Of a stretch of DNA of 64,000 bases, positions 1-64,000 are shown one piece after another. Below the pieces are notes generated by a model. That model did not search any database. It worked only from the letters and a program-made list of their open reading frames with translations, and had not been told where the DNA came from. Each line of letters opens with the position of its first letter. Within the stretch, counting starts at the first letter, position 1. Position numbers and translations under genes: made by a program. This stretch comes from Planctomycetaceae bacterium (GTDB lineage: Bacteria; Planctomycetota; Planctomycetia; Planctomycetales; Planctomycetaceae), in contig DASZIA010000650.1 of assembly GCA_035949535.1 (NCBI GenBank), positions 45,548-109,547 of the forward strand. Direction: 5' to 3'.

Positions 1-694
1 CAGTTTTGCCGGGGAGGCCGTCGTAGATGATTTCAACATGGGCGCGCGAGGCAGCGGCTGCCTTGATCGCCTTGAGCGCTTCCGGCCATTGGAATTCGTA
101 GATCGCTCCAAATAATCCGTAGCTCTCTCCTTTGGCCCTGGCGACAAACGCCACGAACGCTTCCAGCAGGCCGCGGGACAACCACCGGAATGCTGCTTTC
201 TGTTCGTCTCCGCCTAGCTTGTCAGGACGAATGTTCTGAAATCGTCTGGCGTACTCCTGGGAGGCGATTGCTCCGCGATTGAAGAAAACAGAACTTGTTT
301 CGTGCTGTTTTGGATTTGCCAGTTCCGCTTCGGTGGAAATCGGAACGGCTAAACTTCCGACTTCAACAAGGTTTCGCGGCGCGCCGCCAAGCGGAATGAC
401 AGTGTATGTGTAATCGTGCTTCGGTTTCGCACTGTAATCGGCCCATTGAAATGTCTGAAACGGGTGTTGCCGGCTCGAGACTTGTCCTCCCGGGCCAAGA
501 CCCGGGTCGGTCTCTTTAAATGTCTTCATACCGCTCAGCCAATAACGCTCATCTTCGGTATGGTCCTCGCGCTGGATTGCAAAGCCGAGACAGCCCTTGC
601 GCCTGCCTTCAGAAAGATCCATACCCAAGAGCACGACGTTGGTACCCGCGATCGCGTTGACGGTGATTCCCGCATTACTTTGCTTGTTGCGCAT
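1..694 (-). CDS. PLD-superfamily-like protein, N-terminal part (gene continues beyond window start)
   Basis: The minus-strand frame is open from ATG 694..692 (GGAG 7 nt upstream) to position 1. It is absent from the ORF track because no stop lies in the window. My translation MRNKQSNAGITVNAIAGTNVVLLGMDLSEGRRKGCLGFAIQRED..HPFQTFQWADYSAKPKHDYTYTVIPLGG..LFGAIYEFQWPEALKAIKAAAASRAHVEIIYDG recalls the N-terminal region of bacterial phospholipase-D-like proteins. The HKD motifs would lie outside the window, so the family call is tentative. Confidence 0.5.
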   Translation of the reverse strand, partial: MRNKQSNAGITVNAIAGTNVVLLGMDLSEGRRKGCLGFAIQREDHTEDERYWLSGMKTFKETDPGLGPGGQVSSRQHPFQTFQWADYSAKPKHDYTYTVIPLGGAPRNLVEVGSLAVPISTEAELANPKQHETSSVFFNRGAIASQEYARRFQNIRPDKLGGDEQKAAFRWLSRGLLEAFVAFVARAKGESYGLFGAIYEFQWPEALKAIKAAAASRAHVEIIYDGLPGKT

Positions 695-1306
695 CGGTGT
701 CTCCAGAGGCAGAGGGAACGAACGCATTCGATCACAGAAAAATGTACGAAGTAAAATGACAAGTCGACAAAAGCGCAGGCCCTGCGCTCCCGACGATCCG
801 AGAATGCTGAGCCCAAGTCCAAGAAGCCTGCACGCTCGCCTCGGCGCGCGGTCGCATTCCTCAGAGACAATATCGCGCGGCTGCGCGCGACGCTGAGCTT
901 GACGAGGCGGATTCATTCAACAGTCAGCTTTTACAAATCTGTTCGAACAGCCATACTAACAGCGCGTCTGCCGACCGGCATCGTTGGGGGGAATACCTAG
1001 TCGGTGTTTCGCTCGAAGAATGAGGTGAGGCGGCAGAATTTCCTTGCTATTGCGAATCCTGCTGCTTAATAATCGTGGGCGGCATTGAGTTCACGACCAT
1101 CATCGGTCGCTCGCCATCCCGAGCTCAAATGCGTACACGACTTTGACGACCGTCGATTTTCGACGCGCCGGTGCCATGTCTTTGTCAAAAGCGAAGACCG
1201 GGCGACAACCTGCTGCGTAATCCCAAACAACTTTCGCAATCACGCGTCGACGGCCGAGCGTCGCCGTGGCTTTGGCATCTTCACTGAGGGAACGGGAGGG
1301 GGCCTG

Positions 1307-2833
1307 ATGAAACGCACCTTGGGCGTGCTTGCGATCTTCTTGAGCTGCGCAGCAATCTGCTGCGTCTTCCGCGCGGAAGCGGCGCCCCCCGCACCGGGTG
1401 TCGATGACGGAGCGGTCGACGGGATGCTGCCTGCGGCGCTGACGACGGACGTGCCGAAGGACGTGGACACTGATCCGAAGACGATGCCTAAGGACGAGCA
1501 CAGGAATCCGATCTTCACGTTCAAAACGCTCCAGCCGAGATTCGATCGACTTTCCTGGGAGACCTTTGTTGCCTTGAATCAGCCCGTGAAGCTGGACGGG
1601 ACTCAGACCGGAGAAAAAATCGGATCAGCCAAAGACAATCTGGCAATTTGGGAGCTGTGGAAAGAGGACTATCAGATCTTCTTGGAGCGTGGGGCGCGGC
1701 CAAGCGAATGGAAACTCGACCCTGACCACCACCCCGGTCCCATTTCTCGGGACTGTCCCTCCTACTTCTCGCGTGGGTGCCGGGACTTGTTTGAGTTGAA
1801 GCAGGCGGAGCTCGCCAAGGCGGGCCGGCCGCTGGCGGTCCTCGAAGCGTTTGTCGAGCCGTTCGATACAGGACCGTTGATCGATCAGAACGGGAAGTAT
1901 GCCCGCTTCGAGATCCTCGTAAACCAGGACATGTTTCAGTACATCGTCGACCACGAGCTTTATTCCAAAGCCGGCCAGGCACGACGAGCAGAGGAGGACC
2001 GCCCCGACCAAAAAACAGTGCCCTACCACGTCGTCTTTCCATGCAGCAAGCAGAAGGGGAATAAGCCGGAAGACAAGCCCGAGACCGGCTCGATCATGAT
2101 CAAGGCGGCATGGAAGGCCTTGAGCCTCCAGGAGATACGCGCAGGCAAGTTTCATACGGCCGATTGCCTCGTGTACACGCGCGAAAACGAAGAGTTCAAT
2201 ATCAAAGAGGATTGCCAGTTCGTGACGCTTGGACTGGTGGGTTTTCACATCGTGCACAAAACGGCGACCCGCCCGCAGTGGGTTTGGTCGACGTTCGAGC
2301 ACATCGACAATTGCCCCACCGCTGGAAGCGATGCTGAGGAACGCTCCTTCAGCTTCTACGACGGTGCGCAGCCGGGCTTGTTAGCTGTGAACTCGCCCCC
2401 TCTGCCGCCCTGGAACCCGACCGTAACGGAGCCGCAAGCGCGAAGATCTCAGATCAAGCGGATGCAGGCGGTCACGAAGGATGCAGAAGACCAAAACCGG
2501 GCCTTCCAACGGCTGTTGGCGGGATCTGTTTGGGCGAACTATCGATTGATCAGCACTCAGTGGCCGTCGGCGCGACCAAACGACAAACCCGATCCCCAAA
2601 AACTGAAGGTCGACCCAAACGCGAAGGTCGAATTCTGTGATCCGCAGGATACCGCACCGACGGACATCATCGCTATGCCTGCTCCGCAATTCCTCGGCAG
2701 CTCGATGCTCGAGTCGTACATCCCTCAGCGGACCGTCAACACGTCGTCGAGCTGCATCGAGTGCCATGCCAATGCGACGACGACCAAAACGAAGTTTTCC
2801 GACTTCACGTTTTTGCTGCTTCGCGCGAAGTAG
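1307..2833 (+). CDS. secreted protein with a single C-terminal CxxCH (c-type haem-binding-like) motif; paralog of 34491..35882
   Basis: ORF track gives 1085..2833. I moved the start to the in-frame ATG 1307, which follows GGGAGGGGG and opens a signal-peptide-like MKRTLGVLAIFLSCAAICCVFRAEAAPP. The C-terminus carries CIECH. It shares blocks with 34491..35882: SW..F(V/I)ALN, GSIM(I/L)KA.W, LVGFHIVHK..W(V/I)WS(T/S)FEH(I/V)DN, NY.L(I/V).TQWP. Confidence 0.8.
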   Translation: MKRTLGVLAIFLSCAAICCVFRAEAAPPAPGVDDGAVDGMLPAALTTDVPKDVDTDPKTMPKDEHRNPIFTFKTLQPRFDRLSWETFVALNQPVKLDGTQTGEKIGSAKDNLAIWELWKEDYQIFLERGARPSEWKLDPDHHPGPISRDCPSYFSRGCRDLFELKQAELAKAGRPLAVLEAFVEPFDTGPLIDQNGKYARFEILVNQDMFQYIVDHELYSKAGQARRAEEDRPDQKTVPYHVVFPCSKQKGNKPEDKPETGSIMIKAAWKALSLQEIRAGKFHTADCLVYTRENEEFNIKEDCQFVTLGLVGFHIVHKTATRPQWVWSTFEHIDNCPTAGSDAEERSFSFYDGAQPGLLAVNSPPLPPWNPTVTEPQARRSQIKRMQAVTKDAEDQNRAFQRLLAGSVWANYRLISTQWPSARPNDKPDPQKLKVDPNAKVEFCDPQDTAPTDIIAMPAPQFLGSSMLESYIPQRTVNTSSSCIECHANATTTKTKFSDFTFLLLRAK

Positions 2834-2887
2834 GCGCGTCAAACAGTAGGCGCGTCAAACAGTCGGCGCGTCAAACAGTCGGCGCGG
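2831..2887. repeat. 16-bp tandem direct repeat, about 3.5 copies
   Basis: Read directly: TAGGCGCGTCAAACAG at 2831-2846 and 2847-2862, TCGGCGCGTCAAACAG at 2863-2878, and partial TCGGCGCGG at 2879-2887. The first copy contains the TAG stop of the upstream gene. The array sits in the 100-nt gap before the next start. Confidence 0.9.
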
Positions 2888-2908
2888 AGCCAGCCGGCTC
2901 CATGTTTT
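2886..2908 (+). terminator. possible weak hairpin or attenuator
   Basis: GGAGCC-agcc-GGCTCC (6-bp GC stem, 4-nt loop) followed by ATGTTTT, directly after the tandem repeat. The stem is short and the T run is short. Confidence 0.25.
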
Positions 2909-2933
2909 CAGTCTGAGCAAGAGGGACGCCGCG

Positions 2934-3401
2934 ATGCTGGATGACGAAGTCAAATTGGACAAATTCAAGGCTCTGTCTGCGGGTTTGACGGGGCTGCAGT
3001 TGACGCAGTTGTCGCCGGGCGTCGATCCGATCGGACTGGCGCAGCAGTACTGGAACACCTTGCAGGACAACCTCGACGAGCAGTGGCGTGCTGACCTTGA
3101 TGCGATGCTCGACCTCGTGAAGGACACAGCGAAGCCGGCCGACAAGGCAACCGTCGACGGGGTGTTTGCGAAGGAACGATCTGCGTCCCTCGCCCGGAGC
3201 ATTCTGAAGTTGTGGCTGCTCGGGACCTGGTATCACCCGAGCACGCCGAAAAGGGCGGAGAAAGTTGTCTCCTCACAGGCCTACAAAGAGAGCCTGGTCT
3301 GGAAGACGATGCAAGCGCACCCGATGGGCTACAGCATGTCGCCTTACGGCTATTGGGCCAAGGAGCCGCGCGACCTGAGCATTTTTCTAAAGTTCCAGTA
3401 G
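2934..3401 (+). CDS. FAD-dependent sugar dehydrogenase small-subunit-like protein
   Basis: 155-aa ORF. The C-terminal LKLWLLGTWY..VVSSQAYKESLVWKTMQAHPMGYSMSPYGYWAKEP resembles the conserved end of sorbitol/gluconate/fructose dehydrogenase small subunits (FAD-SLDH type, from memory). It lies 17 nt upstream of a GMC flavoprotein gene, the usual partner. No twin-arginine signal is visible at its N-terminus. Confidence 0.6.
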   Translation: MLDDEVKLDKFKALSAGLTGLQLTQLSPGVDPIGLAQQYWNTLQDNLDEQWRADLDAMLDLVKDTAKPADKATVDGVFAKERSASLARSILKLWLLGTWYHPSTPKRAEKVVSSQAYKESLVWKTMQAHPMGYSMSPYGYWAKEPRDLSIFLKFQ

Positions 3402-3418
3402 CAAAGAGGAGCGTCGAG

Positions 3419-5197
3419 ATGGCCGACCATTATGCTGACGTCGCGATTGTCGGCGCCGGCATCGCGGGCTCGATTGTCGCGTATCAACTTGGGAAGTGCG
3501 GCATCGATGTGCTTTTGATCGAATCGGGGCCCGCCGTCCTTCCGAGTCGCGAATCCGAGGTCGAACGCTATTACACCGCGGTCGATAAGTTTCCCGAAAC
3601 ACCCTACGCGGTGAACGTGAATGCGCCGAACGCGCGCGTGGAGCACTTGTTCAAGTCGGTCTGGCAGGACGTAAAAAAAACCTACTTGGATCAGAGCGAA
3701 TCGCCGCTGCCGTTTGGCAGCACCTATGAACGCCGCGCGGGCGGCACGGTGTGGCACTGGTTAGGGACCAGTCTTCGCCTGTTGCCCAACGATTTCCGAC
3801 TGAAAACCCAGTACGGCGTCGGCGACGATTGGCCGATTTCCTACGATGATCTTGGGCAGCCGCAAAGTGGGCGAGTGAAGTCCTACTACCGCCTGGCCGA
3901 GGAAGAAATCGGGGTGGCCGCGGACGTTAAAGAGCAGCAGTACCTGGGACTGACATTCGAGGACGGCTACCAATATCCGAACCCCGCCATCTCGGGGACG
4001 TGCACAGACGAATTCTTTCGGAAGCCTCTGGCAGATGGAAAAACGACGTTTGACGGATGCAAGGTCGTTGTCTCGCCCACGCCGGCGGGCCGCCAATCGG
4101 TTCCGACGCTGACGCGTCGCGCCTGCGCGGGAAACACGAGCTGCGTTCCGATCTGCCCGATCCAGGCCAAGTACGACCCGACATTGACGTTGCACAAGGC
4201 GTTCAGCACGGGCCATGTGCATGCTTTGTTTCAAGCCGTCGCGTCCGAGGTCATCCTCGACGCGCACCATCAAAAGGTCATGGGGATCAAGGTCATTCGA
4301 TACAGCGATGCGGCCGTCGTGTCGCGCTGCGGCGAAGACACGGTCCGCGCCAAGATTTACGTCCTTGCGGGCAACGCGATCGAAACGCCGAAACTGATGC
4401 TGATGTCGAATCTACCGAACCCGAACATCGGCAAGTATTTGATGGATCATCCGTACTACCTGCGCTGGGGCCTGACTCCAAACCCGACTTGGCCCTATCG
4501 AGGACCATTGTCAACGTCCGGCATTGAGAGCCTGCGGGACGGCAAGTTTCGCGAGAAGCGCGCCGCATTCCGCGTCGAGTTGGGAAATGAGGGCTGGAAC
4601 CTGACGATCAACGATCCTCAAACTACGGCTCTCGATCTGATCGATGGCACGGATGACAGTCACACCAACCGCGATCGACTCAAATTCCACGGCCGGCAGT
4701 TGATGGAAGAACTCAACAAGCGATTTAGATCTCAATGTCGCATCGGGTTTTTGATCGAGCAGACGGCGGACAGGAACAACGCGGTGACCTTGTCCGATCA
4801 GTCGGATGGCCTGGGTCTCCCTCGCCCGAAAATCACCTATTCATTCTCGGACTACACGATGCGCGGCTTCTTGGCCGCCAGACAGTTCACCGACCAGCTC
4901 TTCAAACTGCTCAAGATCGAGTGCAAGAGCCAACCGCGTGGCCTCGCCGGCGCCTTCCGTTTCGACGCGGAGGATTTCGAGTACCTTGGGGCCGGGCACG
5001 TCATCGGCACCTACCGCATGGGAACCACGCGGGACAACTCCGTTGTCGACAAGTTCCAGCGCTGTTGGGAGCACGAGAATCTGTATCTGGTTGGCAGCGG
5101 CGTCTTCCCCACCAGCGGGACGGCCAACCCGACGTTGACGCTTGCCGCCCTTTCGTTCTGGGCCGCCGACACCATCGCCAAGAAGCTGCACAAATAA
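3419..5197 (+). CDS. GMC-family FAD oxidoreductase
   Basis: ORF track gives 3212..5197. Moving the start to ATG 3419 gives MADHYADVAIVGAGIAGSIVAYQLGKCGIDVLLIESG (GxGxxG). The C-terminal GAGHVIGTYRMG and NLYLVGSGVFPTSGTANPTLTLAAL blocks are typical of GMC oxidoreductases. Confidence 0.85.
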   Translation: MADHYADVAIVGAGIAGSIVAYQLGKCGIDVLLIESGPAVLPSRESEVERYYTAVDKFPETPYAVNVNAPNARVEHLFKSVWQDVKKTYLDQSESPLPFGSTYERRAGGTVWHWLGTSLRLLPNDFRLKTQYGVGDDWPISYDDLGQPQSGRVKSYYRLAEEEIGVAADVKEQQYLGLTFEDGYQYPNPAISGTCTDEFFRKPLADGKTTFDGCKVVVSPTPAGRQSVPTLTRRACAGNTSCVPICPIQAKYDPTLTLHKAFSTGHVHALFQAVASEVILDAHHQKVMGIKVIRYSDAAVVSRCGEDTVRAKIYVLAGNAIETPKLMLMSNLPNPNIGKYLMDHPYYLRWGLTPNPTWPYRGPLSTSGIESLRDGKFREKRAAFRVELGNEGWNLTINDPQTTALDLIDGTDDSHTNRDRLKFHGRQLMEELNKRFRSQCRIGFLIEQTADRNNAVTLSDQSDGLGLPRPKITYSFSDYTMRGFLAARQFTDQLFKLLKIECKSQPRGLAGAFRFDAEDFEYLGAGHVIGTYRMGTTRDNSVVDKFQRCWEHENLYLVGSGVFPTSGTANPTLTLAALSFWAADTIAKKLHK

Positions 5198-5201
5198 GCC
5201 G

Positions 5202-6203
5202 ATGGCCGAATCACCACGCTGCGACATAAACGACATTCCGTTGCCGAACACCCGCCGGTTGTCGAATCTCGACGGTTATCTCAACGGACCGGTCAGGGAC
5301 CTGATCGCGGAGCCGACCGTCCCGATCCCGCCCGAGGTGGCCGAGCGGCATCGGATCTACGCCCTGTTGCTAATGGCGATCGCGCGCTGGTACTGGAACC
5401 CGAACAAACGCGGCCGGCTCGGCGTCTACCCCTTGAACCCGTCGCTGGCGGCGGGCGACATCGGCAACTACCTCGACAAGGACTATTTGGGGCACAACAT
5501 CGGCGGCCTGGCCGTCGATGCCGATGGGCGCATCATCGACTTCGATTTCAATCACAACGAGATCTTCGACAGTTCGGCCGAACACGCCGAGGCCCGCCTG
5601 GTGCGGCGGGTGTTTTCACTCGTGCAGGTGGAAGACACCTGGAACGTAAACGCCGCGCGGATTCCGCTCAGGCGGGGCAGCCTGATGCCTGACGTGACGA
5701 TCTACACGACGCTCGAGTCGTGCTCCCAGTGCTCGGGCGTGATGGCGCTTGCCGCGGTCAAACAGGTGGTCTACCTGCAGCGCGACCCCGGCATGTTTCA
5801 CATCGGCAATATTCTTTGGCGACTCACCGAGAAAACGGACCTGCAGGCGCCGCTGCCGATTTCGGGAGATCGAATCGGCCTGCCCTTTTTTCGGATGCTG
5901 AACGACCGGTACGACGCGTTCGCCGACCAGCAGAAATCGGGCAAGGGGTCGCCGTTCTTTTGTCCCCCGCATTCTCATGAGGAATATTCACCGTCCGTCA
6001 CGTCGTTTTTGTGCACCAACAGCGCCTATAGCGTCTTCAAAGACGGCGAGAGTGCCTTCGATGCCTTGAGTAAGCAACCGCTGAAATACGCCGGCTACAA
6101 ACCCTCTCCGACGAACTTGACGAACGCCAAATGCCTAGAAGAGGCCGTTCGGTTCCGCTGCTACGCGACGAGCAAAGGGCGGCGCGGAACGCCGCACAAA
6201 TAG
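5202..6203 (+). CDS. cytidine/deoxycytidylate-deaminase-fold protein
   Basis: ORF track gives 5142..6203. I moved the start to ATG 5202, 4 nt after the GMC stop. It contains HAEARLV, then about 40 residues, then TTLESCSQCSGVMALAAVKQVVYLQRDPG. This matches the H-A-E and CxxC zinc signature of the CDA/TadA fold. About 140 residues of unknown N-terminal region precede it. Confidence 0.65.
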   Translation: MAESPRCDINDIPLPNTRRLSNLDGYLNGPVRDLIAEPTVPIPPEVAERHRIYALLLMAIARWYWNPNKRGRLGVYPLNPSLAAGDIGNYLDKDYLGHNIGGLAVDADGRIIDFDFNHNEIFDSSAEHAEARLVRRVFSLVQVEDTWNVNAARIPLRRGSLMPDVTIYTTLESCSQCSGVMALAAVKQVVYLQRDPGMFHIGNILWRLTEKTDLQAPLPISGDRIGLPFFRMLNDRYDAFADQQKSGKGSPFFCPPHSHEEYSPSVTSFLCTNSAYSVFKDGESAFDALSKQPLKYAGYKPSPTNLTNAKCLEEAVRFRCYATSKGRRGTPHK

Positions 6204-6271
6204 TTTGATCGGCCTTGTTACGAGCGTCTGTCGCCAAATACAGAACCACACAGCTTGAGGAGACCCCGAGA

Positions 6272-7813
6272 GTGGCCAATCAGCTCAGTTCGATTAAATG
6301 CATTGTCCAGTTGATGCTCGAAAATCGCTCGTTCGATCAGATGTTGGGATTTCTTTACGAGACGAGCAAAAATAAATCGCCGCAAGGTCAAGACTTTGAC
6401 GGATTAACCGGGCAAGAGTCGAATCGGGACGACACCGGGAGGGACTGGCCGGTCTTTAAGATTAGCGCCAGCGACAAGCATCCGTATTTTATGCCGGGCG
6501 CCGATCCGGGGGAGGGCTTTCGCAACACCAACTACCAGCTGTTCGAGACAGACGATCCGCAGCCGGGGACTAAGCCGACGATGGGTGGGTTCCTGATGAA
6601 TTTCAAGAATGCGATCGCGACGGACCATTCCCGGAATTACAAGGACTCGCTGCCCGGCACGCTGCCTCAAGACATTATGGGGATGTATACGCCGGAATTG
6701 CTGCCCGTGATGTCGGGGCTCGCCAAAGGGTTCGCCGTTTGCGACCGGTGGTTTGCCTCGGCTCCCACGCAAACCATTCCCAACCGCGCGTTCGCGTCCG
6801 CAGGGACGTCGCTCGGACATCTGGATAACTCCGTCAAAGTCTTTACATGCCCGAGCATGTTCGGGCGATTGACGGACAAGAAAGTCGACTGGGCAATCTA
6901 CGGCTATAACCGCGAACCGTTGACGCGACTGGACTTTCCCGACACTCAACACGAGGACGAAAGTCACTTCGGCCACTTTCGGGACTTCAGAGCGCGGGCC
7001 GCGGCCGGCAAGCTGCCCGCTTACACGTTTCTCGAGCCCAGCTTTGGCGCCAGCGGCAACAGTCAGCACCCGAACTACGACGTCGCGCTGGGCGAACAAT
7101 TGATTCACGACGTGTATTACGCCTTACGCAATGGGCCCGGTTGGAACGACACCCTTCTCTTAATCACGTATGACGAGCACGGGGGCAATTACGACCACGT
7201 GCCGCCGCCGGCGACTGCCGTTCCGCCGGACAATTCGACGGGCGAGTTCGGATTCGACTTCAAGCGATTCGGCGTCCGCATCCCCGCACTTCTGATCTCG
7301 CCGCGTATCGAGGCGGGGACAGTTTTTCGGGCTACTGGCGCGACGATCGATCACACGTCCGTGCTGAAAACGATTCAGCTGCGGTGGGGGACGAAGGCGT
7401 TGACTGCGCGCGTCGATCAGGCGGCGGATCTCGGCGACGTGCTGACACTCCAAGCGCCGCGAAGGGACGATCCGCTTGCGGGGGTCAAGATTCCGGCGTC
7501 GAACCAGGTTCACCCCAATCAGGCGAAACCGTCGACGATCGAGAAGATTCACGCGAAGAGAGTTGCCGAGCTCCCTCTGCGAAACGACCACGGCGTGTAC
7601 GATCAGCATACGCCGCCACCCTTGGCGACGACCGAAGAGGTCGGCGAGTACATCCAAAACCGCACAGCCGCCTGGAAAGATCATCTCGAGCGACTCCGAC
7701 AACGTCGCCAATGGAAACAGCCGCCTGGCCCGAAGAACGCTCCGGCTAGAGTAACGGGTGGTAAGACACGGTCTGGTAGGGCAAAACCGGGTAACGCAAA
7801 AAAACCCAAATAA
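6272..7813 (+). CDS. phosphoesterase family protein (phospholipase C / AcpA type)
   Basis: ORF track gives 6215..7813 (TTG). I prefer GTG 6272, preceded by GAGGAG at 6257-6262. Motifs seen: IVQLMLENRSFDQMLG, TQTIPNRAFASAGTS, QHPNYDV, LLLITYDEHGGNYDHVPPP. The C-terminal tail is Lys/Arg/Gly-rich. Confidence 0.85.
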   Translation: MANQLSSIKCIVQLMLENRSFDQMLGFLYETSKNKSPQGQDFDGLTGQESNRDDTGRDWPVFKISASDKHPYFMPGADPGEGFRNTNYQLFETDDPQPGTKPTMGGFLMNFKNAIATDHSRNYKDSLPGTLPQDIMGMYTPELLPVMSGLAKGFAVCDRWFASAPTQTIPNRAFASAGTSLGHLDNSVKVFTCPSMFGRLTDKKVDWAIYGYNREPLTRLDFPDTQHEDESHFGHFRDFRARAAAGKLPAYTFLEPSFGASGNSQHPNYDVALGEQLIHDVYYALRNGPGWNDTLLLITYDEHGGNYDHVPPPATAVPPDNSTGEFGFDFKRFGVRIPALLISPRIEAGTVFRATGATIDHTSVLKTIQLRWGTKALTARVDQAADLGDVLTLQAPRRDDPLAGVKIPASNQVHPNQAKPSTIEKIHAKRVAELPLRNDHGVYDQHTPPPLATTEEVGEYIQNRTAAWKDHLERLRQRRQWKQPPGPKNAPARVTGGKTRSGRAKPGNAKKPK

Positions 7814-7862
7814 CTCCGGGGTGATGTGGTCGTACGTCGACGTGACGGAGAGGAAGCCTGCA

Positions 7863-8909
7863 ATGCGCATCGTGACCGCAAACGTCCTAGTGACAGTTTT
7901 TCTAGTGGCGGCGAGCGGGCACGGTTTCGCCGCGGACGGTCCGACCGATGCCGCGCCCACAGTTCTGCAAGGGCCCAAGGCGCTGCCGCAATATAAGCAC
8001 GTCGTCCTGGTCGTCGAAGAAAACAAAGACTACGACCAGATCGTCGGCAACCCCTCGGCCGATTACATCAACAAGGTCTTGCTGGCCGAAGGAGCCTCCT
8101 TCACCAAGATGTATTCTGAAGAGCACTGCAGCCAGGGCAACTACTTCTGGTTGTTCTGCGGCAGCAACCTCGACGTCGGTTTCACCGACGTCATCCCGAC
8201 GAAGGCAAATAACCCGGCCTATCCGTTTCAAGCGAGCAATCTGGGTGCGCAGCTCTTCGCCCACCACCGCGACTTCAAGGGCTATTCGGAGACTTTGCCG
8301 GCGATCGGTTCCTGTATCGAATTTGTGGACGACGGGTGCGAACACATTTATGGACGCAAACACGTCCCCTGGGTCAGTTTTGGCAACCTGCCGAAGGGGA
8401 CGACGGTCAACAAATCCTGCAACCTGCGTTGGAAAGACTTTCCCAGCGACTTCAATGAGCTGCCGGACGTTGCGTTCGTGATCCCTAATCTGCGAAGCGA
8501 CATGCACAACGGTTCACTCCAAGGAAGCATCCGGTGCGGCGACACCTGGCTGAGGGACAATCTCGATTCGTATTACCAGTGGGCCAAAAAGAACGAAAGC
8601 CTGCTGATCGTGACGTTCGACGAAAGCGACGTCAAAGAAATGGGTTGCGGGGGTTTGACGGATCCGGCCGCCAAACCGGACACGCAACTCGGCAAGGACC
8701 AGCAGAACCGGGTCCTCACGATCTTCGCCGGCGCCCACATCAAGCACGCCGAGTACGCCGAGGGCAACGGCATCACGCACGTCAACATCTTGCGCACACT
8801 CGAGGCGATATATGGCTTGCCGAAGTCCGGTGCCCAGCAAGTGAACGCGGCCCGCGCCGGCATTTCAGACGATTACGTGATAACCGACGTGTTCGGGCGC
8901 ACGCCATGA
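7863..8909 (+). CDS. secreted phosphoesterase / acid-phosphatase-like protein
   Basis: ORF track gives 7758..8909. I moved the start to ATG 7863 (GGAGAGG 9 nt upstream), giving the signal peptide MRIVTANVLVTVFLVAASGHGFAADG. Motifs seen: KHVVLVVEENKDYDQIVG, PNLRSDMHNGS, LLIVTFDESD. Confidence 0.75.
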   Translation: MRIVTANVLVTVFLVAASGHGFAADGPTDAAPTVLQGPKALPQYKHVVLVVEENKDYDQIVGNPSADYINKVLLAEGASFTKMYSEEHCSQGNYFWLFCGSNLDVGFTDVIPTKANNPAYPFQASNLGAQLFAHHRDFKGYSETLPAIGSCIEFVDDGCEHIYGRKHVPWVSFGNLPKGTTVNKSCNLRWKDFPSDFNELPDVAFVIPNLRSDMHNGSLQGSIRCGDTWLRDNLDSYYQWAKKNESLLIVTFDESDVKEMGCGGLTDPAAKPDTQLGKDQQNRVLTIFAGAHIKHAEYAEGNGITHVNILRTLEAIYGLPKSGAQQVNAARAGISDDYVITDVFGRTP

Positions 8910-9105
8910 ACCGACCGTGCCTGCGGCTTGCAAACATGAAGGACCGGATGCGTGTTAGTTAGCCGCCCTAGGGACATCGCTCAGTTCCTCCAAACTGGTG
9001 AGCCGCTCGCGTGCTGCGTCGACGCTCCTCCGAAATGGATGAAGTGCAGCTCGGACCGCACGATGGCTTCCGGGCCGGCGTCGCCGGGGCGCCAAGGAGT
9101 ACCAA

Positions 9106-9906
9106 ATGGCGATCGTTCTTTCGGTCGGTGGCTTTCTGGTGTGCCTCATCGCAATCGCGACCACGCGCGCCCTGTCGCGGCAGAAGCTTGAGATCAAGTC
9201 GTCTGATGCAATCACCGCGGTTATGCCGGTCCTTGTCTGGCTAGTTGCTTCGGGCAGGATCAATCTAAAGGTTGGGGCAGACGGATTCCAGGTGACTCAG
9301 GCGATTAAGAGTGCGTACAGCGGTTCGGCCCCACAAACAGTCGGCGTTGCCGATCTCCCGGTTGACAGGGTTGTTGGTGCGTCGCGTCAAATCAAGTCGC
9401 CGCTCTCAGAGGTTAAGCCTCGTGTCGACTTGCTTGTTAAGAATCGCGTCCAAGTCCTTGTGTTTACGATGGGAACTGGCCACCAAGGAGAGGTAGTTGA
9501 TTATTATTTTCGGACGTTGATTCCCCACCCGTCCTTTCGGTTCTTTCTCATCAACTCGCAGGACGGCAAATACTTCGGCGTTATTCCGGCGCAAAGCGTG
9601 CAGGATTTGCTGAGTCAAGAGGGGGCAAACGATTCCCGCAAGGGAGCCCTTGCCGCACAGTTCGCCGGTTTTCTAAATGACTCCGACAAGGCGGGGATCC
9701 GTGCGATCCCAGGATTCAGCGACGCCTCGGTCGATGCACATGCGGACAAATTGGCCGCGTTACGAGAGCTCAATAAGGAAAATGTGGCATTCTTGCCAGT
9801 TATCAAGAACGGGCAGTTCGATAATGGCATTGTCGATCGACAGCGCCTGGTCACAAGCGTGCTTGTCGACATTTATGATGGTCTGGCGGACGTGGGAACC
9901 AAGTAA
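9106..9906 (+). CDS. membrane protein with C-terminal CBS-like region
   Basis: AAGGAG lies upstream of the ATG. There are two N-terminal hydrophobic helices (IVLSVGGFLVCLIAIATT, AVMPVLVWLVASG). The C-terminal FLPVIKNGQFDNGIVDRQRLVTSVL recalls CBS-domain strands. The stretch looks more AT-rich than its flanks by eye. Confidence 0.6.
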   Translation: MAIVLSVGGFLVCLIAIATTRALSRQKLEIKSSDAITAVMPVLVWLVASGRINLKVGADGFQVTQAIKSAYSGSAPQTVGVADLPVDRVVGASRQIKSPLSEVKPRVDLLVKNRVQVLVFTMGTGHQGEVVDYYFRTLIPHPSFRFFLINSQDGKYFGVIPAQSVQDLLSQEGANDSRKGALAAQFAGFLNDSDKAGIRAIPGFSDASVDAHADKLAALRELNKENVAFLPVIKNGQFDNGIVDRQRLVTSVLVDIYDGLADVGTK

Positions 9907-10140
9907 GGCGGAGGATTCGCCCGCGGGTACGCAGTCCATGTCGGCAGGCCAACTTTGTTCCGCGATATGCAGGCTAGACATAAGTGAAGAATGGGCAAGA
10001 AAAAGGGCGCCAAAGGTGCGAAGCAAACGTCCAGGCCGGGGAAAAGACCACGACGCGCGGGCGGCAATCGGCGCCGACAAGCAAGAGCCACCCGACCCAT
10101 TGAGCGTCGAACCACATCGTCCATCGAAGGAGTTTCATCC

Positions 10141-13119
10141 ATGAGTCCGCAGGCCCTTACACTCCCGTTCTGGCAGGTGCAATTCGATGAGACCGGTCAA
10201 CTGGTCGATCCTCCGGCCGTGGACACGGTTCTCCAGGCGCTGCGAAGTGAGGCACTGACGCATCTATTCATCTTCTCCCACGGGTGGAATAACTCCCCGG
10301 CCGATGCCAGAAGCCTCTATGACCGGTTCTTCGGCGCCATGTCCGCCCTGCTTCCCGATCGCCAGGCGGGCGTCAACAGTGGAACGCTTGGGATCTATTG
10401 GCCCTCGATGCGCTGGATTGACGAGGAACTACCGAGCGCGGATGAAGGTGGTCCGGCTGCTGTCTCTACTGCGTTGTCACCGAGCGCTTCAAGTGCGAGT
10501 GCCCAGGTTCTTGCGCTCAAGGCGGTCTATTCGACGCCGCAGCAACGCGCTGCGATCGACGCGTTGGCGGACATGCTGCAGTCGCGACCACGCGATCCGC
10601 TGGCACTCCAGCAGTTCCAGCACTATATGCAGCTGTTGACAACGACCCCGGAATCAGGTTTTCACCCGGAAGATAACGGCGAGCGCAACCTCTTAAGCGG
10701 GTCTCCGCAGGAGGTCTTTCAGCGATTCGCCCTGGTGACGCCGCGTTCCGTTGACCAAGGCGGGGTCGCTGGAATTGGGGACCTTGTTGACCGGATTTGG
10801 GACGGAGCGAAGGAAGCGCTCCGGCAGGCTACTTATTGGGAAATGAAGAAGCGTGCAGGCGTGGTCGGCCAGCAAGGTCTGGGGCTTCTAATTGCCCGCA
10901 TTCACCAGGCGCTGCCCTCGATTCGCGTTCATTTGCTTGGTCATAGTTTCGGGGCGCGCCTCGTTTCCTATTCGCTGGCTGGGTTGCCGGCCGCACTGAC
11001 GGGTTCAGCGTCACCCATCAAGTCGGTCACTTTGCTCCAGGGAGCATTCTCGCACTTTGCCTTTGCGAGCAGTCTGCCGTTTGATCCGTCGAATGGCGGC
11101 GGATTAGCCGGGATGCAGGCGCGCGTGGACGGCCCGATCGGCGTCACGCATACCCCGTGGGACACGGCTCTTGGAACCTACTACCCTTTGGCGTCGATGG
11201 CCGCTAACGATGCGACATCTGCGTTTGAGGACCTTCTGTTTCGTTGGAACGCGATGGGGCATGACGGAGCCCAGTCGGTCAATGCCAACGCAATCGGCGT
11301 CGGTCCAGTGGGAACAGATTACGCAGCATCAACCCGCGGCAGCCAGTTCACGAATTTTGATGCTAACGCTGTCATCCGTTTGGGCGGCCCGCCGTCCGGA
11401 GCGCATAGCGACATCGTTCACCCCGAAATCGCCTGGATCGTTCTTTCCGCTTCGCATGTCGCGGATCAGTCAGCCAATGTCAGCGGATCTGCCACTCAGG
11501 CAGCGGCTGGTTCCCCGCAAGGAGGCGCGGCGAGCCTCGCTCCCGTTGTTGAGACCACGGCGGAGCCACAACGGCAGGAAACATCTAGGTCATCATTTGA
11601 ACCAACGGAACCGCCGCTGATCCGCAACACAACAGTGTCCCTCGCTTTTAATATTCCGCAGGAGGATACCAGGCGGGCAAAAGCGGGCCTAAGGGCTGAT
11701 AACACGTCACCCTGCTCCGTGATGATTGAGCTGAACTTGCACCATCGCTTAGGGCTCGAGGGCGCCAAGGATCGCTTCCGCGCGCTATGGAAGACCCTGC
11801 CGCCGGCTGTGTCGCAAAGAGGATGGGTCGAGATTTCAGATACCTACATACGTTGTGATCTCAGCGTGGACGATGTCCGGATGCTTGCACTGCGCGACGA
11901 GCAAGAAGCCAAAGGAGATGAGAGCGCACACAGCATTTATCAAATCTGGCCTGACTTCCCCGTCCATCCACAGATTGATCAATCCGTCTCAACCATTAAG
12001 GGGGACGCGGCCCGGCGCTCGTACGATGCGACGGGAGCCAGCATCACGTGGGCCGTCATCGACACGGGGATCGACGCCTCCCATCCGCACTTTGCGACCT
12101 ATGACACGCTGGGAGGCGATGTTGCCCAGCTTCATTGCGACTTTACGATGCCAGACACGCCGGTCCCACCACGCATCATCTCCGCGCTAAGGGACACCTA
12201 CGGGCATGGTTCACACGTCTCTGGAATCATCGCCGGCGGACTCGTTGGAGGGGTTCCTGGCAAAACGCCGCCGCCCTATTTTGTCGCGGAATCAGTGCAA
12301 ACCCCGGGTGGACTTTCCAGTGTACAAGAGCGGCGAGGAGTCGATCCGTTACGTCTCACAGGGGTTGCCCCCCGGTGCAAGCTGGTCAGTTTGCGAATCC
12401 AGGGGGACGACGGACAGAATCTTTCATCAAACGTGATTCGTGCGCTGCAATACGTGCGAAAGGATCTCAACGGAAATGGCAAGCTCCTCAGGGTCCACGG
12501 CGTGAATCTGAGCCTCGGGTACGAGTTTGATGCACATTGGTTCGCCTGCGGGCAGAGTCCGATTTGCGTCGAAGTGAATCGACTCGTTCGCTCGGGCGTT
12601 GTCGTGGTTGTCGCGGCTGGAAATACCGGATATGGGACGCTCACCGCAGAACAGCGCCCTGGGACGAGGACCGGGATGGCGTTGACGATCAATGATCCCG
12701 GAAACGCCGATTTGGCCATCACGGTGGGATCAACACACCGTGACAGACCGCACACCTATGGCATCTCCTACTTTTCGTCAAAAGGCCCTACCGGCGACGG
12801 GCGGATAAAACCGGATCTCGTTGCGCCCGGAGAACGCATTACTTCGTGTGCCGCCGGCCGCAATCTGGACAAAATCGGGCCACTCATGGCGGGTAAGCCG
12901 CCGAATACGGCGTGCTACGTGGATGACAGCGGCACGAGCATGGCCGCACCTCACGTGTCGGGAGCGATTGCAGCCTTCCTTTCCATTCGCCGGGAATTCA
13001 TCGGCCAGCCCGAGAGAGTTAAAGAAATCTGCCTCGCGAACGCCACGCCTTTGGGACGTGAGCGGTACTTCGAAGGAAGTGGTCTCTTCGATCTGATGCG
13101 CATGATTCAGTCCGTTTAA
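10141..13119 (+). CDS. fusion protein: N-terminal alpha/beta hydrolase (DUF900-like) and C-terminal S8 subtilisin-family peptidase
   Basis: ORF track gives 9991..13119. I prefer ATG 10141, preceded by GAAGGAG at 10126-10132. The N-terminal half has LFIFSHGWNNSPADA..GIYWPS and HLLGHSFGARLV (GxSxG). The C-terminal half has the S8 triad motifs WAVIDTGIDASHPHF, HGSHVSGIIAG and SGTSMAAPHVSGAIAAF. Confidence 0.8.
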   Translation: MSPQALTLPFWQVQFDETGQLVDPPAVDTVLQALRSEALTHLFIFSHGWNNSPADARSLYDRFFGAMSALLPDRQAGVNSGTLGIYWPSMRWIDEELPSADEGGPAAVSTALSPSASSASAQVLALKAVYSTPQQRAAIDALADMLQSRPRDPLALQQFQHYMQLLTTTPESGFHPEDNGERNLLSGSPQEVFQRFALVTPRSVDQGGVAGIGDLVDRIWDGAKEALRQATYWEMKKRAGVVGQQGLGLLIARIHQALPSIRVHLLGHSFGARLVSYSLAGLPAALTGSASPIKSVTLLQGAFSHFAFASSLPFDPSNGGGLAGMQARVDGPIGVTHTPWDTALGTYYPLASMAANDATSAFEDLLFRWNAMGHDGAQSVNANAIGVGPVGTDYAASTRGSQFTNFDANAVIRLGGPPSGAHSDIVHPEIAWIVLSASHVADQSANVSGSATQAAAGSPQGGAASLAPVVETTAEPQRQETSRSSFEPTEPPLIRNTTVSLAFNIPQEDTRRAKAGLRADNTSPCSVMIELNLHHRLGLEGAKDRFRALWKTLPPAVSQRGWVEISDTYIRCDLSVDDVRMLALRDEQEAKGDESAHSIYQIWPDFPVHPQIDQSVSTIKGDAARRSYDATGASITWAVIDTGIDASHPHFATYDTLGGDVAQLHCDFTMPDTPVPPRIISALRDTYGHGSHVSGIIAGGLVGGVPGKTPPPYFVAESVQTPGGLSSVQERRGVDPLRLTGVAPRCKLVSLRIQGDDGQNLSSNVIRALQYVRKDLNGNGKLLRVHGVNLSLGYEFDAHWFACGQSPICVEVNRLVRSGVVVVVAAGNTGYGTLTAEQRPGTRTGMALTINDPGNADLAITVGSTHRDRPHTYGISYFSSKGPTGDGRIKPDLVAPGERITSCAAGRNLDKIGPLMAGKPPNTACYVDDSGTSMAAPHVSGAIAAFLSIRREFIGQPERVKEICLANATPLGRERYFEGSGLFDLMRMIQSV

Positions 13120-13254
13120 GAGTTGCTAGACCGCGCGGCACCTGATTCTGACACGGGATATACACGGCTCCACGGCCAAGTGTGTCCAACTGGCTTGTTG
13201 CGAACGCGGATCGAAAACGACACTCGATCTCGGCGTGGAAGGAGTGATTGAGCG

Positions 13255-14373
13255 ATGGCACGCTCCTCTCGACTCCGCGTAATGATTTCGAGCAGGTGCA
13301 ACGACCTTTTCCCTGCGAAAGGCGGCACCACTACTCTCACAGACATCCGCAAGAAGCTTAAGCAGCAAGTCGAGTTGGTCAGTCCGTTTGACAAGCAGCT
13401 ATTTGAGGTGTGGATCAACGAAGAAACCCCGCCAACAGGAGGAAGCTGGAGCAGCTGGGACGTTTGTCTCAACGCTGTTAAGGACTGCGACATTCTGCTT
13501 GCCCTGTCAAACGGCAATGCCGGCTGGGCCAAGAGCGCTGGAGATATCGGCATTTGCCACGCCGAATTAATGACCGGCCTGTCCCAGGCCCCCGGGAAGG
13601 TGTGGCTTATATCGCTGGGCAACGTCCCGATCGATTCTTCCGAGCAAGGCGAGCGCAATAGAAGATTCCAGGAATTCGTTGCCCTTCAGAACCTCTTTCG
13701 CGGTGCCGAGGTTAAGACGATTGCGGAATTAGAGCAGCGCGTCAAAGAGGCGTTGAATGAAGCTCTGTTGACGCTTGTTCAGCGAGGCGTGCGCGAGTCA
13801 ACGAAAGGGCGCTACTACAGCGGCCAGGCTCTGGATTGGACTCGCCTCAACTTCGCCAATCGGCAGTGTGAGATGCTGAAAGTCCTTCGCGAAGCCGTGC
13901 TACAGCATCCCAGCTCTGCTGAGGACAGTGGCAACGTGTTCATAAGCCTTGGCAGCGCTGAGGTACTCTTCGTGCTGCACGCGATACCTGCAGCATTCGG
14001 GGTTCCCGCCGCAAGAGAGCTGGTAGGACAGCCCTTCCTCCAAGACCACACGCTTCACGGCCTGTTCGTCCGCCGGCGCGTGGGCCCAATGCATGTGATC
14101 GCCTGCCATCGGTCAGCTACTGAGGCACAGGCGACAAAGCTCCTCGGGTTTCCTGATGCAACGGTCGTAAACGCTCCGTTCGGGATTTATGTGGCAGACA
14201 ACGTCCAAAAGGTCCAGTTTGCGTTTGTTTGCAATTGCCGCGACGATGCCACAACTCGCCACGGCGTGCAGCGATTCTTCGATTGGCTCGAGCAGACCGG
14301 CGAAGGGGCTCTTCTGGCGTCGCGCGCGGCGTCGCGAGCCAGGATTGTTAAAGCGATAGCCAAGGAGACCTGA
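13255..14373 (+). CDS. DUF4062-like (nucleoside deoxyribosyltransferase/TIR-like fold) N-terminal domain protein
   Basis: GGAAGGAG lies upstream. The N-terminal LRVMISSRCNDLF..IRKKLKQQVE..FEVWINE..CLNAVKDCDILLALSNGNAGW follows the DUF4062 pattern as I remember it (FISS..D.., E, C.D..v.i.g..yG). The remaining 260 aa or so are unassigned. Confidence 0.55.
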   Translation: MARSSRLRVMISSRCNDLFPAKGGTTTLTDIRKKLKQQVELVSPFDKQLFEVWINEETPPTGGSWSSWDVCLNAVKDCDILLALSNGNAGWAKSAGDIGICHAELMTGLSQAPGKVWLISLGNVPIDSSEQGERNRRFQEFVALQNLFRGAEVKTIAELEQRVKEALNEALLTLVQRGVRESTKGRYYSGQALDWTRLNFANRQCEMLKVLREAVLQHPSSAEDSGNVFISLGSAEVLFVLHAIPAAFGVPAARELVGQPFLQDHTLHGLFVRRRVGPMHVIACHRSATEAQATKLLGFPDATVVNAPFGIYVADNVQKVQFAFVCNCRDDATTRHGVQRFFDWLEQTGEGALLASRAASRARIVKAIAKET

Positions 14374-14590
14374 GTTTCCTCAGGGTTACAACGACGGGGA
14401 AGCGACAGAAGCCCGCGTCAACGACCGGCAACGGTATTACCACCCGGAGAGGCCCCGTCGTCGCTTTTAGGGGGTCTAGGAGCAGCGAATCCGCTCTCAG
14501 CCTGTTTCCAGCCTATTCCGTCGTTTGCCCTTCCACGGGCCATTTCCTGGGCACTTGGCATCAGGAGCAGTGGGTAGGCCACGACCGCCG

Positions 14591-14619
14591 TATGGCACAA
14601 GATGAGAACGTGTGCCATA
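14591..14619. promoter_or_regulatory. perfect 9-bp inverted repeat TATGGCACA-N11-TGTGCCATA upstream of the antitoxin gene
   Basis: Read directly. It lies about 70 nt upstream of the 14692 start and is immediately followed by TTGACA at 14631-14636. It is a candidate operator, or a hairpin. Confidence 0.35.
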
Positions 14620-14691
14620 TCTTTATCTTGTTGACACAGGATGGGAACTGTGGCAACGTTGTCGAGAAAGCATAAGTGGTGACGGTATGGT

Positions 14692-14934
14692 ATGACGGAT
14701 GTTCGTGTACGCGATCTTGACGATGACATCGTGAGCCTTTTGAAAGAACAGGCGCGAGGACGTCAGAGAACGCTGGAGAACTACATACGTGAAGTGCTCA
14801 CGGACCTGGCGACGCGGCCCAGGTGGGAACTCGCTGAGCGTGCCGCTCGATTGCGGGAGTCGATCAAGGCGGAGTCCGGCATTTTGACCGATTCGGCGCC
14901 CTTTGTCCGCGAGGAGCGGGATCGGCGCGGATGA
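14692..14934 (+). CDS. ribbon-helix-helix antitoxin (FitA/VapB-like)
   Basis: MTDVRVRDLDDDIVSLLKEQARGRQRTLENYIREVLTD is the classic Arc/MetJ-type antitoxin N-terminus. Its stop overlaps the start of the PIN ORF (ATGA). Confidence 0.75.
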   Translation: MTDVRVRDLDDDIVSLLKEQARGRQRTLENYIREVLTDLATRPRWELAERAARLRESIKAESGILTDSAPFVREERDRRG

Positions 14935-15191
14935 TCGTGGTCGACGCCAGCGTCGCCGTTAAGTGGTTTATCCCCGAACCTGGCGAAGAGGCGGCGGTGA
15001 AACTTCTCGACGGCACAAACGGGTTGATTTCGCCCGCGCTTATCCGGCTCGAGGTAACCGGGGCGATCATCCGGCGCTATCGCGAAGGACATTTGACGGA
15101 GAAAAAAGCCCGCGAGGAATTTGCGAGGCAAAAACGGCCTCATCTCAGGAGTTCATTCAGGAAGTTCTTTAAAGATGTCGGGGACCCTTAA
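14931..15191 (+). pseudogene. truncated PIN-domain (VapC-like) toxin
   Basis: MIVVDASVAVKWFIPEPGEEAAVKLL..LISPALIRLEVTGAIIRRYREGHLTEKKAREEF is a normal PIN N-terminal half. The ORF then ends at 86 aa with unrelated sequence. The C-terminal acidic residues and the T.D motif are missing. Confidence 0.6.
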
Positions 15192-15254
15192 GGAGTGCAT
15201 CTCAGCAGCTGCTTGCCCACTCTACGGAAGTCGGGCGGCCGGTCGGCTGAGCCA

Positions 15255-16163
15255 TCATTCCTCGGGCTCCCAGTCATCGGCTTTAACCCACCTCCCCCCG
15301 TCCTTAATTTCGATCTCCATAATCGGATGAATTTCCCAGATCGTTCCGCGCGACTTTCCCACGGCTTCCGGATGCCATTGATCGAGCATCAGCCAGCCGC
15401 TAATCCGCACGCGGTTTTCGGACTTCTTGATGGATTTCATCAGATCATAGGTCCACTTGGGATGCTGTGCCCGAATGCGGGGAGTGACCTCCACGACGAT
15501 GGAGTCGCTCTTGTCATCCTCGCTTGACGTCACCAAGCTGAGATGGAAGTCGACCATATCGTCGGCGTCCTCGCCACAGTTGCAGGATTCTGGCCCTTCC
15601 GCTTTCGTGTAGGCGATAAACCCTTCCACAGCAATTGGAACGCCCTCGTAGCGTGACACCGCTTCTCGGGTTTCCAGCGGCCAAGCGGCTCGCTTACGCG
15701 GCAATTCGGCTGGATAGTCGAGATTCCGCACCGCCCCAAACTTGACAGGAATCCACTCGCTCCATTTATCCACGCGATTCTTCAGCCGATTCAATTCACC
15801 GTCGCCGCCGCTTCCCTCGGCTCCGCAGTTTTTGAATGTCGTTGACCGCGGTGTCGGTTTCTGCGGCATGTTGGGCAAACCGGTCGATTCGTCGAGTGTC
15901 CAGGTTCTCGTCGCTGCTCGCGCCGCTTGAGGAGCCAGATTGACCTTGAATTCTCCCGCCCTTGGGGGCGCGATTTCATTGAGCCGCCTTTCGATTCGGT
16001 CCAATCGATCAAGAATTCGATCGATCTTCTCATCGGTCGATACGGCCTTGTGAGGCGACGACGGGGGCGGATCGCCTCCATGCGTGACAATCGCAAACGG
16101 TCCGACGGTGACCGCTAACACGAGAACGGCGACGGTGGCAGCCCAGAAGCGGCTGTATTTCAT
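15255..16163 (-). CDS. secreted hypothetical protein with conserved His-motif C-terminal domain (D.HL.L / D..H / WEIHP); paralog of 26678..27583
   Basis: The signal anchor is MKYSRFWAATVAVLVLAVTVGPFA. The C-terminal DFHLSLV..VEVTP..ISGWLMLDQWH..TIWEIHPIMEIE aligns with DYHLILG..AEVSG..VTGSLFFDIDH..TAWEIHPVTAIE of 26678..27583. Confidence 0.7.
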   Translation of the reverse strand: MKYSRFWAATVAVLVLAVTVGPFAIVTHGGDPPPSSPHKAVSTDEKIDRILDRLDRIERRLNEIAPPRAGEFKVNLAPQAARAATRTWTLDESTGLPNMPQKPTPRSTTFKNCGAEGSGGDGELNRLKNRVDKWSEWIPVKFGAVRNLDYPAELPRKRAAWPLETREAVSRYEGVPIAVEGFIAYTKAEGPESCNCGEDADDMVDFHLSLVTSSEDDKSDSIVVEVTPRIRAQHPKWTYDLMKSIKKSENRVRISGWLMLDQWHPEAVGKSRGTIWEIHPIMEIEIKDGGRWVKADDWEPEE

Positions 16164-16303
16164 GCTACATCCTTTACGAAAGGCGATTGTCTTGTATCCG
16201 AACGCAATGGCTTTCGCATTGCGATTGTCGGCGCAGTTGAAATCGAAGCGTCGGCCTCAAACTCGAATCTCATACGCATGAACTCTCAGCCGTTCCCACG
16301 AAT

Positions 16304-17809
16304 CTAGAAGTTATCCTGCGCGTACTTGACTGCGGCGGCCGCGTTGATCAAACCCCAACCAGTGGCTTTGTCGAAGCCCGGCACAGCCGGCTCGTTAAAC
16401 CGTTGGGGAAAGCTATGGCCGACCACCACGTCCGTTGCGGTTTTGGAGAGGGCCTCGATGACCTTTGCCGGCTCCAAGCCAGGCTTGGCGCTCAAGATGA
16501 GTCCCGACGCTCCCGCCACTTGGGGCGCAGCCGCCGACGTTCCTGAGAAGAGCGCCCACCCGTCGGTGGCGGTCGTGCCGTCCCCAGCTTCACCGCTGTC
16601 GAACGCACTTTCCTCTTGGTCCAGCTGGCAGCCTGGTTGCACGGGCAACATCAGGTACTGCGCTCGGGGCTGCATTCCTACGAGTCCGCAGACTGTTGGT
16701 ACGACGACACCGCCAAACCATGGGCTGGCGTATCCGCTAGCGTAGTCCGACGCTTGGAGATGCCCGACAGCGTCTACGAAGGCTCCGCCAGCGGCAAGCA
16801 CACCGGTAATTTGGGGTTCGATCGACAGCTGACCGTTGCCGGCCGAGAAGATCACAAGGATGCCTTTGTCGATGGCATCCTGAACCTCAAGAGCAAACGA
16901 AAGATCGCTTGGGTCGGGCTCGCTGCCGGCCGGAATTGGATAGGGCAGCTCGTAGTCGCCGCCCCAAGAATTCGTCATGATCTGTGGTGCTAAGGCTTTG
17001 CCCTTCAAAAATGCGGCTACCACGCCGACGAACTTCCCCGCATTGTCCGTGCCACGAACCGGCTGCAAGGTGGCACCTGGCGCCATTGCGAAAATGTTCG
17101 CAGATTCACCGGTGCCGTGCCCAATTGGATCCTTGCTCGGATCGGTGCCTGGGATCGCCACAAGTGGCGTGTTGACGTTATAGCCATTGGCCGTGAAATA
17201 GGGATGGCGATACCAACCGGAATCTGGCATCACGATGGTGACACCGTCACCACGGATTCCTTGTTGATGGGCGTGAGTCGCGTTCAGGAGCGTGGCCACG
17301 TCATTTGGAAGTTGGAGGTGGTATTTCGGAGAACTGAGCGGGATCGGGGACGGAAAGATCGCGTGATGCTGGCGTGGGCGCTCCAGTACGACGCCATCAA
17401 TTTTCAGCGACCGAGACTGGACCATCCCAACGCCGAACGCTTCCGGTTGACCGTGGCCAACGATGTCCAAGCAGGTAATGTATTCTCGGACCCCTTCCGT
17501 GGTGCTCATTAACGTTTCCATCGGCTTAACGGTGCCGCCCGTCAGCGATTCATACGCGCCCGATGCTCCTCGTACCGACAAACCCAAGTCACTCTCTGCA
17601 AGAATCTCGAATCCCGACTTTTCCAAATGAGTCCTGACCGAGTCAATATCACTCCGCTTGGCATGATAGGCCTTGGCAGTGCGGTGCAACTTCTTGGTAT
17701 TCTTGGCGCCGAACACCGACTCCTTTCCCTGCACGGAAACGTACCCGACAATCTTATCGGGAACTGGATTATCCGACTTCATGAGCGCGGGCAATCCAAA
17801 GTTTGCCAT
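16304..17809 (-). CDS. S8 subtilisin-family serine peptidase with N-terminal pro-domain
   Basis: Triad motifs seen: VTIVMPDSGWY, HGTGESANIFAMAPGA, NSWGG, SGTSAAAPQVAGASGLIL. The N-terminal 100 aa or so (DIDSVRTHLEKSGFEILAESDLGLSVRGASGAYESLTGG) look like an activation or inhibitor pro-domain. Confidence 0.85.
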   Translation of the reverse strand: MANFGLPALMKSDNPVPDKIVGYVSVQGKESVFGAKNTKKLHRTAKAYHAKRSDIDSVRTHLEKSGFEILAESDLGLSVRGASGAYESLTGGTVKPMETLMSTTEGVREYITCLDIVGHGQPEAFGVGMVQSRSLKIDGVVLERPRQHHAIFPSPIPLSSPKYHLQLPNDVATLLNATHAHQQGIRGDGVTIVMPDSGWYRHPYFTANGYNVNTPLVAIPGTDPSKDPIGHGTGESANIFAMAPGATLQPVRGTDNAGKFVGVVAAFLKGKALAPQIMTNSWGGDYELPYPIPAGSEPDPSDLSFALEVQDAIDKGILVIFSAGNGQLSIEPQITGVLAAGGAFVDAVGHLQASDYASGYASPWFGGVVVPTVCGLVGMQPRAQYLMLPVQPGCQLDQEESAFDSGEAGDGTTATDGWALFSGTSAAAPQVAGASGLILSAKPGLEPAKVIEALSKTATDVVVGHSFPQRFNEPAVPGFDKATGWGLINAAAAVKYAQDNF

Positions 17810-17828
17810 GACAATGCCTCACTCTGTG

Positions 17829-18089
17829 TTAGTCGTGCAACGAACGAGGTCTGACAACGCGAATGGAACGAACGGAGTCCTTCAGGAGTTCAGGAATAGG
17901 CAAGTCCCCAGTCTCAGCACCGGTGATGCCGGGTAGCAGCTTATGCAATTCTTCGACTTCTGCCGCCAATAAGAACCCGACCTTCATCGGCATTGGATCG
18001 AAACCCTGGCCACGAAGAAGGCCCTCAAGTCGGTTGCGATCGCCGCGTGGGAGGGTTTCCAGCACCAATTCTAAGTGAGCGCCACTCAT
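17829..18089 (-). CDS. small hypothetical protein, first gene of the S8 peptidase operon
   Basis: 86-aa ORF ending 19 nt before the peptidase start, on the same strand. No recognisable motif. Confidence 0.4.
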   Translation of the reverse strand: MSGAHLELVLETLPRGDRNRLEGLLRGQGFDPMPMKVGFLLAAEVEELHKLLPGITGAETGDLPIPELLKDSVRSIRVVRPRSLHD

Positions 18090-18565
18090 GTTCTGCGCCG
18101 CCGGTCAGAGGTCGGATGCTCGATCGCAGACAAGATTTTCGCACGTCACCTCGGCAAAGCCACGGTGACCTGAGCATTCGCGAGCCTACGACGTGCGGCC
18201 CTATTCCTGGCCGATTACCTCGGTGGTTTTCTTATCAATTGTCTCCAAATCCTGCTTGATCTCAGCAAGGAGCCCAGGGAAAGCCGGCGAGCTTGGCTCC
18301 AGCTTTCGCACATGCGTCTCCTTCCTCTGCTTAATTTCCAGAAGATCTTTGAGTCGCTTTTGCAGCGTTGTCGGGGCCTACCGCCAGTCCGTAGCGAAAC
18401 ATTTGGCACCGCATGAACTTCGGCTTGCCATTCGTGAGGAGGCAAATCACGGCGCCCAGGTCGGTGGATGGGAATGCCGCCACCTCACGGTAAGCGCACT
18501 GACACGATCCGAAGCATTGTCGCCCATGGGCTTCCAACAAGAATGCCAGACCAACGACTGCCAAT

Positions 18566-18588
18566 CAATAACCTAAATAGGCTATTTC
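18566..18588. repeat. 23-nt imperfect palindrome CAATAACCTAAATAGGCTATTTC, copy 1
   Basis: Its reverse complement GAAATAGCCTATTTAGGTTATTG matches 26541-26563 at 22 of 23 positions. The arms AATAGCCTA / TAGGTTATT are self-complementary at 8 of 9. Confidence 0.85.
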
Positions 18589-18594
18589 GGTTGA

Positions 18595-18945
18595 TTACTG
18601 CACCGCTTTGGCCGTCTCAATCAGCGCAGCCAGCCCAGCGAGTTTCGTCTGGGCATGCTCGACCCCGCCAGCCAGTCGAATGAATTCAAGACCAGCTTTC
18701 AGGGCCTCGTCAGCCTGCCCGTTGCCAGCCACGACACGTCCCGGCTTGCGCCGTCGCACAACCCTGCGCTTCCCCGCTCCCGCGAGCTTATAAAACGTCG
18801 ATTTGAATGTGCCCTCGTTGATCTTTGGCGCGGGATGGGCTTTCCTGATCCCCTCCAACGCATGCTTCGGCGACACGCCTCGATGGGCCTTGCGGTACTG
18901 ACGAATGACCTCGGAGAGATTAAAGCTATTTGATTTGACTGCCAT
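18595..18945 (-). CDS. basic hypothetical protein
   Basis: ORF track gives 18595..19011. I moved the start to ATG 18945, preceded by AGGAGG. The central part is Lys/Arg-rich (KRRVVRRRKPGR). No family recognised. Confidence 0.5.
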   Translation of the reverse strand: MAVKSNSFNLSEVIRQYRKAHRGVSPKHALEGIRKAHPAPKINEGTFKSTFYKLAGAGKRRVVRRRKPGRVVAGNGQADEALKAGLEFIRLAGGVEHAQTKLAGLAALIETAKAVQ

Positions 18946-19161
18946 GTAGTTGTCGCCTCCTGCAAAGACGGGACCGGAACTATAGAGTAAGGATACTTCG
19001 GTGCGGCCCACCGATCAATGGGTCGTGGCATTCAACTCAGAAACATCTCCCGCACTCTCGGACGAATCTCCCAGTTTTTGCGATTGATCACCCGAGTTTC
19101 GTTTATGTGGCCCGCCCCATGCCTGCGACGGATCATCGCGCAGTTAAAAACTTAACGGAAA

Positions 19162-19434
19162 TCAGACATCGAATTGGCGGTCGAGAAAACTACTGACGAA
19201 GGCCGCCACAGTATTGAGATGAATGGGCATGATGTTGCCGACGGCCACGAAGGTCTCCTGCGGCACCATCGCAGCTGCCGGCTGCGAGTGTGTAATTGTG
19301 CCATTGTCATCAATGATTAAGGACGCGGCCGAATCATCCTCAAGTCGATTGGCGCGAACCTTTCGATTTTCAAATCTGGCGACTATCCGTCGATTTACCG
19401 CCGTCTGTTGAAGTTCACAGTGAAAAACCGACAT
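19162..19434 (-). CDS. hypothetical protein
   Basis: 90-aa ORF in an otherwise empty interval. The composition is protein-like, with no motif. Confidence 0.3.
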   Translation of the reverse strand: MSVFHCELQQTAVNRRIVARFENRKVRANRLEDDSAASLIIDDNGTITHSQPAAAMVPQETFVAVGNIMPIHLNTVAAFVSSFLDRQFDV

Positions 19435-19649
19435 GGTGAATTCCGATTTGATGAAGGTAAGTGTCGAACGATCCGACTTCCACGCATTTTAGGCATCCTC
19501 GTTGATTGTAGGCTCACGGCAGCATCGACTTTTTGGGGACAAATCGGCACCGCAACGAGGAGCAATCTGAGCTGAGGAATTGGCCTTGCGCTTGGGAGGC
19601 GAATGTGGTAGCATTAAATTAGCATCCAATTTAGTGCGAAGGAAGAGAC

Positions 19650-19958
19650 ATGCTAAACCTCGAACACGGCATCGACTCGATGACGAATTTCAAACGTCAA
19701 ACCGCCGAATACCTGGAGCGGCTGCACAAGACCGGCGAGCCGGTCGTCCTCACAGTGAACGGCAAGGCTCAGGTGGTCGTGCAGGACGCAGCCGCCTATC
19801 AGATGCTGCTCGATGCCGCGGCGAAGGCGGAACGCGAGGAAACGGTGGCGGCGATTCGCGAGGGCCTGGCCGACGCCAAGGCCGGCCGCACCAAGCCAGC
19901 GAGGGCGGCGCTCAAAGCGCTCGCCAAGAAATACGGCATCGCCACGCCGGACAAGTAG
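19650..19958 (+). CDS. Phd/YefM-family antitoxin
   Basis: MTNFKRQTAEYLERLHKTGEPVVLTVNGKAQVVVQDAAAYQMLLD is the canonical Phd/YefM core. The stop lies 1 nt before the toxin start. Confidence 0.85.
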   Translation: MLNLEHGIDSMTNFKRQTAEYLERLHKTGEPVVLTVNGKAQVVVQDAAAYQMLLDAAAKAEREETVAAIREGLADAKAGRTKPARAALKALAKKYGIATPDK

Positions 19959-19959
19959 C

Positions 19960-20340
19960 GTGAAATATCGTGTGCGACTCACCGCCAAAGCCGAGGCGGA
20001 TGTGGACCGGGTTCTCCGCTGGTTTCACGAGGAGCGCGCGACGGCCGCCGGTGATCGTTGGTTCTCGCGGCTGATGGCCAAGATCGATACGCTCGAGGCG
20101 CACCCGGCACGCTGCGCTGTCGCGGCCGAATCCGAAGACCTAGGAGTCGAAATCCGCGAATTGCTGGTTGGAAAGCGCCACGGTGTCTATCGAATTCTGT
20201 TTCAGATCGAAGGGCGGACGGTTCAAATACTGCGAGTCTGGCACGGTGCGCGGGATCGCGTCTCACCGGAGGACCTCTGGACGTCAACGCACCGGCGTTT
20301 TCGAGGCATTGACCAATTGCCGCCGTTAAGACTGGGCTGA
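19960..20340 (+). CDS. ParE/RelE-family toxin
   Basis: This is the frame of ORF 19813..20340, with the start at GTG 19960. VKYRVRLTAKAEADVDRVLRWF..HPARCAVAAES..IRELLVGKRHGVYRILFQIEGRTVQILRVWHGARD matches the ParE/RelE pattern. Confidence 0.8.
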   Translation: MKYRVRLTAKAEADVDRVLRWFHEERATAAGDRWFSRLMAKIDTLEAHPARCAVAAESEDLGVEIRELLVGKRHGVYRILFQIEGRTVQILRVWHGARDRVSPEDLWTSTHRRFRGIDQLPPLRLG

Positions 20341-20894
20341 TTCGAGATTCAGGCGAAGCAGCGACGTCCGTTAACTGGAATCGACTTCGCAATTGCCCTC
20401 CTGGGGTCAGCCGACCAAATGCCCCGGAAATGGCTCCTGGAAGCGCGGAACACGACGGGGGCTGGAATCCAGGCTGAGAGCGGGTGTCGGTGCTCCGTGG
20501 CCCTCTAAATGCGATTCTGGGCCGGTTCGGGACGAGAGTCTGGAGCTCCGCCGCCTCGACCGCTATTGGTCCTGAACGGTGGCCACTTCTGATAAGCAAT
20601 TAAACTGGTTTCTCAATCTGCCGATCACCCGTGATTGATATTGTACGGAATGGGCCCCAACGCTGATGAGTTTGAAGTCATCGCCGTCGGTCGGTGGTTT
20701 TTTGGGCGGTCACCCGTGGCTGCAGCTCAAAAAATCCCGTACCAGAGGCGGGCCTTAGACAGTCATCGTCGGAGGGAGGTCGGGTGCGGGTGGGTTGCTT
20801 TAGTTTCGCTGCTCAACGATTTAAAAGGCGCGGCGCCCTTCGGCGGGATGGTAAGGAGTTAAGGACCTGTGCCGCGCTGGGCTGCAGGACTATT

Positions 20895-21425
20895 TCATTT
20901 ACGCCGAAAGGAGTTCTTCAAAGAGCCGGGTCCCGCAACGGCACGATTCGCTCGCATAAGCCGCTTGCACGCATCCAGTACGGCCCACGGAATCTCCTGC
21001 AGCGCGTCGGCAAGCTGAACGAAGTCAATGAAGGCATCTGGTTTCAACAACGCCCATATGCGGTCATCAAGTTGCTTCTGTGCTTCAGCGCCGCTCTCAT
21101 CCACGTCGAAACCATCCATCCAAAAGATCGCATCGTTCCAGAGAATAAAGTGACTTTGGCAGCCGGTGTCTCTCCAAACGGAGGGAAAGAGAGTAAAACC
21201 CTTGGGAGACTGATAAATTCTCCACGCCTTGGCAGTTCGGGGATCGAGGTTAAGCGTGATGACTTCTCCGCAGCCGTCTGGGCAGCGCATTACTGCGGAC
21301 CGCAATGTGCCACGCTTAACGATCGCGAGATCGCCAGGTTGTGTAACGAGCCCAATGGCGTCGCTATGAGAAGGAACAATCCCTTTCATTCGAGAACGAC
21401 GGGGACGGTTTTCGTAAGACGTCAT
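20895..21425 (-). CDS. DUF6527-like Cys/His protein (last gene of the Ubl-conjugation operon)
   Basis: MRCPDGCGEVITLNLDP..FTLFPSVWRDTGCQSHFILWNDAIFW fits my memory of the DUF6527 pattern (CP.GCG..i.lnl .. PS.. C.SHF.i..G.i.W). Its start overlaps the upstream stop as ATGA (21422-21425). Confidence 0.7.
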   Translation of the reverse strand: MTSYENRPRRSRMKGIVPSHSDAIGLVTQPGDLAIVKRGTLRSAVMRCPDGCGEVITLNLDPRTAKAWRIYQSPKGFTLFPSVWRDTGCQSHFILWNDAIFWMDGFDVDESGAEAQKQLDDRIWALLKPDAFIDFVQLADALQEIPWAVLDACKRLMRANRAVAGPGSLKNSFRRK

Positions 21426-22972
21426 GCAGCTTCCTCATGCGAAGCAATTGCGACCAACAAGCGGTAGGCGGACCAATAAGCGTAGCTACGGACTACTGCG
21501 TCGGGGGCGTCGATCTGTATCTTTGCTTCATCCTCAGGAAACATGGCCATTCGCAGCATGTACGCGGCCAGAACATAGCCGTACGCCTTTTCGTCGAGCT
21601 CGATATAATATGCCATTAATCGCAGCTGGCGGCAGGCACTCCACATCCAAGTGTGCAGACACGGCTGTTCCTGGAGCGGCGGCACGATAGAGAACTCTCC
21701 GGCCTTGAACGTGAATAAAGCGTCGATATGCCGTCGCCATTCCTTAAATCGACTTGAGTCAAGGTATCGACCGTCATCCTTCTCATTCCAGAGAGTATTT
21801 GCTTCGAGGTCGAAGCAAATCGCAATCTCGAGGGACGCAAGGTCTGCAACCAATGGACCGATGGTTGACTTGTAAAAGTCAATCATCACGGCCTCGCCAT
21901 TTTTGACACGTACGTTTTGGGTGTTGAGATCGCCGTGCACCGGTCCACGACGATACAAGTGCTTGCTCGACTCATCGAGCATACGCGTCAGCTCGGGTCC
22001 TGACAGTTTGGCCCCAAAGGGCTTGGCGGCTCTTATATAGGGCGCCTTGATTTGTGCGGGGTCCAAAATGGTTGGGAGGATGTCCGCAAGAGCGATACGT
22101 TCATCGCGGCGAAACGCCTGCTGGCGCCACCCTCTAAGAGCATCGTCAAACAATGAATGAATGATTGCTCGCGCGCCGTAGGGCTGCAAAAGGTCTGATA
22201 GAGACACGGAATCATCGACAAAGTCCCCCACCAAGATACCATCGGTCGAACCCAGCAGGCAGCGCTTAAGCTCACAGTTCGGTCTTTGGCTGAATGGGAT
22301 ATATCGGGTTACGAATCTCTCGTAAGCGTCGTACTCTTGCAGGATACGTTTGCTTCGATCAAGTTTCGCAAAATATGGAAGCGGATACGGCGCTGCCTCG
22401 CCCTCAGGAAACTCAGCATAGACCACAAGTACGCGCGCGCCTGACAATCCTTTAGTGAGCGGCTTAATCGTGATTGCCTTACAGTCGCTGAATGCCCGCT
22501 TCAGCAAAAAAAGATCGCTTGCATTCGTCGGCACCTCGCCCTTGATTTCCAGATCGGGGTTAAGTGGCGGGCCGGCAGGATGCCGTGCCGCCAGTTCAGC
22601 AAGCTCGTATCCCGGCTTTCTAAAAGAGAATTGTTTGATTGGCCTCGGAAAGTCGACGAATCTTGTGGTGACTTCAGGAAAATCAAGAATATGACTTTGG
22701 AGCAGTTTGTCTTCACCCTTCTCATTCGCATGGAGAACAACAAGCAAGCCATGGTCGGCTGCCTTTGACGCCCAGCTTTTAACGAGACCGATTGACCGAC
22801 CCTTGTGCTTACTATCGAAGCTGAATACGACGCATCGTGAAACCGACAAATCTCGATCGGAGAGTGGAGGGTTGGTTACGGTGAGGGTCAGTCGCCGGCG
22901 TGTGAACTCGGTGAGGATGGTCTTCGACGGCGCGCGGCCCAGCCAAAGGACCTGTGTGCGTTCGATGGTCAT
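21422..22972 (-). CDS. protein-kinase-like / aminoglycoside-phosphotransferase-fold protein with N-terminal alpha/beta domain
   Basis: ORF track gives 21422..23002. I prefer ATG 22972, which makes an ATGA overlap with the upstream stop. Kinase-fold landmarks seen: LTKGLSGARVLVVY (Gly loop), PYFAKLD (Lys), ILQEYDAYERF (helix C Glu), HGDLNTQNVRV (catalytic loop), VMIDFYKS (DFG-equivalent). Confidence 0.8.
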   Translation of the reverse strand: MTIERTQVLWLGRAPSKTILTEFTRRRLTLTVTNPPLSDRDLSVSRCVVFSFDSKHKGRSIGLVKSWASKAADHGLLVVLHANEKGEDKLLQSHILDFPEVTTRFVDFPRPIKQFSFRKPGYELAELAARHPAGPPLNPDLEIKGEVPTNASDLFLLKRAFSDCKAITIKPLTKGLSGARVLVVYAEFPEGEAAPYPLPYFAKLDRSKRILQEYDAYERFVTRYIPFSQRPNCELKRCLLGSTDGILVGDFVDDSVSLSDLLQPYGARAIIHSLFDDALRGWRQQAFRRDERIALADILPTILDPAQIKAPYIRAAKPFGAKLSGPELTRMLDESSKHLYRRGPVHGDLNTQNVRVKNGEAVMIDFYKSTIGPLVADLASLEIAICFDLEANTLWNEKDDGRYLDSSRFKEWRRHIDALFTFKAGEFSIVPPLQEQPCLHTWMWSACRQLRLMAYYIELDEKAYGYVLAAYMLRMAMFPEDEAKIQIDAPDAVVRSYAYWSAYRLLVAIASHEEAA

Positions 22973-24309
22973 TGGCGGCGCTGCCTTCCAGGCAAAGGCC
23001 ATTTGTTTCCGAGGCCTAACGCGCCCGAGCGAGAGCAGACTATGCAGGTGGGGTCAGCCCGGAGGGTTGCGGAACGGACGACGCCGACAATCCCATTGTA
23101 ATACTGCAGGCGCGACTCACCTGGGACGGGCGTAAAGGCGGTCATGAACATTGTGACGGCAAGTGAAGCCATGGTGCTATTCAAAGATATTACTGCAGGT
23201 TGTGGCTCGTTGTAGCCCGTTATATACGGATCAGCCGCTCGTTGGATGGCTGATTGCAATTCTCGGCGGACGGCGTCAGGATCAATGACGCCGCCGCACA
23301 CGAGGCAAGGCAGCCCCGGCGCGACCATTTGAACGCGCCCGGAAATATGCGTTATTACGCCCTGCTGGGCCACAATGCCCACGCCTAAGTCGATGAGAGG
23401 AACATAGTATTGGTATGCGAGCTGATTCAGCATTGCTCGACTGGCGTGAGAATCGGTGCATCCAAAGACGGCATCCATATCTGCCAGGGATTGCGCAACG
23501 TCGATGTCAGTTACGTCACGGCACTTGGCTGTTATTGAGGCCTCTGGGTTTATCGAGTGGATGAGCCGAGTTGCGACCGCGGTCTTACCAGTTCCAACGT
23601 CGCCAGGCATCGACCCAACAAGGCGATTCAAATTGGTTTCGTCTACGACGTCAGGATCAACGAGCGTGAACGCCGCAACTCCCAAATGAGCAAGCTGTTC
23701 AGCGACAACAGAACCTGTACCTCCAAGACCGACGATTGCGACGCGAGCACCCTGGACGGCCGCTTGACCCTTCTCGCCGAAGGCGCGGAGTTGGCGGTCC
23801 CAACGTTCGTCTAGACTAATGTTTGCGGACGGATCAAAAAGGAGATCCACCTTGGGGCCGACTTGGACGACCGTTAAAGACTCGGACGATGCAAGGCGGC
23901 GTGCCGCGCATCCATCTGGACCGATAACCAAAGCCGCATGCGGGACGTCGGGTACACGTCTGGATAGGAATTCGACGAGTCGTGTCTCCCCATCGTCGTC
24001 TACCGGGGAGAACTTAGGAGTGCCCTCAGCAAAGGGATGAGAGTGTACGAATATCACAGACAGATTTTCCTGCCGGGCTCTCTGCACAAGTGGAACAAAA
24101 AAGTCCGGGCGAAGTTGTGCTCTGGTCGTCGTCCGCACGTCATACGCCCTCTCGGGGGCGGGATGAATTTCCCGCACGAGCAAGGTCGGGCGTGTGCTGT
24201 CCGGAAATGGGGGGCCGGCGAGAAGGATCGCGCACGTTTCTTCCTCGGAGAGGAGCAGAGAACGCGCCATATCACTGTAAGTGGCGCCTGCGAACGCGAT
24301 GCGCATCAT
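22969..24309 (-). CDS. JAB/MPN metalloprotease fused to an E1-like (ThiF/MoeB/UBA) adenylyltransferase
   Basis: N-terminal part: EETCAILLAG and IFVHSHPFAEGTPKFSPVDDDGE (the JAMM H.H..S..D pattern). C-terminal part: ARVAIVGLGGTGSVVAEQLAHLGV..TLVDPDVVDETNLNRL, VFGCTDSHASRAMLN, and two CxxC pairs (PCLVCGG, CIVCS). Confidence 0.9.
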   Translation of the reverse strand: MMRIAFAGATYSDMARSLLLSEEETCAILLAGPPFPDSTRPTLLVREIHPAPERAYDVRTTTRAQLRPDFFVPLVQRARQENLSVIFVHSHPFAEGTPKFSPVDDDGETRLVEFLSRRVPDVPHAALVIGPDGCAARRLASSESLTVVQVGPKVDLLFDPSANISLDERWDRQLRAFGEKGQAAVQGARVAIVGLGGTGSVVAEQLAHLGVAAFTLVDPDVVDETNLNRLVGSMPGDVGTGKTAVATRLIHSINPEASITAKCRDVTDIDVAQSLADMDAVFGCTDSHASRAMLNQLAYQYYVPLIDLGVGIVAQQGVITHISGRVQMVAPGLPCLVCGGVIDPDAVRRELQSAIQRAADPYITGYNEPQPAVISLNSTMASLAVTMFMTAFTPVPGESRLQYYNGIVGVVRSATLRADPTCIVCSRSGALGLGNKWPLPGRQRRQ

Positions 24310-24686
24310 CGAAGTTCCTTAAGGCGTTGTTCACACACTTTCGCATAGGTGACGAGATTGTTGCGGCTGGGGTTCCATCCCTGGACGTGCCACGAGAACC
24401 ATAGGCCCGGCGCATTGACCTCGGGAATCGCCTGGAAATTGGTTGCTTGGGGTTGCCGACTAGGAGCAAGGCGCAAATCGTTATCGGCCCAGAAGCAGTC
24501 GGGCGCGGCAAACGGATAACCAACTGGGGCGACAAAGCGTATGGATGTAGTCGCTTTGTTCCAGCCATCTGGGAGCCGCACATTCTTCAGCTCTATCAAA
24601 ACCGCACCGCTTGGCAATGTGCTGGCTTCGGCGCCCTGAGGATAAACCTGGCGCAGTTCTTCCAGTTGCCGATCCAATATGTTCAT
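24306..24686 (-). CDS. prokaryotic E2 (UBC-like) protein
   Basis: 126 aa. FVAPVGYPFAAPDCFWAD holds a single conserved-looking Cys in the position expected for bacterial Prok-E2 families. There is an ATGA overlap with the E1 gene and a TAATG overlap with the Ubl gene. Confidence 0.75.
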   Translation of the reverse strand: MNILDRQLEELRQVYPQGAEASTLPSGAVLIELKNVRLPDGWNKATTSIRFVAPVGYPFAAPDCFWADNDLRLAPSRQPQATNFQAIPEVNAPGLWFSWHVQGWNPSRNNLVTYAKVCEQRLKELR

Positions 24687-25003
24687 TATTGACCGAACGT
24701 TGCAGGAGGCACGGTATAGAAGTGACAGACAGGGTGCACATTCAAGTCTACGGAGTCATTGTCGGTTATAACTTTATCGGGCTGACCGCCACGGCCCTCA
24801 AGTACTAATTGGTAGGCCGGGTTGAAGTCCGGAATGCGGGCCTTGATTTGGGCACCCGTCAGCGCCGAGTCATCTGTGGTGTATTCGTTTCCGTCGACAA
24901 AATAGTGGTACTCCTTTTTGTGGTGGTGGTGTTCGTGCTCATTTTTGTGGTGCTCCGTTTCAGAGTGACCATTGTGGGTATCTTCAGTCATGTTTAGCTC
25001 CAT
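24686..25003 (-). CDS. ubiquitin-like beta-grasp protein (multiubiquitin-type domain, single copy) with His-rich N-terminal extension
   Basis: YHYFVDGNEYTTDDSALTGAQIKARIPDFNPAYQLVLEGRGGQPDKVITDNDSVDLNVHPVCHFYTVPPATFGQ fits the multiubiquitin pattern. The N-terminal HNGHSETEHHKNEHEHHHHKKEYH is His-rich. The alternative start ATG 24991 has GGAG 7 nt upstream. Confidence 0.75.
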   Translation of the reverse strand: MELNMTEDTHNGHSETEHHKNEHEHHHHKKEYHYFVDGNEYTTDDSALTGAQIKARIPDFNPAYQLVLEGRGGQPDKVITDNDSVDLNVHPVCHFYTVPPATFGQ

Positions 25004-26540
25004 GTGTTTGCGCGTAATATTATGGAATATAGCATAGACAAAGTGTCAGTGCATTCCAATTCTGGACAGCAATGTTGTCGTGGCGTGGCAGGGGGGAAAG
25101 CCAACGGCCAGAGGCGATTGCATGGGATTCCATATTTTTGAGATCCTCCAAATTGTCACAAGTCGCGAGCAGTAATCGGAACTCGAGGGCACTGTCCCAA
25201 AGGCTGGCCTTGAATCGGGAGACCCGCTGGTTGAGTCAGAAATTGGCCAACCTCGGCTCGTTCGTTGTCTTTCAGCCGTGGCCAGGTGTCAGCCCGGTAG
25301 GGCGATGGACTTCCCTACTAGTGCCAAACTTCCCTCCGTGTGCGCTTTATCGAACGGGACACGCGGACAGCCATGAACCGATTGTCCACGGATTCTACGC
25401 GGCAGAAGAAGCGTCGGCAAGCAGAAGCTGTTGCGAGGCAAGGGGTTTCGCTTTAGCCGAGAAATGAGGACTGATGGGATTCGGAGGTCGAAGCGGGGAT
25501 TTCAGAGCTTGCTAGTCGGCAGCGAGTGGGCACTGCGTCGCCATCCGGCAGCAATCAACTGGGCCAGGATCTTGTGGGCGACGTAGCCCCGCCGTGTTCG
25601 AGCTTCGTTAAATACTCTGCAACAGTTCCTCAATCCCTATAACGGCACGAGTTGGACCAACCACTCGAACGCCATGAGGCCGTCCACAGGATGCGTCAAC
25701 GCGTACACGTACACCTCGGCCGGCATGTAGACCGACGCCAAAGTCAAAATCGGCGACCCGCCCTGCCCCAACACGCTGATCAAGTACCACTGCCAGCCTT
25801 CGTCGTTGAACCCAACGACAGGAGCGTGCGGTGAATCCGCGATGACGGCTAACCCAGGCCGTAGTCTTCGATGGCCATGTTGAATTGGCGGGACGGTTTG
25901 ACGAAGACGCGCCGAACACAAAACTGTCTTGGCAAATCGCGCGCCCGCGTGCGGATCGCTTTTGACACGGCTGAATTATCGAGGTTCGGCAGTCGGTCCA
26001 ACGGCGAAAAAAGATCGCGCCACCGCATCGCGCGGACTCATTGGCGGCGGGGCGATTCGATCGGCCGCCAGGTCGCGTTGCCGCGCGGGTTCTGCCTCCA
26101 TCGAGTTCACCGCGCGCTTGGCAATCGGATTGACCGATTGATTTGCTTTGTTTGATCCGCAATTGGGGTCAATTTGATGAGGGCAAATCGGAAAACGCGG
26201 AATGCCCTGCTGGGAACCGGCAGCGTTGTGCGCAACAGGGCCCGATGCAGCTGCCGCGGTCAATTTGGGCGGCACTGACGGCCTTCAGAGAATTGCTGTA
26301 GGCCTGGAGAAGCTCGCGGACCCTTCGACCAAAGCGAGCGAAAACGAGGCGAAATCTGGCTGCCGACCGAGGCCGGCGCACTTTCGACTCAGTGGTTGTT
26401 GTTGATTTGTTGGGTCCGCCGTGGCAGAATTGCGGCAACCGTCAGGCCAGTGCGCTTCAGCGCCCCACCATCTCGACTTGGCGTCGATCGTCGATTCGCT
26501 TTGTCCGGCCGGTAGACACCGTGCCCGTCACGAACCGGGT

Positions 26541-26563
26541 GAAATAGCCTGTTTAGGTTATTG
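26541..26563. repeat. 23-nt imperfect palindrome GAAATAGCCTGTTTAGGTTATTG, copy 2
   Basis: Matches the reverse complement of 18566-18588 at 22 of 23 positions. It lies about 115 nt upstream of the 26678 start. Confidence 0.85.
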
Positions 26564-26677
26564 CGGCCCAGTTAGCCGCGTGTGATGCTGCCTCGGGTCG
26601 AATTGGTAAACCAAAACACCGATCGACTGCTTGCCCAGACTTTTACCAAGTTTTTCCAAGGGAGGCGCCATAGGCCC

Positions 26678-27583
26678 ATGTCTTGCTACTGCTCCGCTCG
26701 TGCGAGACGTCCACGGAAATCTCCTCTTATCGTGCTGACGTTGATCCTGGCCATAACACCATCGGGGGACGCGTCGGCTCGTCATGGGCGGCGCCCACGA
26801 TTGTGTGTTCCGAGTTGTTGCTGTCCGTGCCCAGCGCCAGTCTGCATTTGTTCTGCATCAGCCACACTTCCGCCTACGACCGCAACATCGTCGCTGGGAA
26901 CGCCACTACCGGACTTTGTCTCTGCCTCAGGAAGGCGCTACCACGTCACCGAATCGAACGACCCTGGTACCGAGGAAAAAGTCGAAGCGCAGCCGCTCGC
27001 TGCACGTGCGGTCCATGGCACCGATAATTTCGGAGGGACCGATCGCAAAGCGGCCAAGACATCGATTGCAACGGGTCCGGTAAGCGAAGTCCCTGATTTG
27101 CTGTCACTGCTCAACAACCTTCCGGCCACCGACCAGCAGATGTTGCAGCACGAACCCCCGATTACCGAATCGGCGACTTCCGGACGTGTCGCTGAAGAGC
27201 AAGGCAATGTGACCGTGCAAGCTTATCTCTACGCAACGAAGAAGGAGGCGGACAACGACTACCATTTGATTTTGGGAACGTCCGACCAGCCGGAGTCTGG
27301 AAGCTACATGACGGCTGAAGTGTCAGGACTCCCTGACTCCGGGAGCGCACGAACGCGCCTGCAAGTACCTCGAGACGCGTTTAAAGCGTTTTTTAGCAGC
27401 AGTCCAATCGGCACGGCGTACAAGAAATTTAACCCACCGATCCCGCTTCGCGTCACGGGCTCGCTGTTCTTCGATATCGACCACCGTGCTGGTGCCGTGG
27501 GGCCAACAGGGTTTAAGCCGCAAACAGCCTGGGAAATTCATCCTGTGACAGCAATCGAATTCGAGTCTGTGCAGTCACGCTAA
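26678..27583 (+). CDS. secreted hypothetical protein with the D.HL.L / D..H / WEIHP domain; paralog of 15255..16163
   Basis: ORF track gives 26582..27583. I moved the start to ATG 26678 (GGAGG upstream). There is an N-terminal basic then hydrophobic leader. The Cys/Pro-rich stretch is CVPSCCCPCPAPVCICS. The C-terminal domain aligns with 15255..16163. Confidence 0.7.
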   Translation: MSCYCSARARRPRKSPLIVLTLILAITPSGDASARHGRRPRLCVPSCCCPCPAPVCICSASATLPPTTATSSLGTPLPDFVSASGRRYHVTESNDPGTEEKVEAQPLAARAVHGTDNFGGTDRKAAKTSIATGPVSEVPDLLSLLNNLPATDQQMLQHEPPITESATSGRVAEEQGNVTVQAYLYATKKEADNDYHLILGTSDQPESGSYMTAEVSGLPDSGSARTRLQVPRDAFKAFFSSSPIGTAYKKFNPPIPLRVTGSLFFDIDHRAGAVGPTGFKPQTAWEIHPVTAIEFESVQSR

Positions 27584-27670
27584 GTCTCGTTGCAAGGGCT
27601 TCGAGAAAGGGAAGCGCGCGCACTTAACGCGCCTCTGGGTCCAGCGGTAGCCTTCGGAAAGCTCAGTTCA

Positions 27671-28774
27671 ATGGATGTCCACGCCGAATTTCTCGGAAGA
27701 CTCTCAGAACTTACGCTGCCACGAACGCAGACTGCAGTTGGCCACGGGTGGCGGGCGAATCGAAAGTTGCGAAAGACCTTCGCGCGTTCGGGCACGCAAG
27801 GCTTTACAATCATCGAGCTGCTAATAGTTTTGGCCATTATCGGAATTCTGATCGCACTTCTGTTGCCGGCAGTTCAAGCGGCACGCGAATCGGCCAGACG
27901 CATTGCTTGCACAAACAATCTCAAGCAGATCGGAATTGCCCTCCACCACTACGAGTCGACGCATCGCTGCTTACCGGCAGCCGGCTATTATCCCAGGCGG
28001 TCAACGGCCCCGGATACGTACTCGGCGCAGGCGCGTCTTCTGTCGTACGTCGAGCAGGCAAATCTGTATCTGAGCATTGATTTCGGTCTGCCGGCGACGA
28101 GCCAGCCGAAGGTCGTCGCTCAGCGAATTGCGTTGTACCTCTGCCCTGACGAAATCAACGATCGTCCCCGGACAAATTCGGCGCCCGTGCGGTATCCCCT
28201 CAATTACGCGGCAAACTTCGGCTCTTGGCTCGTGTACGATCCGAACACCGGATTGGGGGGCGATGGCGCGCTCCAGATTAACCGAGGAACGCGAATGGCA
28301 GATTTCGTCGACGGTACGAGCAACACGGTAGCGTTCGCTGAAGTGAAGGCCTATCAGTCCTATTTGTTGGGTAGCGGTCAGCCCAACTCGTTGACAGCGC
28401 CGGCTCCGTCAACTCCTGCCCAATTGCTCAGTTTGGGTGGCTCTCTCAAGTCCAACGTAGGTCACACCGGTTGGACGGAGGGACAAACATTTCAGACCGG
28501 AATGACGTTCGTGTTTGCCCCAAACGCTCCGGTGCCTTACACAGCTGCAGGCGTGACCCATGACGTCGACTTCATCTCCAGCCGAGACGGTTCGTCGCCA
28601 ACCGAGTTTTCTCACGCAGCTGTAACTGCTCGCAGTTACCATGCCGGCAGTTTCGCAAACGTCCTTTTGGCCGACGGCTCTGTCCGGGGCATAAGTTCCG
28701 AGATTTCACTGGGCGTGTGGCGCGCTCTAGGCACGCGGGCCGGAGGGGAGATGGTCATTTCAGCAAGCTACTGA
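27671..28774 (+). CDS. DUF1559 protein with prepilin-type N-terminal cleavage/methylation motif
   Basis: [53 protein letters not shown] is the hallmark planctomycete DUF1559 N-terminus. The start is uncertain. ATG 27671 is used here. An in-frame TTG at 27767 would give a short, typical leader ending in G. Confidence 0.85.
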
Positions 28775-28996
28775 GGGAGCCACGGGCATGAGAGACCCAC
28801 GCCCCCAGCGCCGCCGTGTGGAACCGACGATTGCCCAGATGCATCAAAATGTTGTTAATCGGTCGCTCAATGCGTTAATTGGGGGGCCTTTCGCGGCCGG
28901 CCGGTGCTCCGCCGCCTGAATGTGAGGCGATCGTCGGGAATGGCTGGCCTGGACCTGTGTTTTAAAGAATGGCCGATTTTTGTCGGAGGAACTTCC

Positions 28997-29845
28997 GTGT
29001 GCCTCTTCTATTTTTCTTTTGTCCATGCACTCGTGCTGCCGTTGGTCGCGATGACACAAGCGCCAAATGAAGTCGCAGCGCCGTCGCTCGAAGACTTCCA
29101 CTTTGTGTTTCAGGGCAGCGTCGTAAGAACTGCAGCGACAACGCTATCCGCCGTCAAACCAAGTGATAAAACGATCGTCGTCAAAGTGAACAAGGTCATT
29201 CAGCCGTCCTCGAAGGCTGCAACACGCTACGAGGGCAAGGAAGTCACGGTCGTGCTAGAAAAGAAGCCGCCGGAACTGAAGCCCGAGACGGAGGGTGTTT
29301 TCTACACGAACAGCCTGGTCTCAGGGGACGGACTAGCAGTGAAGGGCGTTGTCGACATTCATCCGGGACATCAGGACAGCGTCGTCGCGGCGGCTACTGC
29401 ACGCCGCGATGATGCCGTCGTGCGCCAGGCGCAGCGCGCCGATTTGGTTGTGAGCGGCAAGGTCGTGGCCATTCGCGAGCCGGACTCAAACGTACTTAAC
29501 GCCGGAGGCAGACTGCGTATCACTGAACACCCGGCCCGATGGCGCGAGGCGGAGATCGAGGTCCAGTCGGTCGAGAAAGGGCCGAATCGCCAGAGAATTC
29601 GTGTTCTCTTTCCCTTGAGTCATGACGTGCTGTGGAAGGCTGCCCCAAAGTACCAAGTGGGTGAGGAGGGGATCTGGTTCTTGCATAAAAACCAAACAGA
29701 AACCGCGCCGGTTCATCGGTGGATGGGGGCCATGACTGCCACGCAGCAAGACGGCTACACTGCCCTCAGCCCCGCCGACTTTCACCCAAAAGCGTCCGCC
29801 GAGAGGGTTAAACCCCTAATCGAAAAAGCAAAAGGGACTAAGTGA
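28997..29845 (+). CDS. secreted hypothetical protein
   Basis: ORF track gives 28904..29845. I prefer GTG 28997, preceded by GGAGGA at 28985-28990. This gives the signal-like VCLFYFSFVHALVLPLVAMTQAPNE. Confidence 0.6.
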   Translation: MCLFYFSFVHALVLPLVAMTQAPNEVAAPSLEDFHFVFQGSVVRTAATTLSAVKPSDKTIVVKVNKVIQPSSKAATRYEGKEVTVVLEKKPPELKPETEGVFYTNSLVSGDGLAVKGVVDIHPGHQDSVVAAATARRDDAVVRQAQRADLVVSGKVVAIREPDSNVLNAGGRLRITEHPARWREAEIEVQSVEKGPNRQRIRVLFPLSHDVLWKAAPKYQVGEEGIWFLHKNQTETAPVHRWMGAMTATQQDGYTALSPADFHPKASAERVKPLIEKAKGTK

Positions 29846-29941
29846 CGCGCAAATAGCTAGAGGGCAAGTCGATCGAAGTTTCGCTCGCGCCGTGGGCGAA
29901 TCATCTTTAAGCCAACTTCAAACTTGGAGAGGCCCAATCCA

Positions 29942-31459
29942 ATGAGGCTGCAGTTCCGCTTTCGAGGAGCGTTGACCACGGTCATCTTATGTGTCGGCAC
30001 CCTTGCTGTTCGCGCTGACATAACAGTCGCGATTGTCAATATGGTTCCTAGGGATCAAAGCGACGAAACCCACAACGACGCGGAACCGAATTTGGCTGTT
30101 AATCCGGTCGACCGATCGCAGATCGCAGGGTCGGCATTCACTCCGAATCGACTGGGAGGCGATGCGCCGATTTACATTTCGACGGACGGTGGTAACACCT
30201 GGTCTCTGAACTTTATCGTGCCCAGCCGCGGCCCCGATACCGGCACAGGAGACATCACTCTGCGCTTTGCCGAAAGCGGCACGTTGTACGCAGGAATCCT
30301 CAAGCTTCCAACGCTGGGCAACGTGACGCGACTCAATATCCTGAGGGCTACGGACTTTACTTCAGCCACGCCGATGAGCGTGCTTGTCGATCGGACGGGC
30401 GTCGACCAGCCGCATGTGAGTTCGATGCGTGTTCCGGTCGGCCCAGAACAGGGCAAGGATCGCGTCCTCATCGGTAACAATGATTTCAACGAACCTCAAA
30501 CGGCAGCTGTTGACCGCGCTCTCGACGGCAGGGCCAGTCCCCCAGCCTTTCAGACCTTTCGCTTGGATAGCCGACAACCCACTACGGGTGACGGCCCCCA
30601 GATCCGCTGTGCCATCCATCCAAGCGGCACTGTTTACACGACTTTCTATAGTTGGCGGAGCGTTCAGGAGCAGAAAGTAGAAGGCGGAGCACTGATCCGG
30701 GGATTGGCTACGGTCGACGTCGTCGTAGTGCGGGACGATAACTGGGGAACTGGACCGAACGCCTTTCAAGCTCTTACGGAATCGGCCGATAACAGGCCAG
30801 GTCGTATCGTCGCTACAGGCAGGACGCTACCGTGGATCAACGACTTCCAAGATGTTTCCTTTGGACAAGAGCGCGTTGGGGGCGACCTCGCAATCGCAAC
30901 GGACCCACGACCGACTGCAGCAGGCACCGTTTATTTATGTTGGGCGGACCGCGTCGACACGAGTGACTACACGCTGCACGTTCGTCAGTCCACAGATCGC
31001 GGCGTCAATTGGTCCACCAACGATCTTCTGACATTAAAGAATGCCAAGAACCCGGGACTGGCTGTCAACAGCTTGGGGCACGTGGGTATCGTTTTCCAGG
31101 AATTGGTGAATGCCAGCGTGGTTGCCAACCAACGCTGGAGGACGCGAATGCAGGTTCGCGATGTGGACTTCCATCTGATTAAAGAATTTACGCTTTCCGA
31201 CACACCGGCCCAAGTTCCTGACGCTCCCGCTCACGATGGACTACCCTATCTCGGAGACTATCTCCACTTGATGTCTGTCGACAGGGATTTTTATGGCGTC
31301 TTCCCTGCCAGCAACACGCCTGATCGGGCTAATTTTCCGGCGGGCGTTACCTACCAGCGGAGCGCAAACTTCGATCAGAAGCAATTGCTCGACACCGATG
31401 AAAACGCGGTGCCGGCTTCGATCGATCCGTTCTTCTTCAAAGTGACCGGCGATCATTGA
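29942..31459 (+). CDS. BNR/Asp-box repeat (sialidase-like beta-propeller) protein
   Basis: ORF track gives 29924..31459. The start is ATG 29942, after GGAGAGG. There is a signal peptide. Asp-box motifs are ISTDGGNTWS and QSTDRGVNWS. Confidence 0.75.
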   Translation: MRLQFRFRGALTTVILCVGTLAVRADITVAIVNMVPRDQSDETHNDAEPNLAVNPVDRSQIAGSAFTPNRLGGDAPIYISTDGGNTWSLNFIVPSRGPDTGTGDITLRFAESGTLYAGILKLPTLGNVTRLNILRATDFTSATPMSVLVDRTGVDQPHVSSMRVPVGPEQGKDRVLIGNNDFNEPQTAAVDRALDGRASPPAFQTFRLDSRQPTTGDGPQIRCAIHPSGTVYTTFYSWRSVQEQKVEGGALIRGLATVDVVVVRDDNWGTGPNAFQALTESADNRPGRIVATGRTLPWINDFQDVSFGQERVGGDLAIATDPRPTAAGTVYLCWADRVDTSDYTLHVRQSTDRGVNWSTNDLLTLKNAKNPGLAVNSLGHVGIVFQELVNASVVANQRWRTRMQVRDVDFHLIKEFTLSDTPAQVPDAPAHDGLPYLGDYLHLMSVDRDFYGVFPASNTPDRANFPAGVTYQRSANFDQKQLLDTDENAVPASIDPFFFKVTGDH

Positions 31460-31947
31460 TTCTTTGGTATTGCTGACCCAGACCGCGGCCTGGTGTTTAA
31501 CCTCACTCAGCCAGGTGACCACATTCTTTACCAACAACTTTAGCAATCATGCGAAGGGTAAAGTGGCCCGAGCTCGAAGCAGGACGGATGGATCCCTGTG
31601 GGTCACACGAGCGGGGACGTGTCACGGCGCACCACAATACTTCTACGGGGTGTTCACAGGTCACTCGAAAGGTCGGAAGCAATTATAACTCGACCCGATC
31701 GTCTCCAAGGAGAAGGCCATCCCTTGATTCACCGGCTACGCGTGAGATTGAGCAAAGGCCCGGCCGCGCCCTTCGCGGCATTGCTGAAGTCAGGTGGTCT
31801 GCGCTCGCCGCGAAGATACAGTTGGTCTGGCTTGGAACTTTCGTCGGTGGCCACAGTGCTCCGGCGCTTCCCGATCGCACGAGCCACCTTGACGTGCCAC
31901 AAGGACTAGCTGCCTCGGTCGTTCGTCGATCGTGCCGCTGAGGAAGG

Positions 31948-33582
31948 ATGACGATGACTGCAATAACCAATCCGGGACTGCCCGGACCCTTCGCCTTCGA
32001 CTCGGTAGTGTACGCGTCAGCCGGCCTCAATTACGCGGCCGTGCCGGCCTTGGCTCAGTATGTTCAATACGACACGCCGGACCCGGCCTATGTGACACCG
32101 CGCATCAACCTCTCAGCCTTCGCGGAGCTCGGCTCGGCGCCTTGGCCGTTTGCGAACACGGCTGTCCCGCTCAACGGCCACATCCGCATCCCACAGGGGC
32201 GCGGGCCATTTCCCCTGGCGGTGTTTGTGCACGGCAACCACGATCCGTTGTCGAACTCCGCGCCCGGTTACCTGTATCTGTGCGACCTGCTGGCATCGCG
32301 CGGCGTGATTGCTGCAACGATCGACGTCAATTTCCTCAATGGGTTCAACTTCGGCGAAAACGACGGGCGGGCCGTTGTTCACCTCGAACACCTCAAGCAG
32401 TTTCGCACGTGGAATGCCCAAGCAGGCCATCCGTTGTGCGGCAAAATCAACCTGAATCGTTTGATGATTGTCGGCCATTCGCGCGGCGGCGAAGGGGTCG
32501 GGCATGCATCATTCTTCAACCGCCTGGCTGCCATCCAGCCTGATGCAATGCATCCGGTCGTGCCGCTCAACGGATCAGCCGGTCTTGGGCCATACCGATT
32601 CAACTTAAGCCTTGTCGCTGCCATTGCACCGACGGATGGCCAGTACACGCCGCTCACAGGCCCCACCGTCGTACCCGACTCCTATTTCCTGATTCACGGC
32701 AGTCGCGATGGCGACGTGTCCACGTTTTCTGGCTACGACACGTACAATCGCGCGCACGGAGTCGATCTGGCAAACGCCACGTCGTCAGACGTGCAATTCA
32801 AGTCGCTGCTTTGGGTTTATCGCGCAAACCACAACCAATTCAATACGACCTGGCGGACAGAGACCCCAGGCACGCCGACGTTGACCCGAGCTGAGCAGGA
32901 GCAAGTGGCAAAAGTGCAGTTCGGCTCGCTGACGGCCGCCGTATTGCTCGGTCGAAGCGAGTATCGGGAAGTAGTGCGCGATCATGCCGCTGCCTCGGCC
33001 TGGATGCCGCCGCGTACCGTCTTTGTGTCGCAGTACCAAGATCCCGAGCGCGTCTTCATCTTGCACAACCAGGAAAGCCTGGGCGCGCCGCAGGTTTCCT
33101 TGCCCGTCCAAGGGACCGTGGCGACTGACTCCGTCGTACCGTTGCGGCAATTCTTCGATCTGGCCCACTCGGGTGGGCCACAGGTGACAATTAGCTTGCG
33201 TCTTACGTGGACCGCTTCACCCGCCAAGGTTCTTATGGTCATTGACCCGGAAACGCTCCCTGCAGAATCGTACAATGTGTTGTCGCTTCGGGTCGGACAA
33301 TCGAACGAGGCGGGCAACACGTCGGATCGAGATCAGGATTTCACCGTGGAAGTGTCGAGTGGCACGCGAACTGCTGCGATTCTGGCCAGCTCGCTCCATC
33401 GGCTCCGCTACCCGGACGTGGTCTTCGGCGCTGGTAAGACCGTGATGCAGACGTTGCGCTTACCGATGCAGCGGCTCATCGATTTTGGAATCGATCCGCG
33501 CGATCTCCGTTCAATTGCCCTGGTCTTCGATCGACGACCGACTGGCGTGGTATACGTCGGCGATTTGCAAGTCTGTAACTGA
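31948..33582 (+). CDS. alpha/beta hydrolase
   Basis: AGGAAGG lies upstream. Motifs PLAVFVHGNHDP and LMIVGHSRGGEGVG (GxSxG nucleophile elbow) are followed by a C-terminal beta-rich region of about 250 aa. Confidence 0.7.
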   Translation: MTMTAITNPGLPGPFAFDSVVYASAGLNYAAVPALAQYVQYDTPDPAYVTPRINLSAFAELGSAPWPFANTAVPLNGHIRIPQGRGPFPLAVFVHGNHDPLSNSAPGYLYLCDLLASRGVIAATIDVNFLNGFNFGENDGRAVVHLEHLKQFRTWNAQAGHPLCGKINLNRLMIVGHSRGGEGVGHASFFNRLAAIQPDAMHPVVPLNGSAGLGPYRFNLSLVAAIAPTDGQYTPLTGPTVVPDSYFLIHGSRDGDVSTFSGYDTYNRAHGVDLANATSSDVQFKSLLWVYRANHNQFNTTWRTETPGTPTLTRAEQEQVAKVQFGSLTAAVLLGRSEYREVVRDHAAASAWMPPRTVFVSQYQDPERVFILHNQESLGAPQVSLPVQGTVATDSVVPLRQFFDLAHSGGPQVTISLRLTWTASPAKVLMVIDPETLPAESYNVLSLRVGQSNEAGNTSDRDQDFTVEVSSGTRTAAILASSLHRLRYPDVVFGAGKTVMQTLRLPMQRLIDFGIDPRDLRSIALVFDRRPTGVVYVGDLQVCN

Positions 33583-33600
33583 TCCCAAGGACGTCTCAAA

Positions 33601-34017
33601 ATGATTTCCCCCGCTCCGCCGAAGGTTGCCGCCGTAGAAGTCGTTGCGACTCAGCCGACCGCCGCTGACCTCAGCGCAATCGCTCATCTTTCCACGGTTG
33701 CCCCAGCACCGTTGGACAGAGTGGCATATCTCGTCAAAATCAAGTTCGAGGACATGCCTCCAGTCACCTCGCAGGGTTGGGCGCTCTACGTTAAGGACGA
33801 GCGCATCCCGAAATATTGGGCGTACAAGGACGGGATCTACTTTAAAGTCTATGACCCCAATTTTCTCACGAAGCACCGTGGCGACGTGTTCCGCTTCTCA
33901 CTCGATGGAGTGAATTTCATCGACACGGGCAAGAAGTTGCCCGAGCGCAGGTCCTCCAAACCTCAGCAACGCCAAAACGCTGGAGCGCTCCCGCTCCAGT
34001 CTGATGTGTTGAAGTAA
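33601..34017 (+). CDS. hypothetical protein
   Basis: 138-aa ORF starting 19 nt after the hydrolase stop, on the same strand. No motif. Confidence 0.5.
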   Translation: MISPAPPKVAAVEVVATQPTAADLSAIAHLSTVAPAPLDRVAYLVKIKFEDMPPVTSQGWALYVKDERIPKYWAYKDGIYFKVYDPNFLTKHRGDVFRFSLDGVNFIDTGKKLPERRSSKPQQRQNAGALPLQSDVLK

Positions 34018-34490
34018 GGCGCATGAATACTTGCACTTCGTGGATCTTGCGGAGCCATGACCAGCATGGCGGGCTTTCGAAGCCTCTACCATAGGGACAA
34101 ATACCTATGGTACCGGTTGTGGACCCAGTTGATTGAGCTGTTTACAGGAATCGTTTAACGGTTCGGCGGTTCGCTTCATTCGCCATTGATTTTGTACCAC
34201 AGCTCGCCTGCAGCGGACTCATCCCGCGAGAGCTAAGTGCCCACGTCTTTAGTTTTGAATCAAGATGAAGAAAATCAGAGACCCTTGAAAGAGACGAGTT
34301 GGCTTCCAAATATCGAGTGATTTCCTTGATTGAGCGATCTAACTCCGGTAGTCTCGGCGAACAAACGGCAAATTCCAAAAGTCGAGTTGCAATAATGGAC
34401 CTGATACAGCGCGGCGGGACCGATCGGGCACTGACCCGGCTTCAAAGTGCGGGCGATCGATAGGGCGGAACGAATCTACGGAGGTCATGA

Positions 34491-35882
34491 ATGGGAAGCC
34501 GGTTGCCTTTCCTGATCGGGCTGTCGATTGCCGGTTCGGCAGGCGTCACCGTTATTCAGGCTGACGCCCGGAATTCTGCCGCGCCGCCGAGCACCGTCGT
34601 ACAACGCACCGCGGTCGTAGGTGCCCTTCCGGCAAACCTCCCGAATCCAACGCTCTCAGGCCGGATTCGCCTGAAGATCGACGTTCCCAATCTGTCCCCG
34701 GAACAATCTCGACCATGGTTCGACCAGTTTTCGTGGCAATCGTTCATCGCATTGAACTGGCCAGCTGACGCAAATCACAGAGGAAAGCCTCTCGAGCCGG
34801 ATAACCCCAACATCCTCAAGAACCCACCGGCGGGCTCCGTTACGGTCTGGGGCTCGTATAAAGAGGCATTCGAGCTGTTCGGACAGGGGAATCAACCTCC
34901 GACCCCTTGGGACTCGTACGTGATCCCAAACCCTCCATGTAAAGAAGCCAATGGCCGGACTAAGCTGCTACTCATGGTGAATAAGGGTGGTACGCTTCTA
35001 GACGGGGTTAACCAGGCCCTGTCGTTCCCGTTGATTGACCAGTTCAAGAACTACGCATGGACTGAGGTGCGTTTCGATAAGGCGCAATACGAATTCATCC
35101 GCAGTCGACGTCTTTACTTGGTCAAAATCCTTGCCTCCAGCCAGCCTATTGTGATGCCTGCCAGCCGACCTCCGGCGACATTGGGTTCGATCATGCTCAA
35201 AGCGACGTGGCGGCCAATGACCGCTATGGATGACAAGAGCCGGTATTACACAGTGGATGCCATGCTTTATGACCCGAGCACGCAAAAATGCGAATCGACA
35301 CAAATGGGTCTTGTCGGTTTTCACATTGTGCACAAGCTTGAGCAGTTCCCGGAATGGATCTGGTCAAGCTTCGAGCATGTCGACAACGTCGAGCGAGGCC
35401 CTGGAGCACACCCAAACACACCAATCTCGTTTAACAATGGTTCGCCCACACCTGTTACGACCGGAGGGTGGGCGAATCGACCGACACAAAAAGCGCCGCC
35501 GCTCCTTCCTGTCGACCAGCGAGTTCCTGTCCAAGTGACTCGGTTCAATCCAATACCGAGCACGCCTTCCGGTGCCTCGACGCAGGATCTGAACGGGATT
35601 TACCAGGCTCTTTTGCGCGACACGGTCTTGCGGAACTACCAACTCGTCATTACTCAATGGCCAACAACGCCAGCCAGTTTCACGACGAAGGAAAGCGGCG
35701 GCATTTACCCTCAGGACTGCGGCCAGCCCTTCCCCATCGATAGTTGCGTCAACGTCGTTTTGGAGACCTATTTCCAATCTAAAAGCGATGCCTCGGGGGC
35801 GGGCGGGAATTCGTGCATGAGCTGTCACTACACTGCTGGAAAATCGGACTTCAGTTGGGTGTTGCAACGTCGTTCCCATTGA
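34491..35882 (+). CDS. secreted protein with a single C-terminal CxxCH motif; paralog of 1307..2833
   Basis: The signal peptide is MGSRLPFLIGLSIAGSAGVTVIQADA. CMSCH lies near the C-terminus. Conserved blocks are shared with 1307..2833 (see that entry). Confidence 0.8.
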   Translation: MGSRLPFLIGLSIAGSAGVTVIQADARNSAAPPSTVVQRTAVVGALPANLPNPTLSGRIRLKIDVPNLSPEQSRPWFDQFSWQSFIALNWPADANHRGKPLEPDNPNILKNPPAGSVTVWGSYKEAFELFGQGNQPPTPWDSYVIPNPPCKEANGRTKLLLMVNKGGTLLDGVNQALSFPLIDQFKNYAWTEVRFDKAQYEFIRSRRLYLVKILASSQPIVMPASRPPATLGSIMLKATWRPMTAMDDKSRYYTVDAMLYDPSTQKCESTQMGLVGFHIVHKLEQFPEWIWSSFEHVDNVERGPGAHPNTPISFNNGSPTPVTTGGWANRPTQKAPPLLPVDQRVPVQVTRFNPIPSTPSGASTQDLNGIYQALLRDTVLRNYQLVITQWPTTPASFTTKESGGIYPQDCGQPFPIDSCVNVVLETYFQSKSDASGAGGNSCMSCHYTAGKSDFSWVLQRRSH

Positions 35883-35980
35883 TCCATCCGAGCCGCGGAA
35901 ACCCAAACAAAATCGTGACGGGCCTGGATCGCGATGCTTGCGTCAGCAAATTCAAGCTCGCCCAGTTAAGGTTGAACTGC

Positions 35981-37678
35981 ATGAGCCAGGCCGCCGGCGA
36001 CTGGTGGACGTTCCACGGTGATACGGACCGCTCAGGATTCGTCTCGAACTCCGAGATTAACGCCGGGAACGCGGCGCGTCTAAAAACGCTGCATACGCTT
36101 CAGTTGGGTGGACCGATTCTCTCGACTCCCGCCGTTGTCGACGGGTGCGTCTACGTGGGAACTGCTAACGGAACGCGCGATGGGCAGACGGCTTCTCCGA
36201 ACGGCGGCTCTTTTCACAAGATCGACCTCCAGCAAGGGATCATTACGGCGACTTTCTCATGGCTGACCGACCGTTCGGAGGGGGATACACATGGATTCAC
36301 TGGAATGGGCTGTACCCCGGCTGTCGTAGACGGCAGAGTCTTTTTCAGCGCGTTCAACGGACGGCTTTATTGTCTGGATGCGGACACGCTGAGCCCCGTT
36401 TGGGTAACCGACCTCCGCATTGCCGACCCTGCGAAGAATCAGCCTGTTTCGAACATCAGCGGCAATCCGGCGTTGCCGCACGCAGAGGGTTGGTGTTCAC
36501 CCCTCGTCGTCAACGGCCGTGTTTATGTGGGGATCGGCGAAGGGGAGAATCCCGATCTGTACGGCTTCGTCTATTGCCTGGACGCGGACAGCGGAAAGGT
36601 CGTGTGGATCTTTTGCACGAGCCAATTCGAGGAGGGCAAGGATAACGTACCGAACCAAATCCCTATTGACGCGGTCGACACACCGCTTCCGCCTGGCTTC
36701 ACGCTCTATGGCGATCCGAACAAGCTCCCTGTTCCGGTTGTCGCGAGGGGCTGCGTCGTCTGGTCGGCATTGACCTACGACCCCACCCTGAAGCGCGTCT
36801 TTTGCGCAACCGGCAACCCGCAGCCGGACAGCCCGTTGCCGGCGCCAGGTTACGCATATAGCGTTCTCGCACTCGACGCGGGAACCGGAACGCTGGAGGG
36901 GAAGGTCCAGGTCCCTGTAGGGAGCTCCTATCGTGTTTCGGACGTCGACATCGATTTCGGCACATCGCCGACGCTTTTTACCAAAGGCGGCAAGACACTG
37001 CTGGGAATCGGATGCAAAAACGGAGCGTTCTTGGTGATTGACGCTGAAACGATGGAGGTCGTTCGTTGGCGTCAATTGCTTCCATACTTCAACGACAACA
37101 CTCAAATCCCCACCGTCGACCCACACGGCCCCGACACTTCGAGCAATCCGAATCCGCGGCTCTCCAACGATCAATCCAACAGCACGCCGGCCGAGAACTT
37201 CCACGGCACCTACTCGACGGCCGCTGTCCATCCGGACATGCAACGGCTGTATGTCGGCATCGGCGGTAACAACTACCACTTCGTCGCAGCCGGGATCGAC
37301 TACCAGACGACTCCATTCTTACGCGCTATGGATTGGGACACGCTGGATGACGCCTGGGACTTGGACCAGGGGAACCCCCGAAAATACATCAAGCCCTTCC
37401 CTCCCATGTATACTACCCCCGGCGAGGGTGGCCTCTCATCGCCGGCAGTTGTGAACGACGTCGTCTTCTGTGCGACTACAAAAGTCTCGCTTTACGCGTT
37501 CGATGCCAAGGACGGAACGCCCTTATGGCATGACGACCTGGGGACGCAGACTTTGGGGTTCAACGGCGGTTACGGCTTTTGCTTGGGCCCGGCCATTTCG
37601 GGTAACTATGTAGTGGTCGGTGCCCTGGTCAACGGACGTGATGGAGGTGTCCTCAGGATTTACTGCCTCGACGACTAA
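35981..37678 (+). CDS. PQQ-like / BamB-like beta-propeller repeat protein
   Basis: ORF track gives 35813..37678. I moved the start to ATG 35981. Repeated blades are seen: VVDGCVYVGTANG, VVDGRVFFSAFNGRLYCLDADTLSPVW, VVNGRVYVGIGEG..GFVYCLDADSGKVVW, VVNDVVFCATTKVSLYAFDAKDGTPLW. Confidence 0.8.
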   Translation: MSQAAGDWWTFHGDTDRSGFVSNSEINAGNAARLKTLHTLQLGGPILSTPAVVDGCVYVGTANGTRDGQTASPNGGSFHKIDLQQGIITATFSWLTDRSEGDTHGFTGMGCTPAVVDGRVFFSAFNGRLYCLDADTLSPVWVTDLRIADPAKNQPVSNISGNPALPHAEGWCSPLVVNGRVYVGIGEGENPDLYGFVYCLDADSGKVVWIFCTSQFEEGKDNVPNQIPIDAVDTPLPPGFTLYGDPNKLPVPVVARGCVVWSALTYDPTLKRVFCATGNPQPDSPLPAPGYAYSVLALDAGTGTLEGKVQVPVGSSYRVSDVDIDFGTSPTLFTKGGKTLLGIGCKNGAFLVIDAETMEVVRWRQLLPYFNDNTQIPTVDPHGPDTSSNPNPRLSNDQSNSTPAENFHGTYSTAAVHPDMQRLYVGIGGNNYHFVAAGIDYQTTPFLRAMDWDTLDDAWDLDQGNPRKYIKPFPPMYTTPGEGGLSSPAVVNDVVFCATTKVSLYAFDAKDGTPLWHDDLGTQTLGFNGGYGFCLGPAISGNYVVVGALVNGRDGGVLRIYCLDD

Positions 37679-37753
37679 CGCGCTGAGGACCAAGAGGGTT
37701 CGCTGAGATACAGCAAACTGCCCGATGACCGGCTCACGAGGGGTGCGGCTCCT

Positions 37754-38290
37754 ATGGGATTTGTGGTTCTTGGGATTTTCCTGGGGCTAGACAATTTAGC
37801 GGTCGCTTCTGGCCTAGGCCTACTGGGCATTCGACGTCGCCAGAGGGTATGTTTCGCCGTCTCGTGCGCCTGCTTTGAGACGCTGATGCCGCTTTGCGGC
37901 CTTTTCATCGGCCTAGGATTGCGGTCCCATATTGGGCCGGCCGTCGAGTGCATCGGGCCAATATGCCTCGCAGCTTGCGGCCTGCTCGTCCTAAGCACCG
38001 TGATGAAGAAACGGGAGAATCATTCCATTCTGGACCGCCCGCTGGCGATGGTACTGCTTCCACTGACATTGAGCCTCGACAACTTGGCCGCGGGAGTGGG
38101 GCTCGGAACCGCCGGCGCGCGATTCACTGTGCAGGCGGCAGTGGTCGGCGTAATCTCAGGCATCATGTCTGCGGCGGGTTTCGCAATTGGCGGGTGTTTC
38201 CAACCGCGCTCGACATCTCTGACGAGAGCCCTTGCCGGTTCATGGTTGATTGCGTGTGCCGCCTTTTGTTTCTTCGGAAATCCCGATTGA
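37754..38290 (+). CDS. MntP/YtaF-like (DUF204 repeat) membrane protein
   Basis: There are two internal repeats, each with an LDNLA(V/A)(A/G) motif (GLDNLAVASGLG and LSLDNLAAGVGLG). Six hydrophobic segments or so. Confidence 0.6.
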   Translation: MGFVVLGIFLGLDNLAVASGLGLLGIRRRQRVCFAVSCACFETLMPLCGLFIGLGLRSHIGPAVECIGPICLAACGLLVLSTVMKKRENHSILDRPLAMVLLPLTLSLDNLAAGVGLGTAGARFTVQAAVVGVISGIMSAAGFAIGGCFQPRSTSLTRALAGSWLIACAAFCFFGNPD

Positions 38291-38293
38291 GAA

Positions 38294-38542
38294 GTGACAA
38301 CCATGGCGACAGTTAGCTTCGATTCCGATATTAAGCCGCTGTTTGCCCAGTTTGTCGGCGAAATGCGCTGGCGTCTCGATCTGACCAGGTACGAGGATGT
38401 TCGGGCCAACTCGCAGATGATCTACGCCTTCATCCGGTCCTCGGATCCGGACGGCCGGATGCCGCCTCCGCCGTTCGACCCGTTAACCCTCGATCAGATC
38501 GCGCGGTTCAAGACGTGGATGGACGAAGGCTTTCCTCCCTGA
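38294..38542 (+). CDS. small hypothetical protein
   Basis: 82-aa ORF starting 4 nt after the upstream stop. The C-terminus is MPPPPFDPLTLDQIARFKTWMDEGFPP. No family recognised with confidence. Confidence 0.5.
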   Translation: MTTMATVSFDSDIKPLFAQFVGEMRWRLDLTRYEDVRANSQMIYAFIRSSDPDGRMPPPPFDPLTLDQIARFKTWMDEGFPP

Positions 38543-38585
38543 ATTCGCGGACCGATTCATCATTTCCGGTTGGCTCGGACGAAGC

Positions 38586-39926
38586 GTGAATCCAAGCCGG
38601 GTGTGTATAGATCTCGAGGGCGAGTTCGTGGCTGGGTGCGATGACGACATTCGGGTCGTATCGGGGCTCAATTTCCCGACAGGCGTAGCTTTCGATGATG
38701 AGGGGACTGCCTACATCGCTGAGTCTGGCCTCCCTCTCGATGGCGCGCCCCCGGGTGGCAGGATCCTTCGCGTCGAGGGCGACGGTCGCCTCGCCTGTTT
38801 GAAAGATGGGCTCCGAGCACCGGTGAACGGGATAACCTACGAACGAGGTTCCTTATACGTAGCAGAGGGTGGAAGGCCAGGGCGGATCAGTGTTTTGGAC
38901 CTACGGACGCATCGTTGGGACATCGTTCTCGACGGCTTGCCGGGGGGCGGAGACTACCACACAAACTCAGTGGCCGTCGGCCCCGATGGGAAGCTCTATT
39001 TTGGCCAAGGCTCCGCGACAAATAGCGGTATCGTCGGACGCGACTCCCCCCAATTAAGTTGGCTGGAAAAGGGAATGCACTCCTATGATATCCCCGGCCG
39101 AGACGTGATCCTTACAGGCGCGGACTCCGAAACGACGGACCCGAGGGCTGAAGGTTCGCTCGTTCGGACTGGGGCGTTCCAGCAGTTTGGAACTCCGACG
39201 GCCGCGGGCCAGCGCATCGCTGCGAGCCTGCCGTGCACTTCTGCTGTCATGCGGTGCGATCCGGATGGAACGAAATTGGAGTTAGTCGCATGGGGCCTCC
39301 GGAATCCGTACGATTTGACCTTTCTTCCGGACGGCCGTCTCTTGGCCATCGACCTTGGCTTCAATGACCGTGGAAGCCGCCCCGTGGGAGACGCTCCGAG
39401 TTGCCTCTTCGAGATTAAGGCTGGAGCCTGGTACGGTTGGCCTGACTTTGCAGGCGGCGTGCCTGTCACTCATCCAGCCCTTAGACCGTCGCGCGGCGCG
39501 GATCCGCGCTTCCTCTTAGCAAACCACAATGAACTCGGTCCGCTCCAGGAGCCGCTGGCTCGATTCGAGCCCAGACATGCACCCACGCGCATGGCGCACG
39601 TGCCAGGTTCAAGCGACTTGATTGTTACACTCTTCGGCGACAAGCGTCCCCTGACCGGCCCGGAGGGACCGCCCGCGGGACGGAGACTCGTCCGTGTGCG
39701 CTTGTCTGATCGGTCAATTCGTCCGCTCGGAGGCCCAGCCCTTCAGAGACCGATCGACGTGGCATATCACTTCCAAGAGCATGTCTTGTACGTCCTCGAC
39801 TTTGGCGCGTTCGAACTGGGACGGGGAGGCGACGTCAGGGCACGGGCCCGGACTGGTACCTTGTGGCGACTCCGGAGTTCCGGACACCTTTGGACCCGGT
39901 CGCAGGGTGTTAGATTCGCCTCCTGA
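38586..39926 (+). CDS. glucose/sorbosone-dehydrogenase-like (GSDH) beta-propeller protein, 3' end interrupted by IS21-family element
   Basis: Motifs seen: FPTGVAFDDEGTAYIAESG, NSVAVGPDGKLYFGQGSATNSG, GLRNPYDLTFLPDGRLLAIDLGFNDRGSRP, and the terminal TGTLWRL. The last 6 codons and the stop (39908-39926) are read from inside the IS terminus. Confidence 0.75.
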   Translation: MNPSRVCIDLEGEFVAGCDDDIRVVSGLNFPTGVAFDDEGTAYIAESGLPLDGAPPGGRILRVEGDGRLACLKDGLRAPVNGITYERGSLYVAEGGRPGRISVLDLRTHRWDIVLDGLPGGGDYHTNSVAVGPDGKLYFGQGSATNSGIVGRDSPQLSWLEKGMHSYDIPGRDVILTGADSETTDPRAEGSLVRTGAFQQFGTPTAAGQRIAASLPCTSAVMRCDPDGTKLELVAWGLRNPYDLTFLPDGRLLAIDLGFNDRGSRPVGDAPSCLFEIKAGAWYGWPDFAGGVPVTHPALRPSRGADPRFLLANHNELGPLQEPLARFEPRHAPTRMAHVPGSSDLIVTLFGDKRPLTGPEGPPAGRRLVRVRLSDRSIRPLGGPALQRPIDVAYHFQEHVLYVLDFGAFELGRGGDVRARARTGTLWRLRSSGHLWTRSQGVRFAS

Positions 39927-40671
39927 CGCAGGTGCAATCTAGCGTCGCGAACGCTGACGACAACCCGCTCGCTGCGCGGTGCGTGAGCCGGTCCAGGGCC
40001 GCTCCCGTGAGCCGCTCGCTGCCCAGTACCTCGGTCCAGTTCTCGAACGGTAGATTCGTCGTGACCACCAGGCTGTTGCGTTCGTAGGCCGTGGCGATCA
40101 CGTCAAATAAGAGCTCCGCCCCGGCCTTGCTGGCCGGAACGTATCCCAGTTCGTCCAGGATCAAGAGGTCCAGCTTGCCCAGTTGCTGCCGCAGCCGCAA
40201 CAGTTGACGTTCCTCCTTGGCTTCCAACAGCAATGTGATCAACTCGGTGACGCGGAAGAAGCGAACCTTGCGCCCCTGGGCGCAGGCAGCCATGCCCAGC
40301 GCTGTCGCCAAGTGCGACTTGCCCGTTCCGCTGGGACCGACGAACAGCACATTCTCGCGACGGTCGAGATACTCTCCCTTTAGGAGCTCCAGCAACTGGG
40401 GCTTGTTGACACTGGGCCGCGCTGCGAAGTCGAACTCGTCCAAGAGCTTGTGCGCCGGGAACCGGGCGGCCTTGAGCCGGCGCTCCGCCGATTTGCGTTC
40501 CCGCTCGATCAGTTCCAACTCGCAGAGCTGCAACAGGAACGCCAGGTGATCGGCATTGTCTTGGGCGGCGCGAGCGGCGATCTTCTCGCACTCGGCGTGC
40601 ATCGTGGGAAGCTTGAGGATCTTGAGGTGATGCTTCAACAGGACCGTGCTCTTGGTCTCGGTCTTATTCAT
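39910..40671 (-). CDS. istB: IS21-family transposition helper ATPase IstB
   Basis: Motifs seen: VLFVGPSGTGKSHLATALG (Walker A), LLILDELGY (Walker B), LVVTTNLPFENW, LDRLTHR. After LDRLTHRA the last 20 aa or so do not resemble the usual IstB C-terminus, and the stop lies inside the terminal repeat. Confidence 0.85.
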   Translation of the reverse strand: MNKTETKSTVLLKHHLKILKLPTMHAECEKIAARAAQDNADHLAFLLQLCELELIERERKSAERRLKAARFPAHKLLDEFDFAARPSVNKPQLLELLKGEYLDRRENVLFVGPSGTGKSHLATALGMAACAQGRKVRFFRVTELITLLLEAKEERQLLRLRQQLGKLDLLILDELGYVPASKAGAELLFDVIATAYERNSLVVTTNLPFENWTEVLGSERLTGAALDRLTHRAASGLSSAFATLDCTCVRRRI

Positions 40672-42151
40672 GGCGCCACCTCTTCGAGCAAGGCCTGATA
40701 AGAGGAGACGTTGGTCGTCTCGACACGGGCAGCCAGGGCCGCCCGTCGAGCGAGAACATCTTGATCGGCCTGTCCGCGCGGTGTTCTACGATCGTGCGGA
40801 TGCTGTCCACATCGATCACGTCGATGTCCAAGGCGTACTCGACAGCCTCGGTCAACTCAGGCAGGGAGAACTTCTCCAACAGTCGCAGCACGCGGATGTA
40901 GGGGCGTGTCCCGTAACGCGGATCGGCTGCTTCCAGCCGGCGTCGCAACAGGGCAAAGCACTCCGGCAGCTGCCAGTTCTCTAGGGGCCGGGCGTAGTCG
41001 AACCCGCCGGGTTTGCGTTCCAACAGCGCCAGGTAGTGGATCGGCTCGAAGAAAGTTCGTTCGCGATCCCAGCACCGCCGATGCCGGGCCACCAGCCGGT
41101 CTTCGTAGATCAGCCGAACTTCCTCCACGGTCGCCACGACGATCAACTTCCGATGGGCGTACCGCACGGGGACGGAATAGTCGTTGGTGTCGAATCGCAC
41201 CAGGGATTGCGAATCAGCCGATGCGGGGACGATGCGTCGCGCCTCGAAGGGTTGCTTCGGCAGCGGCAAGAAGGCGGCCTGATCTTCCACGAGCAGTTGC
41301 CCCTTGGGGGCGGTCTTCCCACGCGTACGCTCGGCCAAGTCGGCCAGGCAGCGCTCCCGTAATTGCGAGTTGAGCGTCTCCAGAGAATCCACCTGCGGCA
41401 CGGGCACCAGGAAGCTACGCCGGGCAAGGCCCAAGAGCCGCTCGACGTGCCCCTTCTCGTTGGCGCGGCGGACCAGGCAGAAGTGTTCCCGGAACAGGTA
41501 ATGACTCTGCAGGCGGAGAAACTCCCGGGTCAGCTTCCGCTCACGGCCAGAGAGCACCTCGATCACAGTGATCGCCGAGTTGTCGTAGCTGATCCGCTTC
41601 GGCACGCCGCCGAAGAACTCGAAGGCTCGGCGATGCCCTTCCAGGAACGTCTCCGTGCACTCCCGAGGAAATGTCTGGATGAAGATCGCACCCGAGTAGG
41701 GGAGCGTCATCACGAACAGGGCGACCTTGGTCTCCTGGCCCGCCTGCCGGATCGTCGCCTCGCCGAAGTCGACCTGGGCTTCCCCGGGTGGATGCGAGAG
41801 CGGCAGAAAGACTTCTTGGCGCGATTGCTTCCAGGCCCGCACGGCGTCCTTCACCACGGTGTGGCCGCCCTGGTAACCGTGCTCGTCGCGCAGCCGCTCG
41901 AAGATCCGCCGCGCCGTGTGCCGCTGCTTCTTCGGCGCTTGCCCGTCGTCGGCGAGAATCTGGTGAACGATCGGCAGGAACGGTTCCAGCTTCCGCTTGG
42001 GCCGCGGCTCGCTCTGCCGGTAACCGGGTGGCTCCTCGTGGGACAGGATCTTCTTCAGCGTGTGCCAACCCAAACCGTACTTGCGGCACGCGCCACGCCG
42101 ACTCAACTCGCCGGTCAGCACCTGTCGGCGAACGTCTCTCCAGAACTCCAT
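40664..42151 (-). CDS. istA: IS21-family transposase IstA
   Basis: ORF track gives 40664..42163. ATG 42151 gives MEFWRDVRRQVLTGELSRRGACRKYGLGWHTLKKIL (HTH). The DDE region is GEAQVDFGE..VMTLPYSGAIF..ISYDNS..ANEKGHVE. The gene overlaps the istB start by 8 nt. Confidence 0.9.
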   Translation of the reverse strand: MEFWRDVRRQVLTGELSRRGACRKYGLGWHTLKKILSHEEPPGYRQSEPRPKRKLEPFLPIVHQILADDGQAPKKQRHTARRIFERLRDEHGYQGGHTVVKDAVRAWKQSRQEVFLPLSHPPGEAQVDFGEATIRQAGQETKVALFVMTLPYSGAIFIQTFPRECTETFLEGHRRAFEFFGGVPKRISYDNSAITVIEVLSGRERKLTREFLRLQSHYLFREHFCLVRRANEKGHVERLLGLARRSFLVPVPQVDSLETLNSQLRERCLADLAERTRGKTAPKGQLLVEDQAAFLPLPKQPFEARRIVPASADSQSLVRFDTNDYSVPVRYAHRKLIVVATVEEVRLIYEDRLVARHRRCWDRERTFFEPIHYLALLERKPGGFDYARPLENWQLPECFALLRRRLEAADPRYGTRPYIRVLRLLEKFSLPELTEAVEYALDIDVIDVDSIRTIVEHRADRPIKMFSLDGRPWLPVSRRPTSPLIRPCSKRWRHE

Positions 42152-42560
42152 GTCGGATCGCACTCCAGTGCCTTCCTGAGCAGAGGGGTTGGATCGGGGA
42201 ATTGCCCCAATCTTGCCCTCTCACACAGAACTGCACTCATGTGCGCCGCCAAATTAAACCGCCGCGACCACTCCCCCGCGCCGCCGTTTTGGACCGCCCT
42301 CAACAAGCTGGACAGGCGGTTAAAAAAGAGAGAACGGCGCCGAGATTTTGGTTGATTTTGCGAACTGACATCGCAAGACTGAGTTGCTCGGATCGCGCGT
42401 CGAGCCTCCAAATCAGGCTTCCCCATCTCTCAGCGCGATCTTCGGAACAAGCGGGCGCGCGACGGGAGATCACTCGCGCTCTGGCTTGATCGGCTCCCAC
42501 GCCCTGCGCGTTGATGCTCGTTTTTTCAAGCACAGCTTACGGGTCCCCAAACACGACTGG

Positions 42561-43571
42561 ATGCCTATGCAACTCGTGGAACGTATTCAACGAGCCCTGG
42601 CGACTCCGCCCAGTAAGAGAGATTTGGGTTGGGTCCGCAAGCACCTTCAGACGGCCATCGCGCTCGAGTTAAGCACCATTCCACCGTATTTAACGGCTTT
42701 TTGGTCCATCAAGCCAAACTGCCCGGCCAAGGGGCTCCTCTCTGTGATCGTCAAGCAAGAGATGCTCCACATGGGGCTTGTTTGCAACTGCTTAAACGCC
42801 GTCAACGAGCGGCCAAGAATCGCAGCCGCAGACACCGTTGTTTCTTACCCGGCTCATCTCCCGGGTGGAGTGCATCCCGACCTGCTCGTGCCGCTTCAAC
42901 GATTCTCGCTAGACGCTGTGGCGAGGGTGTTTATGAGGATCGAGGAACCGGAGTTTCAACCGGTTGCCTTTGATGCTCAAGAACAGTGGCCGACAATCGG
43001 TGCTTTCTACACGGCCATATCCGCAGCTGTCGCGGAGTTGTCTGACACTGATTTTGTTGCGCACCACAAGCAAATCGAGGTTGACATTCCGCCGGTTACA
43101 TTGACCGCGGTCAATTCAAGAAGCGATTGCCTTTGCGCGATAGACCAGATCAAGAGCCAAGGGGAAGGGACTCCTCACTCGCCCATGGACGGACCGGGCC
43201 CAGGAGAGCTTGCCCATTATTATGTGTTCGCCGAGCTGTTGAACGGACGTGCCCTAATTCAAAACGACTCGGAATGCTGGGTATTCGCAGGCGCGCCGAT
43301 TCCCTATTTGGATCCCGTCGCGGACATCTGGCCGATTGCCGAAGTGCCGTCATACGGATATGCGGAGTCACTGGCCTTCGATTTCCTGTTTTCTGAAATT
43401 CTCCGCACTTTGCAGAACGCCTGGGATACGGGCAATTGCGATTTAGTGTCGACTCAATCTGTAGGGATGATGGCTGCGTTGAGTAGGGAAGCAAGAAAGT
43501 TGATGACCAAGCCGAAGCCTGACGGATCGGGAATGAACTACGCGCCAGATTTTCACTATTATGAGGCTTAA
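42561..43571 (+). CDS. ferritin-like domain protein
   Basis: ORF track gives 42384..43571. I moved the start to ATG 42561. LQTAIALELSTIPPYLTAFWSI..SVIVKQEMLHMGLVCNCLNAV matches the ferritin-like (Ferritin_3 type) signature from memory. Confidence 0.7.
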   Translation: MPMQLVERIQRALATPPSKRDLGWVRKHLQTAIALELSTIPPYLTAFWSIKPNCPAKGLLSVIVKQEMLHMGLVCNCLNAVNERPRIAAADTVVSYPAHLPGGVHPDLLVPLQRFSLDAVARVFMRIEEPEFQPVAFDAQEQWPTIGAFYTAISAAVAELSDTDFVAHHKQIEVDIPPVTLTAVNSRSDCLCAIDQIKSQGEGTPHSPMDGPGPGELAHYYVFAELLNGRALIQNDSECWVFAGAPIPYLDPVADIWPIAEVPSYGYAESLAFDFLFSEILRTLQNAWDTGNCDLVSTQSVGMMAALSREARKLMTKPKPDGSGMNYAPDFHYYEA

Positions 43572-43572
43572 C

Positions 43573-44391
43573 ATGCGGAACCTTGTGATCTGCGCCCTGT
43601 CGCTTGGCGTCGGAACATGTCTCTCGAGCACGTGCGGACTAGAAGCCGCCGAGTATCGAGTGGAATTTTCCAGAAATGGAATCGGTGGCCAAACGGTGAG
43701 CCTTGCCCCTGGGGAAATCGCCAACTGGCACCCGTGGCACACTATCAACGATCCTCAAGGTGTCAATATCTTTAACGGTAGCGGTGCTCAAATAAAGGCG
43801 GTGTGGATCAAAGTTAACGACGCCTCAGTCGACCACTTCCTGGTTGCTTTCGATGCGGGACACGATCTGTTTCCGACGGTGTGGAAAAAGAGCGACAATT
43901 CTGAAGTGTTGTTTCTGGATGGAAACACCTTCATGTCGATGGATACTGTTTGGAATCGCGTCAACGACACCAGTGGGGCGACAGGAACGACGGGGAACAT
44001 TTTTACCGGTCGACTTTTTACGCAAAACCCAGACGTTCCTCCCGGCTGGGTGCAGGTGTCTCCGAGTCCGCCGACACACCGGAAAACCGCGGCGAGCGCG
44101 TCCTGGGCCGGCATCGTGCGCAATCTGCCACCCAAGTTTCGCGCCGTAACGACTTACACTGTCGACGAAAGCGAAGGCACGATTGTTGTGTTGAGCCACA
44201 ATATTCCATTCGTGTACAAGATCGCGTCGAAAGAGTTGCGTCCCGTGCTGATTCCTCTGCCGTACAAGAATGGAGCCAACCGACTGACGCTCAATAAGAA
44301 CGTGCTTGAGTTATGGAAGGACGGCGACTTGGTCGCGCGGACCGACTTGGCCCAGGAGGGCATTCTTGGGCCGCGTTTGAGTCAGCCATGA
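43573..44391 (+). CDS. secreted hypothetical protein
   Basis: This is the frame of ORF 43561..44391. ATG 43573 lies 1 nt after the upstream stop and gives the signal peptide MRNLVICALSLGVGTCLSSTCGLEA. Confidence 0.6.
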   Translation: MRNLVICALSLGVGTCLSSTCGLEAAEYRVEFSRNGIGGQTVSLAPGEIANWHPWHTINDPQGVNIFNGSGAQIKAVWIKVNDASVDHFLVAFDAGHDLFPTVWKKSDNSEVLFLDGNTFMSMDTVWNRVNDTSGATGTTGNIFTGRLFTQNPDVPPGWVQVSPSPPTHRKTAASASWAGIVRNLPPKFRAVTTYTVDESEGTIVVLSHNIPFVYKIASKELRPVLIPLPYKNGANRLTLNKNVLELWKDGDLVARTDLAQEGILGPRLSQP

Positions 44392-44536
44392 ATCGGGGCG
44401 GATTCTTCGTACCGGACAGGAATCGGAGGCGGCGGTTCGCTTATGTTCGGGAATCCGGGTGGATTGGGTTTTAACCACGCAAAAATGGTGTTTCGCGCTT
44501 GTCGCTCAACGCAGTATTTCTTTGAGGAGGCTGAAC

Positions 44537-44953
44537 ATGCTGGTTTTCACAAGAGTGGCGATTGGCTTGCTGGCCGTTGAGATGCTGGGATTGTCGGCGT
44601 CCGCTGTAGATGGGGTCAAGGGAATCGTTGTTCGCCCGAAGCAAGTGGCCGCGAAAGTCCAAGGTTGCACAATTGCCGAGCCCAAGCCCTATGGCGTCAA
44701 AGTCGGCGACGTAATTGAACTAGATTACACCTACCCGATCGTCCCAGGAGCGATACCACAAAAGGTGAGCATCAAACAGACACCTGGAGGCGCAATCGAC
44801 GTTTCTCCGATCGGCGTTCGGATGATCGAAGTGCCAATGATGGTTGGTGCATCGACGATCGCGTTTTTTCTTGACGCAAAGGAAGTTGGAAAGGAGACCG
44901 TAACGATCGTCATTGATGACAGCCAATACGAGTACATTTTCACTGTAAAATGA
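44537..44953 (+). CDS. small secreted hypothetical protein
   Basis: ORF track gives 44459..44953. I moved the start to ATG 44537 after GAGGAGG, giving the signal peptide MLVFTRVAIGLLAVEMLGLSASA. Confidence 0.6.
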   Translation: MLVFTRVAIGLLAVEMLGLSASAVDGVKGIVVRPKQVAAKVQGCTIAEPKPYGVKVGDVIELDYTYPIVPGAIPQKVSIKQTPGGAIDVSPIGVRMIEVPMMVGASTIAFFLDAKEVGKETVTIVIDDSQYEYIFTVK

Positions 44954-45088
44954 TGTTCAGCGCGTCGCCTCGCGGGCGTCCAACGTGCAACGTAAACGCT
45001 GTTGAGCGAGAGTCAGGGATCGTCTTCGTAAACGACTGAGTCAACAAGAGCAGCAGGTGGACTCGCCACTACGCTTACACATCGAAGC

Positions 45089-45280
45089 TTACAGTGAGGC
45101 GGCGAGTTGCAGGTACCTGATCCCAGTCGCTACTATGCGACGCGATGAGTAGCGATTGGAGTGTGTGCGCACTGCCCCGAGGTGGACATCCGCATTTACG
45201 AACCACTCGTCAAATGCCGGACTCATTTTAAGCTCAGAAAGCAACGTCTTAAGCACATCTTGTCCATCTATGATACGCAT
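45089..45280 (-). CDS. small hypothetical protein (divergent from 45362 gene)
   Basis: 63-aa ORF with protein-like sequence (MRIIDGQDVLKTLLSELKMSPAFDEWFVNADVHLG). GGAGG lies 4 nt upstream. No motif. Confidence 0.3.
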   Translation of the reverse strand: MRIIDGQDVLKTLLSELKMSPAFDEWFVNADVHLGAVRTHSNRYSSRRIVATGIRYLQLAASL

Positions 45281-45291
45281 TCATCCTCCAA

Positions 45292-45351
45292 ATGTTTGTC
45301 ACATGTTTGTACTAATATATATGTGCGCGAGCCCTATGTCAATGTGTTTGT
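45292..45351. promoter_or_regulatory. AT-rich divergent intergenic region with ATGTTTGT direct repeats
   Basis: ATGTTTGT occurs at 45292-45299 and 45303-45310, an 11-bp register. A degenerate ATGTGTTTGT lies at 45342-45351, with TAATATATAT between. This is the only strongly AT-rich stretch in the neighbourhood by eye. Confidence 0.35.
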
Positions 45352-45361
45352 GGAGGTAACA

Positions 45362-45928
45362 ATGGCAACAAGAGACGGCAATGAAGCTGATTGGGTCGAG
45401 GTGATCGGAGGCGCTTTGTCCTTTTTCGGATGCGCATTGCGGTCGGCATCATATGTGCTGGAGGGCAAAAAGTTGCAAGCCAGTGGGTTGGCTACTCTCG
45501 CTGCGGGAGGAGCATTCGCCTTCTTTCACGGGTGCACCAAGTTAAGCAAAGCAGTCGAGAAGCCTTCGACCGCGCCTCAGGGGACACGGGACGACGGTTT
45601 GTATGGCAATTGGGAGGCGGAAGGCATAAGCGGCACCATCACAATCGCTGGCCACGACAGAGGTCTACATCTTCTCGTGCCAAATAGCGTTGGCAGATTT
45701 AACGTTCTGTCGGGGGGTGCACGGAGCAATATTAGAGGACCGTTTTTCGTGACGACGGGCCTTAACAGTCAACGCCAACAGATGTTGGCGATGGGGCAGC
45801 TATCGGCTGACAACTTGATCCGCACAATGACCACTACGATACTGGACTGGGATGGGGCTCAGCCGGTGTTTTCCGATGGGGGATGGTTGGAGTTCCGGCG
45901 GCCTCGACTTGCCCTCCGGCGCGGTTGA
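45362..45928 (+). CDS. hypothetical protein with N-terminal hydrophobic segments
   Basis: ORF track gives 45161..45928. I moved the start to ATG 45362 after GGAGG. No motif. Confidence 0.5.
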   Translation: MATRDGNEADWVEVIGGALSFFGCALRSASYVLEGKKLQASGLATLAAGGAFAFFHGCTKLSKAVEKPSTAPQGTRDDGLYGNWEAEGISGTITIAGHDRGLHLLVPNSVGRFNVLSGGARSNIRGPFFVTTGLNSQRQQMLAMGQLSADNLIRTMTTTILDWDGAQPVFSDGGWLEFRRPRLALRRG

Positions 45929-46930
45929 CGTTGCAAATACTGAAGTGGCATGAGTCCCTTAAGCCCTGGTCGAGCAGGTCTTAAAATCGAGATCCTCTCG
46001 ACCGTATTCCTAGTGACCTGTGTTTGGCGACGATCGTAAAGGCGAGTCGTCCTCGGATCTGCGTGGCCGGCCAGGTATTGGACGTGTTCGAGTGCGACTC
46101 CCTGTGTCAGCAAATCGGTGACGCTCGCCACGCGGAAACCATGCGGCGAGAGATGGATCGGAAGGTCTGCGTCTTCCAACCGGCGTTTGATCATGCGGCA
46201 AAGGTCGATATTTCTGAGAGGCCGTGAGGTCAGCATTCCAGTGAGGCCGGTAACGGAGCGGAAGAATGGTGCGTCGCCTGGCACCGATCGCCAGTCGAAC
46301 GATTCGAGATAGGCCAGCAGAATGGCCTGCAGATCGTGGCGTACTTGTATCAGCCGAGATTTTCCGCCTTTCTCCGCGAAACGCAGCGCGTACTGCGGCC
46401 CGTCCCAGGGAAGTCCTTGAGCCGAAGATTCGCGACGGCTCCGGCGCGGCCGGCCGTGTAGATCAGGGTTGCAATGATTGCCTTGTCGCGGCGGCGGGCT
46501 GGCAGCGACGCGTCGATTGATTTGAATAGCGTGCGGGCCTGCTCCCCCGTAATTTCCGGCGTCTTCCCTTCGACGGCTTGATAACGCCCGCCGCGGACTG
46601 TGGCGGCCGGATTCAGGATGACGATGTGCCGGTTGACGAGCACGTCGAAAAAAAGCCCGTATCGCGGCCACCCGTAATTTCTTGGTGGGCAGGCTGCCGG
46701 CGGATTGGTCGAAGTACCTTCCGACGAGGCCCGGCGTGATGCGGTCAAGAGAGCCTCCAGAGAGCTTTCGTGGGTCGCTGCCCAGGTCAGGAATTGGCCA
46801 ACGGCGCGGAAATAGGCGTCGCGAGTGTGGCGGTTTCGGATCATGCCGCCGAAGAACTGGTCCCAGGCGAATGCTGCGGCGGGAGGCGCCTGGGTGATCA
46901 GTCGCGGAAGTTTCAGGACCGGGAGGCCCC
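45859..46930 (-). pseudogene. tyrosine recombinase (phage-type integrase), frameshifted
   Basis: Integrase sequence is split between two minus frames. FFGGMIRNRHTRDAYFRAVGQFLTWA and NPAATVRGGRYQAVEGKTPEITGEQARTLF..RRDKAIIATLIYTAGRAGAVANLRLKDF lie in the frame of ORF 46350..46844. ITPGLVGRYFDQSAGSLPTKKLRVAAIRAFF and GGKSRLIQVRHDLQAILLAY..HLSPHGFRVASVTDLLTQGVALEHVQYLAGHADPRTTRLYDRR lie in the frame of ORF 45859..47001. At least three frame switches are needed. No start codon follows the AAGGAG near 46934-46939. Confidence 0.65.
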
Positions 46931-47145
46931 TGCTCCTTAGGAACGATTAACTCCTGCGAGTCCGATGCCACGTCGGGACCGTAGCCGGTTGCACGGGTCA
47001 AGGAGTTTATGGCTCATAAAGGACGTTATTTATCGCTATCGGTTCGCCTGCCGCACGGGTCAATATGCGCCATACAGAAACGGATTGACGGAAGCCGCAA
47101 TCTGTGGCAGTCTCGCAAATGACGGGACAATCATGGAGGTGCGTC

Positions 47146-47427
47146 ATGCGAATGGATTCTGGGGAAGGTCGCCGGGTATTCGGGGCAAAGGTCGATGGTT
47201 CAGGTCGAATCGTCCTGCCGGCAGAAGTAAGGTCGGCGTTTGGTCTCCACAAGGGCTCAAAGGTCACGGTCGTTCAGGATAAGAGCGGGTTGTATATCCA
47301 AACGCCGGAACAGGCATTGCGGGCGATTCAGGAGTATTTTCAGAAGCTCGTGCCGCCAGGCGTCAGTCTTGCGGATGAGATCATCCAGGAGCATCGCGAA
47401 GAGGCGGCTCGCGAGCGCGAATCGTGA
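47146..47427 (+). CDS. AbrB/MazE/SpoVT-type antitoxin (VapB-like)
   Basis: ORF track gives 47104..47427. The start is ATG 47146 after GGAGGTG. AKVDGSGRIVLPAEVRSAFGLHKGSKVTVVQD is the swapped-hairpin AbrB motif. Confidence 0.8.
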   Translation: MRMDSGEGRRVFGAKVDGSGRIVLPAEVRSAFGLHKGSKVTVVQDKSGLYIQTPEQALRAIQEYFQKLVPPGVSLADEIIQEHREEAARERES

Positions 47428-47840
47428 GTGACGTCGTCCTCGATGCTTCGGCTGTGCTAGCGTATGCGCTCGGCGAGCCGGGCGCCGATCTGGTTCGAAA
47501 GCAGTTGTTTGGGGCGGTCATGTCGGCCGTGAACTATTCCGAGGTTCTGAAAAAGACGATCGAACGCGGGGGCGACATGGAGGCGACGGCTACCCTGCTC
47601 GCAGGAGCGAGGGTCGATGTGGTGTCATTCGATTCCCTACATGCGGCGCACACGGCGAAGCTGTTTGGGGAAACAAAGGATAGGGGACTTTCGTTCGCCG
47701 ACCGCGCGTGCCTTTCACTTGCCATCGACCTGGGCGCCGCGCTTTACACGGCGGACAAGAGGCTTGCTGGCGTCAAGGCTCCGATTGACGTGGTTTTGAT
47801 TCGGGAGCCTGTGGCGGCTGGCGCAAAGAAGCGAAAATAG
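47424..47840 (+). CDS. PIN-domain toxin (VapC-like)
   Basis: The GTG start overlaps the antitoxin stop (GTGA). VVLDASAVLAYALGEPG..VNYSEVL..LSFADRACLSLAIDLGAALYTADKRL carries the expected acidic residues and the T.D motif. Confidence 0.85.
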   Translation: MSDVVLDASAVLAYALGEPGADLVRKQLFGAVMSAVNYSEVLKKTIERGGDMEATATLLAGARVDVVSFDSLHAAHTAKLFGETKDRGLSFADRACLSLAIDLGAALYTADKRLAGVKAPIDVVLIREPVAAGAKKRK

Positions 47841-47959
47841 CAAATGCCAGAAAGGCGTCTGCCCGGACAGGTCACGCGGCACTTGATGCCGACGGCTAGT
47901 GGCCGTCTATCCAGGCAGAGAGATTAAGCCGATCGGAATCGTTTTCGAGGAAGCGAACC

Positions 47960-49834
47960 GTGTCGGAAGCGGATGTGAACGTCGACGAAAACGCCGAGAT
48001 CGTTCCCGCGCACGCGCGACGAGTCGTTCACGATGTGCTCGATCGCTGGGTCGTTAAAAAGACCGGGCCGCGACCCGGTGGGCAAGAGTTGTATGAATTG
48101 GCATCGCTTGGGCCAGACCTGTCACTTGCTCTGGCTGAGGCGATCGACGATCAGAATCCCTTCTGCGGGCTGTTGGCCGCATGGATGCTTCTCAAGCTTG
48201 CCGAGAAAGAGGACTCGTTTGCGCTGAAACGCAAATCGGCGCTCAAGCGGGCGAGCGCGGCGCTGGTTGCTGCGCTCAAGGACGAAAAGCCGGTCCTGCC
48301 ACTGTATGCGTGCATCCAATTATCCAACGGCGCAGTTCCGCGGGAGGTAGTGCCGTTGCTGACTCAATTCTTATCGCATACCGACACGGCCTTCGCCGTC
48401 TATGCCGCCAGCGCCTTGACCTGGTGCGGAGAGTTTGGCGCGCAGGCGATCCCTGTTCTGACCAAGGCTCTCCACGGGGACGACGAGTTGCTGGCGACGG
48501 TTGCTGCCGACGCACTTGGAAGGTTGGGACTTCGAAACGACGAAGCCATCTCGGTCTTGGTTCGTCGACTCAACGAGGCAAGTTCGTCGTACCAGTATTC
48601 GGTAATTCTCGCCGTGAAAGCTTTGGGGAAAGCGGCTTCTGCCGCGTTGCCCAAGCTTACTTCGATCGTCCGAAATCGTCGGGTCAACAATTTGATCCGT
48701 GCGGCTGCGGCCGAGGCGCTGCCGAGCGTTCAACCCGACTCTCGGGAAACGCGCGGCCTGTTAATGGCCTTGCTCGATGAAAGTGATTGGCTGCTGATTG
48801 AGGCGGGACTGCGGGGCTTGGAACGAAGCGGCGGAATGTCGGAAAAACTGCTCCCACGTCTGGGCGAGTTGCTGCGGTCGACGACCGACAACCATCGGCG
48901 AGTCGCTGCCCTGGGCTTTCGAATGCTGGGGCCGAAGGCTGAGACGGTCTTGCCGGAATTGATCCGGGCGACCTGTCATGAGTACAACCGTGAGGTTCTG
49001 GTGGAACTAGCTACCGCCTGCGCCTTCTTAGGGCCTGCGTCGGCAAAGCCGCTGTGCGAGGTCGTCCAGCGGGGCAACCTCATTGAGATCGGAGGCGCGT
49101 TCGTGGCTTTGGGGCTGATGGGCAAAGTCGCAGCTGAGGAGATTGCTCGCACGTTGGTTCGCGATGCCGATGAAATGGTCCGACGCACTGGGGTCGCTCT
49201 GCTTCGGACTCTGGGACCAGACGCTGAACCGGCCCTCGGAGTTCTGTCAGCGACCCTTCCGACACTTGATGATGAGCGGGCGATCGATGCACTCACTGTC
49301 ATCTCTAATTGCCAAAGCGGCGCTCTGGCAGTAGTTCCGGAAATCATATCGTGCGTGCTGGAACGGGAGGGTGCGGCGTCGAAGGCAGCTGCAGCGGTAC
49401 TGACGGGACTGGGGACTGCGGTCGTCCCGATTCTCGAAGAACTTGTAAAGAACACACCCGCAAAACACCGTCAGAAAATCGACAAGCTGCTTCAAGGGTT
49501 TCGGCCGGCGGAGCATCGTGCGTTTGAGCGGCTGCTGGCACTCAATGCCGATCACGATTTGTTGCTGTTCGTCTTCGCTGGAGAGGTCATCGAACGGGCT
49601 GGTCCGATCGGTCTACGTAAAGTCGCCAGTCGCCTGGAAAACATCAAGGCCGTGGATGACATGCAACTCCCGACGAGCGAAGCTTCCGTGCGTGAGATGT
49701 TGTCGGAATTGAATCGCAAATTGCCGGCAGCGATCAATCGGCAAACGACGAAGGGAACGTGTCTCACCGCTGAAGGTCGCGCCCTGTTGAGGGAAGCGCG
49801 CGAATATCTTCGCTGGCGCGGCCATGAAGTGTAG
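47960..49834 (+). CDS. HEAT/PBS-lyase-like repeat protein
   Basis: Helical repeats of about 30 aa recur (AVYAASALTWCGEFGAQAIPVLTKAL, ATVAADALGRLG, IRAAAAEALPSV, RRVAALGFRMLGPKAETVLPELIRA, VRRTGVALLRTLGPDAEPAL). The C-terminal 90 aa are distinct. Confidence 0.7.
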   Translation: MSEADVNVDENAEIVPAHARRVVHDVLDRWVVKKTGPRPGGQELYELASLGPDLSLALAEAIDDQNPFCGLLAAWMLLKLAEKEDSFALKRKSALKRASAALVAALKDEKPVLPLYACIQLSNGAVPREVVPLLTQFLSHTDTAFAVYAASALTWCGEFGAQAIPVLTKALHGDDELLATVAADALGRLGLRNDEAISVLVRRLNEASSSYQYSVILAVKALGKAASAALPKLTSIVRNRRVNNLIRAAAAEALPSVQPDSRETRGLLMALLDESDWLLIEAGLRGLERSGGMSEKLLPRLGELLRSTTDNHRRVAALGFRMLGPKAETVLPELIRATCHEYNREVLVELATACAFLGPASAKPLCEVVQRGNLIEIGGAFVALGLMGKVAAEEIARTLVRDADEMVRRTGVALLRTLGPDAEPALGVLSATLPTLDDERAIDALTVISNCQSGALAVVPEIISCVLEREGAASKAAAAVLTGLGTAVVPILEELVKNTPAKHRQKIDKLLQGFRPAEHRAFERLLALNADHDLLLFVFAGEVIERAGPIGLRKVASRLENIKAVDDMQLPTSEASVREMLSELNRKLPAAINRQTTKGTCLTAEGRALLREAREYLRWRGHEV

Positions 49835-49849
49835 CGCTGAACGATCTCC

Positions 49850-50284
49850 TTGACTGTCATGGCGTGGCGTCGCAGACAGAAGGCAACCATCATGTCAGAC
49901 GCCATGCCTTTTCGCCGCCAGGAACTCGCACCAAATCTTGCAACGCTCGGATTCCCCAGCGACCGAGTGACTTTGGGCCAGCTCCGCCGCCGTCAGCCGA
50001 CGATCTTTGATCAGAACAGCAAGTTTCGCATACCGGCCGGCTCGCTAGAGATCTTGGCGACAGTTCACCTGGAAAACGTCGTGGCGCGTCGCGCCTTCGC
50101 GGCTGAGTGCAACCTGGCCGACCTGTTTCCGAACGAAGATCGCCGCGAACTGATTCACTTGCTCGATGCGGAATACCGGCGTTACGGAATCTCATCAGGA
50201 ATCCACCAGACCCGGCAATTGCTTCGGGAATTGGAAGCGGCGGCCCGTAAGCAGGGCCGCGAGCAAAGCGGCCCGACAATCTGA
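49850..50284 (+). CDS. hypothetical protein
   Basis: 144-aa ORF with ordinary composition. The overlapping minus ORF 49890..50555 is Arg/Cys-rich and was rejected. A start at ATG 49892 is possible. Confidence 0.45.
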   Translation: MTVMAWRRRQKATIMSDAMPFRRQELAPNLATLGFPSDRVTLGQLRRRQPTIFDQNSKFRIPAGSLEILATVHLENVVARRAFAAECNLADLFPNEDRRELIHLLDAEYRRYGISSGIHQTRQLLRELEAAARKQGREQSGPTI

Positions 50285-50459
50285 GGGCTGACTGCCTAGC
50301 TCTTCGGCAAGCTCCTGATCTGCCCACCGCATTGATGTCCAAAGCGCGCGATCTTTCTGCGCACTTTGCGGCTTCTTGCAATTTGGAATGAGATGTCATT
50401 CGACGGTCACATTCGGCAGTCCTTGAGAAAAGGAAGAAAGAAACGGGAGGAATTTCGAG

Positions 50460-51044
50460 ATGGCAACGGCAATGGCAGCGAATCCGCAGGGGAACAACGA
50501 TCCGTTCAATGCACGTACCGGGATCAATCTCTTGGGCTTGTTTGCCAATGCGCACGCGACAACGGTCACCCCATTCCTACGGCGCGGCTTCGGAAGCGAA
50601 GCACTCGGAGTCAACGGTGTTGCCGCGTTTGTGCTCATCTTGTTGTACGCGGGGGCGACCAATTCGCCCGAGATGATCTCATTTCTATGGGTGTGGTTGA
50701 TGGCCGTGGCGTGCCAACGCGTTTACGGCTTCCGTCAGCGTGCGAACGGCATTGTCGTGCATTCCCGCTACGCGGGATGGCCTGAAGTGGGGATGCGTTT
50801 CGCGAAAACCGAAAAGGTGGCGCTCAGCGTGATTGAACCGCTCGTCTGTGTGGTCGTGGGTGGGTGCCTCTGGTCGTTGTCTGAGGCGCTTGGCCGCTTC
50901 ATCTTGCTGGGTTGTTTCTCATTGCTCGTGAGCCGCGGGCTCGAGCAGCAAGTCACTAGGAATCGTGTTCGCGCGATGAACGATGCTCAGATCGAGCAAC
51001 GCTACTTGTCTGATGTTTTTAACCATCGCAGAGAGGAGGTTTGA
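50460..51044 (+). CDS. membrane protein
   Basis: GGGAGG lies upstream. There are four hydrophobic segments or so. The stop overlaps the next start (TGATG). Confidence 0.6.
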   Translation: MATAMAANPQGNNDPFNARTGINLLGLFANAHATTVTPFLRRGFGSEALGVNGVAAFVLILLYAGATNSPEMISFLWVWLMAVACQRVYGFRQRANGIVVHSRYAGWPEVGMRFAKTEKVALSVIEPLVCVVVGGCLWSLSEALGRFILLGCFSLLVSRGLEQQVTRNRVRAMNDAQIEQRYLSDVFNHRREEV

Positions 51045-51292
51045 TGTCTGAGAAACCGAAGATCGGTGCCGGGCACTCGGAGGCTTGGCTCAGAAGTGGA
51101 GTGAAGGAGCTGACGCAGGTTCTGCCGGCGTTCCCAGGACACACAGTCCAGCCGGTTGAGGAGCCTGGCCTTACGGGGAATCTGACCCCGCAAGAAATCG
51201 TGCATGGGAAGAGTCAGTACGAGTCCATGCTCGATGGCTACGCCCAACGTGGGGCAGGCCGCGAGCAGCAAGAGAAAGGCATTGAGCGATGA
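51044..51292 (+). CDS. small hypothetical protein
   Basis: ORF track gives 51041..51292. ATG 51044 follows GAGGAGG and overlaps the upstream stop. Confidence 0.5.
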   Translation: MSEKPKIGAGHSEAWLRSGVKELTQVLPAFPGHTVQPVEEPGLTGNLTPQEIVHGKSQYESMLDGYAQRGAGREQQEKGIER

Positions 51293-51498
51293 GCACATTA
51301 ATTCTGTTGTGCCTCCTAATCTTCGGCGTGAAGGCCGGGATCAAGGCGTATCAGGAAGCCGAAGTGCGGAAGACCAACCCAGACGCGTGGCTACGGCTCC
51401 GGGAGATGGAGCAGCAAGAGCGGATCATGAAGCGCGAGGTGATAAAAAACGTCGCGGGCTTCGGCCTCACGGTCGCTCGGATGTTTATGGACAAGTGA
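51289..51498 (+). CDS. small membrane protein
   Basis: There is an ATGA overlap with the upstream gene. The N-terminal helix is STLILLCLLIFGV. Confidence 0.5.
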   Translation: MSTLILLCLLIFGVKAGIKAYQEAEVRKTNPDAWLRLREMEQQERIMKREVIKNVAGFGLTVARMFMDK

Positions 51499-51570
51499 GA
51501 TATTTCAGTTCGTTCCTCGGTCGCCCCACGTGGGGAGACCGAGGGATGAGCACAACCAAGGAGACAAATC

Positions 51571-51771
51571 ATGTTCGCAAACGATCTCGATTCCGACCGC
51601 GAGAAAGTCCAGTCGACGCTGATCGACCTAATCGCCGGTGCTATGGCGGTGTTCTTGACTCTGAGCTGGTTCAAAGGCGTCGTGCAGGCCATCCGGGGAG
51701 AGCTGAAGGGGGCTGCTGATAAACCCCGGATGACGATCATCGAAAGCTTGGCCAAACGGATTGGAAAGTAG
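51571..51771 (+). CDS. small membrane protein
   Basis: 66-aa ORF with a central hydrophobic helix LIDLIAGAMAVFLTLSWF. Confidence 0.4.
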   Translation: MFANDLDSDREKVQSTLIDLIAGAMAVFLTLSWFKGVVQAIRGELKGAADKPRMTIIESLAKRIGK

Positions 51772-51829
51772 TTGGCCTCAAGGCAAATGGGATGGTGAAG
51801 TTTCAACTCAGCATTGAAAGGTCTGATCG

Positions 51830-52630
51830 ATGAACGAGCAAATTCAATATCTGCCCATTAGCAAGATCGTGTGTGAGCGGCAGGTCCGCGATCACATCGA
51901 CGAGGCATCGCTTCAGGAGTTAGCACTCAAAGAAGTAGGGCAACTTCAACCGATTCGCGTCCGTAGGGTAGGCGATAAGTATGTCGTCGTAGATGGGGAG
52001 CGACGTTTTCGCGGGGCGAGCTGCGCCGGATTTCAGACGATCGCGGCCATCATCGAAACGCAGGAGTTGGATGAGGGACAACTTATCCGCCGGCAACTGA
52101 TCGCCAATTGTCACGAAAGGCTAAAGCCGATGGAAAAAGCTCGCGCAATTGCACGGCTCATGGAAATATCGGGCTGGTCGGCGTCTGAGTGCGCGAAGCG
52201 GTTGGGCATGTCGAATGCCAGCGTGAGCCGATTGATCGCTCTACTGTCGCTTCCGGCGCCGATTCAAAAGCAGGTCGAGGACGGAGTGATCCCGAGCAGC
52301 GCGGCGGCGGAACTCGCTCGCGTCGATGATCCGGCAAAACAGGCGGAACTTGCGGAGCGAATCGCTGACGGCCGGCTGACCCGCGATGGCCTGAGCGGAG
52401 AGCGGAAGGCAGCCCGCAAGAACGGCTCAAACGGGGCGAAGTCAGCTGCGAGCCGGGCGACGGCGGTGCTTGATCCGAAGCGGGCGGTGACGGTGTCGAG
52501 CGAGCGCCTCGACCTCGAATCGTTTCTGCAAATTCTCGAGGAGCTTGTCGCCAAGGTGCGAAAGATCAGACCGCGAGGAATCGGGCTATCGACCTTCCTC
52601 AGAATCCTGAAAGAAGAAGCGAAAGCCTGA
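51830..52630 (+). CDS. ParB/Spo0J-like nuclease-domain protein
   Basis: LQPIRVRRVGDKYVVVDGERRFRGA is the ParB N-terminal GERR box, followed by the HTH-like SASECAKRLGMSNASVSRLIALLSLP. Confidence 0.85.
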   Translation: MNEQIQYLPISKIVCERQVRDHIDEASLQELALKEVGQLQPIRVRRVGDKYVVVDGERRFRGASCAGFQTIAAIIETQELDEGQLIRRQLIANCHERLKPMEKARAIARLMEISGWSASECAKRLGMSNASVSRLIALLSLPAPIQKQVEDGVIPSSAAAELARVDDPAKQAELAERIADGRLTRDGLSGERKAARKNGSNGAKSAASRATAVLDPKRAVTVSSERLDLESFLQILEELVAKVRKIRPRGIGLSTFLRILKEEAKA

Positions 52631-52663
52631 GACGGCGAGCCACCCAAGCAAAGGCGACACGCC

Positions 52664-52816
52664 ATGAGCGCACTCATCAACGGATTGCTTTGGAACGTGT
52701 TCTTCTTCAACGCGGGCGTGGGCATCGTGCTGTTGCAGTTGTACGCGTATTTGAAAGCGAATCCGTGGCGCGTGACCTATTGGGCCGAGCGATTGCGGCG
52801 GTTCCTCTCTAGGTGA
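52664..52816 (+). CDS. possible 50-aa membrane peptide
   Basis: My own reading, since it is below the ORF-track size cut-off: MSALINGLLWNVFFFNAGVGIVLLQLYAYLKANPWRVTYWAERLRRFLSR. It fills the gap between the ParB gene and the HTH gene. Confidence 0.3.
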   Translation: MSALINGLLWNVFFFNAGVGIVLLQLYAYLKANPWRVTYWAERLRRFLSR

Positions 52817-52850
52817 AGGTCTGCGTGGTCGAAGTAGCCGGAGGCAACGC

Positions 52851-53069
52851 ATGTCGACGATTGAAAACCTCATGACGGTCGAGGACCTCGCCAAATTGCT
52901 TCACGTATCGGTGCGTACGGTGTGGCGACTGCGGCGAAATGCGAGTTTGCCGCGTCCGGTGAAAATCGGCGGCGGCGTGCGATGGCGCATCAGCGACGTG
53001 AGAGCGTGGATCGAACAGGGCTGCAAACCGGAGATGTCAGAGAACGAGGCAAGCGGTTGTCGGGAATGA
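52851..53069 (+). CDS. excisionase/AlpA-type helix-turn-helix protein
   Basis: MTVEDLAKLLHVSVRTVWRLRRNASLPRPVKIGGGVRWRISDVRAWI is the typical MerR-like excisionase HTH. Confidence 0.8.
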   Translation: MSTIENLMTVEDLAKLLHVSVRTVWRLRRNASLPRPVKIGGGVRWRISDVRAWIEQGCKPEMSENEASGCRE

Positions 53070-53366
53070 TTGATGGCATCGCCAGCCGCGCGGCGGATGG
53101 CGGAAGGAAAGTCGGAAGCGATGTTGACCCCTCGGCAAGCGGCTCAAAAAGTCGGTGTCTCCGTCAGCCTCATCTACGCATGGGTTGAGGGAAAGCTGCT
53201 CCCGCATTACAGGGCCGGCCTCAAAGGGCGCGGCGGCAAGATCCTGATCGCCGAGGGCGATCTCCTCGCCTTCTGGGAAAGCCTGAAGATCGAAGCCGCT
53301 CCTGCCGAACGCAGAGCGGCAACGGCACCCAAAGGCAAACTCAATTTACGGCACATTCGTATTTGA
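53070..53366 (+). CDS. second excisionase-type helix-turn-helix protein
   Basis: MLTPRQAAQKVGVSVSLIYAWVEGKLLPHYRAG..KILIAEGDLLAFW. The true start may be ATG 53073 or 53097. Confidence 0.7.
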   Translation: MMASPAARRMAEGKSEAMLTPRQAAQKVGVSVSLIYAWVEGKLLPHYRAGLKGRGGKILIAEGDLLAFWESLKIEAAPAERRAATAPKGKLNLRHIRI

Positions 53367-53394
53367 TGTCACGGAATAAGGACTGAGCACCGAA

Positions 53395-54918
53395 ATGGAC
53401 CACGACACTGTGATGACCTGCCTGGCGATCGGGCTTTTTCCGGTCTTGTTTGTCATCGCCAGGGTCCGAAGAGCCCGGCGAAAGAAAACTGGGGACGGAT
53501 CGGACCTCGACAAGCCGCTACTAAATTGGACTCCGCAAGACCCGTTCCGGGTGCGTGACCTACTGCGAAGTTTTTGCGTTCAGGGCGCAAGCGGCAGCGG
53601 AAAAAGCTCGGCGGTCGCCTTACAGCTCGCAAGAGCTCTGCTTGCGGACAGGCGGATTGTGTTTCACATCGTCGCCTCGAAGCCCGAGGACCGCCAGTGG
53701 TGGCAGCAGCGTTTCGCGGAGGCAGGCCGAGAGAATGAACTGCGAATTGTCGCGCCTGATTCGGGCATGCGATACAACATGCTCGACGGCGAGCTCAAAG
53801 CTGGTGCCGATGATCGCGAACTTGCCAGCATCCTGATGACTAGCGGCGAGACGCTCAGGCGTGCCGACGCGACGGGCGGCAGCGGTGGCGAAAACGACCA
53901 ATTCTTCCGGGACCAGTCCGAGCGAATGCTAGAAAACGCGATTCTGCCGTTACGACTGGCTACCGGGACGGTCAGGGCGAGCGACCTGCAACACTTTATT
54001 TCTGGTGCGGCGATGACGCCTGAACAGCTCGGAGAGCCGGCATGGAGGCAGGGATTTCATTGGAAGACGCTGGAATCCGCACTCAACGCTCCGAAAACCG
54101 AGATTGAAAAAGCGGATATGGAACAATGCACGGATTACTGGCTCGGCCAGGTTCCGACGCTGAACGATCGCACAAAGACGAGCATCATGGTCCAAGCCCA
54201 AGGCATCTTGCATGTCATGGGATCCGGCATCGTCAGGAATCTGATTTCAAGCGATACAACGCTGTCGCCTGCCATGATGGATGACGGCGTTTCGATTCTG
54301 GTGGACATGCCGGGGTCACGCTACGGCGCATCGGGCCAGTTCGTGAACGCGGTCTGGCGGCTGGGTGTACAACGCCACGTCTTGCGGCGCCACGCCAAGC
54401 ACGGTGACCGCATCATCGTCCAGTGGATCGACGAGTTTCAGAATCATGCGTTTTCCGCGGACACGCGGTACCTGGCTGAATGCAGATCGCATTGGGGGTG
54501 TCAGGTCGTCTTGACCCAATCGCTGCACGCCTTCTACGCGGCGATCAAGGGAGGGCGCTCCGGCGAACACCTCGCGGATGCATTGCTCACCAACTACGGA
54601 ACGAAATGCTTCTGCGCGCTGGGCGACGCCAAAACAGCCGAATACGCAAGCTCGCTGGTAGGTAAATCGCTGCAAACGTTCATCGGCGGATCGATGGCGC
54701 CCGCAACTGACCTGTACGATGAGCTGTTGGGCCGCTCGAAGTTCACGGGAAATTTTTCCGAGCACTACGAAACCATTCTCCAGCCCAACGCCTTCATGAC
54801 GGGCTTGAGGACCGGCGGGGCGAACAACGGTTACATTGCCGACGCGATCGTCATTCGGTCAGGCGAACCGTTCTCCCACGGATCGAACTGGCTTCGCGTT
54901 GCGTTTGGACAGAAATAG
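53395..54918 (+). CDS. TraG/TraD/VirD4-like coupling-protein-type P-loop ATPase
   Basis: There is an N-terminal membrane helix. Walker A is CVQGASGSGKSS and Walker B-like is IIVQWIDEFQNHA. VVLTQSLHAFY and TKCFCALGDAKTAEYASSLVG match the conserved C-terminal T4CP blocks. Confidence 0.7.
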   Translation: MDHDTVMTCLAIGLFPVLFVIARVRRARRKKTGDGSDLDKPLLNWTPQDPFRVRDLLRSFCVQGASGSGKSSAVALQLARALLADRRIVFHIVASKPEDRQWWQQRFAEAGRENELRIVAPDSGMRYNMLDGELKAGADDRELASILMTSGETLRRADATGGSGGENDQFFRDQSERMLENAILPLRLATGTVRASDLQHFISGAAMTPEQLGEPAWRQGFHWKTLESALNAPKTEIEKADMEQCTDYWLGQVPTLNDRTKTSIMVQAQGILHVMGSGIVRNLISSDTTLSPAMMDDGVSILVDMPGSRYGASGQFVNAVWRLGVQRHVLRRHAKHGDRIIVQWIDEFQNHAFSADTRYLAECRSHWGCQVVLTQSLHAFYAAIKGGRSGEHLADALLTNYGTKCFCALGDAKTAEYASSLVGKSLQTFIGGSMAPATDLYDELLGRSKFTGNFSEHYETILQPNAFMTGLRTGGANNGYIADAIVIRSGEPFSHGSNWLRVAFGQK

Positions 54919-55463
54919 GTGACGACTACGGGGGACCGCCGGTCGATGTATCCACGAATCAATCTCATCTAGAGCGGTAGAGAGTCCGGCCACGGCTGTC
55001 CGTGCCTCGATCGAGTAGTTGCAATGGGCCGCGATTGCCGTTAATGGATGAGCCGTCGGATCCGAGAAAAGTGCAAAGTGCTGACGGATAAGACTTTGAC
55101 AAATTGCGAATGAATCGGCGATGGCTACCATTGCGAGTTCATTTGCAGCGTGTCGAACCCCCTGCAACAAACAGGCCCGAGCCGGGTCGACATTCGTGAA
55201 GCCGCCACGAGCAGTTGGCGCAGTTCCGCTCGCGGAACGTACATCCGAACGCAGGCACCGACTAACTGGCACGCGACCGTGACGCCGCCTAAGGGCGGGT
55301 AATCGAAATTGACGCGTTCTGCAGCCACATCGGAAGGGTTGTCATCTTTCGGCATGACATCGTTCCTTGGATTGAGAGTGCATACCCTCCGCCGATCCAC
55401 CAATTTGGATCGCAATTGCGGATGGTGCCGGCGCCGAATGAACTAATCAAGCATTTTGTATCG

Positions 55464-56498
55464 TCAGCCGGATTTTCGTTCCCGGCCACTTCCACGAGCC
55501 GATCGCTTCAGCTGCTCCCGCAGGTGATCGTCCGCCTTGCTCATGTGGCTGTAGACCTTGCTGATCATCGTCGCATCTTGGTGGCCCATGATGGCGGCGA
55601 CCGCGATGTGATCCGTGCCGTTCTCCAGAAGCCGCTGGCAGAAGGAATGCCGCAGGTCGTAGGCACAAAACTGCTTGCCGAGCTGCTCTTTCAGCTTGCT
55701 GAAGCGGTTGCAGATCGCGAAATTCTTCCACGGTTTCCCGCGCGTGTTCAGGAAAAGCTTGCCTTCCTTCCGCTCTGCCATGAGCCGTGTGACGATTTCT
55801 GTGGCCTTCTCGGTGAGGTAGATCAAACGCCAGCGGCGTTTGCCCTTCGCCTCCTCGGGCGGAAACTCGATGCGTCCGCGTTCGAGGTTGACGTGACGGG
55901 CCTCGATGAAGCGGACCTCCTGCGGCCTGGAACCGGATTCCCAGGCGAAGTTGAGCAGGTCTTTGAACGCCTGGTCTTTGACGTGCGACATCAACGTCCT
56001 GAAATCGTCGTCCGACATCGGATTGTCGCGGCGTTGCGCCTGCGGCTTCTCGATGTGGCGAATCGGCGACCGCTCGATGTGTCCGACCTTCTCCGCCCAC
56101 AGGAACGCGCGTTGAACCGCGGTCATCGCTCCGCGCTTGCATGAGTCTCCCCAGGTCGCATGCGAGTCGGCCCATTGCTGGACGTGGAACGGGCGGAGGT
56201 CTTCGGTCTTGATCCGCTTGTTGGGAAGCGAGTCGATGAAGCTCTGCAGAAACTCGAAGTACCAGCGGAACGTCTTGGGGGCGCGATGCTTCTCCGTCCA
56301 TTGAAGGAAAAGGTCGATCAGCTCGACGGCGAGATGGGCGGAAGCCTTCGCGGGCACTTCCTGCATCGCGAGGATTTCATGGAAGCGGCGTTCGGCTTCT
56401 TTCTTGTCCGGGCCGAGGTTGATCTGCTTGCCCTGAAAGCAAATGAACCACGCGCCGCTGTCTTTACGGAACCACGGTTTTCCTGGCTTGCGCGCCAC
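55464..56498 (-). CDS. tyrosine recombinase (phage-type integrase), intact
   Basis: The start is GTG at 56498. Motifs seen: ESGSRPQEVRFIE (Arg), YDLRHSFCQRLLENGTDHIAVAAIMGHQDATMISKVYSH (H.LRH .. GH .. Y). Confidence 0.9.
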   Translation of the reverse strand: MARKPGKPWFRKDSGAWFICFQGKQINLGPDKKEAERRFHEILAMQEVPAKASAHLAVELIDLFLQWTEKHRAPKTFRWYFEFLQSFIDSLPNKRIKTEDLRPFHVQQWADSHATWGDSCKRGAMTAVQRAFLWAEKVGHIERSPIRHIEKPQAQRRDNPMSDDDFRTLMSHVKDQAFKDLLNFAWESGSRPQEVRFIEARHVNLERGRIEFPPEEAKGKRRWRLIYLTEKATEIVTRLMAERKEGKLFLNTRGKPWKNFAICNRFSKLKEQLGKQFCAYDLRHSFCQRLLENGTDHIAVAAIMGHQDATMISKVYSHMSKADDHLREQLKRSARGSGRERKSG

Positions 56499-56648
56499 GT
56501 CTCACTCCTCAATTCGCTGGGGAAAAAAATCGCGATGAGGCTGGAAATGGCGGGGACTTCGATTCCGTGCGGTCATTCCGTGCGTCGCTGAAAGTGACGA
56601 TTCGCAAGTCGTTCGTCAGCAATTCATTATAGCGCGCGTCGGAAATGG

Positions 56649-56686
56649 TTAAGAGTCAGTTGCTCTACCAATTGAGCTATAGGGGC
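56649..56686 (-). tRNA. tRNA-Lys(CUU) 5' half, truncated after the anticodon loop
   Basis: The minus strand reads GCCCCTA-TA-GCTC-AATTGGTA-GAGC-A-ACTGA-CTCTTAA. These are the acceptor arm, the D arm (GCTC/GAGC pair), the 5' anticodon stem and a loop with anticodon CTT. The following CCATTTCCGACG cannot pair with ACTGA. No T arm or 3' acceptor strand follows. Confidence 0.65.
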
Positions 56687-56854
56687 TTAGTCTTTAAGTT
56701 GCAGTACTTTGCGTCTTGTGATTTTTCACGGAGAGCATCGCTTTACAACCGAGCTGACAACCCTGTGGCCTAAAAATGACCCGAAATTACGCCCCGGGGT
56801 TCGTCCCCCACGGTTCGTATGCGCCCAGCAAGGTTTTCCCCGACGGTTGGCACG

Positions 56855-57010
56855 ATGGCAAAGTCTACAGAGTCCACGCCCCCTGTCAAATCCCCGAAGC
56901 CGCATCCGGGATTCCCGTTGACCCCTCATCCGAGCGGGCGTTGGTGCAAGAGAATTCGGGGCCGCTTGCATTACCTCGGGAACCTCGCGCCGGGCACGAG
57001 TCCGCGATAA
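56855..57010 (+). pseudogene. N-terminal fragment of a second integrase
   Basis: MAKSTESTPPVKSPKPHPGFPLTPHPSGRWCKRIRGRLHYLG resembles the N-terminus of planctomycete phage-type integrases (compare GKPWFRKDSGAWFICFQGKQINLG in 55464..56498). The ORF stops after 51 aa. Confidence 0.45.
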
Positions 57011-57061
57011 CGTATGAGTTTCCAGGACGCTCCTGGGAGTGCCGAAGGTTGGCCGCTGCCT

Positions 57062-58510
57062 TCACTTCGCGGAGAGAGTGACCTCGGCCGACTGGCCCGT
57101 CTTCAGGTCGATCGTGATCGGCGTCGTCTGCTCGTGCCTCGTGGTGGAATAAGGGTTCGGATGCCCTTGAATGACATAGCGCCCCGGCGGGACGTCGGCG
57201 TACACGATTTGATTTTTCTGATCGATGTTTCCCGCTCCGCCCCACTTGCCGACGGCCCGCCCGCCTTCCGCTTCTATTTCGACTAGATACGCCTCCGGGC
57301 GCTTCTTGCCGGCGAAGTCGACGGTGACGTGGACCTGGGCGGATCTTTCCATTCTGAGTTCGACGTCTTTCGCCGGCATTGAGATCGTGGGACCCAATCC
57401 CGGGTGAAGATAGCCGGCTTTGCGCAACCAGATTCGGGCTTTGCCGACGGGAACCTGGTCCGAATGAAATCGGCCGTCGGCATCGGTCTTGCAGACAGAT
57501 TCATTCGGGGACTTATAGCCGTCGTTCCCTTCGGTCACGATGTCCCGCAGTTGCACGAGCACCTCGGTGAGCGGCTTACCCGCCTCGTCGGTGATGCGAC
57601 CGGAAATGGATGTGGCACGGGCCAGTCCGCAATCGTAGGGGTGCCACCCCGGTTGGTCGTCGAGCTTAGCGTAACCGACTACGCGCGGCACATAGCCTTC
57701 CGCCTGCACCACCAGCCGATACCAACCCTCCGGCGCCTTCTTCAGAAACCAGCGACCCTGGTTGTCGGCGACCGTCTCAGACACCTTGGTGTAACAATAG
57801 CTTCTAGGCTGCGATTCAATGCGCTCCAATCGCACCCGCGCGGCGACGGATTTGCGTGTTGCCGAGTCAAGGACTTTTCCTTCCAGCACATTTCCGTCTG
57901 CGGTCGCGAATCCGTGTGCTTGTAATCGCTCGTCGATGATCTCGAGACCGGCAGGAACGAGCACGTCGGACCAGCGGACTTTGCCGCCGCAATAAACATC
58001 GATCTGGGCCGGAGGATCTTTGTCGGCATCGCGCACATCGGGCGGTCTGAGGTCGGCAGGCATTTTGCGCACCCGTTCCCAACTGTTGCGCTGCCAGACC
58101 ACGAACGTCCAGTCCATTTCTGCGGCCGCCCGCTTCGCAGGATCGCGATTCGGATTGAGCCAGACGCTGCGTCCGACGCCGTCATGCAAGACGACCCGCT
58201 TCGTCTTCACGTCGAGGCTGGCAAGGTCATCCAGCACGGATTTGAGAACCCGGGTGTTGCCGCGACATTCCGCGTGCCATTGTCCGCCGCCAAAAGGTGG
58301 ACCCACCCACCAGGCAATGCGCGAGGGATCGTTGAAGATCCTGGCCGCGCCTTGTGGCCATCCCGGATCGGCGATCGGAGAATTTCCTCGTCCTCCCTCA
58401 ATTAGGGCGTGCGCCCTTTGCGCGGGGAGGACCCCAATCGCCATCGCGAGAGACAGGATCACGGCCGTCCGAAGCCCTCCGGGCCGCTGAATCTGTGTGG
58501 ACTGCGCCAT
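57062..58510 (-). CDS. secreted protein with carboxypeptidase-regulatory-like (CarboxypepD_reg) domains
   Basis: ORF track gives 57062..58675. I moved the start to ATG 58510 after GAGGAG, giving the signal peptide MAQSTQIQRPGGLRTAVILSLAMAIGVLPAQRAHA. Repeats of type GKVLDSATRKSVAARVRL and ISGRITDEAGKPLTEVLVQL are present. Confidence 0.7.
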   Translation of the reverse strand: MAQSTQIQRPGGLRTAVILSLAMAIGVLPAQRAHALIEGGRGNSPIADPGWPQGAARIFNDPSRIAWWVGPPFGGGQWHAECRGNTRVLKSVLDDLASLDVKTKRVVLHDGVGRSVWLNPNRDPAKRAAAEMDWTFVVWQRNSWERVRKMPADLRPPDVRDADKDPPAQIDVYCGGKVRWSDVLVPAGLEIIDERLQAHGFATADGNVLEGKVLDSATRKSVAARVRLERIESQPRSYCYTKVSETVADNQGRWFLKKAPEGWYRLVVQAEGYVPRVVGYAKLDDQPGWHPYDCGLARATSISGRITDEAGKPLTEVLVQLRDIVTEGNDGYKSPNESVCKTDADGRFHSDQVPVGKARIWLRKAGYLHPGLGPTISMPAKDVELRMERSAQVHVTVDFAGKKRPEAYLVEIEAEGGRAVGKWGGAGNIDQKNQIVYADVPPGRYVIQGHPNPYSTTRHEQTTPITIDLKTGQSAEVTLSAK

Positions 58511-58591
58511 GTCCTGACTCCTCTTGGGTGACGACTTGCGGCCAATTATAGACAAACCACGCTCAAGAAGAGTTCCCCGGTTGATCGTCGC

Positions 58592-58744
58592 AATCTGGCC
58601 GAAGTCGTAGATCGGACAGAGCTTGGGATGCCTCAAGTTACCAGCCGACCGCGCCTCGCGAAAAAAGCGCTCCATCCGCCCGCCCGTAGCCGGGTCATCA
58701 TCGGGCGCGAGAGGCCCAGGAGAAATACTCCGGATTGGACGAAG
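58592..58744 (-). pseudogene. Ser/Thr protein kinase fragment (subdomains II-IV only)
   Basis: LRPIRSISPGPLAPDDDPATGGRMERFFREARSAGNLRHPKLCPIYDFGQI matches the kinase RF.REAR...L.HP.I..VYD.G block. There is no Gly loop upstream and no catalytic loop downstream. Confidence 0.4.
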
Positions 58745-58822
58745 CGGGCGCGGCGCGGATCGGCGTCTTGGAACAATTTCGCCGGCCGTTCAACGACGGG
58801 GGCTGGATTCCAGCAGCAGAGC

Positions 58823-59704
58823 TTAAGGTGAGCTGTCAGCCGCTGGAACCCGCAAGCGAAAGCGTTGTTCGCCCAACTGAAAGTGCGAGGATTTGTGAAG
58901 GCGCTGCTCGCGAATGCCCAGCCACACGCCGTTTCGCGAGTTGGCGTTCTCCAAAACAAACCGGCCGTCGCTGCCCCGCCGGACGCGCGCGTGAATCCGG
59001 CTGACCGCTGGATCGCCGGACAACACGATCTGACACGCCTCGGGGGACTGGCCGATCAACAAGTCGTCGCGATCGAGTCGATAAGATTGTTCGGTCCCGT
59101 CGGGATTCAATCGCACGAGCGTCGAAGTCAGCCGAGCGAGGTCGGTAGCCGACAGTTGCTGCCATCCCTGTGTCTGATTTCGGGGTCCAGCCTCATGCTC
59201 GGGAGGCGCCACCGGCATCTGCGCCCCGCGGAACATATACCGGTGCGAACCCAAAAGCACCAATTGTCCGTCAGTCAGCGCTACCTTCGCGACGCGGATG
59301 AATGTTCCATTGGTGCTATCGAGATCCGTGAGAAACCACTGAAACATCCCGCCCACCAGCCGTCGGGTGATCCGCGCGTGCGTGCTGGAAATCTGTGAGT
59401 CGTGCGGGATCACGATGTCGGCATTTGAGCGTCCGATGGTAATTGAGTCCGCTCGCACGCGAATCACCTCACCCGCGTCCGCACCATCATCGCAGATCTC
59501 GAGGATCGCGACCGGTGGACGAAATAGCGGGCGAAACGGTTGGGCGGAATCGTCTTCACGGGCCGGCTCAGGGACGGCATCGCGTGCCGCACGGTGCGGC
59601 ACGGGAACCGGCGCTGACTGCCGAGCAGGGGCCGACTGCTGCATTGGCAACGGAAGAGCCGAGAGGTTCTGTTTGATCGTCGGCTTGATTGGCTCTTGAC
59701 TCAT
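58823..59704 (-). CDS. tandem FHA-domain protein
   Basis: ORF track gives 58823..59803. I moved the start to ATG 59704 (MSQEPIKP). FHA 1 is ITIGRSNADIVIPHDSQISSTHARI..LTDLDSTNGTFI. FHA 2 is LLIGQSPEACQIVLSGDPAVSRIHARV..LENANSRNGVWL. Confidence 0.85.
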   Translation of the reverse strand: MSQEPIKPTIKQNLSALPLPMQQSAPARQSAPVPVPHRAARDAVPEPAREDDSAQPFRPLFRPPVAILEICDDGADAGEVIRVRADSITIGRSNADIVIPHDSQISSTHARITRRLVGGMFQWFLTDLDSTNGTFIRVAKVALTDGQLVLLGSHRYMFRGAQMPVAPPEHEAGPRNQTQGWQQLSATDLARLTSTLVRLNPDGTEQSYRLDRDDLLIGQSPEACQIVLSGDPAVSRIHARVRRGSDGRFVLENANSRNGVWLGIREQRLHKSSHFQLGEQRFRLRVPAADSSP

Positions 59705-59881
59705 TGCGGAGCGATCTCGGGCAAAGCCAATTGCGGGCACGCGAAGAAAAGCCGCTCCAATCGACTTGAAATCACGACAAATGGGAGCTGACTCTTGGTA
59801 CACTGTACCGCCGCATTAGACGGCACGCAAAGGCGGACTTGACGCTCCGACTCATTTAGGGTCGCTCGAGGTTGTGAGAAG

Positions 59882-61411
59882 ATGCGATTTGTCTTCGACG
59901 TGCGCGCAGCGAACGAACCGAGTCGACGATGGGCCAAAACGGCCAAGCGCATTTCCATTGGTCGGCACCCCGAATGTGATCTCGTGTTGGCCAGCGAGCT
60001 CGTCTCGGCGCAGCATGCGGCGATCGACGAGAGCCAAGCGACGGCCGTCCTTCGGGACCTGAATTCCTCGAATGGGACGTACTTGAACGGCAAAAGGGTG
60101 ACTGCTCCGTCGCCTATTTCTCCGGGAGATGTTGTCGGGTTCGGGGTTGGCGGCTCAACTTTGCTAACCGTTGCCCTTGAACCCGAGGCGACGGTGCCTT
60201 CGACTCTGCGGCTCGAACGTGGGGCCATCTTGGCGCAAGACCGAATCCTCCGCGTCGGGAGGGCACCCGACAATGATGTCGTACTCGACGACGCATCGGT
60301 CTCTTCACACCACGCCCGCGTGCGCGTGGATCGTTTCGGACGCGGGGTCGTGGAAGACCTGGGATCTACAAATGGAATCTCGGTCGGAAATCCCATTAAC
60401 AAATCACCGAGGGCCGAGTTCGCCAGTGGCGACGTGGTCTACTTTGGCTCGACCGCAGTGCCGGCCGATAAGCTCCTCACATATCAACCTGGTGCGGCTG
60501 GGACCGCCGCCGGCGACGATCCAGATCGCCCAACATGGCTGCTGACGACCGGAATTCCTTTGGGAGCCTGCCTTCTCGTGGCGGTAATCGCCGTGGGGGG
60601 CATGTTGGCCTGGAAGCAGGGAAAAGCGTCGTCCGCAACGCCGCCGGAAGAACCGCCAGCGGTGTCAAAGCGGGAAGTTCCGCCGCCGCATGACTTAGCC
60701 GTCATCGCGGCTGAGAAACCGGTTCCGCCGAAGGTCGACGCGGCGCAAGACTTCGAGTCGATCGCACAACACGCGCAGCAGGCATTGGTGTGGCTGGGAG
60801 TGAGACATAAGGCGTTTCTATTTCCCATTGCGGCAGCCTGGGCGGTCAAACCCGCGATCGTCGTCACGACAGCGGAAGTTGTCACAGAGCTGAAGAAAAC
60901 AGCTGACAAACAAGATATGTCGGTCGTGGCCTGGGCCAATGGTAAAGAAATACCGGTCAAATCGTTTCAATGCCACCCGCAATACTCCGAATCGGATCCG
61001 ACTGGAGATGCCCGAGTGAGATACAACCTCGGGAAGATCCTCCTGTCGTCCCCGGTGCCAGCAGCGCTCGAAGTCGCCACGCAAGAGACGGTTCGTTCCT
61101 TGGACTCGGCGACGCTCCTCGTCGAGATCGGGTTCTTTTCGACCTTGAAGGAGTTCGATCCCTACGACCGACTGAAGTTGCGGTCCGACCATGCGCGCGT
61201 GGCGCTCCGCTCGACAGAGTATGACCGGCCCGGCCTCGCGCCGGTGTTCATCGTAGACGTCCCCGCTCCCAAGGGAGAATCGGGCGGTCGGTGGCTTGAC
61301 GGCGCTCCGGTCCTGGGTCGCGATGGCGCGGTCGTCGGCATTCTGTCTGTCGGGTCAAAGCAGAGCCGCATGATCCCGATTGCCCCTTTCGTTTGGAGTC
61401 AAGACTTCTAA
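59882..61411 (+). CDS. tandem FHA - transmembrane - trypsin-like (probably non-catalytic) domain protein
   Basis: FHA 1 is ISIGRHPECDLVLASELVSAQHAAI..LRDLNSSNGTYLNG. FHA 2 is LRVGRAPDNDVVLDDASVSSHHARV..VEDLGSTNGISVG. The membrane helix is WLLTTGIPLGACLLVAVIAVGGMLAW. The C-terminal domain has AWAVKPAIVVTTAEVV (Glu where trypsin-like enzymes have His) and KGESGGRWLDGAPVLGRDGAVVGILSVG (GDSGG-like). Confidence 0.8.
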   Translation: MRFVFDVRAANEPSRRWAKTAKRISIGRHPECDLVLASELVSAQHAAIDESQATAVLRDLNSSNGTYLNGKRVTAPSPISPGDVVGFGVGGSTLLTVALEPEATVPSTLRLERGAILAQDRILRVGRAPDNDVVLDDASVSSHHARVRVDRFGRGVVEDLGSTNGISVGNPINKSPRAEFASGDVVYFGSTAVPADKLLTYQPGAAGTAAGDDPDRPTWLLTTGIPLGACLLVAVIAVGGMLAWKQGKASSATPPEEPPAVSKREVPPPHDLAVIAAEKPVPPKVDAAQDFESIAQHAQQALVWLGVRHKAFLFPIAAAWAVKPAIVVTTAEVVTELKKTADKQDMSVVAWANGKEIPVKSFQCHPQYSESDPTGDARVRYNLGKILLSSPVPAALEVATQETVRSLDSATLLVEIGFFSTLKEFDPYDRLKLRSDHARVALRSTEYDRPGLAPVFIVDVPAPKGESGGRWLDGAPVLGRDGAVVGILSVGSKQSRMIPIAPFVWSQDF

Positions 61412-61436
61412 GATCGTTTGAGTTTCGGGCCAGCCT

Positions 61437-62858
61437 ATGAAATTCTCGCAACAAGGTGCCCAGCGGCTTTTGCGTTGGTCATCGCTGGGCATTGCGCTCG
61501 TGGCCGTCTCGGCCACGAGCGCGTTGGATTCGCGAAGTCAGGCGGACCCGCCGGCTCCCGCCCGATCGGGCTTTGAAGAAAGCATCCGCCAAAAGGCGTT
61601 GGAGCTTGAATTCGAGCGCGAGCGTTCCAGGCAGCAGGATGCCGCTCTCGCAATCCGGGAGAAGGTGATCGATCTCGAGTCGCAGCGGCGACGCGTCGCG
61701 GCTTACGAGCTCGAGCAACTTCGGCACAAGCGCGAGACTCTCGAGGCGCGCATCGATTACGCGCGCCGCAGCGTTCTTCAGAGCTTCGACGTCTACGACC
61801 GAGGCTTAATTCCAAATCGCCCATCGACCGCAAAGCGCAAACGCAACGGTAAGGAAATCGAAGGGAGTTTTGAGAGATCAAAACGCCTGCGGGAACAGAT
61901 GCTGTACCGCCTGCTCGAATTTCGCGGCCAGTCCGGCGGCTTGATCGCAAGCGGGGATGCCTTGAATTTCTTCCTGGAACTTTCCGGTCCTTCTGCATTC
62001 GCGCACACGTTTTATCGAACGACGAAGGCCGCGAGTAAGAGTCACGATGATCCCGACGAAGCGTTTTTGAGCCGAATCACGGATCAATATCTGCTCCCAC
62101 CAGAGGTTTTGAGGCACATCCGTTACCAGCGTGGCCTGTCGGGCCCGAAGCTCTCCGGGAGGCTCAACCAGGATCCTCTCGATGTGAACTGGCCGGCCAT
62201 TCTGAAGCGGTCTCTGATTAAGAGGACGGCGGACATCGAACGGCGACGAGAAGAGGTTCTCAGTCAGCTGCGCGCTAATCGAGCGGTTTCTCCCGAGGCC
62301 GCCGATGGTCTGCTCGATGCTGTCCGCGATCTTTTGACGGCCATGCATGAGGAAGAGGCGTCGCTCATGCAAGAGATTCGGCGACATGGAACTAACTCTC
62401 GTGCTCAAGGGGACTGGCTTCGCTATCACGCCGCCGAGGACCACGTTCGAATCCTCCTGGCCGGCGCCTTTCGCCTGATCGAGGCGCGAGGAATCGCAGA
62501 CGTGAGCTTGCCCCCCCTCGATGACAAAAAAGGGGTGACGGTCGAGAAGCTGCTCACGTATATGCACGAAAACAATCTTCGTTTTAGCCCGTCAGACTCG
62601 AACGGACAGACCGCCTATCACTCGATCTATGAGCTGATGTCGCGTTACTACATCGACTTGAGGTCACTCAAGCTCGAGACAGCAAAAAACGAACAGCGCG
62701 TCGAGGCCCTTCGTGTTGAGGAGGCACAAGTCAAAGAAGTTATGCTGGGGAACAGACTCGACAACATACAGCAGACCGAGATTGAGGTCGCGCGGTTCAA
62801 AGCGATGGCCGCGATGTCGAGTGCCTTGCTCGGCGCCATCAGGGCGGGTGGATCGTAG
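61437..62858 (+). CDS. secreted coiled-coil protein
   Basis: There is a signal peptide (LLRWSSLGIALVAVSATSALD), followed by long charged heptad-like stretches. The ORF starts 26 nt after the upstream stop. Confidence 0.65.
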   Translation: MKFSQQGAQRLLRWSSLGIALVAVSATSALDSRSQADPPAPARSGFEESIRQKALELEFERERSRQQDAALAIREKVIDLESQRRRVAAYELEQLRHKRETLEARIDYARRSVLQSFDVYDRGLIPNRPSTAKRKRNGKEIEGSFERSKRLREQMLYRLLEFRGQSGGLIASGDALNFFLELSGPSAFAHTFYRTTKAASKSHDDPDEAFLSRITDQYLLPPEVLRHIRYQRGLSGPKLSGRLNQDPLDVNWPAILKRSLIKRTADIERRREEVLSQLRANRAVSPEAADGLLDAVRDLLTAMHEEEASLMQEIRRHGTNSRAQGDWLRYHAAEDHVRILLAGAFRLIEARGIADVSLPPLDDKKGVTVEKLLTYMHENNLRFSPSDSNGQTAYHSIYELMSRYYIDLRSLKLETAKNEQRVEALRVEEAQVKEVMLGNRLDNIQQTEIEVARFKAMAAMSSALLGAIRAGGS

Positions 62859-63021
62859 CTCGGTGAAGGAGCAACGGGCAGCTGTATCCAAGCCGAAGAC
62901 ATTCGACATTTTCAGCTGGCAAAATGAGACCGCCAACGGTGAGTTTCGTCGATGTTGTCTTGAACGGCGCTAAGATGCTTTTTTCCGAACGTGAGTGAGA
63001 GATTGCTGCGGGAGCGGGCTC

Positions 63022-64000
63022 GTGAGCGACACTTGGATTGGCTCATCAATCGGAAACGGCCGTTATTCGATCACCGCGAAGCTCGGTGAAGGGGGAATGG
63101 GCAGCGTCTATCGCGCCTGGGATTCCAACCTCAAGACCGACGTGGTGGTCAAAGTCCCGCACGCCACGCGCCAACAGGATCCCGAGGTCACCGCGCGTTT
63201 TGTGCGGGAGGCCAGCTCGCTCGTCAAGCTAAGCCACCCTCACATCGTCAAGATCATCGATTTCGGCGAACAGGAGGGGCAGCCGTTCGCAGTCATGCAG
63301 TTTCTGTCGGGCGGCAGTCTGGCATCGCCACAGGACATTTCGGATGGCGAAGAGCGCGTCCGGTGCCAACCGCCTGACTCGTTGAAAGACTGGCTGCCGA
63401 GTGTCGCCAAAGCACTCGACTTCGTGCACGGCCAGGGCTATCTGCACCGTGACGTCAAGCCGGCGAATATCCTCTTTGATGCGCATGGCAATGCCTTCTT
63501 GAGCGATTTCGGGATTACGAAGTTCACCGCCGCAGAGCAAAAGACGAATGCCGGAAAAAGCTTGACGGGCGCCGGCATGGTCGTAGGCACGCCGGAATAC
63601 ATGGCCCCCGAGGTCATCCTGGGGCAGACGGCCGACGGCCGTCTCGACCAGTACGGCCTGGCTGTCACCGTTTTCGAGCTGCTCGCCGGGCGCCGCCCGT
63701 TCGAAGATGCGACGGCCACGGCCGTGCTCGTGCAACACACGACCAGCCCGCCACCCGACGTCCGCTCCTTCAATGCCGACATCCCACCCTCGCTTTCGAC
63801 GGTCATCGGGCGGGCGCTCGCCAAGAATCCCGCGGACCGATTCCCCAGTTGCAGCGCGTTTGCCGACGCAGTGCTTGACGCACTATCCGGCAAGTCGCAA
63901 GTCGCAAAGCTGAAGTGTCCCGCCTGCCAAAAGTCGCTGAAACTCGAATGGAAGGTGCGGGGACGAACGGTTTCATGTCCGGGCTGCGGGTCGGAGCTGA
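63022..64000 (+). CDS. Ser/Thr protein kinase, 3' end beyond window
   Basis: The frame is open from GTG 63022 to the window end, so it is absent from the ORF track. My translation: YSITAKLGEGGMGSVYRAWD..VVVKVPH, FVREASSLVKLSHPHIVKIIDFGE, YLHRDVKPANILFD, LSDFGITK, GTPEYMAPE. A CPAC..CPGC zinc-ribbon-like pair lies at 63910-64000. Confidence 0.9.
   Translation, partial: MSDTWIGSSIGNGRYSITAKLGEGGMGSVYRAWDSNLKTDVVVKVPHATRQQDPEVTARFVREASSLVKLSHPHIVKIIDFGEQEGQPFAVMQFLSGGSLASPQDISDGEERVRCQPPDSLKDWLPSVAKALDFVHGQGYLHRDVKPANILFDAHGNAFLSDFGITKFTAAEQKTNAGKSLTGAGMVVGTPEYMAPEVILGQTADGRLDQYGLAVTVFELLAGRRPFEDATATAVLVQHTTSPPPDVRSFNADIPPSLSTVIGRALAKNPADRFPSCSAFADAVLDALSGKSQVAKLKCPACQKSLKLEWKVRGRTVSCPGCGSEL

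Follow-up and report, generated by a model that had tools for sequence, protein, structure and literature searches.

Modules in which an alpha/beta-hydrolase is held as a zymogen and activated by a protease have been described (Evans et al. 2025; PMC12642450), together with analogous pairs of an MBL nuclease and a protease (Tuck et al. 2025; PMC12799240), and in both cases the zymogen is switched on by double cleavage (PMC12642450, PMC12799240). A third system, IetAS (Gao et al. 2020), consists of the S8 peptidase IetS and the ATPase IetA. DUF4062 was recognised in preprints of 2026 as a TIR-like NADase acting in abortive infection, and the characterised single-polypeptide DUF4062/NIR proteins are Swarozyc (KpSwz), Evangelion (Eva01) and Vulcan (10.64898/2026.05.01.722283, 10.64898/2026.06.25.731849, 10.64898/2026.09.04.749371).

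The locus compared with these systems comprises three adjacent genes, A, B and C (Table 1), in a window of 64,000 nucleotides, the whole stretch of planctomycete DNA that was analysed. The preliminary description of the locus knew of no named system of this composition, a statement that is outdated for gene C in view of the DUF4062 NADases and holds in part for gene B, protease-hydrolase zymogens having been described in 2025. On balance, we favour the view that A, B and C are independent of one another and simply adjacent within a defence-type island, with C an NADase, B a protease-gated effector and A a neighbour. By analogy with the published modules, B would most likely be a protease-gated hydrolase zymogen beside an independent NADase defence gene.

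Table 1. Coordinates in the window of genes A to C, of the parts of the gene B product and of the downstream toxin-antitoxin genes.
Feature	Position	Strand	Description	Basis
Gene A	9106-9906	+	266 aa; N-terminal transmembrane helix, weak CBS-like C-terminus	ORF and Shine-Dalgarno site
Gene B	10141-13119	+	992 aa from Shine-Dalgarno start
Gene B, alternative start	9991-13119	+	1042 aa from upstream ATG
In-frame extension before the Shine-Dalgarno start of B	9991-10140	+	Lys/Arg-rich, hydrophilic
B alpha/beta-hydrolase domain, residues 1-440	10141-11460	+		Invariant residues; confident AF2 core
B GG-x-A motif 1 (GGPA), residues 103-106	10447-10458	+	Predicted disordered loop; candidate protease site
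B GG-x-A motif 2 (GGVA), residues 207-210	10759-10770	+	Predicted disordered loop; candidate protease site
B low-complexity disordered linker, residues 444-496 (~50 aa)	11470-11628	+	Poorly conserved	AF2 pLDDT 24-26
B subtilisin I9-like prodomain, residues ~500-604	11638-11952	+	Conserved ELNL motif	AF2 fold, Foldseek
B S8 catalytic domain	11992-13119	+	D641 (nt 12061), H689 (nt 12205), N828 (nt 12622), S933 (nt 12937)	PF00082
Gene C	13255-14373	+	372 aa; single-polypeptide DUF4062 (NIR, TIR-like) protein	PF13271
FitA-like RHH antitoxin, then short PIN-domain ORF, probably truncated	14692-15191	+	Context only	PF22513, PF01850

Gene order, flanks and gene A

The three ORFs are confirmed, all on the forward strand and each with a strong Shine-Dalgarno site at its start (AAGGAG for A, GAAGGAG for B and GGAAGGAG for C), and on re-reading of the ORFs and motifs the preliminary description was correct in these points. 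It was equally correct about the flanks and about the richness of the neighbourhood in conflict-type genes: two PF04185 phosphoesterases lie upstream of gene A, a FitA-like antitoxin and a PIN domain lie downstream of gene C (the PIN match spanning profile positions 1-57 of 120 in an ORF of 86 aa), and ParE, a TCAD9 kinase and a JAB-ThiF protein are also encoded nearby. A scan of positions 8800-15300 for promoters and terminators gave counts not above those of shuffled sequence.

The same genes had been proposed to form one sensor-effector or abortive-infection module, in which A would be a membrane or ligand sensor, B a protease/lipase effector and C a TIR-like NADase. The shared strand, the short gaps and the strong Shine-Dalgarno sites are consistent with such a system, as are two features of close relatives: the near-identical locus L015 keeps A next to B although its left flank differs, and the contig carrying a 96%-identical homolog of C has a partial gene upstream at the same spacing, the B-C pairing probably being kept in the near-identical relative as well. 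Against a single system, co-occurrence is confined to this one near-identical lineage. Apart from the window and L015, the approximately 85 distinct loci of the B family have no homolog of A or C in their flanks, four C-family loci lack B, and three A-family loci (L096-L098), in unrelated or housekeeping contexts, lack both B and C; moreover, the C family is known from the literature as a system of one gene that acts autonomously. Because homologs of A, B and C do not co-occur, the three-gene module is rejected, and we regard a single system of all three genes as very improbable. Within this lineage, A, B and C may be co-regulated.

Gene A had been called a membrane/CBS-like protein. Its N-terminal hydrophobic helix agrees with the first half of that name, but its sole Pfam match, to CBS, is weak (E = 0.1, 13.4 bits versus a cut-off of 24). 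It is not the orphan that a word-indexed search with a single hit had suggested, since an exhaustive HMMER search found 260 cluster representatives of approximately 250-280 aa. The window and L015 are the only loci in which A adjoins B. Judged from these comparisons of sequence and context, A is probably a lineage-specific neighbour drawn from an unrelated membrane-protein family, and not part of the B or C units. The possibility that A is a gasdermin upstream of a protease was rejected, as A has a transmembrane helix and its relatives are encoded in loci with no protease; neither PADLOC nor Pfam gave a gasdermin match.

The DUF4062 protein encoded by gene C

The DUF4062-like N-terminus proposed earlier for gene C was borne out by a PF13271 match just over the cut-off (24.8 versus 24.7 bits, E = 2.6e-5, residues 8-104), by the names of its homologs and by a TIR/NDT-like predicted fold. 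Its relatives make up more than 1500 homolog clusters at 60-70% identity, many with PF13271 and the NCBI name "DUF4062 domain-containing protein". The AF2 model (mean pLDDT 82) consists of a TIR-like domain of beta-alpha repeats (residues 7-144), a stalk helix (residues 156-183) and a folded auxiliary domain (residues 200-372). With this model, Foldseek returned TIR-STING (E = 1e-5), the TIR domain of TLR15, ThsB1 and the CMP N-glycosidases MilB/BlsM; a C-family profile matched no solved structure among PDB sequences. The candidate catalytic residue is Glu104 (nt 13564-13566), in the motif GICHAEL; this glutamate is kept in at least 90% of 25 diverse homologs.

Gene C shares with Swarozyc, Evangelion and Vulcan a layout in which the DUF4062 TIR-like domain comes first, a helical stalk second and the auxiliary domain last, a glutamate (E104) at a position comparable to E87, E97, E98, E103 and E108 of the characterised proteins, and membership of a single-gene family that is highly mobile across phyla and has homologs in defence islands and restriction-modification operons. 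It lacks the HEAT repeats of Vulcan, and its auxiliary domain could be assigned to no named lineage. Members of the C family elsewhere are found between hsdM and hsdS of a type I restriction-modification operon, beside AbiEii/CBASS and on a conjugative element, with B missing in every case. Predicted fold and defence contexts together support the earlier suggestion that C is a conflict-system protein with a TIR/NDT-like fold. By analogy with the characterised proteins, the auxiliary domain would sense an infection cue, the TIR-like domains would rearrange, and NAD+ would be hydrolysed with Glu104 as the catalytic residue, aborting the infection. Gene C is typical of the DUF4062+AUX family, which is large, highly conserved and made up of single genes; with it, the DUF4062/NIR family of NADase immune proteins, itself newly recognised, gains a planctomycete-type member that is ordinary for the family. 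For gene C, a tblastn search against 72,556 plasmids gave three hits, none of them in Staphylococcus, the source of Eva01.

Architecture of the protease-hydrolase fusion encoded by gene B

Gene B had been described as a DUF900-like lipase/esterase with a GHSFG nucleophile motif fused to a full S8 triad, and both triads are indeed intact in one polypeptide, although the resemblance to DUF900 is sub-threshold, as is that to Abhydrolase_1 (E ~0.02 in Pfam). The key residues of the hydrolase, namely the SHGW oxyanion motif (H47, G48), the nucleophile S269 of GHSFG (nt 10945-10947), D341 (nt 11161) and H422 (nt 11404), are invariant across homologs. A profile search of PDB sequences with the hydrolase gave matches confined to lipase nucleophile-elbow segments, apart from a dodecin segment that is probably spurious, and PADLOC gave no match to the hydrolase. 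The S8 domain matches Peptidase_S8 (PF00082) in Pfam with E = 1.3e-37 and subtilases in the PDB profile search, and its aspartate, histidine, asparagine and serine (Table 1) are invariant or nearly so across homologs. The AF2 model of B as a whole is of middling quality (mean pLDDT 61) and poor in the C-terminal third of its S8 part, and Foldseek matches to the whole model are dominated by S8 proteins.

Between the two enzymes, the linker once put at approximately 200 aa proved to be the short disordered linker followed by a folded prodomain. The latter is predicted by AF2 as beta-alpha-beta-beta-alpha-beta with pLDDT 77-93; the best Foldseek matches to prodomain plus catalytic domain are unautoprocessed pro-subtilisins, over 470-500 aligned columns; and the same region forms the N-terminus of S8 partners that are not fused to a hydrolase. 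At the other end of the protein, translation may in fact begin with the in-frame extension upstream of the Shine-Dalgarno start, in which case B has 1042 aa: the DNA identity of the extension to L015 is approximately 97%, above that of gene A, two fused homologs (L001 and L006) carry similar K/R-rich in-frame extensions, and many unfused S8 partners begin with one. No signal peptide or hydrophobic N-terminal segment was found at either start of B, in approximately 100 homologs or in either partner of the split pairs. B was rejected as a secreted subtilase on the ground that neither start provides a cleavable signal peptide, and its earlier characterisation as cytoplasmic-looking stands. An apparently cytoplasmic protein with two intact triads also lends support to the comparison with conflict-system effectors that combine two hydrolytic activities.

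The hydrolase domain contains a helical insert (residues 119-199; the insert being approximately 100 residues overall) bracketed by the two GG-x-A motifs, each in a loop of AF2 pLDDT below 50 (residues 93-117 for motif 1 and 201-214 for motif 2). Among 43 homologs, motif 1 is present at its position in 32, motif 2 in 36 and both together in 29, the density of GG-x-A at these positions being 68-fold above that in the rest of the protein. One hydrolase family is associated with different protease classes: S8 in B, and C25/CHAT on a plasmid of Nostoc sp. MS1, where the gene for a hydrolase homolog (31% identical over its full length) precedes those for a C25 cysteine peptidase and two CHAT proteins. 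Both GG-x-A motifs are absent from the Nostoc homolog, and from this single cysteine-peptidase-associated sequence the presence of GG-x-A may track the protease class.

In several respects B resembles the published zymogen modules (PMC12642450, PMC12799240): it contains a cytoplasmic alpha/beta-hydrolase with no assigned substrate that is strictly linked to a protease, the insert is placed between the oxyanion-strand region and the strand of the nucleophile, with two conserved motifs around it, and the hydrolase family is paired with different protease classes (S8 versus the C25/CHAT of Nostoc). It differs in that its protease is an S8 pro-subtilisin and not a caspase-like or trypsin-like enzyme, its candidate sites are GG-x-A and not the published cut between R and G, its insert is longer (~100 versus ~44 residues), as is its hydrolase (~450 versus ~300 aa), and protease and hydrolase form one polypeptide in the window. 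Whereas the published proteases carry a fused sensor domain (STAND, repeats), no sensor domain was found on B or on the unfused S8 partners, which consist of a K/R-rich tail, prodomain and catalytic domain only.

B resembles IetAS in having an S8 catalytic domain within a defence-type setting, and IetS models of PADLOC match part of it with E = 2.5e-10. The match covers approximately 160 residues of the catalytic core only, the NCBIfam IteS model scores 29 bits versus a cut-off of 900, and the partner of the peptidase in B is a hydrolase. B was rejected as IetAS, there being no IetA AAA-ATPase in the locus and no full-length IetS match. The PADLOC "subtilase" match was likewise discarded as a sign of system membership: because the match, for B as for the unfused partners, is limited to the catalytic core (profile positions 161-388 of 391), this model is generic to S8 peptidases.

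Distribution of the S8-hydrolase cassette and its possible function

The B family first appeared rare, a word-indexed protein search giving only 16 relatives, but this was a filter artefact, since a pattern-based genome scan found at least 589 S8-hydrolase loci in species-representative genomes. In 47 of 74 species-representative genomes the two activities are encoded by neighbouring genes, the S8 gene first and the hydrolase gene after a median gap of 15 nt; two of the 74 have a fusion, and none has split genes in the order hydrolase then S8. The fused state is that of the window and a small clade. To judge from gene order and homology, B is a rare fused, order-swapped form of a widespread uncharacterised two-gene cassette of an S8 pro-subtilisin followed by an alpha/beta-hydrolase. 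A conserved third gene was not found, no family recurring more than twice among 65 adjacent same-strand genes. A link to a GMC oxidoreductase, for which a GMC protein called as fused to a B homolog (P0002) and a GMC gene upstream in the window had been considered, was dropped because these GMC proteins, whose 24% identity is confined to the FAD motif, are not orthologous.

Our proposal for this cassette, which we put forward tentatively, is that the S8-hydrolase pair and its fused form constitute a self-contained module for abortive infection or suicide that has as yet no name and occurs in at least 0.3% of bacterial species. The pro-subtilisin would act as both sensor and switch, its I9-like prodomain holding the S8 moiety as a zymogen; once active, the protease would cut the hydrolase at the two GG-x-A loops and excise the helical insert, and a membrane- or ester-directed activity of the lipase/esterase type would thereby be freed to damage the cell. 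B would thus be a protease-gated death effector, with the fused form a zymogen cascade in a single polypeptide.

It is also conceivable, if unlikely, that the S8-hydrolase pair, B included, plays no part in conflict and serves in the cytoplasm as a proteolysis/esterase unit during stress, development or nutrient turnover. Many cassette loci do lie among metabolic and transport genes, as on pRL11 of Rhizobium johnstonii 3841, where the pair RL_RS32010/RL_RS32005 sits between ABC-transporter and thiMED genes; most neighbours of the cassette match no defence model; no phage genome gave a match to the cassette; and PADLOC recognises the S8 part generically and the hydrolase not at all. A housekeeping role, however, accords poorly with a patchy spread across at least eight phyla at 45-60% identity with unrelated flanks, with the occurrence of the cassette on plasmids, such as pRHL1 of Rhodococcus jostii RHA1, and beside IS elements, with its recurrence, in a minority of loci, beside SIR2, STAND or helicase genes, with the pairing of the same hydrolase family with C25/CHAT peptidases, and with a zymogen-like architecture that resembles published death effectors.

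Some of these neighbours raise the question of whether B-type modules cooperate with an adjacent NAD+-consuming enzyme, SIR2_2 in the relatives and C in the window, for example by the protease licensing the NADase or the reverse. SIR2_2-like genes adjoin the S8/hydrolase unit in eight distinct loci, including three of the fused-clade contexts (L001, L003 and L006); an nSTAND1 NTPase is also present in L001, L019 and L059, a separate nSTAND1 gene being adjacent in only four loci; and the gene next to B in the window encodes, by analogy, an NADase-type protein. Yet approximately 90% of cassette loci have neither a SIR2 nor a DUF4062 neighbour, and such a gene is missing beside the fused homologs L104, L016 and L069, the upstream neighbour in L104 being neither SIR2-like nor DUF4062-like. 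Furthermore, C is unrelated in sequence to the SIR2-like proteins encoded beside B homologs, members of its family are found where there is no protease, and both types of gene are common in defence islands, so that chance clustering is plausible. Cooperation of this kind seems to us improbable.

Taken as a self-contained protease-gated effector, B would extend the logic of such effectors to subtilisin-type proteases without a fused sensor. Confirmation of this role would give a name to a widespread module, and B already points to specific candidate cleavage motifs that can be tested directly. The fusion serves as a "Rosetta stone" by which an unannotated alpha/beta-hydrolase is tied in function to the S8 protease; in reference genomes, those of Rhizobium johnstonii 3841 and Rhodococcus jostii RHA1 for instance, the B-type hydrolase bears the label "hypothetical protein".

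Gene layout and anatomy of the fusion protein

Three neighbouring genes, A (membrane protein), B (alpha/beta-hydrolase fused to an S8 subtilase) and C (DUF4062 protein), are all encoded on the forward strand and each is preceded by a strong Shine-Dalgarno sequence, as the preliminary description had it, with corrections (Table). Base composition is unremarkable over the interval, which is flanked by two PF04185 phosphoesterases on the 5' side of A and by a FitA-like antitoxin and a short PIN-domain ORF on the 3' side of C.

Table. Features of the window, and of the Nostoc sp. MS1 plasmid locus (L102, pNSMS101).
Feature	Position	Strand	Description
MafB19-like / Bd3614-like deaminase-domain protein	5142-6203		353 aa; between GMC oxidoreductase and two phosphoesterases
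Gene A	9106-9906	+	ORF, 266 aa
Gene B	10141-13119	+	ORF, 992 aa; 1042 aa if started at in-frame ATG 9991
Gene C	13255-14373	+	ORF, 372 aa
FitA-like antitoxin + PIN ORF	14692-14934 + 14931-15191		PIN ORF, 86 aa
Second S8 peptidase, divergent	within 15255-17809	-	501 aa; PF00082 at 1.4e-16
ParE-domain ORF	19813-20340		175 aa; ParE toxin domain is the C-terminal 95 residues
TCAD9 (ternary-complex-associated domain 9) / APH-like kinase + fused JAB-ThiF (E1-like) protein	21422-24309	-	adjacent
DUF1559 (SBP_bac_10) protein	27590-28774		N-terminal methylation motif
L102 locus	6962-15263		hydrolase homolog, C25 cysteine peptidase, two very large CHAT-domain proteins

Gene B matches Peptidase_S8 of Pfam at 1.3e-37, and its hydrolase half has sub-threshold matches to DUF900 and Abhydrolase_1. 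The catalytic residues of the hydrolase (H47-G48, S269 of GHSFG, D341, H422) and of the protease (D641, H689, S933) are invariant among homologs, which upholds the earlier claim of a hydrolase and a complete S8 triad in one polypeptide; N828 is invariant in the ten full-length fused homologs. Matches to the PADLOC 'subtilase' and IetS models and to the NCBIfam mycosin and IteS models are confined to the S8 catalytic core and score far under the family cut-offs. The AF2 model (mean pLDDT 61) has a confident hydrolase core and an S8 fold that is poor in its C-terminal third. The intervening region of about 200 aa, formerly read as a linker, is one only in its disordered part (residues 444-496); it continues into a confidently modelled beta-alpha-beta-beta-alpha-beta domain (about 500-604). 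Because the protein from about residue 500 onward aligns in Foldseek with unautoprocessed pro-subtilisins, this region is predicted to include a prodomain of I9-like type, and the S8 part of the protein appears to be a zymogen.

The absence of a signal peptide, noted previously for the preferred start of B, extends to the upstream start and to about 100 homologs. The longer form may be the real one, given that Lys/Arg-rich N-terminal tails occur in many S8 partners and also open the upstream extension in three fused homologs, the window's among them, and that positions 9991-10140 are about 97% identical in DNA to a near-identical relative (L015), more conserved than gene A. Substitutions relative to L015 in this very conserved 150-nt stretch do not discriminate the selected frame. 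An alternative-frame ORF (9677-10144, +2 frame) overlaps the ATG of B as ATGA, ending at 10144; its L015 counterpart is an 83-aa ORF called by JGI. In actinobacterial S8 partners (L052, L058, L060, L067, L070, L075, L082, L085, L088, L091) the K/R-rich tail is replaced by about 100 additional N-terminal residues, which have no Pfam match and by eye resemble a winged-helix, Mrr_N-like region.

The S8-hydrolase pair and its candidate gating

A word-indexed search found only 16 proteins of the B family, but a tiny family is contradicted by a pattern-based scan of one genome per species, which confirmed at least 589 loci in Actinomycetota, Acidobacteriota, Chloroflexota, Pseudomonadota, Bacteroidota, Verrucomicrobiota, Cyanobacteriota and other phyla. 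Eighty loci were kept for ORF calling and calls were obtained in 74, of which 47 encode an S8 protease (about 500-620 aa) followed by a separate hydrolase (about 440-480 aa; median gap 15 nt). The reverse split order was found in none of the 74 and fusion as in the window in two, with a few more fused forms among the metagenomic relatives P0002-P0011; in the remaining loci one half only was called, for causes that include contig ends and a crude ORF caller. In tblastn about 8 loci match the S8 half alone. Gene B is thus a rare fused variant, with swapped domain order, of a widespread two-gene cassette, and such a fusion strongly indicates that its two activities operate in concert. Split pairs on reference plasmids, for example Rhizobium johnstonii 3841 pRL11, Rhodococcus jostii RHA1 pRHL1 and a Burkholderia plasmid, are annotated 'S8 family peptidase' and 'hypothetical protein', and a literature search found no paper naming an S8 plus alpha/beta-hydrolase system; the pair is widespread but unnamed.

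Neighbours of the S8-hydrolase unit include SIR2_2-like genes at 8 distinct loci and nSTAND1 NTPases at 4, and PADLOC matches among cassette neighbours are few, namely some helicases, one IetA-like ATPase and one SIR2-type protein. Many copies of the pair sit among metabolic genes, so that a role outside defence is a live alternative.

The B hydrolase contains two GG-x-A motifs (residues 103-106 and 207-210), in loops with pLDDT <50 that flank a helical insert (119-199); the insert separates the nucleophile strand from the oxyanion-strand region. Of 43 homologs, 32 have motif 1, 36 have motif 2 and 29 have both, and GG-x-A is 68 times denser in the two motif windows than in the rest of the proteins. 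Downstream of the full-length hydrolase homolog on the Nostoc plasmid, a C25 peptidase and two CHAT proteins stand in place of an S8 gene, so the hydrolase family swaps protease partners. This homolog lacks both motifs, and on this single example GG-x-A may track protease class. The Nostoc locus has the look of a distinct and larger protease-effector system that employs this hydrolase family.

Protease-linked alpha/beta-hydrolases are zymogens from which two cuts remove an inhibitory segment, leading to cell death (Evans et al. 2025, PMC12642450), and MBL nucleases follow the same logic (Tuck et al. 2025, PMC12799240). Gene B and its split relatives resemble these modules in tight protease linkage, in an insert between two conserved sites (candidate cleavage sites in B) and in partner swapping. 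They differ in that the protease is an S8 pro-subtilisin with no fused sensor domain, the candidate sites are GG-x-A instead of R|G, and both the insert and the hydrolase are longer (the hydrolase about 450 aa versus about 300); in the window, furthermore, protease and hydrolase form one polypeptide. We infer that B most likely functions as a hydrolase zymogen under protease control.

Genes A and C as separate families

The proposal that A, B and C form one sensor-effector module was not sustained: A-family and C-family HMMs run over the B-family loci found nothing outside the window and L015, and no Pfam family occurs more than twice among 65 adjacent same-strand cassette neighbours. L015 (B 93% and A 84% identical) keeps the A-B adjacency with a different left flank, and synteny says little at that distance. 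The sole Pfam match of A is a weak one to CBS (E=0.1). An exhaustive HMMER search found about 260 cluster representatives of its family, each about 260 aa; at three loci examined the neighbours are methyltransferase, laccase-like and epimerase genes, and homologs of B and C are absent from all three.

The DUF4062-like domain formerly assigned to C was confirmed by PF13271, barely above threshold, and by a TIR-like predicted fold. The AF2 model (mean pLDDT 82) comprises a Rossmann-type domain (7-144), a long helix forming a stalk (156-183) and an auxiliary domain of mixed alpha/beta structure (200-372); the best Foldseek matches are TIR-STING, TLR15 TIR, ThsB and the CMP N-glycosidases MilB and BlsM, and no solved structure matches the C-family profile. 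Glu104 is at least 90% conserved. C is matched over its full length by more than 1500 protein clusters at 60-70% identity in Verrucomicrobia, Planctomycetes, Firmicutes and Proteobacteria, which suggests strong constraint and horizontal spread. Its settings elsewhere are varied and defence-type: one homolog is flanked by hsdM and hsdS within a type I R-M operon (L012), another neighbours AbiEii and a CBASS-type SAVED/JAB/ThiF cluster (L013), and a third is carried on a conjugative-element-like segment (L010). No B homolog adjoins the C-family genes at the loci examined in other genomes, and C is by all appearances a widespread and autonomous gene of defence type. DUF4062 is a TIR-like NADase, and the single-gene DUF4062+AUX proteins Swarozyc, Evangelion and Vulcan defend by trigger-activated NAD+ depletion (preprints 10.64898/2026.05.01.722283, 10.64898/2026.06.25.731849, 10.64898/2026.09.04.749371); given its domain, fold and Glu104, C fits as a predicted new member of this known kind. 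A tblastn search of 72,556 plasmids gave three matches (Comamonas, Aliarcobacter, Tardibacter), none in Staphylococcus, the source of Eva01 (Evangelion). At two C-family loci a 331-aa ORF (L010 5001-5996, L011 796-1791) that matches no family terminates 4 nt upstream of the C homolog; the L010 copy is itself preceded by a DUF7380/EMARD_N protein. Some lineages may therefore carry a partner gene for C; the window has none.

Flanking genes

The ParE-domain ORF, TCAD9/APH-like kinase and JAB-ThiF protein all lie within 10 kb downstream of C and, together with the PIN/FitA pair and C itself, make the region a conflict-gene island; the window contains no tRNA genes. The JAB-ThiF protein matches PADLOC CBASS 'E1-E2' models, and together with the kinase it appears to form a conflict system of its own, of ubiquitin-like or ternary type. 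The PIN ORF covers only profile positions 1-57 of 120, suggesting a truncated or degenerate toxin. The ParE ORF has an N-terminal extension of about 50 aa, which either a fusion or an over-long ORF call may explain. The divergent S8 peptidase sits upstream of a 302-aa protein with a hydrophobic N-terminus and no family match. MafB19-like / Bd3614-like proteins are a toxin-type deaminase family, and at one locus elsewhere a gene beside an S8-hydrolase cassette, on the same strand, also carries a MafB19-like deaminase. A planctomycete host is suggested by the DUF1559 protein, whose family is hugely expanded in Planctomycetes.

Follow-up and report, generated by a model that had tools for sequence, protein, structure and literature searches.

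Bacterial operons of the 6E/DUF6527 kind, described by Iyer et al. 2006 (Genome Biol 7:R60), have been renamed Bub by Ye et al. (bioRxiv 10.1101/2024.11.21.623953). The original class 6e consists of a polyUbl, an inactive E2/RWD-like protein, a JAB-E1 protein and a metal-binding protein Y, of which the E2 and the metal-binding protein were regarded in 2006 as non-catalytic; unfused Ubl and E2 are allowed in this class and a solo-Ubl version was recorded (Genome Biol 7:R60). Type I Bub (6E.1/DUF6527) is represented by BubAB-BubCD-BubE of Citrobacter sp. RHBSTW-00271 (Ye, Gong, Chambers, Corbett, bioRxiv 10.1101/2024.11.21.623953, later NSMB 2026). In this system, S333 of BubB lies in the structure where canonical E2s have their cysteine, the S333A/H335A double mutant abolishes conjugation, and BubE, which carries an S92/C99/H102 motif, is a Ser/His protease whose zinc site is made of Cys (Ye et al., bioRxiv 10.1101/2024.11.21.623953). 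According to the Bub authors, phage protection by a Bub operon has never been shown.

Layout and identity of the five-gene operon

In the window (the whole stretch of 64,000 nucleotides analysed), five minus-strand ORFs were present at 20895-25003, as in the first-pass annotation, and in the Pfam search proposed there all five products matched a profile:

24686..25003, minus strand: Ubl (BubA-like), 105 aa; Pfam Multi_ubiq (PF14452), E 2.6e-6, above the gathering score
24306..24686, minus strand: E2 (BubB-like), 126 aa; Pfam Prok-E2_E, E 1.4e-7
22969..24309, minus strand: JAB peptidase-E1 adenylation fusion (BubCD-like), 446 aa; ThiF, E 2.6e-39, and Prok-JAB, E 3.7e-4
21422..22972, minus strand: kinase-fold protein, 516 aa; Pfam TCAD9 (PF19974), E 3.2e-17, and APH, E 4.6e-8
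20895..21425, minus strand: putative Ser/His deconjugating protease BubE (DUF6527), 176 aa; Pfam DUF6527 (PF20137), E 5e-16

Read on the coding strand, the genes overlap at all four junctions (TAATG at 24684-24688, Ubl stop/E2 start; ATGA at 24306-24309, 22969-22972 and 21422-21425), which bears out the proposal of a single translationally coupled unit. Ubl and E2, whose stop and start meet at 24686, are two separate genes in all relatives examined as well, and dozens of unrelated contigs contain all five genes in identical order. The profile matches agree with the first-pass assignments of the Ubl, the E2, the JAB-E1 fusion and a DUF6527-like last gene. Its placement of the locus in the Bil/Bub-type family holds too, the best solved-structure relatives being Citrobacter BubCD and BubB.

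The operon combines a DUF6527 protein with Ser-His and Cys, a Ser-type E2, a Tyr-type E1 and a Multi_ubiq Ubl with Gly, which are the general marks of Bub, with the mark of Type I, a JAB fused to the E1 in one 446-aa protein. From these sequence features we are highly confident that the block, including its conjugation core, is a Bub (formerly 6E/DUF6527) operon of the JAB-E1-fusion kind. It is a member of a large Bub sub-family in which Ubl and E2 are separate and a TCAD9/APH-fold kinase lies between E1 and BubE. The first-pass annotation had taken the DUF6527 Cys/His gene for an extension of the conjugation core, and this view fails: because four of the five genes make up the core of the 6E/DUF6527 operon, the DUF6527 gene is not an add-on but a defining core gene, namely bubE. 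The related claim of an undescribed variant stands for the kinase and the unfused Ubl and E2 and falls for the DUF6527 gene; the new part is the kinase, the other four components being already known as Bub core. In the literature searched, which for the Type I system covers the 2024 preprint of Ye et al., no Bub operon is described with a kinase of this fold.

Unlike Type I Bub, with which it shares the JAB-E1 fusion, the E1 crossover-loop Tyr in YITG, the E2 Asp...Ser-x-His, the Multi_ubiq-type Ubl with terminal Gly and the DUF6527 protease with a Ser/His dyad, the window operon lacks the defining BubAB Ubl-E2 fusion, which in Type I is cleaved by BubC, inserts the 516-aa kinase gene between E1 and BubE, and has, in its E2, a nearly invariant Cys adjoining the active-site Asp. 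Class 6e shares four gene families and their order with the window operon, but no kinase is listed there (Genome Biol 7:R60). Type II Bub (6E.2: BubA, BubBD, BubE) is alike in Ubl, BubE and serine-based E2 chemistry; however, it fuses E2 and E1 (BubBD), lacks a JAB and places a Lys+His pair next to the serine of the E2, whereas the 126-aa E2 of the window operon is unfused and the E1 carries a JAB at its N-terminus. Bil (bacterial ISG15-like) operons likewise keep Ubl and E2 unfused and encode a JAB peptidase and an E1, but their JAB is a gene of its own, their E2 uses Cys, they are without DUF6527 and kinase, and their E1 has an inactive and an active adenylation domain in tandem plus a Cys domain in place of the single adenylation domain found here; an anti-phage role has been demonstrated for Bil and none for Bub. 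The locus also departs from the Cap2/Cap3 pair of type II CBASS, as it has no E2-E1 fusion, no CD-NTase substrate (no CD-NTase gene was found) and no separate JAB.

Residues of the conjugation core

The Ubl has one beta-grasp domain behind a His-rich N-terminal tail and terminates in ...VPPATFG-Q. Its Gly104 is invariant in 69 unique homologs, all of which terminate in VPPATFG plus 0-2 residues, and a weak PDB sequence match was obtained to the multi-ubiquitin domain protein of E. coli ZDHYS365 (9cd2). For the E2, the only PDB sequence matches were to Citrobacter BubB (9eae/9eav, E 0.08), and in the sequence alignment D63/S98/H100 correspond to D299/S333/H335 of BubB; all three are invariant in 74 unique homologs. 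The predicted nucleophile is Ser98 in FSWH, with His100 and Asp63. Since the equivalent of the catalytic S333 is Ser98, not Cys64, the predicted chemistry is oxyester, not thioester. The Cys of PDCFW, proposed as catalytic in the first-pass annotation, does exist and is conserved, yet it does not align with the E2 catalytic residue.

The best PDB sequence match of the JAB-E1 protein was the distantly related Citrobacter BubCD (9ea4, E 2e-32, over residues 24-439). The JAB domain (~residues 1-160) carries E24, H89, H91 and D104, which align with E28, H91, H93 and D104 of BubCD. The E1 domain (~residues 165-446) is a single adenylation domain fused to the JAB, with GLGGTGS, R229, the crossover-loop Tyr362 in DPYITG, which aligns with the Y370 motif of 9ea4, and Cys335/338/422/425. 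Among 84 unique homologs these JAB and E1 residues do not vary, bar one Ser at Cys425. No Cys besides the CxxC at the loop base was seen in the crossover loop, and the E1 catalytic residue is predicted to be the Bub-type Tyr362. The four Cys are absent from Citrobacter BubCD; we take the two CxxC pairs to be a structural zinc site, as in ThiF/MoeB-type E1s. Among the PDB matches listed for the JAB-E1 protein, BubCD comes first, followed by MoeB/TcdA-type E1-like proteins, and no Bil protein appears. PADLOC E1-E2 models matched the adenylation domain only (residues ~150-340), and PADLOC gave no match for the other four operon proteins.

In BubE, Cys48, Cys52, Ser82, Cys89 and His92 are invariant in 66 unique homologs, and the S-x6-C-x2-H spacing of PSVWRDTGCQSH is identical to that of S92/C99/H102 of Citrobacter BubE. 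Tyr362 of the E1, Ser98/His100/Asp63 of the E2 and this Ser/His/Cys motif all align with positions for which Ye et al. demonstrated a catalytic function. The zinc motif has three Cys, not four, with Asp50 where about half of the relatives have Cys, and a conserved C-terminal helical region (EIPWAVLDAC...) follows the key residues.

The kinase and its linkage to the operon

The kinase consists of an N-terminal flavodoxin/CheY-like domain (~residues 1-135, window 22568-22972) and a C-terminal APH/TCAD9-type domain (~residues 150-516). The ORF has an alternative start at 23002; the ATG at 22972 is favoured by the homolog alignment and by the database protein P0001 (516 aa). That the kinase fold is complete, as first proposed, is evident from Pfam scores above the cut-offs (TCAD9, 63.3 bits vs 40; APH, 33.5 vs 23.2), from a confident AF2 model (pLDDT 89) and from intact catalytic residues (K203, E213, H346-G-D348, N353, D365 and D377), which are invariant in 61 unique homologs. 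The best Foldseek matches in the PDB were APH(3')-Ia, APH(4)-Ia, maltokinase and MTR kinase, with APH(3') at the top and choline kinase also among the closest structures. The model of the N-terminal domain (pLDDT 83.5) matched only generic flavodoxin/receiver structures. As read from the sequence, the segment behind the IDF motif is short, as is typical of small-molecule kinases, and the long activation loop of protein kinases is missing. Since small-molecule kinases are closest in structure and this segment is short, a non-protein substrate is quite possible.

Two described kinase types invite comparison. The kinase resembles TCAD9 of the vWA-MoxR-VMAP ternary conflict systems (Kaur et al., eLife 2020) in scoring above the gathering score with complete catalytic residues, but it resides in a Ubl-conjugation operon and has its own N-terminal flavodoxin-like domain. 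CapK-CapS (Chambers et al., EMBO J 2026, PMC13373217) is likewise genetically associated with Bub operons; CapK, however, is a kinase of HTH-STAS-GHKL (anti-sigma-factor-type) architecture that acts in transcription control and whose gene lies upstream of the operon, together with that of its substrate CapS, whereas the window kinase has the protein-kinase/APH fold, lies inside the operon and has no STAS partner, no STAS gene being found near the operon.

Linkage was assessed in 74 non-redundant metagenomic loci that were found with the JAB-E1 protein and were hence unselected for the kinase. The kinase directly follows the E1 in 57 of these loci, which confirms it as the conserved partner that the first-pass annotation had supposed; in two more (L066 and L082) it lies on the other strand, behind a second Ubl gene ending in Gly. 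It is absent in eight or nine of the 74. These form one clade, nested in a branch in which a gene for a UvrD-helicase/PD-(D/E)xK nuclease had been acquired upstream of the Ubl gene. One predicted protein of 917 aa joins ThiF and kinase, although this single case could be a read-through or an assembly error. All kinase homologs looked up, down to ~30% identity, showed the order Ubl, E2, JAB-E1, kinase, BubE, which spans Planctomycetota, Nitrospira, Armatimonadota and Alphaproteobacteria. A kinase profile search returned 537 clusters at 50% identity (E<=1e-30), with mostly full-length matches among the 150 listed. From these sequence comparisons, it is very likely that the kinase is an integral, catalytically competent component of the sub-family and not a passenger.

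Possible roles of the kinase and genomic context

A passenger origin, for example an aminoglycoside-resistance-type phosphotransferase inserted in a Bub operon, is suggested by the Pfam APH match, by APH(3') as the best structural match and by the plain RefSeq label 'phosphotransferase' of the homologs. However, the position of the kinase is constant in ~60 independent loci of several phyla (25-75% identity between the homologs) and its presence across the tree matches the JAB-E1 tree; the gene overlaps its neighbours on either side (ATGA), its product has a family-specific N-terminal domain, and no homolog outside this operon type was found among those examined. The neighbourhood survey effectively refutes this reading, which we regard as very improbable. 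Equally remote is a ThiS/MoaD-type sulfur-carrier or cofactor-biosynthesis operon (ThiF/MoeB and JAB) in place of protein conjugation. The JGI label of the homologs ('molybdopterin-synthase adenylyltransferase') and NCBIfam ThiF/MoeB matches point that way, but these matches are all far below their cut-offs and no equivalog cut-off was reached; the E2, BubE, the Multi_ubiq Ubl and BubCD as best solved relative effectively refute it, and no sulfur-transfer or cofactor genes were found nearby. A further alternative keeps protein conjugation but changes its chemistry, with Cys64 of the E2, the candidate of the first-pass annotation, as a thioester-forming residue in a cysteine-based cascade unlike published Bub. 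This Cys is found in 73 of the 74 E2 homologs (the remaining one has Ser), replaces a Met of Citrobacter BubB and adjoins Asp63, the equivalent of the active-site D299. Yet the invariant Ser98/His100 pair is the one aligned with the residues whose double mutation abolishes Citrobacter conjugation, the partner E1 has Tyr and no crossover-loop Cys beyond CxxC, and Cys64 may be buried because it follows a YPF..P motif in a presumed beta-strand; a cysteine-based cascade is accordingly improbable.

Our best overall explanation, which we hold to be somewhat more likely than not, is a Bub operon with an integral kinase that may gate conjugation. By analogy with the homologous Citrobacter system, the JAB domain would trim the residue behind Gly104 of the Ubl, the E1 domain would adenylate Gly104 and accept the Ubl on Tyr362 as an oxyester, the Ubl would be handed to Ser98 of the E2, aided by His100 and Asp63, and from there to lysines of the targets, and BubE (Ser82/His92) would take conjugates off their targets. 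The kinase, in complex with JAB-E1, would phosphorylate the Ubl or another pathway component, phosphorylation would gate or license Ubl conjugation, and the N-terminal flavodoxin-like domain might be a docking or sensing module. The specific gating role is tentative on its own, as the closest structures are small-molecule kinases, with a non-protein substrate in prospect, and one clade manages without the kinase. The opposite arrangement, in which the kinase is the output (effector) that phosphorylates a small molecule or a host/phage target, and Ubl conjugation activates, localises or restrains it (cf. Cap2 priming the CD-NTase in type II CBASS), is possible rather than probable. The same structural neighbours speak for it, as does the description of TCAD9/APH-type kinases as effector domains of NTP-dependent conflict systems, possibly on low-molecular-weight substrates. 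There is no obvious effector among the four core Bub genes, and the nesting of the only kinase-losing clade in the helicase-nuclease branch is consistent with an effector swap. On the other hand, helicase-nuclease and kinase occur together in L013, L058, L059 and L070, canonical Type I and II Bub operons function without such a gene, and the association of the kinase with a second Ubl and its fusion to E1 in one protein both point to the conjugation machinery.

A more specific form of the gating explanation is a Bub cascade controlled by phosphorylation, in which the kinase binds JAB-E1 and phosphorylates the Ubl or Tyr362 of the E1, Ser98 of the E2 or Ser82 of BubE; we consider this rather unlikely. 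In eukaryotes, PINK1 phosphorylates ubiquitin and is thus a kinase functionally tied to a ubiquitin-fold modifier. A phosphorylated Ubl would be the counterpart of phospho-ubiquitin, although the analogy is functional only, there being no homology to the window kinase beyond the kinase fold. The hydroxyls of Tyr362, Ser98 and Ser82 can be phosphorylated, unlike cysteines, and therefore phospho-control of these nucleophiles, if true, would be an on/off switch available only to a pathway based on oxyesters.

The operon is likely a mobile cassette that serves stress response or anti-phage defence. Its lower GC content, noted in the first-pass annotation, is real but modest (54.9% vs 58.2% for the window; third lowest of 300 windows of 4.1 kb), and the Phd/ParE module reported beside it was recovered at 19650-20340 on the plus strand. 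An adjacent Cap regulator (CapW/BrxR, CapH+CapP or CapK+CapS) is common in Bub operons without being part of their definition; none was recognised within ~2.5 kb upstream in the window. As in Type I Bub, related loci lie in defence islands and adjoin CapH/CapP-like or BrxR/WYL regulators along with further genes of defence or toxin-antitoxin type (e.g., HTH and Peptidase_M78 genes at L003, L008 and L015; a BrxR/WYL gene at L007). DNA similarity between the window and four relatives does not extend beyond the five-gene block (window 24925-20907), and the cassette is also present on plasmids of cultured rhizobia.

Identity of the operon and its catalytic residues

Judged by sequence homology, the five-gene operon is a Bub operon, and this identity is secure. 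Operon class 6e, comprising a multi-ubiquitin Ubl, an E2-like protein, a JAB-E1 fusion, and a DUF6527 protein (Iyer et al., 2006, Genome Biol 7:R60), has been renamed Bub (bacterial ubiquitination-like), with Type I defined by BubAB (a Ubl-E2 fusion), BubCD (JAB-E1), and BubE (DUF6527) (Ye et al., bioRxiv 10.1101/2024.11.21.623953). The JAB-E1 fusion, the E1 tyrosine, the serine-based E2, and the DUF6527 protein BubE are common to Type I and the window operon. In contrast to Type I, the Ubl and the E2 are encoded by separate overlapping genes in the window and in every relative, the Ubl-E2 fusion being the sole Type I feature that fails here, and a kinase gene is embedded in the window-type operon. 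All five minus-strand ORFs reported in the first-pass annotation are present, and the coding strand carries the TAATG junction and the three ATGA overlaps exactly where they had been read:

24686-25003, minus strand: Ubl ORF, 105 aa (Pfam Multi_ubiq)
24306-24686, minus strand: E2 ORF, 126 aa (Pfam Prok-E2_E)
22969-24309, minus strand: JAB-E1 ORF, 446 aa (Pfam ThiF and Prok-JAB)
21422-22972, minus strand: kinase ORF, 516 aa (Pfam TCAD9 and APH)
20895-21425, minus strand: BubE ORF, 176 aa (Pfam DUF6527)

An ATG at 23002 is an alternative start for the kinase ORF; the Met at 22972 is where the homologs become conserved, and an identical database protein is 516 aa long. Database entries identical to the operon proteins are labelled as belonging to a Planctomycetaceae MAG. 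The lower GC content of the operon, suspected by eye, was borne out (54.9% against 58.2% for the window, third lowest of 300 same-length windows), and the adjoining Phd/ParE pair was found at 19650-20340 on the opposite (plus) strand. Consensus scans for promoters and terminators gave scores no better than shuffled sequence. A 257-aa antisense ORF (window 20694-21467, plus strand) spans the entire BubE gene and is most likely spurious because the conserved frame is that of BubE. PADLOC, whose 2023 library is without Bub models, recognised a generic E1 domain alone among the operon proteins, and an NCBIfam search returned sub-threshold ThiF/MoeB and Bud32/RIO matches only. A sulfur-carrier operon was considered as the identity and rejected.

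Residue conservation was assessed in unique sequences of 74 E2, 84 JAB-E1, 66 BubE, 69 Ubl, and 61 kinase proteins. The Bub E1 uses a crossover-loop tyrosine (Y370) and the E2 a catalytic serine (S333, with help from H335 and D299), each through an oxyester intermediate, and BubE strips off conjugates as a protease of the Ser/His type that has a Cys zinc site (Ye et al., bioRxiv 10.1101/2024.11.21.623953). Among solved structures, the best sequence relative of the JAB-E1 was BubCD of Citrobacter (9ea4; E 2e-32, residues 24-439), with DPYITG aligned to the Y370 motif and E24/H89/H91/D104 to the JAB zinc site. The sole PDB sequence matches of the E2 were to Citrobacter BubB (E 0.08), with D63, S98, and H100 falling on D299, S333, and H335 and 34 residues from D to S. 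No solved relative of BubE was found by PDB sequence search; its motif PSVWRDTGCQSH has the same S-x6-C-x2-H spacing as S92/C99/H102 of Citrobacter BubE. The aligned E1, JAB, E2, and BubE residues are invariant among the relatives (74 E2, 84 JAB-E1, and 66 BubE). Every one of the 69 Ubls ends in ...PPATFG followed by 0-2 residues, which fits a JAB trimming that would expose Gly104.

The first-pass interpretation, a conjugation core with coupled kinase-fold and Cys/His genes, stands in part, and two of its assignments have to be changed. Cys64 of the motif PDCFW (codon at window 24493-24495), proposed as the E2 catalytic residue, lies beside the active-site Asp and is not the homolog of the catalytic Ser98; it occurs in 73 of the 74 E2 sequences of the sub-family and is Met in Citrobacter BubB. 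The DUF6527 gene, regarded as an extension of the operon, is instead the core component BubE, because the Bub class includes BubE and the BubE residues are invariant among relatives.

Unlike Citrobacter BubCD, the window-type E1 has two CxxC pairs, CLVC (codons 23296-23307) and CIVC (23035-23046), which are invariant among relatives except for one Ser at Cys425. Their arrangement resembles that of the structural zinc site in ThiF/MoeB-type E1s. The Ubl has a His-rich N-terminal tail (HNGHSETEHHKNEHEHHHHKKEYH; residues ~10-32, window 24908-24976); the tails of its relatives are of other low-complexity sequence, and the Ubls of two loci (L003 and L011) have an extra N-terminal region of ~100 aa. 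An apparent difference at Ubl position 102, T/S in kinase-bearing loci against N in kinase-less loci, looks clade-specific because 11 kinase-bearing Ubls also have N. The C-terminal region of BubE that follows the DUF6527 domain (residues ~103-176, window 20895-21120) is conserved among relatives (…ADxLxEIPWAVLxACxRL…), has no Pfam match, and may be the hydrophobic "extension" of the Bub paper (Ye et al., bioRxiv 10.1101/2024.11.21.623953).

A kinase integral to the operon

The kinase is an integral part of the operon, has a complete catalytic set, and is genetically tied both to the E1 and to a Ubl. The 516-aa protein scores above the Pfam gathering thresholds for TCAD9 and APH, and its AlphaFold2 model, built with 32 homologs, has a pLDDT of 89.3 and a pTM of 0.86. 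The structures nearest to the kinase domain are APH(3')-Ia, APH(4)-Ia, maltokinase, MTR kinase, and choline kinase (Foldseek E ~1e-7 to 1e-5), and the sequence profile matches Rio2, a Bud32-like kinase, and MTR kinase only, around the HGDLxxxN...IDF catalytic loop. As K203, E213, H346, D348, N353, D365, and D377 are all present and invariant in the 61 unique homologs, the kinase should be active. As read from its sequence, the short segment from IDF to D377 would place it among the APH/RIO-type kinases without a long activation loop, and the modelled fold appears compatible with a protein or a small-molecule substrate alike. Residues 1-135 are modelled as a (beta-alpha)5 flavodoxin/CheY-like domain (pLDDT 83.5), whose only neighbours in a Foldseek search of the domain on its own were generic flavodoxin, receiver, and TIR-like folds (TM ~0.5). 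A receiver was rejected, the would-be acceptor Asp53 being found in only 21 of the 61 sequences. The possibility of a passenger resistance gene was also rejected.

The homolog neighbourhood survey shows, on several lines, that the partnership suspected at first reading is real and widespread. Each kinase homolog looked up (71% down to ~30% identity, from Planctomycetota-like contigs, Nitrospira, Armatimonadota, and unbinned metagenomes) lies between JAB-E1 and DUF6527 genes with Ubl and E2 upstream, and an HMM scan of the loci also recovered the E2 and BubE genes that gene callers had overlooked. TCAD9 and BubE were also present beside all four JAB-E1 homologs of ~50% identity picked regardless of the kinase, one of them belonging to the isolate Sphingomonas sp. 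ASV193. Starting from a JAB-E1 alignment, a metagenome scan gave 80 loci out of >355 relatives, or 74 after duplicate removal. The complete five-gene order was seen in 45 of the 74, the kinase followed by the contig end in 11, a disrupted kinase in one, a kinase on the other strand in two, and BubE directly after the E1 with the kinase absent in eight (nine with L054); the remaining loci were uninformative for kinase presence. Among the informative loci of this E1-based sample, ~87% carry the kinase. In a neighbour-joining tree of JAB-E1 distances, the loci without a kinase fall into a single clade nested within the kinase-bearing ones, which suggests, as far as a quick distance tree rather than a tested phylogeny can, that the kinase was lost once.

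An exhaustive profile search (E<=1e-30) retrieved 537 kinase clusters at 50% identity, and among the 150 matches listed most were full length. Scanning of GTDB representative loci with a narrower kinase alignment matched only three loci, so this collection under-samples the family. One 917-aa database protein of the representative library (P0284) carries a ThiF domain (165-417) followed by a full kinase (430-911), and could be either a true E1-kinase fusion or a read-through. At two loci (L066, 4542-6310; L082, 2662-4452; both minus strand), a second Ubl precedes the kinase, opposite Ubl-E2-JAB/E1-BubE, and ends directly in Gly (...PPAMFG* and ...PPATQG*); the pair forms a separate Ubl-kinase module. 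At three further loci (L014, L034, L035, 3274-4140, minus strand), a second Ubl stands with BubE, divergent from Ubl-E2-JAB/E1-kinase. Hence, like the kinase, BubE can pair with its own Ubl paralog.

Possible roles of the kinase

By homology to the Citrobacter system, the JAB would trim the Ubl, the E1 would adenylate its Gly104, and the Ubl would then pass to Tyr362, to Ser98, and on to target lysines, BubE reversing the conjugation. Of the roles conceivable for the kinase in this scheme, the one we judge most likely, and hold tentatively, is that, inside an E1-bound complex, it acts on either the Ubl or the conjugation enzymes, because of the start/stop overlaps, the putative E1-kinase fusion, and the capacity of the kinase and BubE each to pair with a Ubl paralog of its own. 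Since the Bub nucleophiles are Tyr and Ser, the kinase could block or prime them.

The main rival, to which we give an equally modest chance, is that the kinase is the effector of the system; its structural relatives are small-molecule kinases, and in other conflict systems TCAD9 has been assigned an effector role (Kaur et al., eLife 2020). Kinase loss is moreover confined to a branch that had gained a gene of ~1130 aa encoding a UvrD-helicase and a PD-(D/E)xK nuclease, directly upstream of the Ubl and on the same strand (879-4265 in locus L013). This gene is also found in L043, L045, L048, L055, L058, L059, L070, and L090, all of one JAB-E1 tree branch, and occurs in every kinase-less locus with enough upstream DNA; however, four loci retain both the kinase and the helicase-nuclease genes, which speaks against the effector reading. 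The substrate of the kinase is likely to be a regulator, a target, or an output of the Bub pathway.

The literature of 2024-2026 reports no phage-defence phenotype for Bub, and the embedded kinase offers a new handle on the targets, the trigger, and the biological role of the pathway. A kinase in class 6e/Bub operons is unmentioned in the two Bub preprints (neither of which contains the word "kinase"; the comparison covers the preprint versions), in the 2023 Bil preprint, in Iyer et al. 2006 (row 6e), and in Kaur et al. 2020; kinase-bearing operons may be listed in published Bub catalogues without comment. In the papers compared, CapK alone among kinases is connected with Bub; it is a GHKL anti-sigma-type kinase encoded upstream with CapS that controls transcription (Chambers et al., PMC13373217); the window kinase differs from it in fold, position, and logic, and the identity with CapK was rejected on fold and position. 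What is new, on this evidence, is a Bub operon that resembles Type I but has its Ubl and E2 unfused and includes a kinase gene; it represents a large sub-family and not a one-off. To our knowledge, this would be the first enzyme of the protein-kinase fold to be found inside a ubiquitin-like conjugation system of prokaryotes.

Mobility, hosts, and neighbourhood

DNA similarity of the window to four relatives is confined to 24925-20907, that is, to the five genes, and because it ends at this block the operon appears to move as a cassette. The cassette is found in RefSeq plasmids of cultured rhizobia, annotated as multiubiquitin, E2-UBC, ThiF, phosphotransferase, and DUF6527, with RES-Xre toxin-antitoxin genes or a CBASS phospholipase as neighbours. 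Its cultured hosts (Mesorhizobium sp. 131-2-5, plasmid, with the protein set WP_199202652/51/50/49/48; Bradyrhizobium guangxiense CCBAU 53363, plasmid; and Sphingomonas sp. ASV193) make the system directly testable. An IMG/VR scan and a search of phage GenBank entries found no cassette carried by phages.

Genes for CapW, CapH/CapP, or CapK/CapS, regulators frequently adjacent to Bub operons, were not recognised upstream of the window operon; CapH/CapP-like and BrxR/WYL genes are present at related loci. The ~2.5 kb upstream (window 25004-27589) holds three ORFs (131, 184, and 333 aa), none of which matches Pfam or can be recognised as a regulator. One related locus has, back to back with the five-gene operon, another operon of a different Ubl-E2-ThiF (481 aa) kind (L015, 264-4044), and HTH and Peptidase_M78 (CapH/CapP-like) genes separate the two. 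At a distance of 3-10 kb from the operon are two genes for subtilases (Peptidase_S8) and one for a DUF4062 protein (window 9991-13119, 13255-14373, and 16304-17809); DUF4062 is frequent in conflict systems, and the surroundings of the operon may be an island of the defence type. A DUF1559/N-methyl protein is also encoded near the operon and is of a kind typical of Planctomycetota.

What the first reader, a model, noticed from the sequence alone, without database searches (positions are those of the whole stretch)
21422..22972. Catalytically complete kinase-fold protein embedded in the Ubl operon
The 516-aa protein keeps every landmark of an active protein-kinase or APH fold:
- a Gly-rich loop (GLSGARV);
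- the Lys in FAKL;
- the helix-C Glu (QEYDAYE);
- the HGDLNTQN catalytic loop;
- the IDF metal-binding motif.

An unassigned alpha/beta domain of about 110 aa precedes it (VLWLGRAPS..VVFSFDS..LLVVLHAN), which could be a receiver- or sensor-like module. Both of its gene boundaries are ATGA overlaps, with the E1-JAB gene and with the DUF6527-like gene. To my knowledge a kinase is not part of the core described for bacterial E1-E2-Ubl systems. Its substrate could be the Ubl, a target protein, a nucleotide or a small molecule. That is an open question.
Basis: partly seen in the sequence, partly recalled or inferred. Interest (0 to 1): 0.7.

Follow-up and report, generated by a model that had tools for sequence, protein, structure and literature searches.

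The report
Kinase built into bacterial ubiquitin-like operon
A bacterial ubiquitin-like protein-tagging operon (a "Bub" operon) carries a fifth gene, an apparently active kinase, and that kinase family was found only inside one branch of these operons, which suggests phosphorylation and ubiquitin-like tagging are linked in bacteria in a way not yet described.

Summary
The gene lies on the minus strand (22972..21422, 516 aa). It overlaps the JAB-E1 gene upstream and the DUF6527/BubE gene downstream by ATGA.

K203, E213, H346, D348, N353 and D365 are invariant in 187 of 187 relatives. An AlphaFold2 model (pLDDT 89.7) is an APH/choline-kinase-type fold, not a Hanks-type kinase. It is preceded by a flavodoxin-like domain of about 135 aa with no family assignment.

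The surrounding genes form a Type I "Bub" (6E.1/DUF6527) ubiquitination-like operon, a system described in 2024. Neither Bub paper nor the supplement searched mentions a kinase.

The kinase is not a passenger:
- All 10 context look-ups and all 17 scan loci with enough flanking DNA put it in a Bub operon, in 30 of 31 loci between E1 and BubE. All 13 plasmid hits have BubE next to it.
- One contig encodes an in-frame E1-kinase fusion.
- E1s of kinase-bearing operons are 46-51% identical to the window E1, against 34% or less for other Bub E1s on plasmids.
- The family has at least 536 clusters at 50% identity.

The substrate is unknown. My best inference is a pathway protein or the conjugation target. 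This is a new variant of a known kind, of moderate to high interest.

The parts
24686..25003 (-). Ubl (BubA-like). 105 aa with a single beta-grasp domain, a His/Lys-rich N-terminal tail and the C-terminus ...VPPATFG-Q.
   Evidence: Pfam Multi_ubiq, 2.6e-6. The VPPATFG tail plus 0-4 extra residues is conserved across kinase-bearing loci.
24306..24686 (-). E2-like protein (BubB-like), 126 aa. It carries the S-x-H motif (WFSWH) and PDCFW.
   Evidence: Pfam Prok-E2_E, 1.4e-7. WFSWH and the core DCFW of PDCFW are invariant in 19 kinase-bearing operons. The S-x-H pair is the catalytic pair reported for Bub E2s.
22969..24309 (-). JAB peptidase fused to an E1 adenylation domain (BubCD-like), 446 aa.
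   Evidence: Pfam ThiF 2.6e-39 and weak Prok-JAB. The JAMM motif E..HxHP..FSxxD and the crossover-loop Tyr (DPYIxG) are invariant in 19 kinase-bearing and 3 kinase-less E1s.
22568..22972 (-). N-terminal domain of the kinase protein (residues 1 to about 135). Five-stranded alpha/beta, flavodoxin-like topology, no family assignment.
   Evidence: AlphaFold2 models. Foldseek against PDB gives no hit at E <= 1e-3, and the best is the GacS D1 receiver at 1.8e-3 with TM about 0.5. No Pfam hit. R5, W10, G12 and R26 are nearly invariant.
21422..22549 (-). APH/ELK-type kinase domain (residues about 142-516) with a C-terminal helical subdomain.
   Evidence: Pfam TCAD9 and APH. Foldseek against PDB. Catalytic residues are invariant.
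22430..22450 (-). Gly-rich loop GLSGARV (residues 175-181).
   Evidence: Read from the sequence. G175 is kept in 183 of 187 and S177 is S or T in 177 of 187.
22364..22366 (-). Codon for K203, the ATP-anchoring Lys in FAKL.
   Evidence: 187 of 187.
21914..21937 (-). Catalytic loop HGDLNTQN (residues 346-353), the Brenner motif HxDxxxxN.
   Evidence: H346, D348 and N353 are each 187 of 187.
21875..21883 (-). IDF (residues 364-366), the metal-binding Asp equivalent to DFG.
   Evidence: D365 is 187 of 187. It is followed by the APH-type ...D377-L-A motif, kept in 186 of 187.
20895..21425 (-). DUF6527/BubE serine peptidase-like protein, 176 aa. It has a C-terminal helical extension of about 70 aa.
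   Evidence: Pfam DUF6527, 5e-16. PSVWRxxGCxSH supplies the Ser, the Cys at +7 and the His at +10, as in the published BubE catalytic dyad and zinc site. The extension is conserved in this clade. It is absent from the three kinase-less BubEs examined, which are 95-131 aa.

Best explanation
The 516-aa protein is an active ATP-dependent phosphotransferase of the APH/eukaryotic-like-kinase fold, a distant member of Pfam TCAD9. It is a dedicated fifth subunit of a distinct clade of Type I Bub (6E.1/DUF6527) ubiquitination-like operons.

It is translated together with the JAB-E1 and BubE proteins and most likely works bound to the E1. [quoted passage not shown] Candidates within the pathway are the Ubl, the E1 catalytic Tyr, the E2 catalytic Ser and BubE. 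Phosphorylation would thereby gate or direct Ubl conjugation.

The fast-evolving N-terminal flavodoxin-like domain and C-terminal helical subdomain would carry partner or substrate recognition.

Shown:
- the fold;
- intact and invariant catalytic residues;
- strict operon linkage;
- one E1-kinase fusion;
- a separate E1 clade for kinase-bearing operons.

Inferred:
- that it is catalytically active;
- that it binds E1;
- that the substrate is a protein rather than a small molecule.
For: **Fold and family**
- Pfam TCAD9 scores 63.3 bits against a cut-off of 40, and APH gives 4.6e-8. All 33 aligned members hit TCAD9.
- The AlphaFold2 model has pLDDT 89.7 and pTM 0.87.
- Foldseek top hits are APH(3')-Ia, APH(4)-Ia, choline kinase, MTR kinase, homoserine kinase, and TvaE solved in complex with TvaLP.

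**Activity is under selection**
K203, E213, H346, D348, N353 and D365 are invariant in 187 of 187 sequences that go down to about 25% identity.

**Linkage**
- All 3 genome loci, all 14 metagenome loci with flank, and all 10 context look-ups lie in Multi_ubiq / Prok-E2_E / ThiF / kinase / BubE operons. The look-ups were P0044, P0049, P0054, P0167, P0196, P0150, P0100 and P0194, which brought in loci at 29-36% identity and profile-only hits.
- 13 of 13 plasmid records with the kinase have DUF6527 next to it. They include cultured Mesorhizobium, Rhizobium, Bradyrhizobium and Deinococcus.
- ATGA overlaps on both sides indicate translational coupling.

**Physical association**
P0167 (917 aa) is an in-frame E1-kinase fusion. 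The E1 C-terminus runs straight into strand 1 of the kinase N-domain. This is not a one-base frameshift.

**Long co-evolution**
E1s of kinase-bearing operons are 46-51% identical to the window E1. All other plasmid Bub E1s are 34% or less.

**Size of the family**
536 clusters at 50% identity have E <= 1e-30. Most of the top 150 match the profile end to end, so they carry both the N-domain and the kinase.

**Recognition role**
- The kinase is the most divergent operon member, at 31-41% identity against 43-56% for E1 in the distant loci.
- Within the kinase, the N-domain (26%) and the C-terminal helical subdomain (28%) diverge most. The ATP-binding N-lobe is at 47%.

**Plausible targets**
Bub chemistry runs through hydroxyl nucleophiles: a Tyr on E1, a Ser on E2 and a Ser on BubE. 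All three are conserved here. Kinase-accessible switch points therefore exist.
Against: - No substrate was identified. No phosphatase or phospho-binding (FHA-like) partner recurs in the loci.
- The nearest solved structures are mostly small-molecule kinases. Kaur et al. 2020 suggested low-molecular-weight substrates for the APH-like kinases of ternary conflict systems.
- I found no Ser/Thr/Tyr specific to kinase-bearing Ubls. The Thr in PPATFG has a counterpart in kinase-less Ubls, which end in TTEG.
- One E1 of this clade, in Roseomonas mucosa, has no kinase. That copy is truncated by IS21.
- The fusion evidence rests on a single metagenomic contig.
- No multimer model could be run.
Confidence: 0.55

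Rival explanations
1. It is a small-molecule kinase, as APH, choline kinase, MTR kinase and homoserine kinase are. It would phosphorylate a metabolite, nucleotide-derived signal or toxin. It would feed a chemical signal into the Bub system, or remove one, rather than modify a protein.
For: - The Foldseek top hits are almost all small-molecule kinases.
- The large C-terminal helical subdomain is typical of APH/choline-kinase enzymes.
- Several conserved Arg residues (R159, R230, R237, R283, R451) could bind an anionic small ligand.
- Kaur et al. 2020 suggested low-molecular-weight substrates for the APH-like kinases in conflict systems.
Against: - No biosynthetic or transport gene for a small molecule recurs in the loci.
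- The fusion to E1 and one-to-one operon membership fit a protein complex better.
- PDB composition biases Foldseek hits towards APHs.
- From my own knowledge, not tested here: APH-fold kinases with peptide or protein substrates exist, such as YihE and RIO. TvaE appears among the Foldseek hits solved in complex with TvaLP, which I take to be its leader peptide.
Confidence: 0.2
2. It is an ATP-binding or ATP-hydrolysing switch or scaffold, as RIO and Bud32 are. Nucleotide-dependent conformation would control assembly of the E1/E2/BubE complex or recruit targets in an E3-like way. No phosphate would be transferred to a substrate.
For: - Profile matches to RIO1, RIO2 and Bud32 lie at the catalytic loop.
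- Bub operons have no recognised E3.
- The kinase is the fastest-evolving component, as expected of a specificity factor.
Against: The full phosphotransfer set, including the catalytic base D348 and N353, is invariant in 187 of 187. That goes beyond what nucleotide binding alone needs. However, from my own knowledge, RIO and Bud32 also keep these residues.
Confidence: 0.2
3. It is an unrelated gene that landed in the operon, for example an aminoglycoside-resistance-type phosphotransferase, with no functional tie to the Ubl system.
For: RefSeq annotates the homologs simply as 'phosphotransferase'. APH is the closest solved fold.
Against: - The same position in the operon recurs across Planctomycetota, Armatimonadota, Alphaproteobacteria and Deinococcus, down to about 30% identity.
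- Both gene boundaries are ATGA overlaps.
- An E1 fusion exists.
- Kinase-bearing operons have their own E1 clade.
- None of the 10 context look-ups fell outside a Bub operon.
Confidence: 0.03

Closest known systems
Type I Bub (6E.1 / DUF6527) bacterial ubiquitination-like operons (Ye, Gong, Chambers, Corbett, bioRxiv 10.1101/2024.11.21.623953; Gong et al., bioRxiv 10.1101/2024.11.21.623966)
   Same: - Same gene set: a Multi_ubiq Ubl, a Prok-E2_E E2 with the S-x-H motif, a JAB-E1 fusion with the invariant crossover-loop Tyr, and a DUF6527/BubE with the Ser/His dyad.
- Same regulators in relatives: BrxR/WYL, or an M78 peptidase with an HTH protein.
- Same setting in defence-island or mobile-element contexts.
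   Different: - A 490-580 aa kinase gene lies between E1 and BubE.
- The papers and the supplements of the mechanistic paper never mention a kinase.
- In their table of about 140 Type I operons, only one entry (Bradyrhizobium tropiciagri) has exactly one unlisted gene between E1 and DUF6527.
- E1s of this clade are 34% identical or less to the other plasmid Bub E1s.
- The Ubl has a single domain ending in PPATFG instead of TTEG. BubE has an extra C-terminal domain of about 70 aa.
Pfam TCAD9 (PF19974), the kinase-like domain associated with vWA-MoxR-VMAP ternary conflict systems (Kaur, Burroughs, Iyer, Aravind, eLife 2020, PMC7159879)
   Same: - Scores above the Pfam gathering cut-off in all 33 members tested.
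- Kinase-like domain used in a conflict or defence-type system.
- TCAD9 is listed among protein-kinase-like families.
   Different: - Only the catalytic core aligns. The best stretch covers profile positions 276-349 of 429.
- No vWA, MoxR or VMAP gene appears in any of the loci examined.
- The partners here are E1, E2, Ubl and BubE.
Aminoglycoside / choline / MTR / homoserine kinases (APH-type eukaryotic-like kinases; PDB 4fev, 4ej7, 3w0n, 3fi8, 2pyw, 2ppq)
   Same: - Bilobal fold.
- Brenner motif HGDLxxxN.
- IDF followed by an ...DLA motif.
- Helical C-terminal subdomain.
   Different: - 12-17% sequence identity, and a TM-score of only about 0.5-0.6 normalised to the target.
- An extra N-terminal flavodoxin-like domain.
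- No resistance or metabolic gene context.
PINK1 phosphorylation of ubiquitin and Parkin in eukaryotes (from my own knowledge; a functional analogy only)
   Same: A kinase functionally coupled to a ubiquitin-type conjugation machinery.
   Different: - No homology beyond the kinase superfamily.
- No evidence here that the Ubl is the substrate.
- PINK1 is a Hanks-type kinase, and this protein is APH-type.

Membership tests
Protein-kinase-like superfamily, APH/ELK branch (Pfam PF01636, clan CL0016) | Bilobal kinase fold | tested here: met
   AlphaFold2 model with pLDDT 89.7. Foldseek against PDB gives 153 hits at E <= 1e-3. The top 50 shown are almost all APH, choline-kinase, MTR-kinase and homoserine-kinase structures.
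Protein-kinase-like superfamily, APH/ELK branch (Pfam PF01636, clan CL0016) | Gly-rich loop, beta-3 Lys and helix-C Glu | tested here: met
   G175 is kept in 183 of 187. K203 and E213 are each 187 of 187.
Protein-kinase-like superfamily, APH/ELK branch (Pfam PF01636, clan CL0016) | Catalytic loop HxDxxxxN and metal-binding Asp | tested here: met
   H346, D348, N353 and D365 are each 187 of 187.
Protein-kinase-like superfamily, APH/ELK branch (Pfam PF01636, clan CL0016) | Phosphotransfer activity | not testable with these tools
   Needs a biochemical assay.
Pfam TCAD9 (PF19974) | Score above the curated gathering cut-off | tested here: met
   63.3 bits against 40. 33 of 33 members match.
Pfam TCAD9 (PF19974) | Match along the whole profile | tested here: inconclusive
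   Two stretches match. The best covers only profile positions 276-349 of 429.
Pfam TCAD9 (PF19974) | Association with a vWA-MoxR-VMAP ternary system | tested here: not met
   No vWA, MoxR or VMAP family is listed among the neighbours in any locus.
Type I Bub (6E.1/DUF6527) operon | Ubl with a beta-grasp (Multi_ubiq) domain and a C-terminal Gly | tested here: met
   Pfam Multi_ubiq. The VPPATFG tail plus 0-4 residues is conserved.
Type I Bub (6E.1/DUF6527) operon | E2-like protein with catalytic Ser-x-His instead of Cys | tested here: met
   WFSWH is invariant in 19 operons. The motif is as reported.
Type I Bub (6E.1/DUF6527) operon | JAB-E1 fusion with an invariant crossover-loop Tyr | tested here: met
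   The JAMM motif and DPYIxG are invariant in 22 E1s.
Type I Bub (6E.1/DUF6527) operon | DUF6527/BubE with a Ser/His dyad and zinc-binding Cys residues | tested here: met
   Pfam DUF6527, 5e-16. CPxGCG and PSVWRxxGCxSH are conserved.
Type I Bub (6E.1/DUF6527) operon | Ubl-target conjugation through oxyester intermediates | not testable with these tools
   Biochemistry is needed.
Hanks-type Ser/Thr/Tyr protein kinase (PF00069) | Match to the Pkinase profile, with an HRDLKxxN-type loop and an APE activation segment | tested here: not met
   No Pkinase hit at E <= 1. The loop is HGDLNTQN. The closest folds are APH-type.
Response-regulator receiver domain (for the N-terminal domain) | CheY-like fold with conserved acidic pocket and phospho-acceptor Asp | tested here: not met
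   Only weak fold resemblance (E 1.8e-3, TM about 0.5). D53 at the end of strand 3 is not conserved in the wider family. No Pfam hit.

The most novel reading that the evidence does not exclude
The kinase is a phospho-switch on an oxyester-based ubiquitination-like cascade. Either it phosphorylates one of the hydroxyl nucleophiles (the E1 crossover-loop Tyr, the E2 Ser or the BubE Ser), or it phosphorylates the Ubl itself. Conjugation would then be turned on or off, or redirected, in response to a signal read by the variable N-terminal and C-terminal subdomains. This would be the first bacterial case of direct kinase-ubiquitin-like crosstalk, a mechanistic parallel to PINK1 and ubiquitin.
Probability: 0.3. 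Interest if true: 0.8.

Novelty: new variant of a known kind. Interest (0 to 1): 0.62.

Why it matters
Bub operons were shown in 2024 to be real protein-conjugation machines with unusual Tyr/Ser oxyester chemistry. Their biological role, targets and control remain unknown.

A conserved, catalytically intact kinase is hard-wired into one whole clade, with at least 536 clusters at 50% identity across several phyla. It offers a handle on those questions:
- It may mark the target.
- It may gate the cascade.
- It may be the sensor.

It would also extend kinase-ubiquitin crosstalk, so far a eukaryotic theme, to bacteria.

Cultured hosts carrying the five-gene operon exist, which makes this directly testable. 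Examples are Mesorhizobium sp. 131-2-5 plasmid NZ_AP023251 and Bradyrhizobium guangxiense plasmid NZ_CP022220.

Tried and rejected
- **Genome scan, first attempt.** The scan with the wide alignment A1 failed because no stretch was conserved enough. The narrower A2 worked. It uses only two peptide patterns, so '3 loci in 185,579 species' is an undercount, and the plasmid hits in rhizobia were missed.
- **PADLOC.** It has no model for the kinase, Ubl, E2 or BubE. Only generic E1-E2 (Cap2-like) hits appear on the E1.
- **PDB sequence search.** Only weak hits at the catalytic loop, with Rio2 best at 4.5e-4.
- **Receiver-domain reading of the N-domain.** Rejected as family membership.
- **Profile search with the N-domain alone.** It found the domain in no other architecture.
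- **Phospho-acceptor specific to kinase-bearing operons.** The Ubl tail Thr (PPATFG) is matched by TTEG in kinase-less Ubls. The E2 S-x-H and the E1 Tyr are shared by both types. Nothing discriminates.
- **Regulator gene upstream of the window operon.** None was convincing in 25004-26580. The promoter and terminator scan was at chance level.
- **BFVD fold search.** Only generic viral kinases.
- **Burroughs et al. 2011 (PMC5938088).** Not held. Iyer et al. 2006 describes operon type 6e without a kinase.
- **Artefact check on the E1-kinase fusion.** I considered a frameshift artefact at the ATGA overlap. I rejected it because the junction is an in-frame deletion of the E1 tail and the kinase start. 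It is still a single contig.
Full report
**1. What is at the coordinates**

The finding's coordinates hold a real gene on the minus strand. Translating the plus strand gives stops throughout. The minus strand gives an ORF from 23002 or 22972 down to 21422.

The 516-aa form starts at the ATG at 22972. That ATG overlaps the stop of the upstream JAB-E1 gene as ATGA. The kinase stop overlaps the ATG of the downstream DUF6527 gene in the same way. Most homologs begin at the same MT(I/V)ER position, so 516 aa is the likely product.

An identical protein is on record from a Planctomycetaceae metagenome-assembled genome, named 'phosphotransferase'.

**2. The surrounding operon**

Five tightly packed genes lie on the minus strand:
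- 25003-24686: a 105-aa Multi_ubiq Ubl.
- 24686-24306: a Prok-E2_E protein.
- 24309-22969: a JAB-ThiF E1.
- 22972-21422: the kinase.
- 21425-20895: DUF6527.

This is the gene set of the Type I 'Bub' (formerly 6E.1 / DUF6527) operons. Two 2024 preprints showed these to be real conjugation systems. They work through a Tyr oxyester on E1 and a Ser oxyester on E2, with DUF6527/BubE acting as a Ser/His peptidase.

The sequence features that define those proteins are all present here and in relatives:
- the E2 motif WFSWH (S-x-H);
- the BubE motif PSVWRxxGCxSH;
- the JAMM motif;
- the crossover-loop Tyr of E1.

**3. Is it a kinase?**

I built a family alignment of 187 sequences. It combines hits of the first homology search with 50%-identity cluster representatives from an exhaustive profile search. 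In it, K203, E213, H346, D348, N353 and D365 are invariant. D377 and R451 are kept in 186 of 187.

Pfam places the protein in TCAD9 (63.3 bits, cut-off 40) and APH (4.6e-8). RIO1 and Bud32 match weakly at the catalytic loop. All 33 aligned members hit TCAD9.

An AlphaFold2 model built on the alignment is confident, with pLDDT 89.7 and pTM 0.87. Its best PDB neighbours are APH(3')-Ia, APH(4)-Ia, choline kinase, MTR kinase, maltokinase, homoserine kinase and TvaE (in complex with TvaLP). These have E about 1e-6 to 1e-5 and TM about 0.5-0.6 relative to the target.

This is the APH / eukaryotic-like-kinase branch. It is not a Hanks-type kinase and not HipA-like. Sequence-only comparison with the PDB finds nothing beyond the catalytic loop, so no close structure is solved.

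**4. The N-terminal domain**

Residues 1 to about 135 form a five-stranded alpha/beta domain in both models.

Foldseek gives no hit at E <= 1e-3. The best resemblances are flavodoxin-like or CheY-like folds, such as the GacS D1 receiver, TadZ, FrzS, flavodoxins, B12-binding domains and a TIR domain, at TM about 0.5.

The Asp at the end of strand 3 is not conserved in the wider family. Pfam finds nothing. A profile search with this domain alone found it in no other architecture. It remains unassigned.

Its nearly invariant residues are R5, W10, G12 and R26.

**5. Is the kinase tied to the Ubl system?**

Yes, in every locus that had enough flanking DNA.
- All three genome loci found (one uncultured MAG and two Armatimonadota) have the order Ubl-E2-E1-kinase-BubE.
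- So do all metagenome loci with enough flank.
- Context look-ups for eight further proteins all landed in Bub operons. These included proteins at 29-36% identity and profile-only hits.

Three variants are instructive:
- L024 has the order Ubl-E2-E1-BubE followed by a second Ubl and then the kinase. Both Ubls end in a conjugatable PPT(N/M)FG.
- L034 has two BubE genes.
- P0167 is a 917-aa E1-kinase fusion.

At the P0167 fusion junction, the E1 C-terminus (...CMVCSSAGALARG) runs directly into strand 1 of the kinase N-domain (QAILWFGGG). This is an in-frame loss of the E1 tail and the kinase start, not a one-base slip at the ATGA overlap.

Among 72,556 plasmids, 13 carry the kinase, and all 13 have DUF6527 beside it. 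The organisms are Bradyrhizobium, Rhizobium, Mesorhizobium and Deinococcus, so cultured hosts exist.

**6. A distinct clade, not a sporadic insertion**

A tblastn search with the window E1 found 78 plasmids.
- E1s from kinase-bearing operons are 46-51% identical to the window E1.
- Every other listed E1 is 34% or less.

The one E1 in the high band without a kinase is in Roseomonas mucosa. It is truncated by IS21 and is followed directly by BubE.

The clade has other traits:
- A separate single-domain Ubl ending in VPPATFG plus 0-4 residues. The kinase-less Ubls examined end in TTEG.
- A BubE with a conserved helical C-terminal extension of about 70 aa. This is absent from the three kinase-less BubEs examined.

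The exhaustive profile search found 536 clusters at 50% identity with E <= 1e-30. Most of the top 150 match the profile end to end, so the family is large. It is rare in the isolate genomes used for the published catalogue. Of about 140 Type I entries there, only Bradyrhizobium tropiciagri has exactly one unlisted gene between E1 and DUF6527. I could not check what that gene is.

**7. Rates of change**

In the distant loci the kinase is the most diverged of the five proteins. It is at 31-41% identity, against 43-56% for E1, 44-60% for E2, 47-64% for the Ubl and 43-52% for BubE.

Within the kinase, identity to the window protein in the 19 most distant aligned members is:

| Region | Identity |
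|---|---|
| ATP-binding N-lobe | 47% |
| C-lobe core | 37% |
| C-terminal helical subdomain | 28% |
| N-terminal domain | 26% |

. The C-terminal helical subdomain is where APH-type enzymes bind their substrate (my own knowledge). This pattern fits a conserved catalytic engine with changing recognition surfaces. It is also compatible with simply weaker constraint.

**8. How it most likely works**

Shown:
- an APH-fold protein with an invariant catalytic set;
- translational coupling to E1 and BubE;
- one fusion to E1;
- strict co-occurrence;
- a separate E1 clade.

Inferred: it is an active phosphotransferase that sits on the E1 complex. It phosphorylates either a pathway protein or the conjugation target, and so gates or directs conjugation.

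The Bub cascade uses hydroxyl nucleophiles on E1 (Tyr), E2 (Ser) and BubE (Ser). All are conserved here. Each would be blocked by phosphorylation. That makes a phospho-switch an attractive reading, but it is untested.

My probability estimates:

| Claim | Probability |
|---|---|
| It is an active phosphotransferase integral to this Bub clade | about 0.85 |
| Its substrate is a protein | about 0.55 |
| The substrate is specifically a Bub component (novel case) | about 0.3 |
| Rival: small-molecule kinase | 0.2 |
| Rival: nucleotide-driven switch, scaffold or E3-like adaptor without transfer | 0.2 |
| Rival: unrelated passenger gene | 0.03 |

**9. Comparison with what is known**

The operon is a member of Type I Bub by every sequence feature tested.

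The kinase is a formal Pfam TCAD9 member by score. It aligns only over the catalytic core. It lacks the vWA-MoxR-VMAP context that gives TCAD9 its name.

In the held literature no paper contains both 'TCAD9' and 'DUF6527'. The Bub papers never mention a kinase, and a term search of the mechanistic paper's supplements found none either. The 2006 description of operon type 6e lists no kinase. I could not read Burroughs et al. 2011 or any paper outside the library. The statement is therefore 'not described in the literature available here'.

**10. Context in the window**

Neighbouring genes include:
- a Phd/ParE toxin-antitoxin pair;
- two S8 subtilases, one of which matches a PADLOC subtilase model at 1e-47;
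- a DUF4062 protein;
- a MafB19-like deaminase.

This is suggestive of a variable or conflict-gene region but not decisive.

Relatives sit next to QatABC, SIR2, a CBASS phospholipase, RES/Xre toxin-antitoxin genes, integrases and Tn7-like genes. They also carry BrxR/WYL or M78 + HTH regulators. This matches the defence and stress context proposed for Bub.

**11. Verdict**

This is a new variant of a known kind: a kinase-bearing clade of Type I Bub operons. The mechanism is open but directly testable.

Noticed in passing
window 19650-20340 (+): A Phd/YefM antitoxin (19650-19958) and a ParE toxin (within 19813-20340) form a type II toxin-antitoxin pair just downstream of the Bub operon, on the opposite strand.
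   Followed up: partly
window 9991-13119 (+), 13255-14373 (+), 16304-17809 (-): A 1042-aa protein has a C-terminal S8 subtilase domain and matches the PADLOC 'subtilase' model at 1e-47, with weaker IetS matches. A DUF4062 protein and a second S8 subtilase lie nearby. A kinase-less Bub operon in Paracoccus (L033) also has an S8 peptidase next to BubE.
   Followed up: partly
window 5142-6203 (+): A 353-aa ORF has a MafB19-like / cytidine deaminase domain, a toxin-type deaminase family.
   Followed up: no
window 24900-25003 (-): The Ubl has a His/Lys-rich N-terminal tail (..HNGHSETEHHKNEHEHHHHKKEYHYF). Relatives keep a shorter H/K-rich stretch before the beta-grasp domain. It might bind metal. 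Gong et al. report Ca2+-dependent assembly for other Bub Ubls (abstract).
   Followed up: no
window 20895-21120 (-), BubE residues about 103-176: BubE of this clade has a conserved helical C-terminal extension of about 70 aa (motif IAdaL.EiPW.VldAC..L). It has no Pfam match and is absent from the three kinase-less BubEs examined. It could be a docking or DNA-binding module.
   Followed up: partly
window 25004-26580: About 1.5 kb upstream of the Ubl gene has no convincing ORF and no regulator gene. Many relatives have BrxR/WYL or M78 + HTH regulators at this position.
   Followed up: partly
L024 2300-6517; L034 4333-5444: Two operon variants. L024 has a second conjugatable Ubl gene directly before the kinase, after BubE. 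L034 has two tandem BubE paralogs after the kinase.
   Followed up: partly
L030 (Roseomonas mucosa plasmid NZ_CP025190, 189560-191124): An E1 of the kinase-bearing clade (49.7% identity) is truncated at its N-terminus next to an IS21 element. It is followed directly by an unannotated BubE with no kinase. This looks like a decayed or kinase-less derivative.
   Followed up: partly
L029 (Ochrobactrum sp. LM19 plasmid NZ_KM659091, 20923-21363): A BubE of this clade, with the C-terminal extension, stands alone. No E1, E2 or Ubl gene is nearby.
   Followed up: no
window 22973-23002 (-): An in-frame ATG 30 nt upstream would give a 526-aa product whose first 11 codons overlap the end of the E1 gene. 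Two homologs, P0003 and P0009, are called at 526 aa.
   Followed up: yes
E1 crossover loop, window about 23180-23300 (-): E1s of the kinase-bearing clade have a crossover-loop region 6 residues shorter than the three kinase-less E1s aligned. They keep a CLxC motif just before it.
   Followed up: no
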